NCBI GenBank assembly: GCA_043228905.1
Contig: JBHGNT010000016.1
Location: forward strand, 14,632,001-14,696,000
Length of the DNA stretch: 64,000 nt
Source: Azolla caroliniana
Lineage: Eukaryota > Plantae > Polypodiophyta
Direction: 5' to 3'
Shown here: positions 1 through 64,000 of the stretch, one piece after another
Layout of the letters: every line of letters begins with the position of its first letter
Numbering within the stretch: the first letter of the stretch is position 1
Notes under the pieces: generated by a model
Told to the model about the DNA's origin: nothing
Seen by the model: only the letters and a program-made list of their open reading frames with translations
The model's database searches: none
Position numbers and translations under genes: made by a program

Positions 1-370
1 AGATTGAAGCCATTCGGCATAACACCAAGCCAGCTTCATTGTCTGCAAAAGAATGGTGATCTATGGACGAAATAGTCAGATTAACCATTCGAATGCACCT
101 GGCCAAAAATGTCTATTTCAACATGGAAAAGGAGACGATTGCATTCTCTTTGTGGGAGAAACTATAGGTGGTGTACGATTGCATCCAATGATAGATTGAA
201 GCCATTCGGCATAACATCAAGCCAATTTCATTGTCTGCAAAAGAATGGCGATCTATGGACGAAATAGTCTAATTGACCATTCGAATGCACCTGGCTGAAA
301 AATGTCTATTTCAGTAGGGCAAAGGAGACGATTGCATTCTCTTTGTGGGAGAAACTATAGGTGGTGTACG
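1..370 (+). repeat. 192-bp tandem duplication within element A gag
   Basis: agattgaagccattcggcataac at 1 and 193; also at 54268 and 54460. Confidence 0.9.
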
Positions 371-696
371 AGAAGAAATCCTCCTCATCAAAGTTGATAC
401 TGATTCAATTTTTTTAACATGAATATGAGAGAGACGGATCCAGCAACCTCCCACATCAACACCTTTAGTTGGATATTATCTGAACTCTACTCCTAAGGGA
501 TTAACTTCAAAGAAGAAGTTAAAGTGTGTGCCCTCCTTTCGAGCTTGCCGGCGAGTTGGGAGGTATTCTGCATGACTTTTGCCAACTGCTGTTTGAATCT
601 AAATCTAAATGAGATGATCGAACATGTCCTAATCGAGGACATTTGGCGAAAATCGATGGGACGCACCATCGATGAGTCAACAAAAGCCCACCATTC

Positions 697-2295
697 TGTC
701 GAATACGGGTCTCTAATGGATGTATTCACACCTGTCACTTTTGTACACACTAGGTTTAGGCTATTTATGTAAATAGTGAGAAGGGCAGTTGACCTAAGTT
801 AGTCAGTATATAAACTGACTTTGTAACCTAGTTTTGTAGTTGTTGAAAATATAGTTCATCTTGTGCCTAACGTCCCTCTCTCTGGCGTTCTAGTTGCATA
901 TTATTCTATGTTTTCTGTTGCCATCAAACTACCTTGCTTTTATCGGTCTATGATCTTCTCTTCAGAAGAGTGTTGATTTGTTTCGCACTAGATGGCACAT
1001 TCACAACATCTAGTATCAGAGCTTGGTGCTCTCGATTCTGCTACCGCCGTTTATCTAGTTTCCATAAGCAACTCTTCTTCTGTACACCATGAAGATCTCG
1101 GTTGGAAACTCTCTACAAGATCGTTCTCGCAAAGAGAAACACCAGCAATATTTGCACTCCACTGCTCTAAATCACCATTGAACTAAGCCAATCGACTACA
1201 CTTCACTCCTGTGATTGTAGCCGCTCGGAGTGAGTTTTCACTTCACAAGCTCTGCCTTAGTCGTACTACATTGGATTAGACAACAATCGAACAGATCACC
1301 TGATGCCAATCACTCGCCTATCATAATCACTCATAGTAGTTTGGGCCCCAGGAACAACCCCCTTTCGTGCTTCATTCAGCTAGACAACACTCAGAAAGAT
1401 TAGTTGAATATGTTCCCCTCATTGTCGCAGTCACCTGAAGCAGAATCGGCCTGGATAACTAGCACACAATCTGTGATCGATCATCTCGAAAATCGACTGT
1501 CAAAAACGAATCATCAAACTCAGGTCCAACTCGACTAGGCTAGTCAGCCGTAGTCACTCGGATCGATCTCGAAAATTCCGGTTCATCGCAATGCCTCCAA
1601 GCACATCGACGTTCGATATCACTTTCTTCGGGACTGCATCATTTCAGGAAAAATCAGGCTCAGGAAGATACCTACAGCCGACAATGTCGCAGATGGGATG
1701 ACCAAGTGTCTTTCGGTGGATCGATTTTGATCTCTTCGACACCTGATGGGCATAACAAAGAATCAGCCCGATTAAGTCGGACACTCGAGATGTTTTCAAA
1801 CAATCAACTTCAACAGTTCAAAGTTCGGTCAGTCTCTTCGACCTCAACTAGTCCAGTCTTTTGTTTCTTGAAGTTTGCCGACTTGAACGAAATTTCGATT
1901 TGTTAGAAAACCTTGTATTAATCTATATTGTACACTTATTTCAATACTAAAGACTTCGGATGTATACGCCCATTACGGGGGAGTGTCGAATACGGGTCTC
2001 TAATGGACGTATTCACACCTGTCACATTTGTACACACTAGGTTTAGGCTATTTATGTAAATAGTGAGAAGGGCATTTGCCCTAAGTTAGTCAGTATATAA
2101 ACTAACTTTGTAACCTCATTTTGTAGTTGTTGAAAATATAGTTCATCTTGTGCCTAACGTCCCTCTCTCTGGCGTTCTAGTTACATATTATTCTCTGTTT
2201 TCTGTTGCCATCAAACTACCCAGCTTATATCAGTCTATGATCTTCTCTTCAGAAGAGTGTTTATTTGTTTTGCACTAGACAGCGCGTTCACAACA
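697..2295 (+). mobile_element. Element M: 1.6-kb non-autonomous (TRIM-like) Copia derivative
   Basis: 312-bp LTRs at 697-1008 and 1984-2295 (TG..CA), TSD CATTC, PBS-like TAGTATCAGAGC, PPT TACGGGGGAG. The only coding remnant is an RNaseH tail, KHIDVRYHFLRD (~1600-1750). Confidence 0.93.
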
Positions 2296-3615
2296 CATTC
2301 AACCGAGTCGATCGAACTATCCAATCAATTGAGAGAACAAGTCGAAAGAACCGGTCAAAACACTAGTCGACCAAGAAAGAGGGGAGATCGACAACGGTCA
2401 AAGTCAAGGAATAGTCAACCAAGTGACTTCTACACCCACTGCAGAAAAGTTGGTCATAATGTTTCCGACTGCTAGTCAATTAAAAGAAAGGAGAACCGTT
2501 CTCTAGTCAGTAACCAAATCAATGTTGTTGACTCCTAATCAGGAAAAATCCTCTCTCTAGAGGACTCGATGATTGGAGAAGTCCTCTGCAATGTGCAAGA
2601 CACACTAACATGGCTACTGGACTCCGGTACCACATTTCACGAGACCCCAAATATCTAATGATTTTCGAACTATTCAGCCAAAATTGACGGCACTATCCAA
2701 CTCGGCAATGGGCAAGAATGCAAAAATTGTCAAAATCCGCAAACTACCAAATTGTACTGCCGAATACAATTGTCCTGCACCATGTCCGGCATGTACCTGA
2801 GCTCAAAAGGAGTTTGGTCTCCATCAGCATGTTAGTAGAAGATGGGTACCGAACAACTCTCATCGAGTTGTCATGGATGATCAACCGAGCAAACATGAAA
2901 GTCAGGAATGGATGCAAGCACAACAACTTGTATCCATTAATGGCGATCAATCTAGAGGGCACGTTGAATGTAGTCGAATCGACCGACTCAAACCTATGGC
3001 ATGGCCGGCTCGGCCATAATCAATTTGTAATCGTCAAGAGCAATACGGCTCCAAATGTTGCAGGCATTATGGTCAGGCAAACTGTCGAACTACGACAGGC
3101 TCCGTATATTCGGATGCGAAGCCAATGCATTCATCCCCAGGGATAAGAGGACTGTTGAGAGACAAGCTCAACATCGGCCGGATCGGCTGAAGAAGCCGAG
3201 GACCGGATCGGTTGGGACCGATCGGTTAGGCTGAGTGTGTAAACCAAGAGGCCGTTAGGAAAGATATTCCGTGAGGAATATATTTGGGAGTTAGTGTAGG
3301 AGCTCTTAATGAGCATTGAAGTACCGGCAGTACTTCAGTCAGTCCTTCGAGGACTTGTATAAAAGTGTTCATGGAACACACATGTGTATAGAGTAGTGAA
3401 TCGAGATCTTTTGTTGTTGAATATTGTTCTTCTTTCTCTCTTTGTCTCTCCCGAGTATACTGTGTAAGCTCAACCTCTCCATTAAACCTGAGTTTTCTAT
3501 CTTCTGTTCGGTCTTCATACTTGCTTCCGCACGCTACTTTCTACATGGTATCAGAGCGCGAGGGTTGAGAACCTCTCTGCAGCCGACATAGTGACGAAGA
3601 AGAATAAGAAGAACG

Positions 3616-4689
3616 ATGGATAGAGGCATGGCGAGCTCGCTTCCAACAGAGAAGCTCGACAGAACGAACTACACGTCTTGGTCCTACAAGATGCACCAGT
3701 ACCTGCTCGGGCACGGCTACTGGAGTTATGTCGAAGGAGCTAATGACGCGGCACGTGAATCGACACACAAAGACTTCCCGTCGTGGGAGCAATCGGCGAG
3801 CAGGGTATTATACTGCTTCGCATTGTGTGTGGGCGAACAGCTATTGAGCTATGTCCGGGATGCAAAGACGCCAAAGGGTGCGTGGGAAAATCTGAAGAAG
3901 ATTTTCACCGCGAGCACCATAGCCAGGAAGCTCCAGCTCCTACAGGAGTTGAGCAACCTACGACAACGTGACTTGTCCGTGGCGGACTATACCTCGAAGA
4001 TCAAGGATATCTGCGACTCCCTCGCCTCCATAGAGGTGAACATCGAGGAGAGCGAGATGGTCCAGATCTATCTCGGAGGTTTGGCGTCGACATTCGGAGC
4101 GTTCCGAACGGTTGTGTGTACCCAGGAGAATACGTCGTCCTTTTTCGACTTACAGTCGATGCTCCTGGTAGAGGAGAACCACGCGGGTGCGTCGACGATC
4201 ACGCACACCGACAGCAAGATGTTGTACACGAAGGGAGAAAGGCCCCGTGGTCGTGGCGGACGAGGTGAGTCGGTACGCAATGGAAGCGGCCGACGAGATC
4301 AAGTAAGAAGGCACCGAAGTGATGCCGACAGCAACTCCGGACCCTCCGGAAACAGGGGGAGTCGAAGCGATGAGAACCCGCAAGGGAAGGCCATCGCAGA
4401 GTGCTGGTACTGTGGCAAGAAAGGCCACAGGGAAAGTGAGTGCTGGAAGAAGCGCGCCGATTCGGAGAGAACCGGTTCCAGAAACGACTCCGGACATACC
4501 AACAAGGGAAATCGGCAGCGATCGCACTACGCCGAAGACTCCGGGAGAGCCGGAGAAGGGACTGCCTTCGTGACAAGACACGAAGCAAACTCAATGAAGC
4601 AGACCACCCCGAGATCGGACGAGGTGTGGTACGTAGACTCTGGCGCGTCAAACCACATGACCTTTAAAAACCGATACAACCTGGAGTAG
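3616..4689 (+). pseudogene. Element B gag and protease N-terminus
   Basis: Copia gag, CCHC knuckle CWYCGKKGHRESEC and protease WYVDSGASNHMT, followed by a frameshift. Confidence 0.9.
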
Positions 4690-4841
4690 TCGCAACTGGA
4701 GACGACACTCCGCATCCGATCGCAAATGTCGGAGAAGTTCCCCTTAGCCATGTCGGGCAGAAAGGGAAACTCATGAACGTGTTGCACGTCCCGACAATCA
4801 CGAAGAACTTGGTCTCGGTCGGATAGATCGTCGACCAAGGG

Positions 4842-6515
4842 ATGGAGGTTCGGTTTACAAACCTCGGGTGCTTCATTGAGGAAGAAGGCCGTGTGATGGC
4901 GCAAGGGCGCAGAGACGGGAGGATGTTCATCCTCGACTCCACTGACGGCGGCATCGCAATGTTCGCGAAGGGAAGAAAAACCGAGTCGGACATCGACTTG
5001 TGGCACAAGCGGATAGGCCACGTCAACTACCAGCGGCTTCAAGATCTGCAATCGAAACAGGTAGTGTTCGGATTGCCCAAGTTTAGTGGCCGAAAGGCAC
5101 AAATTTGTGAAGCCTGCCAGCTCGGGAAGCAACACCGACTTCCTTTCCCCAACGAGCGAAACCGGAGCCGGAACAAGCTCGACCTTATACACTCCGATGT
5201 GTGGGGGCCGGCACAAAACGTTAGTCTTGGCGGGAGCCGATATTTCATCTCCTTCATCGACGACCACACGCGGCACACGTGGATCTACCTCATTGAGAGG
5301 AAGAGCGAAGTCTTCGACTGTTTCCGTGACCTCAAAGGGTTCGTGGATACGGAAATGGGACGAAAGATCAAGTGACTGCGGTCGGATGGCGGAAAAGAGT
5401 ACTTTTCCGGTCAATTCAATGGTTATCTACAACAAATGGGAATTCGGCGCGAATTCAGTTGTAGATACACGCCGGAGCAGAACGGTGTGGCCGAGAGGAA
5501 GAATCGGTCAGTTGTGGAAGCGGCACGGGCAATGCTGGAGGAGAAGAGCTTGCCCAAGCTCTACTGGGCCGAAGCGGTAAGGACTGCGATATATATCCAG
5601 AACCGGATCGGAGACAAAGTGTCGGCGCACAAGCTATATTTCGGAACGAAGCCGAACTTGCGACACTTGAGGGTGTTCGGTAGCATTGCGTATGTGCATG
5701 TACCGAAGGAGAAAAGGAGGAAGCTGGACGCAAAGGCCGAGAAATGCATCTTGGTCGGTTACTCGGACGAGCAGAAGGGTTATAAGTGCTATAACCCTCG
5801 CACCAAACAAGCGCGTGTTAGCCACGACCTTGTGTTTGACGAGTCCGCGTCCTGGTACCAGCCCCCGACTCCGAACCCCGACTCCAATCTGAGTTCTAAC
5901 GATGAGGTTAGCGAGGCCGAGATGCCTCCGAGTGAGCCCAAAATCGAGACCTGTGAAGAGAGTCCGATTTCACTCCGTTTAACTGGACCGATTGGACGAC
6001 TGAGTCGGTACGACCAGTCCGATGAAGAGCCGGCGATCAGTGGAGACTCGGTCGTGCATTCCCCGCGTAGGAAGCCGAGGAGACGGCTTACGCGCAAAGA
6101 GAAAGGGAAGAAGAAGGTGTCGGATTCCGGTGACGGGTCTTTAAAAGTGAAAACCGTGTCGACCGAGAAGGCCTCGACATCGGCTAATGTGAGATTACGC
6201 CGGTCTACCCGCCAGAAGAATCATGTTTTGCGGTTCGGATACAATGAGTACATGGCGCATCATTATGCGTACATGACCCGTGTAGCGGAAGTGCGTGAGC
6301 CGGAGAGCTACGCAGAAGCGGCTAAAGACGCGAATTGGCGTGCCGCGATGGAGGAAGAGATGCACGCATTGGCGGAGAACGAGACCTGGGACCTAGTTGG
6401 CACACCAACAGGGGTAAAACCGATCGGGTGTAGGTGGGTGTACAAGGTCAAGTACAACACCGATGGCTCAGTCAACCGGTACAAGGCTCGGTCAACCGGT
6501 ACAAGGCTCGGCTAG
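4842..6515 (+). pseudogene. Element B GAG-pre-integrase, integrase and RT start
   Basis: LWHKRIGH, CEACQLGK, HSDVWGP and QNGVAERKNR motifs. In-frame stop at 5373; a 20-bp duplication at 6471-6510 shifts the frame. Confidence 0.9.
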
Positions 6516-6580
6516 TGGCAAAGGGCTACACGTAGAAACACGGCATCGACTACGATGAAACTTTTGCGCCGGTCGCAAAA

Positions 6581-8386
6581 ATGACGACCGTCCGTGTTTT
6601 GCTCGCAGTAGCCGCGGCCAAGGGGTGGCACCTACATCAAATGGATGTAAAGAATGCGTTCCTGCAAGGTGACCTTGAGGAACAGGTGTACATGGTACAG
6701 CCTCCCGGATTTCACTCGGGAACGAACTCCTCGGCAGTATGCCGACTGAAGAAGTCCCTTTACGGACTGAAGCAAGCCCCGTGTGCTTGGAACGCGAAGA
6801 TCACGCAACAACTGCGTCGGATGGGCTTCATCACGTCAAAATCGGACTCTTCCCTGTTCATCCGGAAAGGTCGACTCGCACCGGTTAGTATTTTACTATA
6901 TGTTGATGACTTGGTCATCACCGGCGCCGACCTAGGTGAAATCGACCGCGTGAAGCTTCAGCTTGCGGCATCGTTCAACATGAAGGATCTGGGGGACCTT
7001 CATTACTTCCTCGGGATCGAAGTGAGCCGTACCCCCGAAGGCATATTGATCAGCCAACGTCATTACGTGTTGAGTATGCTCTTCAAATTCGGGATGGCCG
7101 ACTGTAAGTTCGTCTCGACTCCTCTGGACAGAACCGTCAAGCTTCGTCCCGATACGGGAAAGGTATGCGACCCGACGAGGTTCCGACAAATTGTCGGAAG
7201 CCTCATATACTTGACCATCACCCAACCCGACCTCAGTTATCCGGTCGGAGTGATCAGTCAATTCATGGTGCGACCTACCGAGGAGCACCTTCAGTGTGCG
7301 CAACGCATACTTCGGTATATCAACGACACTAAGGACCGGGGACTGCTATATCGAACCGGTGCAGCCGCGCAGTTAGTCGGCTACACCGATGTTGATTGGG
7401 CTGGCAACGCCGCCGATCGCCGATCCACGTCTGGATACGCGTTCTCCCTCGGGAGTGCCGCGATCGCGTGGAGCAGTAAGAAGCAGCCGACAGTTGCATT
7501 GTCGAGCACCGAAGCTGAATACCGAGGAGCGGCTGTCGCGACATGCGAAGCCATATGGTTGAAGCGGCTACTTAAGGATCTGCAGGTGGAGGTGTCCGAT
7601 CCAACGACGATCTACTGCGACAACCTCAGCAGCATCCAGCTCGTGAAAAACCCCATTTTCCACGCACGGACCAAGCACATTGAGGTGCACTACCATTTCG
7701 TCCGTGAGCGTGTCCTTTCCGGTGAAGTCGAACTTCAGTACGTTCCGACGGATCGGCAGACTACCGACATCTTCACCAAGCCTCTTGGTCTAGACAAGTT
7801 GCAACAATTCTCAGGTGCGCTCGGGTTGCGTCACCTTGACGTGCCGAACTTGAGGGGGAGAACAGTCCCGAACGACCAAGCAAGGCAGCAGGAAAGGAGC
7901 GGAGACCGCGACACCGAGTCGATTGTCGAGTTCGACTTCGGATCGGCTGAAGAAGCCGAGGACGGACCCGCGGGGAAGTCCGGAAGCAGACAAAAGGGGA
8001 GCAACCGAAGGAGAGAGCCAAAGCCAACCACGCATGGGGAAGATGACGCCATCGAGGGCGAGAAGACCGAAGACGAGTTGGAGACAGCCAACTCGGACGA
8101 GAGCGAAAACCGATCGGAGGTAGCCGAGTCGGTTCGGATGTTTGATTCAGACACGCTAAATCAACCGAGGCCCAAGCGGAAGAAAAGGAAGCAGGAGAAG
8201 CGTCAACACCGCAACAACAGAAGAGCTGATAAGGGCCGCATGAGCAGACAAGCCGACCGGAAGGGTCGAAGCGCGCGGAGTCGAACAGGTCGAGGAGCCC
8301 GAGCGAGGCGTGAAGCCAAGAGGAACCGGAGCTGTGAGCCCGATGATCCCGAAGAGCCTCGAGTTGAGCTTGAGGGGGAGTGTTGA
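6581..8386 (+). CDS. Element B reverse transcriptase, RNase H and charged C-terminal extension
   Basis: QMDVKNAFL, LYGLKQA, YVDDL, AEYR and KHIEVHYHFVRE motifs. The ORF runs through the PPT and stops inside the 3' LTR. Confidence 0.9.
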   Translation: MTTVRVLLAVAAAKGWHLHQMDVKNAFLQGDLEEQVYMVQPPGFHSGTNSSAVCRLKKSLYGLKQAPCAWNAKITQQLRRMGFITSKSDSSLFIRKGRLAPVSILLYVDDLVITGADLGEIDRVKLQLAASFNMKDLGDLHYFLGIEVSRTPEGILISQRHYVLSMLFKFGMADCKFVSTPLDRTVKLRPDTGKVCDPTRFRQIVGSLIYLTITQPDLSYPVGVISQFMVRPTEEHLQCAQRILRYINDTKDRGLLYRTGAAAQLVGYTDVDWAGNAADRRSTSGYAFSLGSAAIAWSSKKQPTVALSSTEAEYRGAAVATCEAIWLKRLLKDLQVEVSDPTTIYCDNLSSIQLVKNPIFHARTKHIEVHYHFVRERVLSGEVELQYVPTDRQTTDIFTKPLGLDKLQQFSGALGLRHLDVPNLRGRTVPNDQARQQERSGDRDTESIVEFDFGSAEEAEDGPAGKSGSRQKGSNRRREPKPTTHGEDDAIEGEKTEDELETANSDESENRSEVAESVRMFDSDTLNQPRPKRKKRKQEKRQHRNNRRADKGRMSRQADRKGRSARSRTGRGARARREAKRNRSCEPDDPEEPRVELEGEC

Positions 8387-10501
8387 GAGACAAGCTCAAC
8401 ATCGGCCAGATCGGCTGAAGAAGCCGAGGACCGGATCGGTTGGGACTGATCGGTTAGGCCGAGTGCGTAAACTGGGAGGCCGTTAGGAAAGATATTCCGT
8501 GAGGAATATATTTGGGAGTTAGTGTAGGAGCTCTTAATGAGCATTGAAGTACCGTCAGTACTTCAGTCAGTCCTTCGAGGACTTGTATAAAAGTGTTCAT
8601 GGAACACACATGTGTATAGAGTAGTGAATCGAGATCTTTTGTTGTTGAATATTGTTCTTCTTTCTCTCTCTGTCTCTCCCGAGTATACTGCGTAAGCTCA
8701 ACCTCTCCATTAAACCTGAGTTTTCTATCTTCTGTTCGGTCTTCATACTTGCTTCCGCACGATACTTTCTACAAGGACCAAGTTGGCACCCCATGCACTT
8801 AAGTGTATATTTCTTGGTTATGGAAGTGATGGGGACTTTGGCTATCAGTTGTGGGACCCAAAGAACCGGAAATTGATCCGGAGTAGTGACGTAGTTTTCA
8901 ATGAAGACTTAATTCCCTCTCAATGAAACCAACTAAAAATGTCTCCTTCAATATCGACAGAGATGCTAGTACAAATATGTATGTCATTCAGGCAAGCCCA
9001 AATACAAAGTTCAGCTCATCGTAAAGGGATTCAAACAAGAACATGGGGTCGCCTACAATGAGATATTCTCACTAGTAGTCAAGATGATCTCCTTTTGATT
9101 CCTACTTGGGGTCATGGCGATTGAAGACCAAGAGCTCAAGCAGTTGGACATTAAAGACGACATCCCTACATGGAGACTTGGTAGAAGACATCTATATGTC
9201 TCAACCGGCAAGCTTCACAACGATGGGGGAGGAAGGTCACCTCGTATGTCTATTAAAGAAAAGCATGTATGGCTTAAAACAATCGCCGAGGATGCGGTAT
9301 TAGAAATTTGATACCTACATTCGGCAACTCGACTACTGCCGGTCCGACTTCGACGCTTGTATGTATATTCAACAATTGGCAAAAGAGTCCCGTATCTATC
9401 TAATCCTATATGTCAATGACATGCTCATTGCAGGGACCAATCAAGTATAGATCGGAAAACTAAAGCGGAGCCTTCACGACAAAATTGTGAATCATGAAGA
9501 AACTCATGCAAGCCCAACACATGTTGGGAATGAGGATCGAGGGAAATCGGATGACAAATACTCTTTGACTCTCCCAATCTGACTACATTCATAAGGTGTG
9601 GAAGCGCTTCAGCATGAAGAACCTGAAGCCAGCATCGACTCCGCTACCAACGTTGATCAGACTATCGAACAAAGACTCTCCTTCGATAGGTGAGGACAGA
9701 AGGCTCAATGGAAAGATACCCTACACATCGCCCGTAGGAAGTATCATGTACGCAATGGTGGCGACCTGGCCCGACCTTGCCTATGTCGTAGGGGTCATTA
9801 GTCAATACATGTCAAACCCAGGATGGAAGCATTGGGTGGTTGTCAAGCACATCTTTAGGTATCTCAGAGGAACCAAGGATGCACGTCCTACTTTCCAATC
9901 GGCCAATCCGACCAAAGTTGAAGGCTATACTGACTCCGACTATGCCGGAAATACGGATAATTGGAAGTCGATATCAAGCTATCTTTTCACATATGGTGGT
10001 CGAAGCTTCAAGAGTGCACAACACTATCTACCACATAGGCTAAGTGCATAGCAGCATCGGAGGCAACGAAGGAAGCCATCTATCTGCATCAACTGTCAAT
10101 TAACTTTTCGGTGACAAGACAAATCGACCATCCAATGTCAATCATTTATTGCAACTCTCAAAACTCTATACACCTCATTTAAAATCCAATCTATCATGTA
10201 AAGAAAAAACACATTGAGGTGCGGTTTCATCATATCCATGAGCTCCTAACAGAGAAAAAGCTCGAAGTCCAAACAATCAACACCAAGGTGAATATTGTCG
10301 ATTGCCTGACAATGCAACTTCCAGATCAACATTTCAAAACACTGAAGACAATGATGGGGCTAGGACAAGAGCCCGAGCAGAAAGAAGCCAACGAACAACA
10401 GCAGAAGGGAAGATGAAGGTCGACCCAGTCGGACGAACCAAGAAGGCAAAATCCAAAGAGTCGGAATACCGGGAAGATGAAGATGCAACACTGAGCGAGG
10501 A

Positions 10502-10563
10502 TGTTAGGGGCATGACCATGTAATATCCCATGGTGAGAATTTACCATAGCATTCTATACACGT
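10502..10563 (+). repeat. 62-bp U3-end stub of the element C LTR, inverted relative to 24225-24286
   Basis: Reverse complement of 24225-24286 with about 5 mismatches; preceded by GAGGA. Confidence 0.9.
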
Positions 10564-11033
10564 TGTTGTGCCTTTCGGCGCCGGATCGTTGCGTGAGTCC
10601 GGTGGGAACAGCCGGGGTTTTGGACTAGGAGGAGGAAGAATTTGAGGCTAATCTAGTTATGAGTAGATTACAAGAAAGAGATATAGAAACTTGTGAATCC
10701 CACAAGTATAGATTATTAGATTTATTACTATTTAGAATCCTAATAACAATTTATCATAGATTGGAAGAGATAGATTATATAAAACTTCGTGAATCCCACG
10801 ATTATATTTTATTAATTGATGTTTTAGGAAATATATCCAATTTCCAAATATTCCACACCCCCCTTTACATTGTGCTCCCCATCCTTATATAATGATGAGA
10901 GAGTCTTCACAATCCATGTTTTTTCGCACACTTACCCTTAGACAATGTCTTAGAATTGTGAGGTACACGTAAAAATACCTTCTGTCCAGGGTGGAATACA
11001 TAAAGTTGCCTAGGATGATCGACATAAAAACGT
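10564..11033 (-). mobile_element. Element D: partial LTR of an ACGY-targeting Gypsy-type element
   Basis: Starts TGT(T/C)GTG after ACGT. Its terminal segment resembles the reverse complement of the E LTR end and the F LTR end. Truncated by E. Confidence 0.6.
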
Positions 11034-14000
11034 TGTCGTGGAGAAAACCGTCCCTAGACAGAAACCGGGTATAATGTGCGTAAACCGGCCCTTACACATG
11101 GGCACAAGTTTTGTTGTATAGTACGTAGGTAGGTACAAGTCGCCTAAGGCGAAATCCTAGGTAGTACGCGTTCGGTAGGGAGGAAATCGAGGTGTATCCC
11201 TGTCCGAAAGGACAGGGAATAAACATGATGTAACGAGTGGTAACGGCCTCCCTCCTTGGGTTATAAAAGATAGGGAGAAGTGAGAGAAAGATATCGCATT
11301 TTGGGGAGCGAGGAGGAAGTGCTATCGAACCGGGACCGAGCTCTCTCCTCCATTGTTCAACTTTCTCTGCAGGATTTCGGACTGTGTAGCCTCTGCTTCG
11401 TGGACAGCCCGTGTGCTTCCGGCAGAGGCTCCACTATGCAATCGGGATGTGTGCATGCGTGAGCATCATGTGTGTGTGTGTGTGTCCGCCTGGGTTGGGT
11501 CCGTCGCCAGCTTGCCAGTTGTAATCGTTGTCGATTGTAATTAAGACTTTTTTCTCTATCTCTTTCCTCCTCTGTGTTTCTGCAAGCTGATCTCTCTGTG
11601 TTCCTCCTCTGACTCCATCGCGGACTTGGTGAAGCGGAAGAGGCTCTCGACAGAACCGGAACTGGAGAGGCCGGTGGAAGTGCGGACGACACACTTAGAG
11701 GACACGGCCCTAGAGGATGAGTTGGCGGAAAGCCACTACGCGAAGCCGCATTGGGTTAGGGCCACTACGGAAACCCCTTGTTCGGATTGGCAATGTCCAA
11801 GAGCCGGTGATGGCATTGGTAGAACACGGTTCGGAGATCAACCTAATGTCCATGGACTTCTATAAAAGGGGGAAATGGCCGATCAACACCAAGCACGGGT
11901 GGAAGATACGCGCGGCGATGCACACTACAGAGGAGCTGCATGGTGCGTGCCCGAATGTACGCGTGAAGATCGACGACGTCGAGATAGATCAGCACTTCTT
12001 TGTGCCGGAGACTTCCTCGCACCCGGTAATTTTCGGCGAACTGTACATTACGGCAGCGCGCATGGAGACGAAAGTACTGGACAACGGTTCGGCGTATGCG
12101 CGCGTCAAGAGCCAAGACACCCTGGAAAAACCCCATAAATGTACTATAGGCAAAAACACCTGTACCATAGGTAGAAAATTTTGGTTCTCCGATAGCGGCG
12201 GTTGTACGATAGACGGCGTAATTGGCCGGGAAAAGAAGCGGACGGAGGAGCGGCTTTGGGCGTGCGAAGTCCTCAGCCCTGAAGAGGAAATCAATGGAGC
12301 CGTGCAGGCAGTCTCTTTCGACGACACCTTGGGGAAGTTATGGGAGGTGTTCGGAGAAGGCCTTAATGAGGACCGGATGATTCCGGTATGTTCGGAAAAC
12401 ATGTACGAAGTCATCGCCGACTTCGGTAGTGGACTCGAGTCGGATCGGACGGCCCAAGTGGATACGAAGTACAAGACTGTGGACCGGAAGGTGAGGCCAG
12501 TCGTGGAACCCTTGCCGGAGGGCAGCGAGTTACGGATAAAGGGGGTTGCATCAAACCCAAGTTTACGAACTCCGGCCAGCATAGGACACACGTTCACCGA
12601 CGTAACACTACGGGAGCTCAAGATCAGTGGGGGTGGCTTTCTACTACCGGCGGAAGAGGACCGGTTTCGGAGAATGCTCGGGAGGCACAGGAAGGCTTTC
12701 GCATTCTCACTAGATGAGATCGGGTGCGTCGACCCGAAGGTTGTGGAATCAATGGTGATCTTCACGGTACCGCATGTGCCGTGGAGTCTCAAACCGATTC
12801 CAGTACCCAGAGCTCACATCCCGAAGCTGATGGAGCTACTGAAACAGAAGGTGGAGATGGGCATCCTCGAACCGTCAAGTGCCCCATATTCGAATCGGTG
12901 GTTTACCGTGCCGAAGAAGAACGGCACACTGTGCTTCATACAGGACCTACATACGGTCAACAAGGTGACCATTCGAAACGCAGGTATCGGACCGACCATT
13001 GATGAGTTCGCGGAGGCCTTCGCAAGGAGGTCGATCTACTCGATCGGGGACCTGTACTCAAGCTACGATCAGTTCCAGCTAGCCATAGAGAGCAGGGATG
13101 TCACGACGATGCAGACTCCTCTCGGCCTAGTTCGGATGTGTACCTTGCCGCAAGGAGGAACGAACTCGGTGGCGCACATGGTGAATGCGATGAACAAGGT
13201 GTTGAGGGACTGCATTCCAGACATCACCATGCCGTTTCTGGACGACATCCCGATCAAAGGATATCCAGTGGAGGACAAGGACGAGTCTATCGGGCCCGGC
13301 GGTTGCCGAAGGTTTGTGACGGATCACATCTACAAGAAAGTGCTACAAAGACTTGATAGCGCGCGGCTCACCTTATCCGGAGAAAAATCAGCATTCGGAC
13401 AGCTGGAGATCCTGGTAGTCGGACACCTGTGCGGGCCCTATGGCCGGAAACCGTCCCCGGCAAAGGTAGAGGCCATCTCCGTGATGAAGGACGATTGCGG
13501 GTCGGTTATGGAGGTCCGCAGATTCTTGGGTGCATGCACGTTCTACCACATCTGGATTCCGCACTACGCACATGTCACGGAACCACTCTAGAGGCTATTG
13601 AAGAAAGGGTGTAGGTTCGAGTGGAGGACGGAGCACATGGAGTCGGTCTGGAGGCTGAAGGAGGCGCTTGCTGCGGCACCGGCTCTCCGGAAAGCGGTTT
13701 ACGGCAAGTCGCCATCTACGTGACGGTGGACACGAGCCCGATCGGGATCAGGTGGGTGATCAGTCAGGAGGACAAGGACGGCGTACAGTTCCCAATCTGT
13801 TTCGGGGCGAAGGTATTGAGCGAGTGGCAGCGAGGATACGCCCAAGTTCAGCGCGAGTTGTGGGGTATCGTTTCGGCAGTAAAGGCCGACAAGGACTATC
13901 TGATCGGGACGGAAGTGGTCATCGAGACGGACTGCCAACCGATTCTAGGTCTGGTCTCCGGATGCGCGACTCCGGACCTGGCGATGCTCAGGTGGATCGC

Positions 14001-16243
14001 GTACATCAAGTCCCTGAACCCGGAGATACGACACATCTCCGGGAAAGATAATGCCATGGCCAATATGCTTTCAAGGGCGCAGTTCAGTGACGAGGACGGC
14101 ATGGTTTCAGATAACGAGGAAGTCGGCGAGGATTTCTTCGGATCAGCCAACCTAGCAACAGGGAAGGGGAGCACTCCGGCGCTTAACGAATTCGACGAGA
14201 GCAAGTACGACGGGGAGTGGCTCCAGATCGGCGGGTTCCTAAAGGCAATGACACCGGACACGGAATGGACGAAGGAAGAGGCCAACTGGATTCGGAAGAA
14301 AGCGTACCGATTCTTTCTACGGGATGGGAGCATATGGAAGCACCCGAAGAAGAGAGACGGCATCCCGCTCCGAGTGGTGGCGAAGAAAGAGGAATAGGAA
14401 GAATTGATGACGGCGTACCACGAGAGTCCCTAGGCTGGACACCGCGGGATGTGGGCCACATTCGAGAAGCTAAAGGGGAAGTACTGGTGGTCGGGACTAT
14501 ACCGAGACGTGCATCGGTTCGTGACGACTTGCGAAAGCTGTCAGGTGCACTCCATAGTCCGACATCGGGACGAGCTCCACCCGACCTACCCTCCAACTGT
14601 CCACTTCAAGTGGATGGTGGATCTTGTGACGATGTTGATGGGGGTAGGGCGGATGCGGTATTTGGTGCTGGCTCGGGAGGACCTGATGAACCAGGTGGAA
14701 GGCCGAGCATTGCAGAGGAAAACGACCACCGCCGAGCGCCGATTTCTGATCGAAGAAGTGGTATGCCGGTACGGGTGCGTAGGTAAGATCGTGGCCGACC
14801 GCGGGGAATTGGATGCACAAGAGGCGGAAGAGCTGTTTGACCGGCTACGAATTAAACTCTCGCTCACCACGGCGTACAATCCGGAGGCTAACGGGAAGGT
14901 GGAGCGTGGACACGGGCCAATCATCAAAGCGTTGGTACGGGCGTGGGGAGGCCATGTCGGGAACTGATTGTGGGCGGACCGAACTACGCACAGTTCAGTA
15001 ACCGGGTTCATGCCGGCAGAGCTAATGTATAGGCAGAAGCCGATCATGGCAACGGAGCAGACAATCTCCTCATGGGCCACGGTGTAATGGAACAACGAGA
15101 TGAGCCAGGAGGAGTTGTTAGCGGCACCGATTCGGCAGCTGGAACGAAGACCGGAGGACGTGGACCGAGCCACGGAGAAGCTACGGGTGGCGAGGGTAAT
15201 GAACAAAGGACGGTTTGACCGGACTCACCGACTGAGACTGAAGAAGATCGAGGAAGGCGACTGGGTTCTGGTGTATGACAGCAGCCTCGACAACCAACAC
15301 CAGGCAACGCAGAAGTTTGGAAGAAGATGGTTCGAGCGCCAACGACAATGGGACCTACCATCTTGCAGAGCTTGATGGGACAAGGATGGCGGTACCGATG
15401 GCGGGGAAAAGGATCAAAGCATTCAAAAAGTGGCACGAGGCTGAACCAGACCCGGACGACCTGGATAGCGACAACGACCGACTCGGAACGGATGCCGATC
15501 CGGAAGACGAAGGATAAGCGTGGGCTGGTCTTCTTTGGCAAGAGGCTAATTTTGGCGCATACCAGTAGATGCGCGGTTAGGTGGGGGCGGATGTCGTGGA
15601 GAAAACCGTCCCTAGGCGGAAACCGGGTATAACGTGCGTAAACTGGCCCTTACACATGGGCACAAGTTTTGTTGTATAGTACGTAAGTAGATACAAGTCG
15701 CCTGAGGCGAAATCCTAGGTAGTATGCGTTCGGTAGGGAGGAAATCGAGGCGTATCCCTGTCCAAAAGGACAGGGAATAAACATGATGTAATCAGTGGTA
15801 ACAGCCTCCCTCCTTGGGTTATAAAAGAGAGGGAGAAGTGAGAGAAAGATATCGCGTCTTGGGGAGCGAGGAGGAAGTGTTGTCGAACCAGGACCGAGCT
15901 CTCTCCTCCATTGTTCGACTTTCTCTGCAGGATTTCGGACTGTGTAGCCTCTGCTTCGTGGACAACCCATGTGCTTCTGGCAGAGGCTCCACTGTGCAGT
16001 CGGGCTGTGTGCATGGGTGAGCATCATGTGTCTGTGTGTGTGTCCGCCTGGGTTGGGTCCGTCGCCAGCTTGCCAGTTGTAATCGTTGTCGATTGTAATT
16101 AAGACTTTGTTCTTTGTCTCTTTCCTCCTCTGTGTTTTTGCAAGTTGCTCTCTCTCTCTCTCTCCCCTCTATCTCACGCCCCTTGGTTCAAGGCCCCCGC
16201 GGTCCCACCTCTTTTCGAATGCGAAGAGCGTAACAACACGACA
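11034..16243 (+). mobile_element. Element E: Ty3/Gypsy without chromodomain, fungal-like pol, U5/PBS/gag deleted
   Basis: 5' LTR 11034-~11590 (truncated), 3' LTR 15592-16243 (TGTCGTG..CACGACA), PPT AGGTGGGGGCGGA, flanks ACGT/ACGC. Confidence 0.9.
11717..15517 (+). pseudogene. Element E pol (PR-RT-RNaseH-IN), interrupted
   Basis: Protease-like ALVEHGSEIN; RT LPQGGTNS and PFLDD; RNaseH VDTSPIGI and RELWGI; integrase CESCQ and YNPEANGKVER. Contains stops and frameshifts. Confidence 0.9.
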
Positions 16244-17664
16244 ACGCGCTCTATCTTGAGCTGTTTTTATATTATCTCGTGCAATATGCAACATATCCTG
16301 CATATCCCGAAGAAAGTTTTGCGTACTTCGCAACTCATCATGATGTATATTAACATCAATCGGGGCTCGTGGCTGAAAACCATACATCAACATAAAAGGA
16401 CTATATCCCGTCGGCGTATGCTTGGAGCTGTTATAAGCAAACTCCAAAATTGGGAGATAACGTTCCCATTTTTTTGGTTTTGCACCAACGTATGCTCGAA
16501 GCATGTCCTCAAGAATTTGATTTACTCGTTCTGTTTGTCCATCGGATTGAGGATGATCCGTGGAGCTCATGCTCAACGTAATTTCTAACTTCTTAAAGAC
16601 TTGTGTCCAAAAGTTACTAGTAAATTTTTGATCTCGATCACTCACAATATCCATCGGTAACCCATAAAAACAAAATAACTCGTCAACGAATTGGTAAGCC
16701 AATTCAAGAGTTGTTACCGTGGTTTTAGTAGCAATAAATCTAGCCATTTTAGTTAGTCTATCAACAACAAACCAAATGGCATCATGGCCTTTTTGGGTGC
16801 GAGGATGGCTAACAATAAAATCCATGGATATACTTTCCCACTTATTATTGGGAATGTCCAAGGGATGTAAAAGTCTTACGGCTTTAAGTCGCTCGGCTTT
16901 GTTAACCTGACATTGGTGACATTTAGTCACATAGCTATGTATGTCAGGGCGCATCTTAGGCCAATAGAATTGAGTGGAGATGAGAACAAGTGTGCAATGT
17001 ATTCCAGGGTGCCCTGCTAAGGGTGCATCATGGCATTCAAAAAGAATCCTCTTTTTGACCTCGGGGAAATCTGGAACACAAACCTTCCCATTACGGTAGA
17101 GCTAATCGTTAGCAATTGTCAAGATTCGAACTCTTGACACGACCATGTTATAATCTACTATTATGAGTTAACCAAGATATCTAGTACTAGTTATGTATGT
17201 AATTGGTCCTTATTATTTTGCTAGCATCATGTGCATAGTTGCTCCCTTGTAGTATTTACACTTGGCACATGCATGCATACCTACATGCTCTATTGTAGAT
17301 TCACATGCGTGCAACAAGTGTGCATGCCATGTAGTATAAATAGAGGAGTTCACCTTGAAGGAATTCAAGGTGAACAACACCAGTTATGGAGTCTTTCCTT
17401 TAGTACTATCTTCTTTCTTGTCCATTTGGTTATCTTCTTGCTTGTCTCTTGAGTTTATGATCCGTGACAGTTTGTTCACCTTCCAACTAGAAGCATCACC
17501 CGTCTTCGTCATCACCCTTGCTTCTAGAGTTACCATCGTCACCGTACCATCATCAACATCGCTTCATTTCCTATCTTCCTCGCCATTTCTATCTCCTAGT
17601 TTCTTCTCATCATTTTCATTGGCTTTTAGATTCTCCTCATCTTTGTCTCTATTTTTTAGTTTCT

Positions 17665-18205
17665 TTCGTGTTCGTGTTCGTGTTCCAGTTCCCGGTGAGG
17701 GCCGCACAAAGCCACTCACTCCCGTTGATGTTCGTGTTCCAGTTCCCGGTGAGGTCTGCACAAGGCCGCTCACTCCCGTTGGTGTTCATGTTCTAGTTCC
17801 CAGTGAGCGCCGCATGGTCGTTCACGCCTGTTGGTGTTCGAGTTCCCGGTGAGGGCCGCATGGTCGCTCATGCCCGTTCGTGTTCCTGTTCCAGTGAGGG
17901 CCACATGGTCGCTCACTCCCGTTCGTGTTCCAGTCTCTGGTGAGAACTGCACATGGTCGCTCACTCCAACTATTGTTCGTGTTCCAGATCTTGGTGAGGA
18001 CCGACATGGTCGCTCATGCCCGTTGTTGTTCGTGTTCCAGTTCCCGGTGAGGACCACACATGGTTGATTACTCCCGTTTGTGTTCCTGTTCCTGCTGAGG
18101 GCCACATGGTCGCTCACTCATTCGTGTTCCATTTCTCGGTGAGGACAACATGGTTGCTCACGCCTGTTGGTGTTTGTGTTCCAACTCTCAGTGAGGACCG
18201 TTCTA
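17665..18205 (+). repeat. Tandem array of ~11 degenerate 44-54-bp units in element G
   Basis: Approximate consensus gttcgtgttccagttcccggtgagggccgcacatggtcgctcactcccgttggt. Confidence 0.9.
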
Positions 18206-18582
18206 GTTCCCGCCTTCCATCCCACTTCCGGATTCACGATGTTTTTCATGTCTCCCTCCTCGAACCCCATTATGCTTCACAACTCCCAGGACGTCAAGCC
18301 CCACCACCACCACCTGTGCAGTTGACGACAGGGGAGGAATACGAGGTCGACCAAATCCTTGACTCGCGTTGGCACCGTCGACACTTGCAATACCTCGTCC
18401 TATGGAGGGGTTACCCCATGTCTGAGGCCACATGGGAACCATCGGCAAATTTACAAAATGCCCCAGAGGTCGTCCAAGATTTTCATCACCGATATCCCCA
18501 CAAACCAGCGGCCGATTTGGGAAGGCGGCGTAAGAGGGGGGATAATGTCAAGATTCGAACTCTTGACACGACCATGTTATAA
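18016..18582 (+). CDS. Repeat-derived N-terminus fused to integrase tail and chromodomain
   Basis: IHDVFHVSLLEP, then EYEVDQILDSR..YLVLWRGYPMSEATWEP, a group I chromodomain with aromatic residues intact. Confidence 0.7.
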   Translation: MPVVVRVPVPGEDHTWLITPVCVPVPAEGHMVAHSFVFHFSVRTTWLLTPVGVCVPTLSEDRSSSRLPSHFRIHDVFHVSLLEPHYASQLPGRQAPPPPPVQLTTGEEYEVDQILDSRWHRRHLQYLVLWRGYPMSEATWEPSANLQNAPEVVQDFHHRYPHKPAADLGRRRKRGDNVKIRTLDTTML

Positions 18583-21500
18583 TCTACTATTATGAGTTAA
18601 CCAAGATATCTAGTACTAGTTATGTATGTAATTGGTCCTTATTATTTTGCTAGCATCATGTGCATAGTTGCTCCCTTGTAGTATTTACACTTGGCACATG
18701 CATGCATACCTACATGCTCTATTGTAGATTCACATGCGTGCAACAAGTGTGCATGCCATGTAGTATAAATAGAGGAGTTCACCTTGAAGGAATTCAAGGT
18801 GAACAACACCAGTTATGGAGTCTTTCCTTTAGTACTATCTTCTTTCTTGTCCATTTGGTTATCTTCTTGCTTGTCTCTTGAGTTTATGATCCGTGACAGC
18901 AATGTGGAAGTATTCCTTCGAGGATGTGGTGGTGTCTGTTCCAGACTCAAGTCTTGCCCAGCCAATAGAATTGAGTGGAGATGAGAACGAGTGTGCAATG
19001 TATTCCAGGGTGCATCATGGCATTCAAAAAGAATCCTCTTTTTTACCTCGAGTAAATTTGGAACAAAAACCTTCCCATTACAGTAGAGCTGACCGTTAGC
19101 AATGTGGAAGTATTCCTTCGAGGATGTGGTGGTGTCTGTTCCAGACTCAAGTCATGCCCAGTATTTTGCAAAATAACTGTCATCAGGATACTTTCCTCGA
19201 AGGTGATCATAAAGATTTGATGATATTTCAATGAAGCTAAGTATGTTAACTTCATGGATGCGACTTAGTGCATCAGCGACAGTGTTCATGGAACCTTTAC
19301 GATATCGTATGGAAAAATCAAAGTCCCGGATGAGATCAGCCCATCGTGCCTTACGACCTTTCAGGTCTTGTTGGTCACAAAAATATTTCAAGGACTCATG
19401 GTCCGTAGTTACCACAAAGCAATTTCCATAAAGATAATGGCGCCATGTTTTGAGTGCATGTATAACTCCAAATAATTCCTTTTCTTGAACGGTATACCGA
19501 CATTGAGAAGAGTCAAGTTTCCAACTCTCGAATGCTATTGGTTTACCATCTTGATATAAGACAGTGCCTATAGCATAATCGCTTGCATCGGTTTCAACCT
19601 CAAAAAGTTTTGAAGGATCTGGTAAAAGAAGTGAAGGAGCCTTGCACACCAGGTCCTTGAGTTCCTTGAAGACGAGGTCTAGTGTAGCATTCCAGACAAT
19701 AGGTTTTGTAGACTTAGGCATTTGACCTTTTAGAAGTAAACGTCATCGTCAATTGGGAGTAATTACAAAGGGACTTTCGCAAAAACCAGACAAAACCAAG
19801 GAATGATCGAACTTCTCGAATGTTCCGAAGAGTGGGCCAAAGCTTGATTTTCTCGATGCGAGAAGGATCAATTTCAACTCCTCGTTTGGTTATGAGATAT
19901 TCAAGATAAGTAATTGATTTCTTGAAGAACTCACATTTTGAGATCTTCGCATAAAACTGTTTGTCACGCAATGTTTGTAAAACAAAGCGGACATGTTTAG
20001 CATGTTCATGTAATGTATGGCTATAAACTAAAATATCATCCAAGAAAATAACGACAAATTTTCCAAGTTGTTCTCGGAAAATGTCATTCATTTCTTGTTG
20101 AAATGTAGCCGGAGCATTGGTCTAACCAAAAGGCATAACCAAAAACTCATACTAGCCATAGCACATACGAAATGCCGTTTTAGGAACATCGTCCTCACTT
20201 ATACGTATTTGATGGTAGCCAGTACGGAGATCAAGTTTCATAAAATACTGAGCTCCCTGGAGACGGTCAATTAGATCGTCAGCCCGGGGCAATGGATACG
20301 AATTCTTGATCGTCACTTTATTCAAGCGTCGGTAATTAATGCACATACGCCATGTGCCCTCTTTCTTTTTAACCAAGAGAACTGGTGCACCCCATGGAGA
20401 TTTACTATAACGTATATAACGCATTCGTAAATAGTCCTTGAGTTGCTTAGATACCTCATCCTCTTCGGATCGACTTAAGCGATAAGGAGGTATACTTATT
20501 GGTGCAACGCCTGGTACAATATCTATACAATGGTCTATATTACGTTTAGGAGGTAACCCATCTGGTAGTTCATTCGGAAAAACATCACGAAACTCATTTA
20601 AGATTTCATCAAGTTGTTGTTGTTCAAAACATGTTAATTGAACCGAGACATTATCGATATTGTAAACGTGAATGTCCGGATCAAGTACACAATAAAATAG
20701 AGTAGAACAAGACAACTCGGATATTGATGGAGAGGAAATAATCGAGAGGGATTGGTTTTTTACACATTGAATAAAATGAGTACAATCATTCAGTACAAAG
20801 GAAATGGAATGATGAACCCAATTGATAGATAAAGAAGAGTTTTTTATTATAGAACCAAGGATAACCCAGTATTACATCAGTGGTACAAAGATTCATTACA
20901 TGGAAGCCTACTTCCTCTATGTAAGTATCAATAGAAATTCCTAATGAATGAATCGCCCCGTTGATGTATTGTACTCTTCCATCAGTCAAGTGCACCGTAT
21001 AGGTGTGATCACTTACGTTGGGTTTGATTCCCCATATCTGAACCAAACGATCATTCACAAAATTGTGTGAGCTTCCCGAATCAAACAAAAATTGTACGGG
21101 AGATCCATTGATATACCCGTTTGCATGTAGTAAATCATTGGGACCGAATACATAGTGAGGGAAAGAACATTGACAATTACTTAAATGATGTGTATAGACC
21201 TGAAGGACATTAGGAATCTGACCTTCATGGTCTGCAGCTTTAGCTTTGCTATCATGCTCTTTCTGTTGGAGCTTTCGACATTGCTCTTTTGTATGACCCT
21301 TCTTTTTGTAGTATACGCAAAAAGGATGTTGTCGCTTACAATTGCAATCCATGAATTCATTGGGTGTCTTGCGTTTCCCAACAAATTGCGACTGCTTAGT
21401 CACGGGCGCTTCGTTGGGTTTGTTGTAGTCCTTCTTCGAAGTGCGTAGATAGCAAAGAATTATTTCAACGGCCTCTTCGAAGGATTTTAGATCCTTATCG

Positions 21501-24500
21501 TGCACTATCCAGTGATAGTCCGAATTGGGGATGCCATTGACAAAACAAGCTATTAACCAGTTGTCCCCTTCTACACCCGATTTTTGAATTTGGGTTCTAG
21601 CATGGTGGACATAGTCTTCTAGAGAGGAAAATTTCCGACTAGAGAGGTTCATCAAAGCTTGTGCTGCCTCAGTTCGAGAGGGAGGTTGCAGAAATTGGCC
21701 CTTGAAAACTGTGACAAAATCCCTCCAAGTATTGGGCAATTTCCCCAAAGTACGGAGCCCACGCCACCAGGTGGCGGCCTTACCCCCTAGTTCTTGGCCG
21801 ACATATGCAATCTTCGTACTATCTGGCGTGGGATAGAGCTCAAAATGAGACTCCCATCAGCCCAGCCACTTGCAGATTGCTTCTTTGGTTCTTTCATTTT
21901 TGTCTCTTGTAAATGGTTTAACGACAAACGATGGTTCACCCTGTCGCTCATCAGGTCTATTAGTCTCACGTTGTAGAGTAATGACACGTGCCTCGACAGC
22001 ACTTTGAGATTGCCGAAGTTTGGTCATCTGTTGAGCGGTGAAACTAAGGTATTGGGTTATTTGCGAAAAATACATCTCAATGGACATTTGTCCAAGAGGA
22101 TTTCCTTGAGTTCCTTCCGCTTGAGCGGATGACATCGGGTCGTTATTTTGAGCCATTGAATGATTATTTCTGGCAAAGAAATAGGATAAGGTCAGAAAAA
22201 TAGTCATAACATCATGTCGTGATGTAAACATATCATGGGCAAACATTAATCGATATCATGATCTCACGTCAATACCCCTCTAGATGTATGAGATGAGGTT
22301 CAAGATCAGGTTACTATGGTAACACAAAGGTGTTTTAAAAACCATGGGGGTGACAAATTAATGTCTTTCCCTGATCTCTATATCGATTTTTTCATGGTGG
22401 CTCCCCAAGGCTCAACCATGTATGTTCGCGTCATGAGTAGTTTATACACACAAAAAAATGTTAACAATAAACTATGTTTCTATGCCCACATATGTGGTTT
22501 CGGCTCTTTAAGTCCTATTACGAGGACCCCGAAGTGCACTTAGACCTCAAGTCTAAACATGTGTTATAGTCATATGTATCAACGATGTTGTATGGTCTTG
22601 GTTATATTTGAACTCGAGACCTCGAAAACAAATGCATTAAACACTTGAGCCAACCAAGTAGGTTGCTCTTCTTGGATGTTTAATGTTTTATGCATAGAGA
22701 TATGCGAGCCATTTGCCCATATATGTTTTTTTAAAAGAAACATATATGTCAAGAGTCCTTATTTCCCCCTCGTTTACTACAAAATAAGTTGGTCCGTTAC
22801 CTAACCTCAAGTCTCGTAATTACGATGGCATACGCCAAAGTGCAACCTAATGGTCAAGCCAAATGAACCCTCTTTTCATAGTAGGCCCACGTGGCCCATC
22901 ACATGGTTACGTCATTACGAATGCCTTTCGTAAGAATGATCTCATGGTGGCATCGTATCCATGTAACAAGGAAGGGATGTTGGATATGTGTGTCATAGGA
23001 GCAACCTCACATGAAGTGGGTTAAGCCCTACGTACTCAACACCATTGTGGCTATGATTGTTTCATTACGTAACAAAATATCGAAGTGACCAACAGGGATG
23101 TCAACAAAAAATTGTTGAAAAAAGGATGGTGACAACGCCATTCTCACAAAAATGTGAGGACGGCCACCAAGATCCTTTCCCCGAAAAGGAAAACATTCGA
23201 TATAAAGATTGCGTAATATCAAATATATACATATGTTTATTTATCACATATATACGATGAAATACGTATACACGTGACCACATATGCATATAATTAAAAA
23301 AAATCGTAACATCAAATAGCCAACATATGATGAAATCGAGACACGTAATCGAGGCATGTAGCCTCTACGCACACGAAACATCCAAAAATAAGGGTTAATC
23401 ATAATACGCAATTGAGGTATTGACCTCATATGCATACGACATCAAACGCATATCATTTACTTTGAAATCGAGGTATTGTATACGTAACATATGTATGTGA
23501 GCGTAATACGCAATTGAGGTATTAACCTCGTATGCATACGACACTAATCACATATTAAAGATATGTCAAATGAGGTATTGACCTCATACACATATGTAAA
23601 CGTTTTATACAACCAATTAATTACCACTATAACATCATTGAATTAATGAAAACAATTACATATAGACTATACACATGATTAGATGGGAGAAGAAAAAATA
23701 GAAAAAAAAAGGAAAGAGTTACCGAAGTTCCTTTGTTGATCATTGTCTGGATCAAGGCCGACCGCACATCGATCGATCACCATCAATCAACAAAAGAAAC
23801 ATTAGCACATGAGCTCGGATACCAACTATTAGAGACATGAACTAATGTAAGCATTAGATAAGGATAGAATATAGATAAATATCTTATAGAAAGGAGAGAG
23901 AGAAAGAAGGGTGTCAATCCACCCGACCACCCCCGACCGAAGGGATCGAGACGGACTCGAGCCTCGATCGGCATCCCATACCACCGTCATGGCGTCGAGT
24001 CGTACCTAGTGCTGGCGCGCTCGCTACAAGAGTTGACCCACCACAAGACAAAGTCTCGACGTAGTCAACAAGATGATGAAATGAGGGTAGCTAGGCCTCT
24101 TATTTATAGCGATACCCAAGGCCCCCAGGCAAGTTCACACTTGGCCTAATGGGTTGTCTCAATCCCGAGGATTAAAAGTAATCCTCCCCTTCTTTACACT
24201 CTCGTTTAACCCTCACACTTATCCACGTGTATAGAATGCTACGGTAAATTCTCACCACGAGATATTATATGGTCATGCCCGTAACAGAGGATGTCTACTA
24301 GAGAGAAAATGATTGACATGCAAGCAAAGCCAAAGACAGATCAAAGATCCATCAAGGAGCTCGAGAGCTAGAACAAGCTTGAAGCATATCGACGAGAATT
24401 GGAATCAGATATGAGTCGATTCGAGCAAACAAGTCGACTCAGAGGTAAATTGATCCAAACAAGTTGATCCAACCGACTCAGACAACACACAATCCAGAAG

Positions 24501-24936
24501 ATCGGCTGAATTATGCTAGACACCGACCTTACCTTTGTTGGTTCGGCCAAATGCCGACAGTCTTGTATGTATACTTGTAACTATAGATTATATTTGTAAT
24601 CTAAGTTCACGGGGGAGATAACCCCAATTATTAGTATACATAGAAAAGAGTAGCCCTTTTACAAGGGAGTTTGTTGGCATAAAAGGCCGACTCCTTCCAC
24701 TTTGTATCCTTAGTGTGGACACATTCTCTAGTTAGGGCTAGAGGATGTAAGCTCAAGCCTAACATTGTAAAGAATTATCTTGGAGTGAAAAAGGTTGCAA
24801 AGAAGAGAATAAGAGAAAACTTCCATTAAAGCTTAATCTGTGTGTTAAGAATTAGGTAAGTAATTAAGCAAGGGTTAATTAGTACCTAATTATGTGATTA
24901 GTTGATAAGCAGAAGATTAAGTGATATGTGTGTGTA

Positions 24937-24973
<37 letters not shown>

Positions 24974-25804
24974 TACACTTATGAACAACACAAGATGGGG
25001 GATGAGTAACTATATTAAATTAGCATTATCATCATCAAATACAAAAATACCCACAATGAGGTATATATAGATCTCTTGTGCAAGGGTGCACATGTGTGAG
25101 GAGAATATAGGTACAAGGGTGTAAGTCCTATATTAAATGTACTTGGGAGTGGAGAATCTACAATATCCCACTTAAGTACAAGGTCTTATTTAAGGCGTTA
25201 TAGTCAACACTTCTAACTAGATTCTATCTAGATAACTACGAAGTTACATGGTTGACTAACTAACTAAACTAAGTTGAGCTTGATCTCTCAACACACCCCC
25301 TCAATCTCAAGTGTGAGGCGTTCGACATCCAGTTCTACTTTCGGCGTTGTCTAGCTTTTGATGTCGGCTTCTGTGTGGCTTCCGTCCGGCCTTCGGCTTT
25401 CTTCGTCGTGGCAATCTCGGCTCCTCCCCCTCAAGCCGGTGACGAAGGCTTGTAGAGTGTGGATGAAGACCGACTACTTCCACCCATCGTGGGTTACGAG
25501 CTGCTTCAATGGAGCTCTTGGGCTCTTGTTTGGCCACTACCTTCATCACGAAGGTATAGTGATGGGCCATGTACTCGTTGTAGCCGAGCCAAGTGATGGG
25601 GTTCTTAGCTCTAGATGAGCGTCGAAGTTTTTCGCTCGCCGATGTGAGCACCTTCTTTACTTTGGGTGTCCGCATGATGGGTACACCAAACTCATTGTCT
25701 TGTGAGCAAGCCGACACACCCGAATCACTTTCGTCAGGGTGATCGACTTCGTATTCGGGCATCTTACCTTTGCCTTTGTCCAAGTTCATACTTGGCCGCG
25801 ATGT

Positions 25805-26799
25805 TGTCGTGAAGAATGTGCTTCACGATATAAAAATGAACTTAAGTATTGTATTTAGTAGTATTTGAGACACTTGAACCCACAACCTTATAAACCAAGC
25901 ACAATGTATATACCACTAGGGTAGGGTATTTGTTTTTAAAAATGTTGTCAAGAATGTGCTTCATTATATAAGAATAAACTTAAATATTGTATTGTTGAAC
26001 CCTCAACCTTGTATATCAACAAAGCATACACCACTAAGCTAGGCTACTTGTTTTAGGGTTATATCCATCATTATACTTATCTCATATATATTTTCATACA
26101 TGGGAGCTCAAATGAGCATGATGACTATCATGCATCACATGCAATGCATGTGCGCCAAATGGCGATCATGCATCACATGTAACTCATGCATTACATGCAT
26201 GCCATTACCATATGCATGGAAATACTTATAAAAAGAGGGGAAAGAAAAACAAAAGGGAATCAATCAAGAAGAGAAAGTTAGGGAAATGATATGATCAAAC
26301 AAACAAGTTAGCTCATTTGGGAAGAGGCTTGTGTTTTAAAGTTGGAGGCAAGGGTTCAAATCTACTGTTCAACAAAAGAAAAGTCGCATCTTGTGATCGA
26401 CATTGTAACTTTGGTAAAATCTTGGGTTTTTAATATAATACATATTCTTATCATATTTTCTTACCTCTTCAATCATACATTGTCTCTATCTCTCATCCTT
26501 GTTCGTCTCTCTCTCGTACATTACTTTCAACTTTTATTCTTGTTATCCTGAATCTTTGTGGTAAAATCTTATATTCTTAATATAAATCATGTTAATATCA
26601 TATACTCTTGCTTCTTAAGCCATATATGGTCTTTGTCTCTAATCTATGCTCGTCTCTTTGTCACACAATACTTTTAACTCTTATTCTTCTTATCCTTAAT
26701 CTTTCTAACATTTGTGTGCAAGATTTATAAAAGTTTCTTCAAATCCCCTTAAACCTTAGTCCCTGTGACTTCGCCGCACGAACCACAACTACCCCAACA
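25805..26799 (+). mobile_element. Element J: solo LTR (995 bp) of the ACGY-targeting group
   Basis: TGTCGTG..CCAACA with 4-bp TSD ATGT/ACGT. Removing it restores the element I reading frame RDTST/SRPSMNLDKGK. Confidence 0.85.
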
Positions 26800-28805
26800 A
26801 CGTGCTTGTGTCGCGTGGGGGCTCTTGTCGCCCACTAGGCCTTGCCGTAATCGGACTTTCTTCGAACATGTGTTCGAAGCGATCTCCATCTTCTACCTCT
26901 TGTTCGGCGGATTCTGGGTCGAGCGGAGTCGGAGTCAAAGTTTTCTCTGGTGCGTACCAGGATGTGGACTCGTCAAAGACTACGTCTCGACTTACCCGAA
27001 CCACTCGGGTAGAAGGGTTGTAGCCCTTGTATACCTTCTTCTCGAACGAGTATCCTATGAGGATACATTCCTCCGACTTCACCTCGGACTACCTGTCGTT
27101 GTTCGTTCGGGATGCGTACATTCGCAATGCTTCCGAACACCTTGAGGTGCGACAGGATCGGCTTCCTTCCTATGAGGAGCTCGTATGGAGTTAGCTCATG
27201 CACTCCATTAGTGGTGCATCAATTCATGAGATAGATGGCCGTGGATGCCGCTTCCGCCCAATAGAAATTCGGCATGTGCTTCTCATGCATTATGGCGCGT
27301 GCTACCTTAAGTATTTGCCGATTCTTCCTTTCGGCTACTCCATTTTGTTGGGGTGTGTGTTGGCATGAGAATTCTCTCTGAATGCCTTCAGCTTGAAGGT
27401 AGGAGGTGAATTCATCGAAGAAGTACTCCTTGCCTCCATCCGATCGTAGGCATCGAATGTGCCAACCAGTTTCTTTTTCAACTTGGCCCTTGAGCTTTTG
27501 GGAGTGGGAGAACACTTCACTCTTCTTCTTCATCGGGAAGATCCACGCGTAGCACGAGTAGTCGTCGCTGAAGGTGACGTAGAATCGGCATCCGAGTGTA
27601 TGATGTCGAGGATGCATTTGCTCGCATGGCTCTCCTTCGGGAATGGGAGTCTATGTTGTTTGCCGAGTTGACACGCTTTGCATACTCGGTCGACTCGTTT
27701 CGACTCAAATGACGGAAGTCCGATAACAACTCCCGTTGATTGAATTGCTCGAAGCTGTTGGAGGTTTATGTGGCCAATTATTTTGTGCCACAACTTGATG
27801 CTTGTCTTGGTTTTGAGACCTTTGGCATACATGGCCGATTTCACCTCGTTCGAATTGAGGATGAACATGCGACTGTGTCTCCGTCCCTTGGCTATGAGTC
27901 CGCCATATTTCTCGATGAAACAACCTTTGTTGTTGAAGCGGACTTGCATGCCTTGCTCCATGATTTGGCCAACGGAGACCAAATTCTTTGTTATTGTGGG
28001 CACATGCAAGACATTCTTGATGCAAGTTTGCTCGCCTTCATTCCCGAATGGGACATTGCCAATGTGCTGAATGGGATGTGTGGTGTCGTCTCCCGTCTCT
28101 ATGAAGTCGGTTCGGTCCGGCGTTCGTAAGTCACGAAACCACTCTTGGTCTGACGTCATATGATGTGAAGCACCGGAATCGACGAACCACACGTCTTCCA
28201 AGTTGGAGTTGCTTGCGGAGTCGGAGGCCGACATAGAGTTCGCCCTATGCCTCATTACGAATAGTCCGTCGTAGTCATCGTATTCAGAGTTGGTGGAGTA
28301 ATTCGTGAGTTGTCGACTCGTCGAAGCCGACTCACTTCTTCTTTTTCGGCACTCCTCCTCGTGGTGGCCGATTTTTCCGCAATAGTTGCAAGTTGCGGGC
28401 GTCATTTGCCGACCTTGTTCGGTATGGAAGCTCCACCTTCTTCCGAAGGTTCCTTGATGGCTTCCATCTTGTAGTTGAAGGTTTGAGTTCCCTTTGTGTG
28501 ATGGCTCAAATCAACCTCTTCTATCGCCTCGACCTCATCCTCGGCCACCATCCGAATTCGAGAAGAACATTTGTCCTTCTGATGTCGAGGTTTTGGTTTG
28601 GACATGGTTCTCTTCAACCATTACAATTGACTGAAGGTCGAAGAACGAAGGAGGATTTTCCCTTGCCAAGATTGTCGTCCTCAACGAGTCAAATCGTTGT
28701 GCGAGGCTACCCAAGCATACTTGAACCATCTCGTCTTCGTCGACGTTTATTTTGATGGAGCCAAGCGAGTCGCAAATGCTCTTAATCTTGGCGGTGTAGT
28801 CTGAT

Positions 28806-28913
28806 TGTCAAGAATAGTACTAAAACATAGAGAGAATTAGTACTAGAGAAGGGAAGTACTATTAGTACTAAGAGGATGGACTGCGTAAGACTCATGAGAG
28901 AGAGACAATGAAG

Positions 28914-28952
<39 letters not shown>

Positions 28953-31900
28953 ATGATAACAGATGATATATTATGTGAAGAGTAAGTACAAAATAGCTAT
29001 GAGGCTTAAGACTGGCGTTGAACCAATTTGGTTCGAAATAATGCCTTGTGCCTCTTTTTATAGTGTTCTCAGGAATAGTCCTAAAGCTTCTAGAATGTTC
29101 CAGAGAAATCTGGAATATACAATAATTCTCTATAGTAAAACTTAAATGAAAATAATATCCTACATATTACAATAGGTAATGTAATGGCCAAGAGCTCAAC
29201 CCATATAACATAAGTTTATTGGTTCAAGTCTTGCCATATCATGACACTATCCCCCCCTTAAGATGACGAGTGTCACGAGTCAGCACTGATTGTGGACCGG
29301 GTTTGTCCGAATACTTTTGGTAGAAATCAGCAAGAAGATCCTTTGGCGACATGCTCGACGGGTTCCCAAGTAAGTTCACTCGGACTATAGCCAAGCCAAT
29401 CGACCAAATAATAAAGTTTGTTGTGAACAAACTTGGAGTCGAGGACAGCAGCAACTTCATACTCTGGGCCGGTGTCCAATGCAAGCAAGGGCGGCGGTGG
29501 TGTATACGATCGGGAATAGTGTTGGCCTGATAAGGTTCGAGAAGAGAACTATGGAAGACTGGATGTATCTGAAGGTGCGGAGGAAGATCAAGGCGGAACG
29601 TGACATCATTAATCTTGCCGGTAATACGGAAAGGACCCAGTCATTGATAATCCAATTTGTTGCACGATCGAGTTGTCTTGATGTGACGACGTAAGATCCA
29701 TACTCGATCTCTGATGGCAAAAGAGGAGGGAATCCGATGACGATCTGCATAAGTCTTCTGAGTGTGTTGAGCATGACGAAGATGAATAGATAGATCCGTC
29801 TGAATCTTGCATAGCCTCTCCAGATGATCCTCGGCAAGAGGATTGGTAGGTAGCTCCAGAGTGTCGATCACAGACCAGCGAGGATGAGAACCAATATAAG
29901 CATAAAATGGCAAGACCCAAGTCGAGGAGTGAATATCGTTGTTATACGCAAACTCCGCAAAGTGGAGAATATCAGCCCAATCGTCTTGTTGATAACTCAG
30001 AAAACACTGAAGATATTGTTCCAGTGTTTGATTCATTCGTTCCGCTTGCCTATCGGTTTGGGGATGGTAGTTAGAGGAGAGGTTGCAAGAGACCTTGAGC
30101 ATCTTGAAGAGATGCTTCCAAAATTTGGAGACGAATTGAGGTCCTCAGTCACTCATGATACTGTCTCGGAGGCCATGATGCCAAAATACCTCACGCATGA
30201 CAAGGGTTGCAGTTTCCTCACTAGTGATGGCCTTAATTCAAGACGCAAAATGTGCCATCTTAGTATATCAATCGACGACGGATAAGATAGCATCGAAACC
30301 CTTCGAGACTGGAAGATCTGTGATAAAATCAAGACAAATGGACTCCCATAGCTTACTTGGAATTGGTAAGGATTCCAACAAGCCATATGGATGATGTCGT
30401 GGCATCTTTGCTCGACAATAAGCATCACATGTCCAAACATAGTCCTCGACAAAACGTCACATATGGGGCCACCAAAAGGATCGTCGAACTAGATCCAACG
30501 ACTTAGTACTACCGAAATGTCCAGTTGTATGGGTGTCGTGACAATTTTGGACGATTTGAAGGCGACAGGAGCAATCGGGAACATGGACGAGCTTTTTAAA
30601 GAATAATAACCCATCATGATATTCAAATTGTCGGTTGTCCATACCTAGTTGTTGAGACTGGGAACAGGATGCCCGAGAGGCATCAATTTGCACTAGAATG
30701 GCTTGAGCAAAACTATCCGTCTTCAAGTTGACACGTATGGCATCGATAATCCGGGAATCCAATGTAGTGAAAAATCCGCGTTGTGTGCAAACATGTTGGT
30801 CCCAAGATTACCTGCTTTTGATTATCAAATGTTGGATCACCCGGACGAGGTGCAATATATGAAGGTCGCGATAGTGCATCTGCTTTTCCTTGTTGCTTCC
30901 CCGGCCGATATGTGATTTTGAAGTCAAAACATGTGAGGAATTGGGCCCACTGAGCTTGCCGTCGATTTAGTACACGAGCGTTCTGGATGGAAGTAAGCAA
31001 GATTTTTGTGATCACTGAAGACGATGACCTGATGAGGAGAGCCCTCTAAGAAGTGTCGCCATTGCACAAACGAATCCACGATGGCTAATAACTCCTTGTC
31101 ATGTATCTTGTAGTTAATTTTTACTGCATCAAATTTGCGTGAGTGGAAAGCCACAGGATGTAACTTTTCTTTATCTCCTTGTTGTGAAAGGATGCTACCG
31201 AGGGCAAAATCCGATGCGTCAACCTCCATGATGAATGGTTTGTTTGTATCCACATGAGCTAGAATAGGAGTTGGTGTAAAGGCTTTCTTAAGATGCATAA
31301 AAGCCATGTCCGCTTCATTGGACCAAAGAAATGATTATCCCTTCTTGGTAAGCTGTGTGAGAGGTAAAATAATCTTCGAGTAATCTTGCATAAACTTGTG
31401 GTAGAAGTTAGCAAAGCCTAGGAAACATTGCACATCTCGTAACGAACGTGGAGTTTGCCACTCTAGCACAGTTTGGACTTTAGCTGGATCCATGGAGATG
31501 CCTTTTGAGGAGATGACATAGCCTAGAAATTCCACTTGCTTGCAGTCAAAGCTACATTTTTCTAGTTTGGCATAAAGACCATGCTCTTGGAGTCGTTTTA
31601 GTACTAATAGTACATGAGAATCATGCTCTTCATGGGTCTTCGAATAAATCAATAGATCATCCAGATAGATGATCAACAGATATCCAAGAGATCTCTGAAT
31701 ATATCATTTGTCGTGTGTTGGAAGACTGTGGGCGCATTGGTTAGACCGAACGGCATAACAGTATACTCAAAGTGCCCACATTGGGTGCGAAAAGCAGTCT
31801 TCCATTCGTCTCCCAGTCGGATCGGCGCGAGGTTATATGCTCCTCGTAAGTCGATTTTTGTAAAAAACTTGGCACCATTTACACGTTCTAATAGACTTGA

Positions 31901-34333
31901 TATAAGGGGAAGTGCATACCTATTCCGAATGGTGACCATATTCAAGCCCTGCTAATCAACGACGAGATGAAGGGATCCATCTTTCTTTTTGACAAAGAAA
32001 ATGGGTGCACCTGCCAGAGATTTCAAATGACGAATAAACCCACTTGCCAAATTCTCTTCTATGTAGGCTCGAAGGACTTCCAACTCGGTTGGTGACAAGT
32101 TGTAAATCGGTCCCCACGGTGGCTCTGTTCCTAGTTGTAAATCGATGGGACAATCATAGGGACGATGATGAGGAAGAGTACCAGCTCTGACCATGTCAAA
32201 TACATCGGCATAGGGATGATATTTCGCGGGAAGTTGAACTAAGGATTCCTTTTTAATAGTGCTGGAAGGATGTACTAATATTGCAAATAGAAACATTGAC
32301 TCCTTGTGTCCTTCTTCGCATAATTGATGGAGCGAAATGGTCGAAACTCGATGAGTAGCTTCTCGGGGTTGTCGATTCCGGACTTCTCTTGTTCTCCAAT
32401 CTATGTCTGGATTATGTACTTCAAACCAAGGTAATCCCAAGACAATGGGATGCTCTGGACTACTAATTATATTAAATGATACCATACACACAAAGTTATC
32501 TAGGACAACCTGAATGGGTTCTGACTCTTCTACGATATTCCCAAAAGCAATGGGACGACCATCAATGACTACTACAGATGCGGGGCAAGGAAGTTTTCTT
32601 AAAGATATCTAAGAAGCTTGGGCAAAATTCCGAACCATGAAATAGGAATTGGCTCTGGAATCTAAAAGTGCTAAGACATGTACTAGAGGGGTACTTTTAG
32701 TACTAATTATGACTTGGGCTAAGAACACATGGTTAACTTGCTTAGAGGGAATGGAACCACTAATGGGCTGCACAAATCTAGGGATGTCCAACCAAACGGC
32801 TCCTATTTTGGCTGAACTTAGTCATTTAACTCTTCCTCTAATTGACTAAGGATTTCAAATTTGTTTGAGATACTTGGGCTATCAGTACTATTAATACTAT
32901 CAAACACTCCTAAGGGAATTTACTCGAGTTTAGTACAGGCTACGATTTGATTTACCTGTCTTCTTGGCCTATGGGGACAGTTGATGGCGATATGCCCTGG
33001 TCCACCGTAATAAAGACATAATCGATTTGCATGTCGTCGTTGCTTTTCTTGTTCCGATAACGGGCCCCGTCGACACATGGTGTCGATCTCCATCAGCGTC
33101 AGAGTATTTGCCTGCGATACATCTCGTGCAACCGGTTTAGCTGCGACTGGGGTGTATGTGGGCTCTAGCCTAGTGCGTGGCATTTGAAATTGACGTTCCG
33201 AACGTCGTTCGAAAAAGCGGTTGTTGCATCGGACCACTCGACTAATTGCCTCTGTAAGAGATTTTGGTTCTTCAGGAAAGGTTAAAAGTAAATCTTTGAC
33301 GTCGTTTCGTAGGCCATAGCGGAATTGCTCCATTAGTGCTTGATCATCCCCCGGGGATATTTGAGGCAAGTAGACGGAAATCCGCCGTGTAGGCAGAGGC
33401 TGGACAATCACCTTGATGCAATCGTCGGATTTTGTTGATCGTCGTCCTGATGTTGTCGGTATCTCCAAAGCAGGCTTTAAACTCACTAATAAAGTCTTCA
33501 AAGTTATTAAGCAAGGGAGATTGTTTTTCCAAAAGCGGAGCGAATCATGCCAAGGCTGAGCCACTAAGCAACGTGCCTATTAGGCCTACTCGAGATACAT
33601 CAGTGGGGTATCGGGAAGGATGCATTTGCATGACTAAGAGTACCTAATTAAGGAATCCTCTTAATTGTGAGCGAGTTCCATCGGTATCTCCGAAGTAGGC
33701 TTTAAACTCGCTAATAAAGTCTTCAAAGTTATTAAGCAAGGGAGATTGTTTTTCCAAAAGCGGAGCGAATCATGCCAAGGCTGAGCCGCTGAGCAACATG
33801 CCTATTAGGCCTACTCGGGATGCATCAATGGGGTATCGGGAAGGATGCATTTGCATGACTAAGCGTACCTGATTAAGGAATCCTCTGAATTGTGATCACG
33901 TTCCATCGAATTTCACAGGAAGACCAATCTTGGGCTCTTTATGAAGTCCTTGGGGACTTGATCCTTGTTGTTGTAACGCTACGATGGTTGCTTCCAGTTG
34001 TTGTACGCGTAACGCTAACTCCCCATGTTGTTGTTGCGTTTGCTGTTTTTCTAAAGCAATTTGTTGAAGATCCCCTAACAATCATTGGTTTTCTTGTTCC
34101 AATGCAATGAATTTTTCTTTTAGACACTGTAGCTCAAAAAAAATGGATTGATATTCCTAGGCGTTAACAATAGCCATAGTATTGGAAAAGGGGGTAAGAG
34201 GATGAGGGAAACCAAAAAGAAGACCCGAGGGAGAAATTGGTTCAAACTGTCAGGAATAGTACTAAAACAGAGAGAAAATTAGTACTAAAGAAGGGAAGTA
34301 CTATTAGTACTAAGAGGACGGACTGCGTAAGAC

Positions 34334-34384
<51 letters not shown>

Positions 34385-34678
34385 ATGATAACAGATGATA
34401 TATTATGTGAAGAGTAAATACAAAATAGCTATGAGGCTTAAGACTGGCATTGAACCAATTTGGTTCGAAATAATGCCTTGTGCCTCTTTTTATAGTGTTC
34501 TCAGGAATAGTCCGGAAGCTTCTAGAATGTTCCAGAGAAATCTAGAATATACAATCATTCTCTATAGTAAAACTTAAATGAAAATAATATCCTACGTATC
34601 ATAATAGATAATGTAATGGTCAAGAGCTCGACCCATATAACATAAGGTTACGGGCTCGAGTCTTGCCATATCATGACA
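28806..34678 (-). mobile_element. Element H: Tcn1-like chromovirus (Ty3/Gypsy), degenerate
   Basis: LTRs at 28806-29246 and 34248-34678, PPT at 29247-29261. gag, RT (PPWGPIYNLS, YLDD), RNaseH, integrase and chromodomain [23 protein letters not shown] (~29300-29480). Confidence 0.93.
33456..33905 (-). repeat. 225-bp tandem duplication in element H gag
   Basis: tcggtatctcc at 33456 and 33681, colinear thereafter. Confidence 0.85.
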
Positions 34679-37600
34679 CCAACACGAACATGTCTTTTTG
34701 CCAAATGTTGTTCAACTCTTGACGGAGTTGAAGCTTTCGGGCGGTCGTGTTGGCAACGAACATTTTCTTTAAGTTCTCCCACGCCTCTTTGGGCGTCTTG
34801 GCGTCTCGAATGTGGCTAAGCATGTGGTCGTGGACACATGTTGCCAAGCAATATGTGACTCTAGTCACTACTTGCTCCCATGAGTAGTCGGTGTTCTTTG
34901 GGTCAAGTCGATTTTCTTGAGCGTCGTTGATGTAGCTCCAATACCCTTGGTCGACAAGGTGTTGGTTCATCTTGTACTCCCAAGATGAATAATTGCTCCG
35001 GTGTAGCTTTTCACTAGGGAGCGAGCTACCCATTTGTGTGTTCATTTTGATGTAGTGTCTTCCATTTTGCTTTTCTTCCTTCGATCACGTACTCGTGCTA
35101 TGTGGCGGCACTACAATAGCGGATAGCCGGAATTTGTCGTCGGCGTTTCTAACACACAATTATGAAGAGGTGGATGTGCTAAACCACACACTTTGATACC
35201 ATGTTAAGAATTAGGTAAGTAATTAAGCAAGGGTTAATTAGTACCTAATTATGTGATTAGTTTATAAGCAGAAGCTTAAGTGATATGTGTGTGTATGTGT
35301 GTGAGAGGAAGAGAGAGAGAGAGAGAGAGAGATACACTTATAAACAACACAAGATGGGGGATGAGTAACTATATTAAATTAGCATTATCATCATCAAATA
35401 CAAAAATACCCACAATGAGGTATATATAGATCTCATGTGCAAGGGTGCACATGTGTGAGGAGAATATAGGTACAAGGGTGTAAGTCCTATATTAAATGTA
35501 CTTGGGAGTGGAGGATCTACAATATCCCACTTAAGTACAAGGTCTTATTTAAGGCGTTATAGTCAACACTTCTAACTAGATCTATCTAGATAACTACGAA
35601 GTTACATGGTTGACTAACTAACTAAACTAAGTTGAGCTTGATCTCTCAACATTGTGTCTATCTTCTACGTTCCTTCTTCTTCTTGTTGCATATCTGTGTT
35701 GTTTGATGTACACATCTTACCTTGATGGTCCTTATCATATTCCTCATCTAACATATATCAAAAATATGTACTCATGAAAACACATGGCTACATAAGGTCA
35801 GTTGGGACCCTTTCCAATGGACGTGGCACAATCCTTATGTAAGGCAAAGAAGCAAAATCGTCCCTTTCTTCCAATTCACGACTAGACTGGATCACCACAT
35901 TCTAGCCACTCAAATTGCCTGCAAGTCTACAATTGCAAAGGTATGGCACACATATCATGCTCCTCATACAATTATCATGAAAGTTTGGCAGAACATTTGG
36001 AAACAACAACACACTAGGCAAATTACCACGTTCTAATGGCTATTAATAAATAAGTCACTAACGGTTAGAGCGTGGCAGTGTGGGAACCTTACCTCTCTTA
36101 ACTGTGTAGGATGCCCAAATGCAACGGAATCAATCTGACACACTCTTTGGGATTGCCTAGAGACTCATCAATATGGCGGGGGGTTGGCCGCCTTTTGCAA
36201 TTATGCCAAGTGCAAGGCACAATCAAGAGGGGAAATGTATGTTGGTTATCGTGGCAGGTCCCAGTTGATAGATATGAACATCGGGAGGGGATGACTTTGG
36301 TGATAAAAGCATAAGAGGTTTTTTTTTCCACCATCGACAATATCCACTCAACTCCTATCAATGTCAAATCTCAAGTTGTCCTGGAATTGGTCAGCCCAAT
36401 AACTCTTTGGATTCTATGGAAACAACGATGTAGACGAGTTTTCTCCAACTAAATCGTGCATGCAATAACGTTAATACAGGAGATATGGAGTGAATTTGTA
36501 GCTACTCTAAAGAGGCAACATGATGGCCTCACAGGTGGATTCGATGGAGTTGAAAGACAACGACTAGCCTTCATCTAACAATGGTCGTCCTCTCCCTTTC
36601 TTGAGTCAGCGGGCATCCATATAAGATGAAATTATCGTGTTCCTACAGGGATCTGTATATAACAATCTCATTTGTAAATTTATATAACTAATGGAAGGAT
36701 TTTTTTGGGAAAAAAAATAAAAAATTATTGCCATAATATTGGTTACTGTTTATTTATTAGGTTCTATTTTATTTTATTACTGTTATTATGATTATTGATA
36801 TTGTTCGTGTAATTTAGTTATAATTAATATTTAATTATTCTTATGGTTTATTTTATTTCACTAATTAAATAAATTAATTGTTTATTTACTTATTTATTTT
36901 CTTTACCTTTTATGTATCTATTTATTTTATATTTGTTCATTTATTTGCTTATTTATTTTTACTATTTTATCTAATATTATTATTATTACTATTTAGTTAT
37001 TATTATGTGTTGTCGTTGTTGACAGACACAAAGGGTCGAACGTCTTAATCATTAAGATGTTCTATCAAGAGGATTGTGATTGGAGATGGAATGTTGGGAA
37101 CTCTGCCTACTGATTTCTCAGAACATTACACATATACTAATTTACTCTACTTCATTAAAACGATTATGAGATACTATCTTGATCGACTGTTAGTTCTATA
37201 AATAATCTACATAATAGAGATAACGATTAAAGCATTCGACACAACATATACTCTAACTACGCAAAATTATATTACTATAACCAAAATAGATTGATGTTGA
37301 TACAATGCACTCGGTCCTTTTTAATAGTCGACCTGAGAGACTCTTCCAAAATATACACTTGCCATTCGGCAAGAAACTACAATTACACTAACTGTTCTAT
37401 TTTCTTAACTATTCTATTGTCCTACTTGGCAAAAATATTACTTCGGCTACTTCCTTTCACATTAGTCTTTTACGCTCATTGATTTTCGGTGCAACTTCTC
37501 AACAAACGACGACTACGTCGCCTTTTGTCGTTGTCGATATTGCACGCCCTCTTGATTTGTAACCCTTGAGCTCTCTCTATATGTCAACAACACCTCCACC

Positions 37601-38669
37601 TTTTATCTCCCTCGTCTACTTCCACACCCACCTACCCCAAGGATGGTCAAGTGTAGTTGTCAACTCCTTTATAGACCCTACCCGTCTTGGCATCTCCCAT
37701 GGTTTGATAGCTAATAGTTTCGAAAATGGTTCACGATCCACCCCTGGGACGGCCCCATCACTTCCACAAAGTTGGTTGTGGTCAAATTAAGCAAAGGTTC
37801 ACAACCCTACGCTTCAATTGGCCAATCTTTACAAGCTCAAGCAATAAAAAACGAACAAAAGTTGGGATGCTCCAAGTAATGTGACGTTACATTCGCACCT
37901 ACCTTGAGTAAAACAACAACACCTTCCCGATTTGCCAACCACATTATCTCTACCTGGCTAGACAGCAAATTCAAGGAGTTCCTCACAAACACCAACCAAA
38001 TGCAAGATATCTTACTTCCCCCCATCAACATCCAACACCTTTGATCCCACCCATGTCCACAATGTCCTCTCAAACTATTGTACCTCCATTGGTAGCACTA
38101 TCTAAAGGGTAGTAGATGGCAGTACATTCATGCTCTACACTCCAAAGCAACAACTAATATAATGCAAATAACAAGATTTAATCATACATGTAAGCTTTTT
38201 GGCCATTCACATGTGAGAGAGAGATAGAAATTTTGTAATAGTTTCAGATGTCAAATATGAGCCACAATACCAAAAATGAAGCATTTTTGAGAATTTTACA
38301 AATGAGTGTTGTAATTGACCATGAGATTGTGAATGAGAAAAAGAGGAGGAAAAAAGATAAATTGGATCATATCAGTCCCCCTAATAACTATTTTCAAGCA
38401 CACTTTAACACATATTTTCAAAATATAAGGGTTGTTCGATGAGAAAGCACGCACAAACTCGAGCCGTAGGTAAGTTGTATACAAACGCTTCATGGTCTTC
38501 TCTTTATTCAAAACGAGATAACACCTGTAAGCACACCACCCCTTACTCTTTTCCCCAATCACCAAGTGAAATGATCATACCCTCATGTAGGGGCAAGGGA
38601 TTGTTTGTCTCTATCCTTTATTCAATAAACTTAATGTCTATGACGGTCCATAACATAAATCAGGCTTTA

Positions 38670-40694
38670 CTATTCCCAAGTCCATCTCGAATAAATCCAC
38701 CACAACATGTTGGACAAGGAGTTGCCATCATCATGTCCCGATAAAGCATTCACATTTCTCAAGGCTTCTTCCGGTGCATAGAGTGCTTGCAGAGCATAGA
38801 CAAAACCTTTCCAACCGTCTCCTACACCAGGCCTACTAAGTGATGATTGTACCCACTCAACAAGCTCCTTTGCAAATCCAATATCCTGAAAGAGAATTTC
38901 AGTAATGGGAAGGATGGGCAAAACTTGGATGCCAAGCCGTTTTTCCCTCCACTCCGATGGTGCAAACCAAAGGCCAGTGTCCCTTTTATTAGCCCATAAA
39001 ACTTCAACCATGCGATGTTTGGACACAAAGTTTCCTTCATAGAGTGTGCTATCTGATGGTATATGCCAAAGAGCACGAGCAGCTCGAATCTCAAGGGCCG
39101 CGAGTGTAAGTCCTGCATTGACTAGGCTACTATCTCCAAAGGCTAGTCCTAGAAGGGCAGCCGAATAGTAAGCATTCACGGCTTCACTTGTACTCTCTTG
39201 GTTTCGTCCATCGACAAATTCAGTTAAACCACCTGCCCATGAATGAAGCACCCAAAAGTCAAAATTCCGAAACCTTGGGAAAAGCGCTCGACTTCGAGAA
39301 ACCATCGTATGATGGTGATGAGTATGTTGACCATGACCATGTAAATGTACATGGTGATTGTGATTGTGATGATGAAAAGTCATGTAATCCTCTACCATTG
39401 TATAAAGATGGGCCTTGTATGTCATTCCCCATTTAGGATCTAATTTTGACAACACTGCCCCAGCATAGCAGAAATATCCCAAATGGTAATGATGATCATT
39501 GTATAATCCAAAACCAAAGTCTGCCGCACCGTTTCTTGAACCATTCCGGCTTGTCAATCCACCCCATTTCTCATCATAAAGAAAAGCATTGGCATCAAAC
39601 CTTCCATCCATCCATGGCGTAAGAGAATCTATAAGAAAATGTCTGATCATTTTCAAAAGATCGAGAGCCCCTACCTCCTCCGCTATTAAGGCCATTCTCG
39701 CAGCACGGGCTACAGCTTTTCCATAGAAGTAGCTACTGTCGGTAGTTATCTTTGTCAATTCATGAACCTCCTTCCTAAGGACTTCAGCAACTGTATTCTG
39801 GTGTACTTGATCAGATATGCCTTTGGATGAATACCATCCGACAGATATAGGGATCTCATTCAACACCCAAGAATCACCCACAACCCCATGCATATCGCCA
39901 TCCATACTCTTGTATGCAAGAGCTCGAAGTGTCTTGTCAGAAGATGGTGAAGACATAATATCTCTGTGCATGGGAAGGCTAAGCATCAACAGTCCCCCCC
40001 AACCAAGTTTCTTCCATTCATAAGTTAACTGAAACGAAGCAGACATAGCCGCATGTCCCTCGATCGGATAGGCTGAACTGAATCGGTCCAAAATTGCTTC
40101 AGATTCAGTATTACTTGGGAGCAATGCCACTCTTATAACCCCTTTGAAAGCACGGGTCACGTGAAGATTTTGTGACAATGCAAGCGGCTCGGAGCTATAA
40201 ATAAGCCATGTTTGTCCATTGTTGAACACGAGCCTATGCTTCGTGCAATCCTCATTTGGCAGAAGCTGCAGCACCGCATGTATGGTGGAGAATTGAGGGA
40301 TTGAGGAATCGCTGAAAACAAATGTAATATAGGGGCATCCTCTCACCAAGGGGACAGCCACACCACTTCGGAATTCGAGAGTAACACTGAGATCATCAAA
40401 GCGTGACACCAGATGCTTATCACTGCTAGTTCGAACCGTGAGATCGGGGACGAAAGCTTGATAAATATAGTTAGGTTCAGCGAACCGAGAGGGGTAACTT
40501 ATGGAAAGGGCACCATCTTCGGCCTTGATTAGATATGGGTGTATGTACTCTGGAGCCGATCCTTGGTTCAATATAAAGTTAAGCCAAAAAGCATTTGTTG
40601 GTAGCGGATTTTGTCTAAGAGATGGTGCCAAAAGATCAGATGGATCTGGTGCAGCCGGGTTATCTGTAGTTGGGAAAGGTTGGGGAAGCAACAT
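38670..40694 (-). CDS. Glycoside hydrolase family 81 endo-1,3(4)-beta-glucanase (beta-glucan-binding protein-like), 674 aa, single coding exon
   Basis: Motifs PLPTNAFW, PLVRGCPYIT, YFYGKA, DFGFGLYNDHHYHLGY and HSWAGGLTEFVDGRNQESTSEAVNAYY. First ATG is at 40694, just after a splice acceptor; the ORF-track start at 40730 is a TTG inside the intron. Confidence 0.95.
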   Translation of the reverse strand: MLLPQPFPTTDNPAAPDPSDLLAPSLRQNPLPTNAFWLNFILNQGSAPEYIHPYLIKAEDGALSISYPSRFAEPNYIYQAFVPDLTVRTSSDKHLVSRFDDLSVTLEFRSGVAVPLVRGCPYITFVFSDSSIPQFSTIHAVLQLLPNEDCTKHRLVFNNGQTWLIYSSEPLALSQNLHVTRAFKGVIRVALLPSNTESEAILDRFSSAYPIEGHAAMSASFQLTYEWKKLGWGGLLMLSLPMHRDIMSSPSSDKTLRALAYKSMDGDMHGVVGDSWVLNEIPISVGWYSSKGISDQVHQNTVAEVLRKEVHELTKITTDSSYFYGKAVARAARMALIAEEVGALDLLKMIRHFLIDSLTPWMDGRFDANAFLYDEKWGGLTSRNGSRNGAADFGFGLYNDHHYHLGYFCYAGAVLSKLDPKWGMTYKAHLYTMVEDYMTFHHHNHNHHVHLHGHGQHTHHHHTMVSRSRALFPRFRNFDFWVLHSWAGGLTEFVDGRNQESTSEAVNAYYSAALLGLAFGDSSLVNAGLTLAALEIRAARALWHIPSDSTLYEGNFVSKHRMVEVLWANKRDTGLWFAPSEWREKRLGIQVLPILPITEILFQDIGFAKELVEWVQSSLSRPGVGDGWKGFVYALQALYAPEEALRNVNALSGHDDGNSLSNMLWWIYSRWTWE

Positions 40695-40720
40695 TGATTC
40701 ACTACTGCTGCAATGTTTGT

Positions 40721-41341
40721 CTGTCAACAAGGAAGATGTAATTAATAAGCAAAAGTCATAATATATGTAGCATTTTTGGTGAAAATCAAATCAAATTCCA
40801 GTTAGATCTTTTTTGTACATCGCTTAGATCAAATACAAAATGGTGTTGGTTTCAAACATCATCTTAGATTGATTAAAAGAATTCACCTTAGATAGACCAA
40901 ATAATAATAAAAAGATATGTTATTTTCGAACACCATCACAGATTAAATGAAACAAGAAGATCATGTTATTTCAGAACATTATCTTAGATCAAGCCGCAAA
41001 AAATAACTCGTCTTATTTTCAAGCATCATCTAAGATCGAATAAAACAAATCATGTTAATTTCAAGCATTATCTTAGGTAAAATCAAAGTAACTATAGAAT
41101 GGGCAAAAGGAAACCCATTAAATGTGTATATGTATAGCATCCAATTCATGGAAATCATAGGCACTTCACTCAAAACACAAAGCCATTCATTCCCGTTAGC
41201 TTAACAGATTGTGACGAAAGGCAGAGAACAAAACAAATGTAGAAAATTGGAAGAAGAAGAAGAAGAAGAAGAAGAAAAACTATGCCTACTTGCATCAAAA
41301 CAGACAGACAGAGATGAGAGAGGAGCGAATGGAGAGCTTAC
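40721..41341 (-). other. Probable 5' UTR intron of the GH81 gene
   Basis: Minus-strand donor A|GTAAGC at 41341, acceptor TTGACAG at 40721, T-rich body. A second small intron is possible at 41590-41672. Confidence 0.55.
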
Positions 41342-42169
41342 TCTTGTTTACATGAGGAAGAAAAGAAAAGCAAGCTTCTGTCCCCGGAGAGGGAGGGATT
41401 CAAGACCACGTTGCTCTTATGTATGTACTTTGTTTTGCCCCACATGCCCATAGGTTTGTTGCTCCATTCCATTGGAAAAGAACACCTTTTCAGCACTTCT
41501 TCTCTTTTGTCTAAAGTCGGATCGTGGATCGTGAGTGACTCCGAGACTTGGAAAAACAACTTTCCTTGGCTCTGGGAACTAAAAGAATTCTGAGTGCGTG
41601 TCGCGAACGGACATGATCGTCAACTCGTGTGTAAAGCCATGCTTTAATAAGGAGAAAGAAAGGGGAAACTCACTTGACATAGTTTTAAGACATAAAACGT
41701 GCAGTCTAGTGGATAGGATATAATATAAGAACATTGTAAACACAAATACGAAAATTGGAAAATTTCTAGAATCTCACAACCCATGTTGTTTTTATACATG
41801 CTAACCACATGGCATATATGGAGGCGGAGCATCCGCACCAAGTTATGGTCTTAAGTGCCTCTCTTCATGATATTTCACCCCGCCTTTTAAGTGTGTTATT
41901 CTCCAAAAACATCAATAGTTTACATATGCAACATTGTTCATTTACTAGAGTTTCAATATAACTACTTAAGCAAAGAAGTTGCTCATTTCTACTCGTGAGA
42001 ACTTTGAAATATGTGATTAGTTATGCCAAGTTGTAGCTACATACTATTTCAACATTTATAAAACATTGTTTGAATTTTCCCCCCCTCTATCTGCAATTCA
42101 ACAATGAAAGAATAATTTCTTCTTGCTTCATCACCCAAGACACAACTCTTTATAGGTACTCCTTACTAG

Positions 42170-42825
42170 TGTTGGGCAAAGTCCTAGGAATAGTGTCAAC
42201 GTTCCGGTTACATTGGGACTTTTACTGGCCAATGTGGGCGACAACCAGAATTGATTCCGGCCAGGTTCTCTGCCCAACCAGAATCTAGCCGGTTCCTATT
42301 TTTTGAACCGGCTATTTATATAGTTTGTGTAAAAATAAAGGTAGAAAAAAATACTTTCCCCCATTTCCCCCTCATTTTTTTTGTTTCAATTTCCCTCTCT
42401 TTCTGTTTTTTCTCTCTATGCATGTGTCTATATGCATTTTTCTTGCTCGCTGATCATTGCTCCTTCCTCATTGATCATTGCTCTTGAGTCCTTCCTCACT
42501 GATCGTTGCTCGTTAGTTGTTGCTCCTTCCTCATTGATCATTGCTCTTGAGTCCCCTCCTCACTGATCGTTGCTCCTTCCTCGTTGATCCTTCCTTGCGG
42601 CTCAAGGTGGGCGTCTTGTAGTTGTTGCTTCTCTAGAAGAGCTCAAGTTGGTCGTCTTGGAGTCTCTTGTTGTATTCCTTTCATATCATAGTGATTTAGC
42701 TTGGAGTCCCTCATAAGGTTTTCCACGTTAACATCCTCTGTCGCTTTGTCTCTGTGTGTGCAATATTCAGATTTTCCATCCTGTGCTTGAATCTCGGGTG
42801 AGGCCGAGACCCATTTTTCTCATCA
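42170..42825 (+). mobile_element. Putative solo Copia-type LTR with internal short tandem repeats
   Basis: TGTTGG..CATCA ends, TATA, GGTTTTCCACGT motif, tgatcattgctccttcctca repeats (42450-42595). No TSD seen. Confidence 0.4.
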
Positions 42826-44379
42826 AAGAGGCTATTATTGTAAATATCGTATAGTACTATTATTTAGTATTTTTAATCATGAAAATAATAATAATAAATA
42901 AATAAAGCAGAAAACTTTTCTTGGCATATATACTTCTTGGCACTACCACTTTTAAAACTATATATAGAAGCAAACACCATCATTAAAAATCATTTATAGC
43001 AAGTGGCTCTCGAAGACACCATTAAAACAAAAGATTCTATTCTTAAAAGATGTTTTTATCTCGAGACAAGGGCCACCTCTTCACCAATACAAAATCCTCT
43101 TCTTCTCATTTCCCTGACATAGAAAAGCTAAAAGAAGCACAAAACATAGCACATAGAACACATAGAGAACTCAAATTTTCCCACTCTTACGCAAAAAACA
43201 ATACTCTTACATCAGAAGACGAAGAAGAGATGTTGATCGAAGTATTTGAGCATTTGAGAGCCTAGCTACAGACAAATAGCTTGGGAGGTTTCTTATGAGT
43301 AGTAGATGCCCATCCTCATGTGCAGGATATGGAGGTTGCTACACAAATTAATGTCGACAAACTTACAAACAACCAAATCCTGAATCTAGAAAATGATGGA
43401 GCCACTGATATGGATGTAGTGGAGAAGCAGATACTCGACTCTTATTTTGGGGAATACTTGTCGTTGACCAAAGCATACAGGACTCAGGCAGTTCTTGATC
43501 TTTTTCCTCAGAGAAGTGGCCAAATTCTTGTAAGAGGTTGCTTGCATGAACCCAAAGACTTATTGTATGCTGAAAAACAAGGCGGCGTTTATTATAGCAA
43601 CATCCAAAGGGAATAAAATCGACTAGCAGTTCATCACAACAACAGCCCTTCAAGCACATTTGATGGCCATTACGAGAGGGGGAAAGTCATGATTCCGGAC
43701 ATTGCACAATGGCTGACCCTATTTTGCCCCATGTCGTTGCCCATACAGAGAAGTAAGGACCTAGAGAAGAAAGGGGCAGTCGTTCCAATGATTGTTGAAA
43801 CAATCAGCAAGAAGACAATTGTTACCAAGGCCACATGTGGAGTGGCAAGAACCACAAGCAATAGAGAGCCAACCAACCACAAGGGTTGAGGTAGAAAAAT
43901 TGAAGCAAAAACTTCAACACTCAATGATATACACAACAAGAATCGAGTCGACAAGGACAAGACCCGACTCTGACCCAACAACCCCATCCTCCCCAAGAGA
44001 CAAGTCGGTTGACTTCACATGAAGTCGGCAGAACACGAAAGTCGACATACAACACAAATGGTTGATCAAGATTTGACCATGAGAACAGAATCAGAGGCCA
44101 AATCGAACCAAGCAAAGAAGAAGTATAGAAAATTAATGAAGAAGCAACAAACTAATCAAGAAGAAGTCACGACCACCACACAAGCGTGGGAAGTTGAATA
44201 TCTGACTACACTAACACACGTCAAAGAAAAAGGAAAGTCCTCAACAGCAACTGCATAGGATGTTTTGACAATGCTAGATATCCTACCAGCAACCCATGAA
44301 TTTAAAGAGCTGACACACCTAGATCTACCTCATAGAGAAGAAGAGTGATGTCTTTAATTGTTTCCAGAACTTAAAGAGC

Positions 44380-46077
44380 TTGGTGGAATGCGAAACATAG
44401 AGGAAGATCAAGTGTTTGCAGTTGGATGGTGGAAAAGAATATTTTTCCAGCTAGTTCAACTATTATCTACAACAGATAGGAATTTAGCGTGAATTCAGTT
44501 GTACATATACACCAGAGTAGAACGACGTAGCCGAAAGAAGGAACCGATCAATCATGGAAGCGGCACGGGCAATGCTGGAAGAGAAGAGCATGCCTTAGTG
44601 GGCTGAAGTGGTTTAGATGATAGTATACATCCAGAATCAGATTGGAGAAAAGTGTTGAATACAGGTTTCCAATGGACGTATTCACATTGTCTCCTTTTGA
44701 ACACATTAGACTTAGTCTATTTATGTAAACAGTGAGAAGGGCAGTTGCCCTAAGTTAGTCACTATATAAACTGATTTTGTAACCTAGTTACAGGTTGGTT
44801 GCTCATTTTGTAAAAGTTGTAATAAACTCCGTTGACATTGTGCCTACTTGTCTCTTACTCTCTCTCTTGCGTACTAGCTATTTTATTTTCTGTCTTTGCT
44901 ACCATCAAAGCTATGATCTTGCATCCATTTACAATCTTATCTTAGAAGAGTGTTGATCTTGTTCCACATTAGAAGACGGCGTTCCCAACAAAAAGGTGCC
45001 AACACATGAGCTGTATTTTGCATGCAAGCCGAATTTGAAGCACCTAAGGGTATTCGATAACATTCCATATGTGCATGTGCCAGATGAGAAGTGGAAGAAG
45101 CTAGACACCAAGGTAGAAAAGTATATATTGGTTGACTACTGGCATGAGCAAAAAGGCTACACGTGTTACAATCCCCGGATGAAGCAAGTGCGAGTGAGTT
45201 GCGACGTCGTCTTCGACAAATCAAAGTCTTGGTATTCCCTTCCATCTCCAACTCCCGATGACCCCATACCGATTACTGAGGATGAGGCCAGTGAGGCCGA
45301 GATGATTCGGGAAGAAGAAGAGGAAGATGTTGGCACTCTAGAAGAGAGTCCAATTTCATTCCGGCTAAGTGGCCCAAATGAAGAGCTAGTTGGTATGACC
45401 AGATGAATGAAGAGTCGGTAGCAGTGAAGACTTGGTTGTGCACTCCCCGTGCAAGGAACTGAGGAGAGGGTACACACGCGAGAAAGGGAAGATGAAGATG
45501 TCGGAGTACGGCGGCATAGACAGAGGTGCATCAGCTCAAGGATAATCTGACACCAACCAAAGCGAAGACGGACCTCAAGAGTTGAGGTCGGATGCGGCCA
45601 AAAGGGCCTTGAAATCGGAAAATAGGAAGTTACGCTAATCCACTCGCCAAAATACCCCGATGATCTAGTACATATACAATGAATACATGGTGCAGCATTA
45701 TGCGTAGATGACAAAAGTGGCAGAAGTCCACGAGCCGGAGAGCTATGCGGAGGCATCGTAGGATGCCAGATGGCGATCAACCATGGAGGAAGAAATGCAG
45801 GCACTAGTTGCCAACAAGACATGGGATTTGTTTGACCCTCCCCGACATTGCAAACCGATCAGATGTAAATGAGTATACAAAGTGAAGTATAACGTTGACA
45901 GGGTCAACCGATACAATGCCCGATTACAGGCCAAGGGATGCACGCAGACCCACGACATGGACTATGAGGAGACCTTCGCACCGGTGGCGAAGATGGTGAT
46001 AGTCCGTGTGGTGTTGACGGTAGCAGCAACAAGCGGGTGGGATCTCCACCATATTGATGTTAAGAACGCGTTCCTTC
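44380..46077 (+). pseudogene. Copia fragment (B lineage): integrase C-terminus to RT start
   Basis: KHLRVFDNIPYVHVP, YEETFAPVAK and DVKNAFL; colinear with 5330-6665. Confidence 0.85.
44653..44990 (+). mobile_element. Solo LTR related to element M
   Basis: TG..CA ends, TSD AAAAG, blocks shared with 697-1008 (agtgagaagggcagttg..ctaagttagtc). Confidence 0.9.
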
Positions 46078-48408
46078 TGGTGGATATGGTGTTCATTATG
46101 TATGTCGAAGTATGTGAGGACCTGTAGATTATGTGCACAGAAAACAATATAGGGAGTATGGTAGAGGAAAAATGATGGAAACGTAGACACAGTTCAAGCT
46201 CTAATGGAAGCTCTCGTTATTCTGTAACTCTTACACTCACAAAGACTCGAGATACCATAAGTTATCATTATAGTGTTAGGTTAGAGCTTATATACTATGC
46301 CCTAACTATTTGGGCGTGTTCACACTAAGATACAAAGTGGAAGGAGTCAGCCTTTTATGCCAACAAACTCCCCCGTAAAAGGACTACTCTTTCCTACGTA
46401 TACAAGTGATTTGGGGTTATCTCCCCCATAAAACTAGACTATAAAATTAATCTAAATTTATGTTACATGTCAATTAGCATATAGCCACGCCGGCAAAGGT
46501 AAAGTTGATGTCCAATGTGGTTCAGCTAGTCTCAAGATTCGGCTGATTTGAGTCGGTCAAATTGTCTTTCAATCGAATCAGTCCAATTGTCGAAGTTGGC
46601 TTGTATCCGATTCTCAATTTCAGCCTTGTGTCGATTGTTTGTTGTCAGCTCGTCCTTGCTCTTGTGCTCCTCGTTGGATCCTTGATTTGTATCCAAGTTC
46701 GTTCACCGCTCAATCGTTCCTTTCTAATCAGTATCCTCGCTCAGTATTGTTTCTTCAGTCCCTTGTGTTTCCGCAATTGTGGGCTTCACTTCTCTAGCGA
46801 GTCTGTTCGGGTCGGTTTTTTACTTTTGCTCCTTGTTTGGCTACCTTCTACTCGGTCGCTTGTTGTAGTCCCATCTTTGTCCTTAGTGCTCCGAAGCGTT
46901 GATCTGGGAGTGGCTTTGTCAGGCAATCGGCGATGTTCACCTCGGTGTTGATCTTCCAAACGTCGAGCTTCTTCTCTGTTTTGAGCTCCCGGATATGATG
47001 AAATCATACCCCAATATGTTTCTTCTTCGCGTGATAGACTAGGTTCCGAATGAGGTGTATTGCACTTTGTGAGTCGCAATAGATGGTCAGCGCTTGATGG
47101 TCGATTCGACTTGTAACTAAGAAGTTAGCTAACAATTGGTGCAGCCAGATTACTTCCTTTGCTGCTTCTGATGTTGCTATGTACTTGGCCTCTGTGGTAA
47201 ATAGGGCCATGCACTCCTAAAGCTTCGACCTCGATGATATGGCACCGCCGCCATACGTAAAAACATAACCTGATGTCGACTTCTTATTGTCTGTATTTCC
47301 GGCATAGTCAGAGTTAGTATAACCTTCGACTTTGGTCGGGTTTGCCGATCCGAAAGTCGGTTGTGCATCTCCAGTCCCTCTTAGGTACCTAAAGATGTGC
47401 TTGACGGCCTCCCAATGCTTCCGTCCTAGGTTTGACATGTACCGGCTGACGACCCCTTTGCCATATGCTAGGTTGGGTCGGGTCGCCACCATCGTATACA
47501 TGATATTCCTATGGCGGATGCATAGGGTTATCTTTCCATTGAGCTCTCTCTCTTCATCAATCAAAGGAGAGTCTTTGTCCGATAGTCGAATTGACATCGG
47601 AAGCAGTGTTGGTGCTGGCTTCACATTCTCCTTGTTGAAGCGCTTCAACACTTTGCAGATGTAGTCGGACTGGGAGAGTCAGAAAGTCTTTGTTGTCCGA
47701 TTTCGCTCTATCCTCATACCCAATATGTTTCGGGCTTGTCTGAGTTCCTTCATCACAAACTTGTCGTGAAGGCTTCGTTTTAGCTTTCCGATTTCGGCTT
47801 GATAAATCTGAGACTCGTCGACATATAAGATCAGATAGATCCAGACTCATCGGCCAATTGTAGAGTGTATAAACATGGGTCAGAGTCGGACCAACAATAA
47901 CCAAGCTGCCTGATGTAGGAGTCGAACTTCTAGTACCACATCCTCGGCTCTTGTTTTAAGCCATAGAGGCTTTTCTTCAATTGGTATACGAGGTTACCTT
48001 CCTGCCCTGTCGTCCTGAATCTTGCCGATTGAGACATGTAGATGTCTTCTTCTAGTTGTTCGTGTAGGAATGTAGTCTTGACGTCCATCTACTCAAGCTT
48101 TAGGTATTATGTCACCACGATTCCAAGTAAGAGCCGGAGGGTGTTCATCTTGATTACTGGCGATTATATATCATCGTAGTCGACCCTATGTTCTTGTTTG
48201 AACCCTTTGGCAACGAGCCGAACTTTGTATTTGGGTTTTCTGAGTCAGATACATATTTGTATCTAAAAACCCATTTGCAAAGCAGCAGCTTCCTTCCTAC
48301 TGGTAGTTCGACCAACTTCCATGTAATGTTCTGATGAATCGAGTCCATCTCGGATCTCGTGGCTTGCAGACATGTATCGGCGTTCGGTGCAGCTATGCCT
48401 TCTTCGTA
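46078..48408 (-). mobile_element. Element K: 3' part of an A-family Copia (RT/RNaseH, 3' UTR, 3' LTR 46078-46365)
   Basis: IYCDSQSAIHL and GYTNSDYAG motifs; 3' UTR and LTR start (TGTTGGCATAAAAGG) homologous to 24292-24760. Confidence 0.85.
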
Positions 48409-49185
48409 TGTGCGACCTAGAGATCTTCATCTGAACAGATGGCTATGGAGTAGTTACACAGAATCTCTTACTCTCTTACTCTCTAGTTATAGAGGCAACG
48501 ACCTCGTCAGTAACTATATCTATACAACTATTCTAATGATTCACCTTCTTCTCTACTATAAACTTTGCCCTAGTTATATTTATGCTTATACAACTTTCTG
48601 GCTATTTATAGATATAATCCACATGGGGAACATTTAGACTATTTACAAATATAGTCTCCCGAATCAGTTATATAATCGATTTTCAATTTCTGCCTCAACT
48701 GAATTTCCCATTGGTTCCATCTGATTCGGCTCGTACTCTTCTTCCCATCCGAAGAGACCTGTTTTCCCAACACGCACCCAAGAAATAGGAAGCATTCAGG
48801 TTGATATAAATACAGAGTGATCGGAAGAGTAAAGGGGGAGATAATATTATTAGGCAAGAAGTGTAAAGAGAGAGGGAGAGTGAGTGATATACCAACAATC
48901 GATCAGTACTTGTATCTGTATGTATTTATAATCAAATATTCTTTCGTGTGGGGTAATCCTATGTGCTTAACGTGTAATCTAAGTATATGGTTTGTGTGTA
49001 ATCGCGAGCCTGAAATCAGGTGTAGCCAATTGGGCAAGAGATCTGTTACTACGTTCCCTAAGAAGTTCTAAAGAGTTGCCTGCATCTCAGACAAACTCGG
49101 AGATTCACCGAGAATGTTATCTAGGAATCCCTTGGGGCAGAGTTATCTCCCCTAACTCTCGTATCCAACTAAGTGTATAGCCGAC

Positions 49186-49720
49186 AGGACGACCGGAGGT
49201 CCCTTCCTTCCTACCACAATCACCTTGGTCCGATTACTCGGAAGTGGTAACCAAGAGTGTGTTCCTCTAGAAAAGGGGCAACAGAGTATTAGCCTTACCC
49301 TTGCTGAAGACATCTTCGAATTCCAGGTACTTTGAATTCCCAACAAAAACCTTTGTAGAGAGATGGTCGATATTTGGTGAGATTTTGAATCTTGGTTGGT
49401 AGCAACAAGAAAGTTGGGTGCAAGTTCTTGTTAGGAATCATTGGTGGCTTGTTTTCTCCTTGATCAATTTCAGAATTATGAAGTTCAAACGAAGCACAAC
49501 CAATGACAACTTGAATTGACTCAGTTTTTCTTAAACTTATATCTCCAAATGCAATAGGGCGACCGTCAATGATCACAACAGTTGTGAGACAAGGGAGGTT
49601 GCTTAATAGGAGTTTCTAGATTAAGGAAAATTCTCAATCCATAAAACAAGAGTTGGCTCCTGAATCTAGGAGGGCAAAGGCAAGAACTCGATGTTAAGCA
49701 AGCTAGTTGTATGGGGGTAC
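49186..49720 (-). pseudogene. Chromovirus protease-region remnant, adjacent to LTR-like sequence at 48409-49185
   Basis: Minus strand reads ALLDSGANSCFMD and IDGRPIAFGDI, similar to the element H protease region. Confidence 0.6.
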
Positions 49721-50697
49721 ATGTAAACAACACAATGTGAAGACAATTTGAATGTTATATTTAGTGTTTGTTAACTTTGCTTCATAATTCCTTAATAATT
49801 AGTATTACTTGTAGCATTATCATTGTCTACTCATCACTTATTTTGTTGATACACAATCTCTTTAACTTTGGTATTTCTTATCTCTCTCACAAACATATTC
49901 ACATAAGCTAAATCACTTACCTCCAAAAACACCATGAACATGACATTGAGCCACAAGTGGGCCCAATAGTTCCACTTCTTGACCCTATCTTCCTCATTTT
50001 CCTATGTACAAATGATCCTTCACTAAATTGTCACAACCTTATTTACAATACAAATTCTTCAACTACATCTATGACACTTAAAAACATCCCACATATACAA
50101 TTGTTGCAAAATATTCTTCATTGTTTTGAATGGCATGCCCAAGATTTTATTAGTTCTAGGTTCATGGGTATATTGTGTCATATAACAATATCATTACAAA
50201 TCTAGTGACACATATTGAGTGGTATTCCCTTTCAAATTTGAAGGCGTTGCAAATGTTTCTTTGATTTAAAAGATATATCATAAATTTAGTTTGGTAAATG
50301 CTATGATAATAATTCCTCCACTAACCAATTATCTCAAAATTTGAAAGAGTTGCAAATGTTTCTTTGGCTTGCAGATATGTATGAGTACAACTTTATTTAG
50401 GTACATGATATAATAACATTTCCCATGACAGGAGTCTTGTTTATTCCATTATTTGGAACAATCTCAACAACCAAGGGTTGAGATGCTTAGTAAGACTCCG
50501 ATCTACATGGTTCTTGAGTTACTTGGTGCATATCCCAATAAGCCATTTACTGTGGACATGGATTTTAGTACACACGCAATTCAATCCGCAAGCACTTTCG
50601 AGCAAAAATTAACAATTGGTTCTCGAATGGAGTTACAATGGTCCAACTCTTGTACACAATTGTAAACAATAAGAAAGAAGAGAGACAATAGAGAATT

Positions 50698-51345
50698 TAA
50701 ACTATTGTACTTCCATTGATAGCACACTACCTGAAGGAGAGTGGACGATTGGTTATGCATTTATACTCTTCATTTAAAAATCAACAGCTAATTCACTGGC
50801 AATAACAAGATTTACTCATACATGTAAGGTTTTTTCCATTCATATGTGAGTGAGAAAGATAGACATACACACACACACACATGCACATTTTGTTATAGTT
50901 TCGTAGGTTAAGTCCACCTAATAACTACTTTCAAGCAAAGCTTAAATATTCTCGAAATATGAGGATTGTTCGATGCGATTTCTTGCAACAAAACAATATT
51001 ATTACAAGGGAAGTCTTAAAGATGTATGATGGTCATATCAAGATAAGTAAGTTTTAGGTACAACTAAAAAGATAATGCACCAAACACACCAAAATCATCT
51101 AATAAGATGGATTAAAACAAATCATGTTAAATTCCATTCGAGCATTACCTTAGGTAAAACCAGAGTAACTATATAATGAGAAGGCAAAAAGAGATTCAGT
51201 AGATAGATGCATATAGCAGCATCTAATCCGTGGAAGAAATCATAGGCACTTCAGTCGAAACACAAAGCCATTCATTCCGGTTAACAGATTGTGACGGAAG
51301 GCACTAATTGCATCAAAACAGAGAGAACAGAGAGGAGAGAGGGAG
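50698..51345 (-). pseudogene. CDS-less remnant of a GH81 paralog locus
   Basis: 50698-50975 matches 38073-38440 (3' flank); 51112-51345 matches 41040-41325 (5' intron). Confidence 0.7.
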
Positions 51346-51412
51346 TGTGAAGGGAAGGATTTAGAAACATTTCCTGAATGAAGAACAGACATTCCATTCG
51401 ATTTATTATGAT

Positions 51413-52014
51413 TGTGGAGAGACTGTAGACTCGCCGCCCCACTCCAAATTCTTTAAAACTAATTAAAAGCGTATAACTACTGATATATCAATATTGTTTT
51501 TATAAAATCTTCAAATTCTTTAATTTTAGGCACCCAATCCGAGTCCTTCATTCCATTCCATTTCCTTGTCCGATTCGAATCCTTCATTCCATTCGAACCT
51601 TTCTTTACTTTCGGTAACCTGTCGAGGGGGAATGAAGGGTAATTAAAAAAAACAAATAGGTACTCTGGATTTTGGGGGGTGGGGGGGGGCACGGAGAGAA
51701 ATTTAAGCAAAGTTAGTTAAGTTTTTATAATGGCACTAAAGATGATTAGTAAAACTAGATAAATGCTATCTACACATGTCCCTCATGATGGGGGGAGGAA
51801 GGCTGAAAAGCCGTAAATCGGCCTAAAGGCCGATTAAGGGTCGGTTGGTCGGATTCAGCCGAGAGGCTGATTAAGCGTCGGCTGGTCGGATTCGACCGAA
51901 AGGGCGAATGAGGGCCGACTGGTCGGAATCGGCCAAGGGGCCGAATGAGAGTCTGCTGAGAGTTCAAATATATATATATATATATATATATATAAGTTAG
52001 GGTGATGAATAATA

Positions 52015-52068
<54 letters not shown>

Positions 52069-53782
52069 TACCATAGAGACAAGAGCAGAGAGAGCGTGAG
52101 TGAGGTAGAAAAGAGAAAAAGAGACCTGAAATAACATGAGTTGCGCGAGAGACAACATGCTTAGACACTGTGAAGAAGTGTTGAGTTAGTTCGTGCGAAC
52201 AAGACAAAGAGAAGACGGGAAGACAACAAGTGTAGGCACAATCTTGTGGAACTTGCCCAAACCCTAGAAGTGGTTTCAAACATCAATCTATTGCATCTAC
52301 CCCTGAACAAGAAGTTGAAAGCTCTGTAATCTGTTTTGTTTTATACTCTTCATTCATAGTGAAATTTTTTCGGGTAGAGTGCTCGTGGTTTTTTTCGTGA
52401 TCTGGGATTTTCCACATAACTCGTGTGTAGTTTGATTTGTGTTTATGTCTTAGAATAATCTACTGTTTATCTCTTATTGTAAATCCATCAAACTGATATC
52501 AAAGCATTAGGTCCTAGATGGAAGGAAGTGTGAGTGGTTTTCCAGGAATGATAGTCCTAAACTCCCACAACTATGCTGACTGGAAGATCAAGATGGAGGA
52601 TCTTCTTATAGTTAGAGACGTAACTGAGCCGATAGATAAGAAGGATATACCAACGGGGGTATCAGAGTCTGAGTGGAAAACCCTAAATAGAAAGGTTGTG
52701 GCTACCATCAGACAATGTGTAGACATGAGCATCCTTCAACATGTAGCAAATGATACAAATGTCCATGACTTGTGGCATAATCTCTATGCCCTGTATGAAA
52801 GGAAAAATGCTCTAAACTAAGCTTCCCTTATAAGAAAAATAGTGAGGCAAATGGACATAGATGGTGATAGGATTGTGGTGCACATTAGTACTTTCATGGG
52901 ACTAGTAAATCAGCTAGCATCAACGAAGTTCCCATTAGATGATGTTATGCAAGCCCTGTTACTACTACGTACTCTACCGGACAGTTGGGAGAACCTAGTA
53001 GTGTCACTTAGTGCTTCTTGTCAAGAAGAGAACCTACCTTTACAAGTAGTAAAGACAAACATTCTGAAAGAAGAGACAAGAAAAAAAGATAAAAGTGCCT
53101 TGTCTCAATTGAAAGCAAATGTAGCACAAAACCTTGGTAGAGGAAGAAGGAAACATAGAAGTCCTCGAAATAGAGACAAGTCTCATGCTAGGTCAAAGTC
53201 CAGAGGAAGACTCACGTGTTTCTAGTGTGGAAAACCTTGTCATTTCCAAAAGAATTGTCAACACCGTAAGAAGGACAAAGTGATTATTGATGATGTTGAA
53301 CCCAAAAAAATTTCTGGTGAGAAAAATACTTCAGCCATTGCAATCAATGTTGAGTACTCTTGCAAATGTTGAGTACTCTTGGGTAGTTGATTCTGGTGCA
53401 TCATTTCACCTAACTCCCAAAAGAGAATCAACTAACTCCCAAAAGAGAAGAGTTGTTATTCATTTGTGAACAAGCTAGTATGAATCTTGCAAATGTTGAG
53501 TACTCTTGGGTAGTTGATTCTAGTGCATCATTTCACCTAACTCCCAAAAGAGAATGCTTCAGAATCTCATCTTACATAGCCGATGACTATGGCTATGTAA
53601 AGATGGGAAATTACGGTGAATCCAAGTTTGTGGGTTTAGGAAATGTGTGTTTGTTAACGTCTACTGGCTGTAGGTTACTATTAAAGGATGTATGCCACGT
53701 TTCGGATGTCAGATTGAATCCGATATTGGCTAAACAGCTAGATGATGAATGCTACATTGGAAGCTTTCGTAAAATAAAATAG
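51413..53782 (+). mobile_element. Element L: 5' part of a Tnt1/Tork-like Copia (LTR ending ~52490, gag-protease)
   Basis: Degenerate PBS TGATATCAAAGC (~52494), gag NYADWKIKMEDLL, protease WVVDSGASFH. LTR start is approximate. Confidence 0.75.
51968..52062. repeat. (TA)n and (TG)n microsatellites
   Basis: Directly visible. (GA)n tracts also occur in the H and I LTRs (24953, 28915, 34338, 35310). Confidence 0.9.
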
Positions 53783-53786
53783 TGAT

Positions 53787-56700
53787 GACTCCTTCCACTT
53801 TGAATCCTTAGTGTGAACACATTCTATAGTTAGGGCTAGAGTATATAAGGTCAAGCCTAACATTGTAAAGAAATGTCTTGGAGTGAAAAGAGTTGCAGAG
53901 AAGAGAATAAGAGAAAACTTCCATTGAAGCTTAATCTGTGTCTATATTCTACCTTCCTTCTTCTTCTTGTTGCATGTCTGTGTTGTTTTCTATACATATC
54001 TTACCTTGCAAGTCCTTATCATATTCCTCATCTAACATATATCAACAAGTGGTATCAAAGCGACCTTGTTGTCTAGTGACGAAGAATAGCAAAAAAGTTA
54101 AGAAGAGAAGTCATCTAGGTGAGAGGAAAAGACAATATCAACAACATCTACTTCCAGTGAATGAATGGTGACACAGTCTGACACGAGTGTCAAAATCCAG
54201 AAGTTCGACAGGAAGAACTTCGCCCTCTGGAAGGAAATGATGCAGGATGTCCTCATCATCCGATGATAGATTGAAGCCATTCGGCATAACACCAAGTCAG
54301 CTTCATTGTCTGCAAAAGAATGGTGATCTATGGACGAAATAGTCAGATTAACCATTCGAATGCACCTAGCCAAAAATGTCTATTTCAACATGGCAAAGGA
54401 GACGATTGCATTCTCTTTGTGGGAGAAACTATAGGTGGTGTACGATTGCATCAAATGATAGATTGAAGCCATTCGGCATAACATCAAGCCAACTTCATTG
54501 TCTGCAAAAGAATGGCGATCTATGGACGAAATAGTCTAATTGACCATTCGAATGCACCTGGCTGAAAAATGTCTATTTCAGTAGGGCAAAGGAGACGATT
54601 GCATTCTCTTTGTGGGAGAAACTATAGGTGGTGTACGAGAAGAAATCCTCCTCATCAAAGTTGATACTAATTCAATTTTTTTAACGTGAAGATGAGAGAG
54701 ACGGATCCAGCAACCTCCCAAATCAACACCTTTAGTTGGATATTATCTGAACTCTACTCCTAAGGGATTAACTTCAAAGAAGAAGTTAAAGTGTGTGCCC
54801 TCCTTTCGAGCTTGCCGGCGAGTTGGGAGGTACGCTGCATGACTTTTGCGAGCTGCTGTTCGAATCTAAATCTAAATGAGATGATCGAACATGTCCTAAT
54901 CGAGGACATTTGGCAAAAATCGATGGGACGCACCATCGATGAGTCAACAAAAGCCCACCATTTTGTCGAATACGGGTCTCTAATGGATGTATTCACACCT
55001 GTCACTTTTGTACACACTAGGTTTAGGCTATTTATGTAAATAGTGAGAAGGGAAGTTGCCCTAAGTTAGTCAGTATATAAACTGACTTTGTAACCTAGTT
55101 TTGTAGTTGTTGAAAATATAGTTCATCTTGTGCCTAACATCCCTCTCTCTGGCGTTCTAGTTGCATATTATTCTATGTTTTCTGTTGCCATCAAACTACC
55201 TTGCTTTTATCGGACTATGATCTTCTCTTCAGAAGAGTGTTGATTTGTTTCGCACTAGATTGCACATTCACAACATCTAGTATCAGAGCTTGGTGCTCTC
55301 GATTCTGCTACCGCCGTTTATCTAGTTTCCATAAGCAACTCTTCTTCTATACACCGTGAAGATCTCGGTTGGAAACTCTCTACAAGATCGTTCTCGCAAA
55401 GAGAAACACCGGCAATATTTGCACTCCACTGCTCTAAATCACCATTGAACTAAGCCAATCGACTGCACTTCACTCCTGTGATTGTAGCCGCCCGGAGTGA
55501 GTTTTCGCTTCACAAGCTCTGCCTTAGTCGTACTACATTGGATTAGACAACAATCGAACAGATCACCTGATGCCAGTCACTCGCCTATCATAATCACTCA
55601 TAGTAGTCTGGGCCCTAGGAACAACCCCCTTCCGTGCTTCATTCAGCTAGACAACACTCAGAAAGATTAGTTGAATATGTTCCCCTCATTGTCGTAGTCA
55701 CCTGAAGCAGAATCGGCCTTGATAACTAGCACACAATCTGTGATCGATCATCTCGAAAATCGACTGTCAAAAACGAATCAGCAAACTCGGGTCCAACTCG
55801 ACTAGGCTAGTCAGCCGTAGTCACTCGGATCGATCTCAAAAATTCCGGTTCATCACAAGGCCTCCAAGCACATCGACGTTCGATATCACTTTCTTCAGGA
55901 CTGCATCATTTCAGGAAAAATCAGGCTCAAGAAGATACCTATAGCCGACAATGTCGCAAATGGGATGACCAAGTGTCTTTCGGAGGATCGATTTTGATCT
56001 CTTCGACACCTGATGGGCGTAACGAAGAATCAGCCCGATTAAGTCGGACACTCGAGATGTTTTCAAACAATCGACTTCAACAGTTCAAAGTTTGGTCAGT
56101 CTCTTCGACCTCAACTAGTCCAGTCTTTTGTTTCTCGAAGTTCGCCGACTCGAACAAAATTTCGATTTGTTAGAAAACCTTGTATTAATCTATATTGTAC
56201 ACTTATTTCAATACTAAAGACTTCGGATGTATATGCCCATTACGGGGGAGTGTCGAATACGGGTCTCTAATGGACGTATTCACACCTGTCACTTTTGTAC
56301 ACACTAGGTTTAGGCTATTTATGTAAATAGTGAGAAGGGCATTTGCCCTAAGTTAGTCAGTATATAAACTGACTTTGTAACCTCGTTTTGTAGTTGTTGA
56401 AAATATAGCTCATCTTGTGCCTAACGTCCCTCTCTCTGATGTTCTAGTTACATATTATTCTCTATTTTCTGTTGCCATCAAACTACCCAGCTTATATCAG
56501 TCTATGATCTTCTCTTCAGAAGAGTGTTGATTTGTTTTGCACTAGACGGCGCGTTCACAACACATTCAACCGAGTCGATCGAACTATCCAATCAATTGAG
56601 AGAACAAGTCGAAAGAACCGGTCAAAACACTAGTTGACCAAGAAAGAGGGGAGATTGACAACGGTCAAAGTCAAGGAATAGTCAACCAAGTGACTTCTAC

Positions 56701-59700
56701 ACCCACTGCAGAAAAGTTGGTCATAATGTTTCCGACTGTTAATCAATTAAAAGAAAGGAGAACCGTTCTCTAGTCGACAACCAAATCAATGTTGTTGACT
56801 CCTAATCAGGACAAATCCTCTCTCTAGAGGACTCGATGATTGGAGAAGTCCTCTGCAATGTGCAAGACGCACTAACGTGGCTACTGGACTCCGGTACCAC
56901 ATTTCACGAGACCCCAAATATCTAATGATTTTCGAACTATTCAGCCAGAATTGACGGCACTATCCAACTCGGCAATGGGCAAGAATGCAAAAATTGGCAA
57001 AATCCGCAAACTACCAAATTGTATTGCCGAATACAATTGTCCTGCACCATGTCCGGCATGTACCTGAGCTCAAAAGGAGTTTGGTCTCCATCAGCATGTT
57101 AGTAGAAGATGGGCACCGAACAACTCTCATCGAGTTTTCATGGATGATCAGCCGAGCAAACATGAAAGTCAGGAATGGATGCAAGCACAACAACTTGTAT
57201 CCATTAATGGCGATCAATCTAGAGGGCACATTGAATGTAGTCGAATCGACCGACTCAAACCTATGGCATGGACGGCTCGGCCATATGTCTCAAATCGGAT
57301 TAGACCGACTAATGGCGGTCGGCTACATCCCGAAGCTCCAGCCGAAGATGAACTTCTACGACCATTGTCGTTACAAGAAACAAACCCGAAGTCTGCACTC
57401 TTTCCATTACAAGACATTACGACAACCCCTAGAACTGGTCCACATATATATGTGGGCCGATGCCCAAAAGGTCACTAAGAGGTTCCCATTACTTCATTAC
57501 ATTCGTAGCTAACTGTACACAAAAGGTCTGGGCCTACTTAATTAGGTTGAAGGACAAAGCACTCGAGGTCTTCTCTCGGTGGTTAGCCGAAGCGGAGAAC
57601 CAATCACGACACCGAGCGAAGACACTCTGGCCTGACAATAGAGGTGAATACACCTCTCAGGCCTTCAATCAATACCTGTCCAACAAGGGATCCGGCACCA
57701 AAAGACCATTCTTTATACGCCCATGCAAAACGGCGTGGCAGAACGGATCAACTGAACGATCTAAGAGAGAGTGACGGCAATGCTCCAGTAATTCAGAGTG
57801 AAGCTGGAATTCTGGGTAGAAACATTGCATACGGTAGTATACCTAATCAATTTGTCATCGTCAAGAGCAATACGGCTCGAAGTGCTGCAGGCATTATGGT
57901 CAGGCAAACTGTCGAACTACGACAGGCTCCGTATATTCGGATGCGAAGCCAATGCATTCATCCCCAGGGATAAGAGGACCAAGTTGGCACCCCATGCACT
58001 TAAGTGTATATTTCTTGGTTATGGAAGTGATGGGGACTTTGGCTATCAGTTGTGGGACCCAAAGAACCGGAAATTGATCCGGAGTAGTGACGTAGTTTTC
58101 AATGAAGACTTAATTCCCTCTCAATGAAACCAACTAAAAATGTCTCCTTCGATATCGACAGAGATGCTAGTACAAATATGTATGTCATTCAGAGAAGCCC
58201 AAATACAAAGTTCAGCTCATCGTAAAGGGATTCAAACAAGAACATGGGGTCGCCTACAATGAGATATTCTCACTAGTAGTCAAGATGATCTCCTTTTATT
58301 TCCTACTTGGGGTCATGGCGATTGAAGACCTAGAGCTCAAGCAGTTGGACATTAAAGACGACATCCCTACATGGAGACTTGGTAGAAGACATCTATATGT
58401 CTCAACCGGCAAGCTTCACAACGATGGGGGAGGAAGGTCACCTCCTATGTCTATTAAAGAAAAGCATGTATGGCTTAAAACAATCGCCGAGCATGTGGTA
58501 TTAGAAATTTGATACCTACATTCGGCAACTCGACTACTGCCCGTCCGACTTCGACCCATGTATGTATATTCAACAATTGGCAAAAGAGTCTCGTATCTAT
58601 CTAATCCTATATGTCAACGACATGCTCATTGCAGGGACCAATCAAGTATAAATCGGAAAACTAAAGCGGAGCCTTCACGAAAAATTTGTGAATCATGAAG
58701 GAACTCATGCAAGCCCAACACATGTTGGGAATGAGGATCGAGGGAAATCGGATGACAAATACTCTCTGACTCTCCCAATCTGACTACATTCATAAGGTGT
58801 GGAAGCGCTTCAGCATGGAGAACCTGAAGCCAGCATCGACTCTGCTACCAACGTTGATCAGACTATCGAAGAGAGACTCTCCTTCGATAGATGAGGACAG
58901 AAGGCTCAATGGAAAGATACCCTACACATCGCCCGTAGGAAGTATCATGTACGCAATGGTGGCGACCTGGCCCGACCTTGCCTATGTCGTAGGGGTCGTT
59001 GGTCAATACATGTCAAACCCAGGATGGAAGCATTGGGTGGTTGTCAAGCACATCTTTAGGTATCTCAGAGGAACCAAGGATGCACGTCCTACTTTCCAAT
59101 CGGCCAATCTGACCAAAGTTGAAGGCTATATTGACTCCGACTATGCCGGAAATACGGATAATTGGAAGTCGATATCAGGCTATCTTTTCACATATGGTGG
59201 TCGAAGCTACAAGACTGCACAACCCTATCTACTACATAGGCTAAGTGCATAGCAACATCAGAGGCAACGAAGGAAGCCATCTATCTGCACCAACTGTCAA
59301 TTGACTTTTCGGCGACAAGACAAATTGACCATCCAACGTCAATCATTTATTGCAACTCTCAAAACTCTATACACCTCATTTAAAATCCAATCTATCATGT
59401 AAAGAAAAAACACATTGAGGTGCGGTTTCATCATATCCATGAGCTCGTAACAGAGAAAAAGCTCGAAGTCCAAACAATCAACACCGAGGTGAATATTGTC
59501 GATTGCCTGACAATGCAACTTCCAAATCAACATTTCAAAACACTGAAGACAATGATGGGGCTAGGACAAGAGCCCGAGCAAAAAGAAGCCAATGAACAAC
59601 AGCAAAAGGGAAGATGAAGGTCGACCCAGTCAGACAAACCAAGAAGGCAAAATCCAAATAGTCGAAATACCGGGAAGATGAAGATGCAATACTGAGCTAG

Positions 59701-59702
59701 GA
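53787..59702 (+). mobile_element. Element A paralog: 5' LTR (53787-54047), PBS, gag-pol remnants
   Basis: PBS TGGTATCAAAGC at 54050 and gag KFDRKNFALWKEMMQDVL. Retains the integrase core missing from copy 1 and lacks element B. Confidence 0.9.
54964..56562 (+). mobile_element. Element M paralog
   Basis: Same position as 697-2295 plus 54267; TSD CATTT/CATTC. Confidence 0.92.
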
Positions 59703-61168
59703 TGTTACGGGCATGACCATGTAATATCCCATGGTGAGAATTTACTTTAGCATTCTATACACGTTGTCGTGCCTTTTGGCGCCGGATCGTTGCGTGAGTC
59801 AGGTGGGAACAGCCGGGGTTTTGGACTAGGAGGAGGAAGAATTTGAGGCTAATCTAGTTATGAGTAGATTACAAGAAAGAGATATAGAAACTTGTGAATC
59901 CCACAAGTATAGATTATTAGATTTATTACTATTTAGAATCCTAATAACAATTTATCATAGATTGGAAGAGATAGATTATATAAAACTTCCTGAATCCCAC
60001 GATTATATTTTATTAATTGATGTTTTAGGAAATATATCCAATTTCCAAATATTCCACACCCCCCTTTACATTGTGCTCCCCATCCTTATATAATGATGAG
60101 AGAGTCTTCACAATCCATGCTTTTTCGCACACTTACCCTTAGACAATGTCTTAGAATTGTGACGTACACGTAAAAATACCTTTTGTCCAGGGTGGAATAC
60201 ACGAAGTTGCCTAGGATGATCGACATAAAAACGCTGTCGTGGAGAAAACCGTCCCTAGGCAGAAACCGGGTATAATGTGCGTAAACCGGCCCTTACACAT
60301 GGGCACAAGTTTTGTTGTATAGTACGTAAGTAGGTACAAGTCGCCTGAAGCGAAATCCTAGGTAGTACGCGTTCGGTAGGGAGGAAATCGAGGTGTATCC
60401 CTGTCTGAAGGACAGGGAATAAACATGATGTAACGAGTGGTAACGGCCTCCCTCCTTGGGTTATAAAAGACAAGGAGAAGTGAGAGAAAGATATCGCATT
60501 TTGGGGAGCGAGGAGGAAGTGCTATCGGACCGGGACCGAGCTCTCTCCTCCATCGTTCGACTTTCTCTGCAGGATTTCAGACTGTGTAGCCTCTGCTTCG
60601 TGGGCTTCCGGCAGAGGCTCCACTATGCAGTCGGGATGTGTGCATGCGTGAGCATCATGTGTATGTGTGTGTGTCCGCCTGGGTTGGGTTCGTCGCCAGC
60701 TTGCCAGTTGTAATCGTTGTCGATTGTAATTAAGACTTTGCTCTCTATCTCTTTCCTCCTCTATGTTTCTGCAAGCTGATCTCTTTGTGTTCCTCCTCTG
60801 ACTCCATCGTGGACTTGGTGAAGCGGAAGAGGCTCTCGACAGAACCGGAACCGGAGAGGCCGGTGGAAGTGCGGACGACACACTTAGAGGACACGACCCT
60901 AGAGGATGAGTTGGCGGAAAGCCACTACGCGAAGCCGCATTGGGCTAGGGCCACTACGGAAACCCCTTGTTCGGATTGGCGACGTCCAAGAGCCGGTGGT
61001 GGCATTGGTAGAACACGGTTCAGAGATCAACGTGATGTCCATGGACTTCTATAAAAGGGGGAAATGGCAGATCAACACCAAGCACGGGTGGAAGATACGC
61101 GCGGCGATGCGCGCTACAGAGGAGCTGCATGGTGTGTGCCCGAACGTACGCGTGAAGATCGACGACGT
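59703..61168 (+). mobile_element. Paralogs of the C stub (59703), D LTR (59765) and E 5' part (60235)
   Basis: Colinear with 10502-11979 until interrupted by F. Confidence 0.9.
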
Positions 61169-64000
61169 TGTCGCGAAGATTCGCGTGTGCGTGTGCTACT
61201 CGAGCGACCACCGGGGTCTTGGACTGGGGAGGACGTTCGCGGAATTATGGACGCTAGATGACGATCAATGTAAGATTAGATGAAATTGGTTTACTTGAGA
61301 AGAAGAAAGATTGTACACTTGAGAAGTAGAAAAATATAAAGAAGATAAAGACAAATATAATTATATTGATGATAATGGTGTTGGTGATATCACATATTGA
61401 GCCCCCCTTACACAAGCCCAACTAGAGGCTTTTATAGGTCTTTCCATTCTCGTGACATGCACAAAACCATGGGCTAAAACCATGGTTTTGTGCACACGGT
61501 TTTGCTTATGTCATGCACAAACCATAGGTTTAAAACCATGGTTTTGTGCACATGGTTTTCTATGGTTGTTTCGTCTATAATTTGTATATGAAAAGGAAAT
61601 ACATAAAATCTACACTATATGATAGTTGTCCTAGTGGTAAGGCGATTATCTTGTATCTTAGAGGTGCAAGGTTCAATCCTTGCTTGCACCCCTCTGTATG
61701 AACTCAAGTGCCACTAGGCTAGGTTTATTTGCTAAGTGCATGTGCAATGTTGCACATCCTTGGTTTATTCGTCTCACTCGGTTTCACACCGTAGCCGAAA
61801 ATCGTCACGACATCCACCCCCACCAAACCTGCACATCCTCCGGTATGTGCCGAGAAAGGTGAAGAGGTGAGATCTTTGGCAACGGTGATCAACCGAGTTC
61901 CTCTACACGCTCGTCGACTTCGTCTTCCACTTCGAGTATGCGCAATCTTTCCAACCGAACCACCGTAGCCACCCGATCCACCATATCCGGCGCTCACACC
62001 TTCTTCCCCGATCAGTTGTAGTAGATCTACCGAACGATGTCGTCGATACGACCGCTCTTCCTTCGTCCACCGTGCGTGTCCTTCGATTGGACTCCTGGCC
62101 ACTCCTCACGCTCACCGTCTTCAACTGGGTATTGTAGATCGTTCGTGTCGATCTCCGATTAGGCCGGGTTTGCCCTTGTCCGGATCGGTCTCCACCGATC
62201 GCTTCTTGGCTTGGTTGGCCTTCGTCTGCATTCACATTTCCCCGAGTCGGGCTCGATCGATTGATTCTGGCTGGGTCGGCCCCCTTTTGGATCGGAATCC
62301 TCCGATCGATTTTCGCCGAATCAGGTTTCGGCCGGGTCGGCCCCGGTCGATCGGCTCCCATGTGGATCTTCCTTCGTTCGGGTCGGAATCCCAGCCGGAT
62401 CGTCTTCCGGTTCAACCGGTTCTCGACTCTTCCTTCCTTCCCACATGCAACCTCTCCATCGAACTCAACCGCAGCTTCATCCTTGGCCTCCACGTCGGCC
62501 ATATCCTTCCCTCCGTGTATGCTCGCCTCGAGCCATATTGTCTCCTCTTCGCCACCTCCTTTATCTTCGGTCTTATGTCGACACACGGTCTCGACTGCCG
62601 AAGTCTCCGGAACCAGTGTGAAGGAATCCCTTCGTTCATTTACATTTATCTTGTCTTCTTCATCGCCCTTCCGGTCGTCCTCTTTTTTGTCCACACATTC
62701 TGTCTCTCCGGTCTCACGTTGACGCACGTGCACAACCGCCGAAGTCTCTAGAATAGGTGTGGGGATATCCTTTCTTCCTCGATCTTCTTCCTCTTTGTGT
62801 TGGGCCTTTATCTTCCCGTCACCACCTTCCGTCTCTCCGGTCTCACGTTGGCACACGGGCGCAACCGCCGAAGTCTCTGGAACAATCGTGGAGAAAGTCT
62901 TGACATGGCTATCCGTTGTCGACTCGTCCATAGCCACCTCCGACTCGATGTCGTTTGTCATGGCTACCTCCTCAATCTCTTCAGACTCAAACACTTTTTC
63001 TCCCTCGATCATGCAAACTTTTCTCATGCTTGCGCCGTCATCACCCGATGTTTCGTACACAATGCGTGTTCCGAAACATTTATCCTCCCTCGAAGTGGCG
63101 TTCGCCGTCCTCGAGTCATCGGCCTCCTCCTTCGCCGTCGTTTCTTTGTAAGACAAGAAGGTGACTTGTTTCACACCTTCTCTCTCGGTACCGTCATACC
63201 GAACCAGAGCCTTTGTATCGGCCACTTCATTAACCCGCATTTGTTGGGAGGTCTCTTCTTCCTCGATCACCATTCGCCTCGGTTTTGTCTCCCTTCTAAG
63301 CTTCATTTCTTTTGTTGGTGGCGCGTTGTTGCATCTCGTCCCTCTTCGATCGTCCCTCATGGGCCGTCTTGTTGTTGTCGATATTCTCGCTTGCCCCTTA
63401 TCGTGTAGTCGGCATACACTTTCCACTTTGCTCCAATCCTCGATGAGGCCATTTGCACCATCATCTTCTTCGAGTTTGAGGCCGATCGCCATCCTTTCCA
63501 TTCGATCGATTGACTTCACGAACATAAGGACCTTATCGACCCCCACCAATCTTTGTTCCCGCTCCGACAATTGAGAAAAATGATGCTCGAAGTCTACGAA
63601 TGCTTGTGTCGTACCTTGGTGGGTCTTCGCTGATGTCACCCATTGGTCGAAGTTGCGTCGATCTTGTCCCTTTAGTCTCTCATAGTCATATTCCTCCAAT
63701 AGAGCCTTCTCGAAAGTCGCCCACGAATCATGAGCTTCTAGAAGCTCTGTTACATCTTTGAAGATCGGTTGAGACACCACCCGACAAAAGTACTCTAGCC
63801 TCATAGCTTTGTCCACACCTCTTGAATCCATCTCCGCATTGTAGACTTTTAGGAAACTTTGGACTTCGGCACCGTTGAAATAGCTCATTCGTTCGACTAC
63901 CTTGTCGACGGCTTGTTGGGCTTCATTTCTTCTTTTCCCTTCTATCAGAAACTCCATCATCCTTTTTGACATTGCCTCCATGAGATATTCGACATCCATC
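61169..64000 (-). mobile_element. Element F: ACGY-targeting Gypsy-type element, 3' LTR 61169-61812, continues beyond the window
   Basis: TGTCGCG..CACGACA, inserted after ACGT. PPT (minus strand GGTGGGGGTGGA) resembles the PPT of E. Confidence 0.85.
61903..63999 (-). CDS. Gag-like protein (698 aa or more) with an acidic, repeat-containing extension
   Basis: Long open ORF. The N-terminus is retrotransposon-gag-like (YFNGAEVQSFLKVYNAEM..SWATFEKALLEEY), followed by three (P/L)ETSAV repeats. No pol motifs. Confidence 0.65.
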   Translation of the reverse strand: MDVEYLMEAMSKRMMEFLIEGKRRNEAQQAVDKVVERMSYFNGAEVQSFLKVYNAEMDSRGVDKAMRLEYFCRVVSQPIFKDVTELLEAHDSWATFEKALLEEYDYERLKGQDRRNFDQWVTSAKTHQGTTQAFVDFEHHFSQLSEREQRLVGVDKVLMFVKSIDRMERMAIGLKLEEDDGANGLIEDWSKVESVCRLHDKGQARISTTTRRPMRDDRRGTRCNNAPPTKEMKLRRETKPRRMVIEEEETSQQMRVNEVADTKALVRYDGTEREGVKQVTFLSYKETTAKEEADDSRTANATSREDKCFGTRIVYETSGDDGASMRKVCMIEGEKVFESEEIEEVAMTNDIESEVAMDESTTDSHVKTFSTIVPETSAVAPVCQRETGETEGGDGKIKAQHKEEEDRGRKDIPTPILETSAVVHVRQRETGETECVDKKEDDRKGDEEDKINVNERRDSFTLVPETSAVETVCRHKTEDKGGGEEETIWLEASIHGGKDMADVEAKDEAAVEFDGEVACGKEGRVENRLNRKTIRLGFRPERRKIHMGADRPGPTRPKPDSAKIDRRIPIQKGADPARINRSSPTRGNVNADEGQPSQEAIGGDRSGQGQTRPNRRSTRTIYNTQLKTVSVRSGQESNRRTRTVDEGRAVVSTTSFGRSTTTDRGRRCERRIWWIGWLRWFGWKDCAYSKWKTKSTSV

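What the first reader, a model, noticed from the sequence alone, without database searches (positions are those of the whole stretch)
17117..18898. Very young mini-chromovirus: self-primer, tandem array and stand-alone chromodomain
Seen: identical 353-bp LTRs, a perfect TSD and no gag, PR, RT or integrase core. The interior is a pyrimidine-rich leader, ~11 units of a ~50-bp repeat, and an undamaged integrase tail plus chromodomain in a 188-aa ATG ORF that starts in the array. Inference: a recently mobile parasite of a Tcn1-like helper. It could express a free methyl-histone reader (decoy or anti-silencing), with the array acting as a packaging, protein-binding or siRNA platform. This is the best candidate here for an undescribed system.
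Basis: partly seen in the sequence, partly recalled or inferred. Interest (0 to 1): 0.8.

Follow-up and report, generated by a model that had tools for sequence, protein, structure and literature searches.

The report
Parasitic retroelement that captured helper's tail
This young 1.8-kb jumping element joins the gene-less, repeat-filled body of an abundant parasitic family to the tail of a complete helper retrotransposon, likely through a copying switch between the two RNAs, so its chromodomain is probably a passenger and not a free histone reader.

Summary
The anatomy is real: identical 353-bp LTRs, a 5-bp target duplication proven by an empty site nearby, an 11-nt self-primer, an 11-unit array and an intact chromodomain.

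It is a chimera with one junction at 18212/18213. The 5' side is 92% identical to a non-coding mini-LTR family found in metagenome contigs (LTR, self-primer, leader, array, short linker, PPT, LTR). None of 49 array ends there leads into gag-pol or a whole chromodomain. The 3' side matches a full-length Tcn1-like Pol at 122 of 122 residues. No listed contig in three runs bridges the junction.

An older capture of the same tail, in 5 loci, is truncated and frameshifted, and has a stop in 4 of them. The 188-aa ORF lies behind 10 upstream ATGs. The free methyl-histone-reader idea is therefore not supported; the chromodomain most likely rode along because it lies before the PPT.

What remains of interest is a self-priming, array-filled parasite family with two co-varying primer/PBS types, caught taking its helper's 3' end. 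Satellite-filled non-autonomous LTR elements, coding remnants and template switching are already described in sugar beet. Interest 0.3.

The parts
17112..17116 (+). 5' copy of the 5-bp target-site duplication (GCAAT)
   Evidence: empty site with one copy at 19099-19103
17117..17469 (+). 5' LTR, 353 bp, TG...CA; likely taken whole from the helper family
   Evidence: U3 is 87-90% identical over aligned columns to parasite subfamily A; R-U5 has no significant match in 44 loci
17335..17341 (+). TATA box
17348..17375 (+). 12-bp inverted repeat straddling the predicted transcript start
17367..17377 (+). Predicted self-primer (first 11 nt of the RNA)
17472..17482 (+). Primer-binding site complementary to the self-primer (type A)
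17483..17674 (+). Pyrimidine-rich leader of the non-coding array family
   Evidence: 94-98% identical to the leaders of L001, L003, L007, L023, L033, L040
17675..18212 (+). Tandem array of 44-54-bp units (11 plus a partial one); the typical unit can fold into a bulged hairpin
   Evidence: collinear with L001 and L007 up to 18212
18016..18582 (+). 188-aa ATG ORF: array-derived start fused in frame to the helper tail; probably incidental
18212..18213 (+). Junction between parasite array and helper integrase tail
18213..18545 (+). Helper-derived 3' end: distal SH3-like part of integrase, proline linker, chromodomain
   Evidence: 122/122 residues identical to the tail of the 1182-aa Pol P0235
18340..18492 (+). 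Chromodomain (type I, three aromatic cage residues present)
   Evidence: PF00385 E 6e-17; cage positions recalled from HP1
18532..18542 (+). Polypurine tract
   Evidence: sequence
18546..18898 (+). 3' LTR, identical to the 5' LTR
18899..18903 (+). 3' copy of the target-site duplication

Best explanation
The element joins the leader and tandem array of a non-coding mini-LTR family to the integrase tail and chromodomain of a complete Tcn1-like retrotransposon, most likely through one template switch while the two RNAs were being reverse-transcribed in the same particle. Inferred steps: (1) The parasite RNA is co-packaged with a helper RNA. (2) Minus-strand synthesis self-primes and copies the helper's U5-R, U3, PPT and last 333 nt of pol. 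(3) It jumps at 18213/18212 into the parasite's array and copies array, leader and PBS. (4) Both RNAs would need the same 11-nt primer/PBS pair, so plus-strand transfer works and the helper's integrase inserts a copy with two identical helper LTRs. The parasite would gain an up-to-date promoter and integrase ends. The chromodomain comes along only because it lies between the switch point and the PPT, and in an older capture it has eroded. The array most likely acts in cis as RNA (packaging or dimerisation); that step is untested. Shown: the two-part mosaic, the junction, the helper protein, the decayed older capture. Inferred: co-packaging, template switch, helper origin of R-U5, array function.
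For: 5' part: 677 of 736 aligned bases match L001, ending exactly at 18212, including an unusual shortened unit shared with L001, L003, L005 and L007. 3' part: identical to P0235 over 122 residues, including those read into the LTR; 11 full-length tails differ from it by 0-10 residues and from each other by 1-10. In runs X1, X5 and X18, listed contigs stop at 18212 and go on with more array, or start at 18212-18214 with integrase sequence before them. Depth at the junction falls to the level of the stretch's edges (979 against 1203 and 1107 in X1). Of 49 array ends in 39 loci: 31 short linker then PPT-LTR, 6 broken chromodomain remnant, 6 contig end, 6 other; 0 lead into gag-pol and 0 into a whole chromodomain. 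The remnant joins the array about 176 nt further 3', has a 22-nt deletion and, in 4 of 5 loci, a stop. The window's R-U5 matches none of 44 loci. Template switching in non-autonomous LTR elements is reported in PMC13570524 (passages read).
Against: No DNA of the helper could be read, so its LTR, PBS and 5' UTR are inferred from protein and loose ends only. No genome is held and the best run holds only 0.60 of the words, so copy number in the source individual is unknown. One search showed 24 of 522 pieces, and depth at the junction is not zero, so a few copies could hide. There is no clear microhomology at the junction. The loci come from short-read metagenome assemblies, possibly of other species and possibly chimeric at repeats. 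No array element with both LTRs and a TSD was recovered among them.
Confidence: 0.68

Rival explanations
1. It is a DNA-level or copying deletion of one larger precursor: an autonomous element that carries the leader and array in its 5' UTR, or a tandem parasite-helper composite, lost everything between the array and the integrase tail. The chromodomain is again a leftover.
For: A single blunt junction is equally what a deletion gives. Tandem and chimeric arrangements of the array family occur in L003, L004, L007, L025 and L033. The helper's 5' UTR was not seen.
Against: 0 of 49 array ends lead into gag or pol. In the closest relatives the array continues past the junction point into more units, a PPT and an LTR. 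The window's other Tcn1-like element has a short 5' UTR without an array.
Confidence: 0.14
2. The recombinant has already founded a small, mobile subfamily in the source lineage. The chromodomain is still a passenger but is present in several young copies.
For: It has all cis signals, a matched primer/PBS and identical LTRs. The older capture did spread: 5 loci, 4 of them with near-identical remnants. The runs examined are probably other individuals.
Against: No bridging contig is listed in X1, X5 or X18; 0 of 44 loci have the junction.
Confidence: 0.13
3. One reading: the element is selected to express a free chromodomain that binds methylated histones as a decoy or anti-silencing factor, with the array as its platform.
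For: The 188-aa ORF is open and in frame, and only one of three frames has an ATG open to the junction. The aromatic cage is intact.
Against: The tail is identical to the helper's, so youth explains its integrity. Ten ATGs precede the start codon on the predicted RNA, and its context is weak. ATG-led open frames over arrays are common in non-coding relatives (12-208 aa across 40 loci, five of 187 aa or more). Most relatives lack the domain and the older capture is broken. The exact protein is not in the 15-billion collection.
Confidence: 0.04

Closest known systems
Tcn1-clade chromoviruses of mosses and lycophytes (Neumann et al. 2019, PMC6317226; Novikova et al. 2010, PMC2864245; passages read)
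   Same: Self-priming PBS, type I chromodomain with aromatic cage, 5-bp TSD, T-rich sequence after the 5' LTR. The helper Pol has PR-RT-RH-IN-chromodomain.
   Different: This copy has no gag-pol and carries a satellite array. The helper's RT was not placed on a tree.
Non-autonomous LTR retrotransposons of sugar beet (Maiwald et al. 2026, PMC13570524; abstract, sections 25, 32, 37 and passages read)
   Same: Ten families have internal satellite-like arrays; 15 keep POL remnants such as INT or chromodomain (7 without GAG/PROT); retention is patchy among copies; tandem copies, chimeras and template switching occur.
   Different: The PBS motifs listed there are all tRNA-derived; here priming is by an 11-nt self-primer with two co-varying types. 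Here the helper is identifiable by an identical tail.
TRIMs and tandem-array TRIMs (Gao et al. 2016, PMC4717578; passages read)
   Same: Small non-coding LTR elements with 5-bp TSD, tandem LTR-internal-LTR runs and a Ty3/gypsy link in Selaginella.
   Different: Larger than most (mean 685 bp there; 1782 bp here). That survey found no TRIM in Physcomitrella patens. This copy keeps coding DNA.
SARE/SNRE LTR swapping in soybean (Du et al. 2010; title seen in reference lists only, paper not held; content recalled)
   Same: A non-autonomous family renews its LTRs by recombination with its autonomous partner.
   Different: A different host and lineage. Here self-priming adds the constraint that primer and PBS must match, and a coding tail is carried along.
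Tf1/Tj1 self-priming (PMC4600332; passages read)
   Same: The 5' end of the RNA pairs with a PBS just after the LTR; an 11-bp duplex plus an inner stem is predicted.
   Different: Those are autonomous fungal elements. The start site and cleavage were not shown here.

Membership tests
Non-autonomous LTR retrotransposon | Two LTRs with TG...CA ends, TSD, PBS and PPT | tested here: met
Non-autonomous LTR retrotransposon | Lacks complete gag-pol | tested here: met
Non-autonomous LTR retrotransposon | This exact architecture is multi-copy | tested here: inconclusive
   Junction not seen in the listed contigs of 3 runs or in 44 loci; no genome held. The leader-array body is multi-copy.
Tcn1 chromovirus (helper side) | Self-priming PBS | tested here: met
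   11-nt complement; 3 of 20,000 shuffles. The transcript start itself was not mapped.
Tcn1 chromovirus (helper side) | Type I chromodomain with aromatic cage at the end of Pol | tested here: met
   cage positions recalled from HP1
Tcn1 chromovirus (helper side) | RT-RH-INT phylogeny within the Tcn1/Tf1-Sushi branch | not tested
   No named references were at hand. The only organism-named hit of the tail was a basidiomycete yeast.
Tcn1 chromovirus (helper side) | Non-seed plant host | tested here: inconclusive
   Apart from one longer angiosperm protein at 48%, the best named hits of the window's GH81 gene are ferns at 61-73%; other seed plants 50-55%. Moss or fern is not settled.
TRIM (strict sense) | Short element with non-coding interior | tested here: not met
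   1782 bp with a 333-bp coding remnant. The parent family is non-coding, with interiors of 745-1508 bp.
Free-chromodomain anti-silencing system (proposed) | Chromodomain kept intact across copies | tested here: not met
   0 of 49 array ends have a whole chromodomain; 6 have a broken remnant
Free-chromodomain anti-silencing system (proposed) | ORF is transcribed and translated; protein binds methyl-H3 | not testable with these tools
   Only contigs were served; needs RNA-seq, Ribo-seq and binding assays
Cassandra, retrozyme or other structured-RNA element | Known RNA family inside the element | tested here: not met
   No Rfam match at E up to 1

The most novel reading that the evidence does not exclude
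A self-priming, gene-less parasite family uses a tandem array of bulged RNA hairpins as an amplified packaging signal to crowd into Tcn1 particles. It repeatedly renews its promoter, integrase ends and primer by taking helper 3' ends. The 11-nt primer/PBS pair acts as a compatibility lock that decides which helper each subfamily can recombine with. The window's copy is one such capture caught before the coding tail eroded.
Probability: 0.25. Interest if true: 0.55.

Novelty: new variant of a known kind. Interest (0 to 1): 0.3.

Why it matters
Partnerships between gene-less LTR elements and their helpers are hard to reconstruct; only 30 of 115 sugar-beet families could be linked by sequence (PMC13570524). 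This copy names its helper by an identical tail and shows a fresh and an eroded capture side by side. If the array is a packaging signal and the primer/PBS pair restricts recombination, it gives a small, testable model of how a parasite keeps pace with its helper. It also warns that an intact domain in one young copy is no sign of function.

Tried and rejected
Other copies in the window: none. Viral contigs: nothing for the tail or an array motif. Prokaryote genomes: nothing. Rfam: nothing.

RNA evidence: the one declared RNA run, X20, laid 0 contigs on the junction stretch. It is another organism with a 0.06 share, so this says nothing. X18 is probably DNA.

Hairpin selection: 465 units (306 distinct) were found in 40 loci plus the window. 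Stem pairs form in 85-95% of units, but no more than expected from independent columns (83-96%). The whole array folds no better than shuffles (z +1.8 on the plus strand, +2.0 on the minus). Wobble-preserving changes outnumber breaking ones (164 at 7 sites against 89 at 8), but this is confounded by methylation-prone contexts and shared descent. Inconclusive.

Array as a coding repeat: rejected, 5 of 10 spacings are not multiples of three. The 78-nt linker as a remnant of another helper's tail: only short, weak matches (E about 0.01-0.3), not accepted. Complete array elements with TSD: none recovered.

Rows dropped: L013, L020, L028 and L032 (single isolated motif hits) and L006 (one unit at a contig end) were left out of the 49-end count. 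L007 is internally duplicated and counts twice in several tallies.

Not found in print: a self-priming non-autonomous or array-bearing Tcn1 derivative, in seven full-text searches (mostly listings only). Repeat libraries and supplements were not read and may hold it.

Full report
Observation. The element spans 17117-18898. The LTRs are 353 bp and identical, GCAAT flanks both ends, and a nearby duplicated copy of the target shows the empty site with one GCAAT. It interrupts a decayed minus-strand Ty3 element (integrase and RNase H domains). Eleven bases after the 5' LTR pair with LTR 17367-17377, 32 nt after a TATA box; 3 of 20,000 shuffles do as well, and the predicted fold has this duplex plus an inner stem. 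The array has 11 units of 44-54 bp. The 188-aa ORF carries a full chromodomain and a cut SH3-like domain. Zero LTR differences bound the age at about 0.3-0.7 Myr for assumed plant rates, and 4 Myr at 1e-9 (rates recalled).

The 3' part belongs to a complete helper. A search of longer proteins found P0189, a 1183-aa PR-RT-RH-IN-chromodomain polyprotein, 96% identical over the whole tail, in a cluster of 42. Of the 15 cluster members listed, 11 have the full tail. They differ from the window by 0-10 residues and from each other by 1-10; P0235 is identical at all 122, including the residues read into the LTR. The chromodomain is therefore no better preserved than any recent copy of the helper.

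The 5' part belongs to a non-coding family. One array motif found 44 metagenome loci; 39 hold arrays of two or more units. Their layout is LTR, PBS, pyrimidine-rich leader, array, short linker, PPT, LTR. Of 49 array ends, 31 run through a short linker to a PPT and LTR, 6 through a broken chromodomain remnant, 6 hit a contig end and 6 are other (two of these are short linkers, one missed by the pattern and one interrupted); none leads into gag-pol or a whole chromodomain. The window's leader and array align to L001 at 677 of 736 bases and stop at 18212, where L001, L003 and L007 go on with more units. In public runs the LTR, leader, array and tail all lie at depths in the thousands, against about 8-50 for most listed longer pieces, in organisms A, B and C. 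The tool warns that this is no copy number; I read it only as highly repeated.

The junction looks rare. On 18140-18300, listed contigs of X1, X5 and X18 either end at 18212 and continue as array, or begin at 18212-18214 with integrase sequence before them. Depth at the junction falls to the level of the stretch's edges. One X1 contig matches 18145-18212 with no difference and then continues as array, so the parental type exists in that run. Only 24 of 522 pieces were shown and the runs are probably other individuals, so a few copies are not excluded.

An older capture has decayed. L001, L003, L007, L008 and L043 join the array to the middle of the chromodomain, about 176 nt further 3'. They have a 22-nt deletion, a further 18-nt deletion in L003 and the like-length L001 and L007 linkers, a stop in four loci, and 62% residue identity over the last 32 residues.

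Self-priming co-varies. Of 19 LTR-PBS junctions in the loci with both parts present, 11 pair a type B primer with its PBS, 4 pair type A with type A (as in the window), and 4 are mismatched; 5 more lacked the upstream part. Types A and B differ at 4 of 11 positions on both sides. L007 counts twice, the spacing from TATA was partly fixed by my pattern, and the mismatches may be recombinants or assembly chimeras.

Mechanism. One template switch between co-packaged helper and parasite RNAs gives exactly this product: helper LTRs at both ends, helper PPT and tail, parasite PBS, leader and array (pathway as reviewed in PMC6894440, passages read). The window's R-U5 matches none of the 44 loci, which fits a helper origin, but helper DNA was not read. 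Translation of the ORF is unlikely: ten ATGs precede it, and open frames of similar length are common over arrays of non-coding relatives. Against this, only one of three frames is open from an ATG to the junction. The typical unit can form a bulged hairpin, but covariation and folding tests gave no support for selection on it. A packaging or dimerisation role is my best guess, at under even odds.

Comparison. It works like the satellite-filled, remnant-bearing, template-switching non-autonomous elements of sugar beet (PMC13570524) and like LTR swapping in soybean (recalled). Its helper fits Tcn1 by self-priming and chromodomain type (PMC6317226, PMC3350952; passages read), without a tree. It is not a strict TRIM. 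Seven searches found no self-priming, array-bearing Tcn1 parasite; supplements and repeat libraries were not seen. The host is probably a non-seed plant.

Verdict. Observation confirmed; free-chromodomain system not supported; new variant of a known kind; interest 0.3.

Noticed in passing
window 17348-17375; L002:418-456; L003:2926-2964; window 34448-34490 (-): In all three primer types the end of U3 carries an inverted copy of part of the primer, so the predicted start sits inside a palindrome (12, 7 and 6 bp stems). In the 3' LTR RNA this hairpin could hide the second primer copy from the PBS; untested.
   Followed up: partly
window 28806-34679 (-): A second, decayed Tcn1-like chromovirus with 92.5% identical LTRs, its own 11-nt self-primer/PBS pair, a short 5' UTR and no array; about 48-54% identical to the helper Pol.
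   Followed up: partly
window 18095-18109 and 18422-18435: The array unit core matches the chromodomain's EATW codons at 14 bases with one gap; 26 of 1000 shuffled tails score as well. A weak, after-the-fact hint that the array arose from chromodomain DNA.
   Followed up: partly
L003, L004, L007, L025, L033: Tandem runs of array elements sharing LTRs, often of different subtypes, like tandem-array TRIMs; some may be assembly collapses.
   Followed up: no
L001:1400, L007:3263 and 6546, L033:2867 (oriented coordinates): LTRs with a type B primer before a type A PBS; if real, these are recombinants that could not self-prime.
   Followed up: partly
window 16960-17116, 18904-19161: The host Ty3 element has a ~200-bp tandem duplication (8 of 97 and 1 of 58 differences) that preserves the empty insertion site.
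   Followed up: yes
window 38670-40790 (-): Intronless glycoside hydrolase 81 (beta-1,3-glucanase) gene amid retrotransposons; named hits of highest identity are ferns at 71-73%.
   Followed up: partly
window 1-11979 and 54268-61168: Two copies (about 97% alike) of a long LTR element; the first is interrupted by a nested element with LTRs at 3149-3548 and 8377-8776.
   Followed up: no
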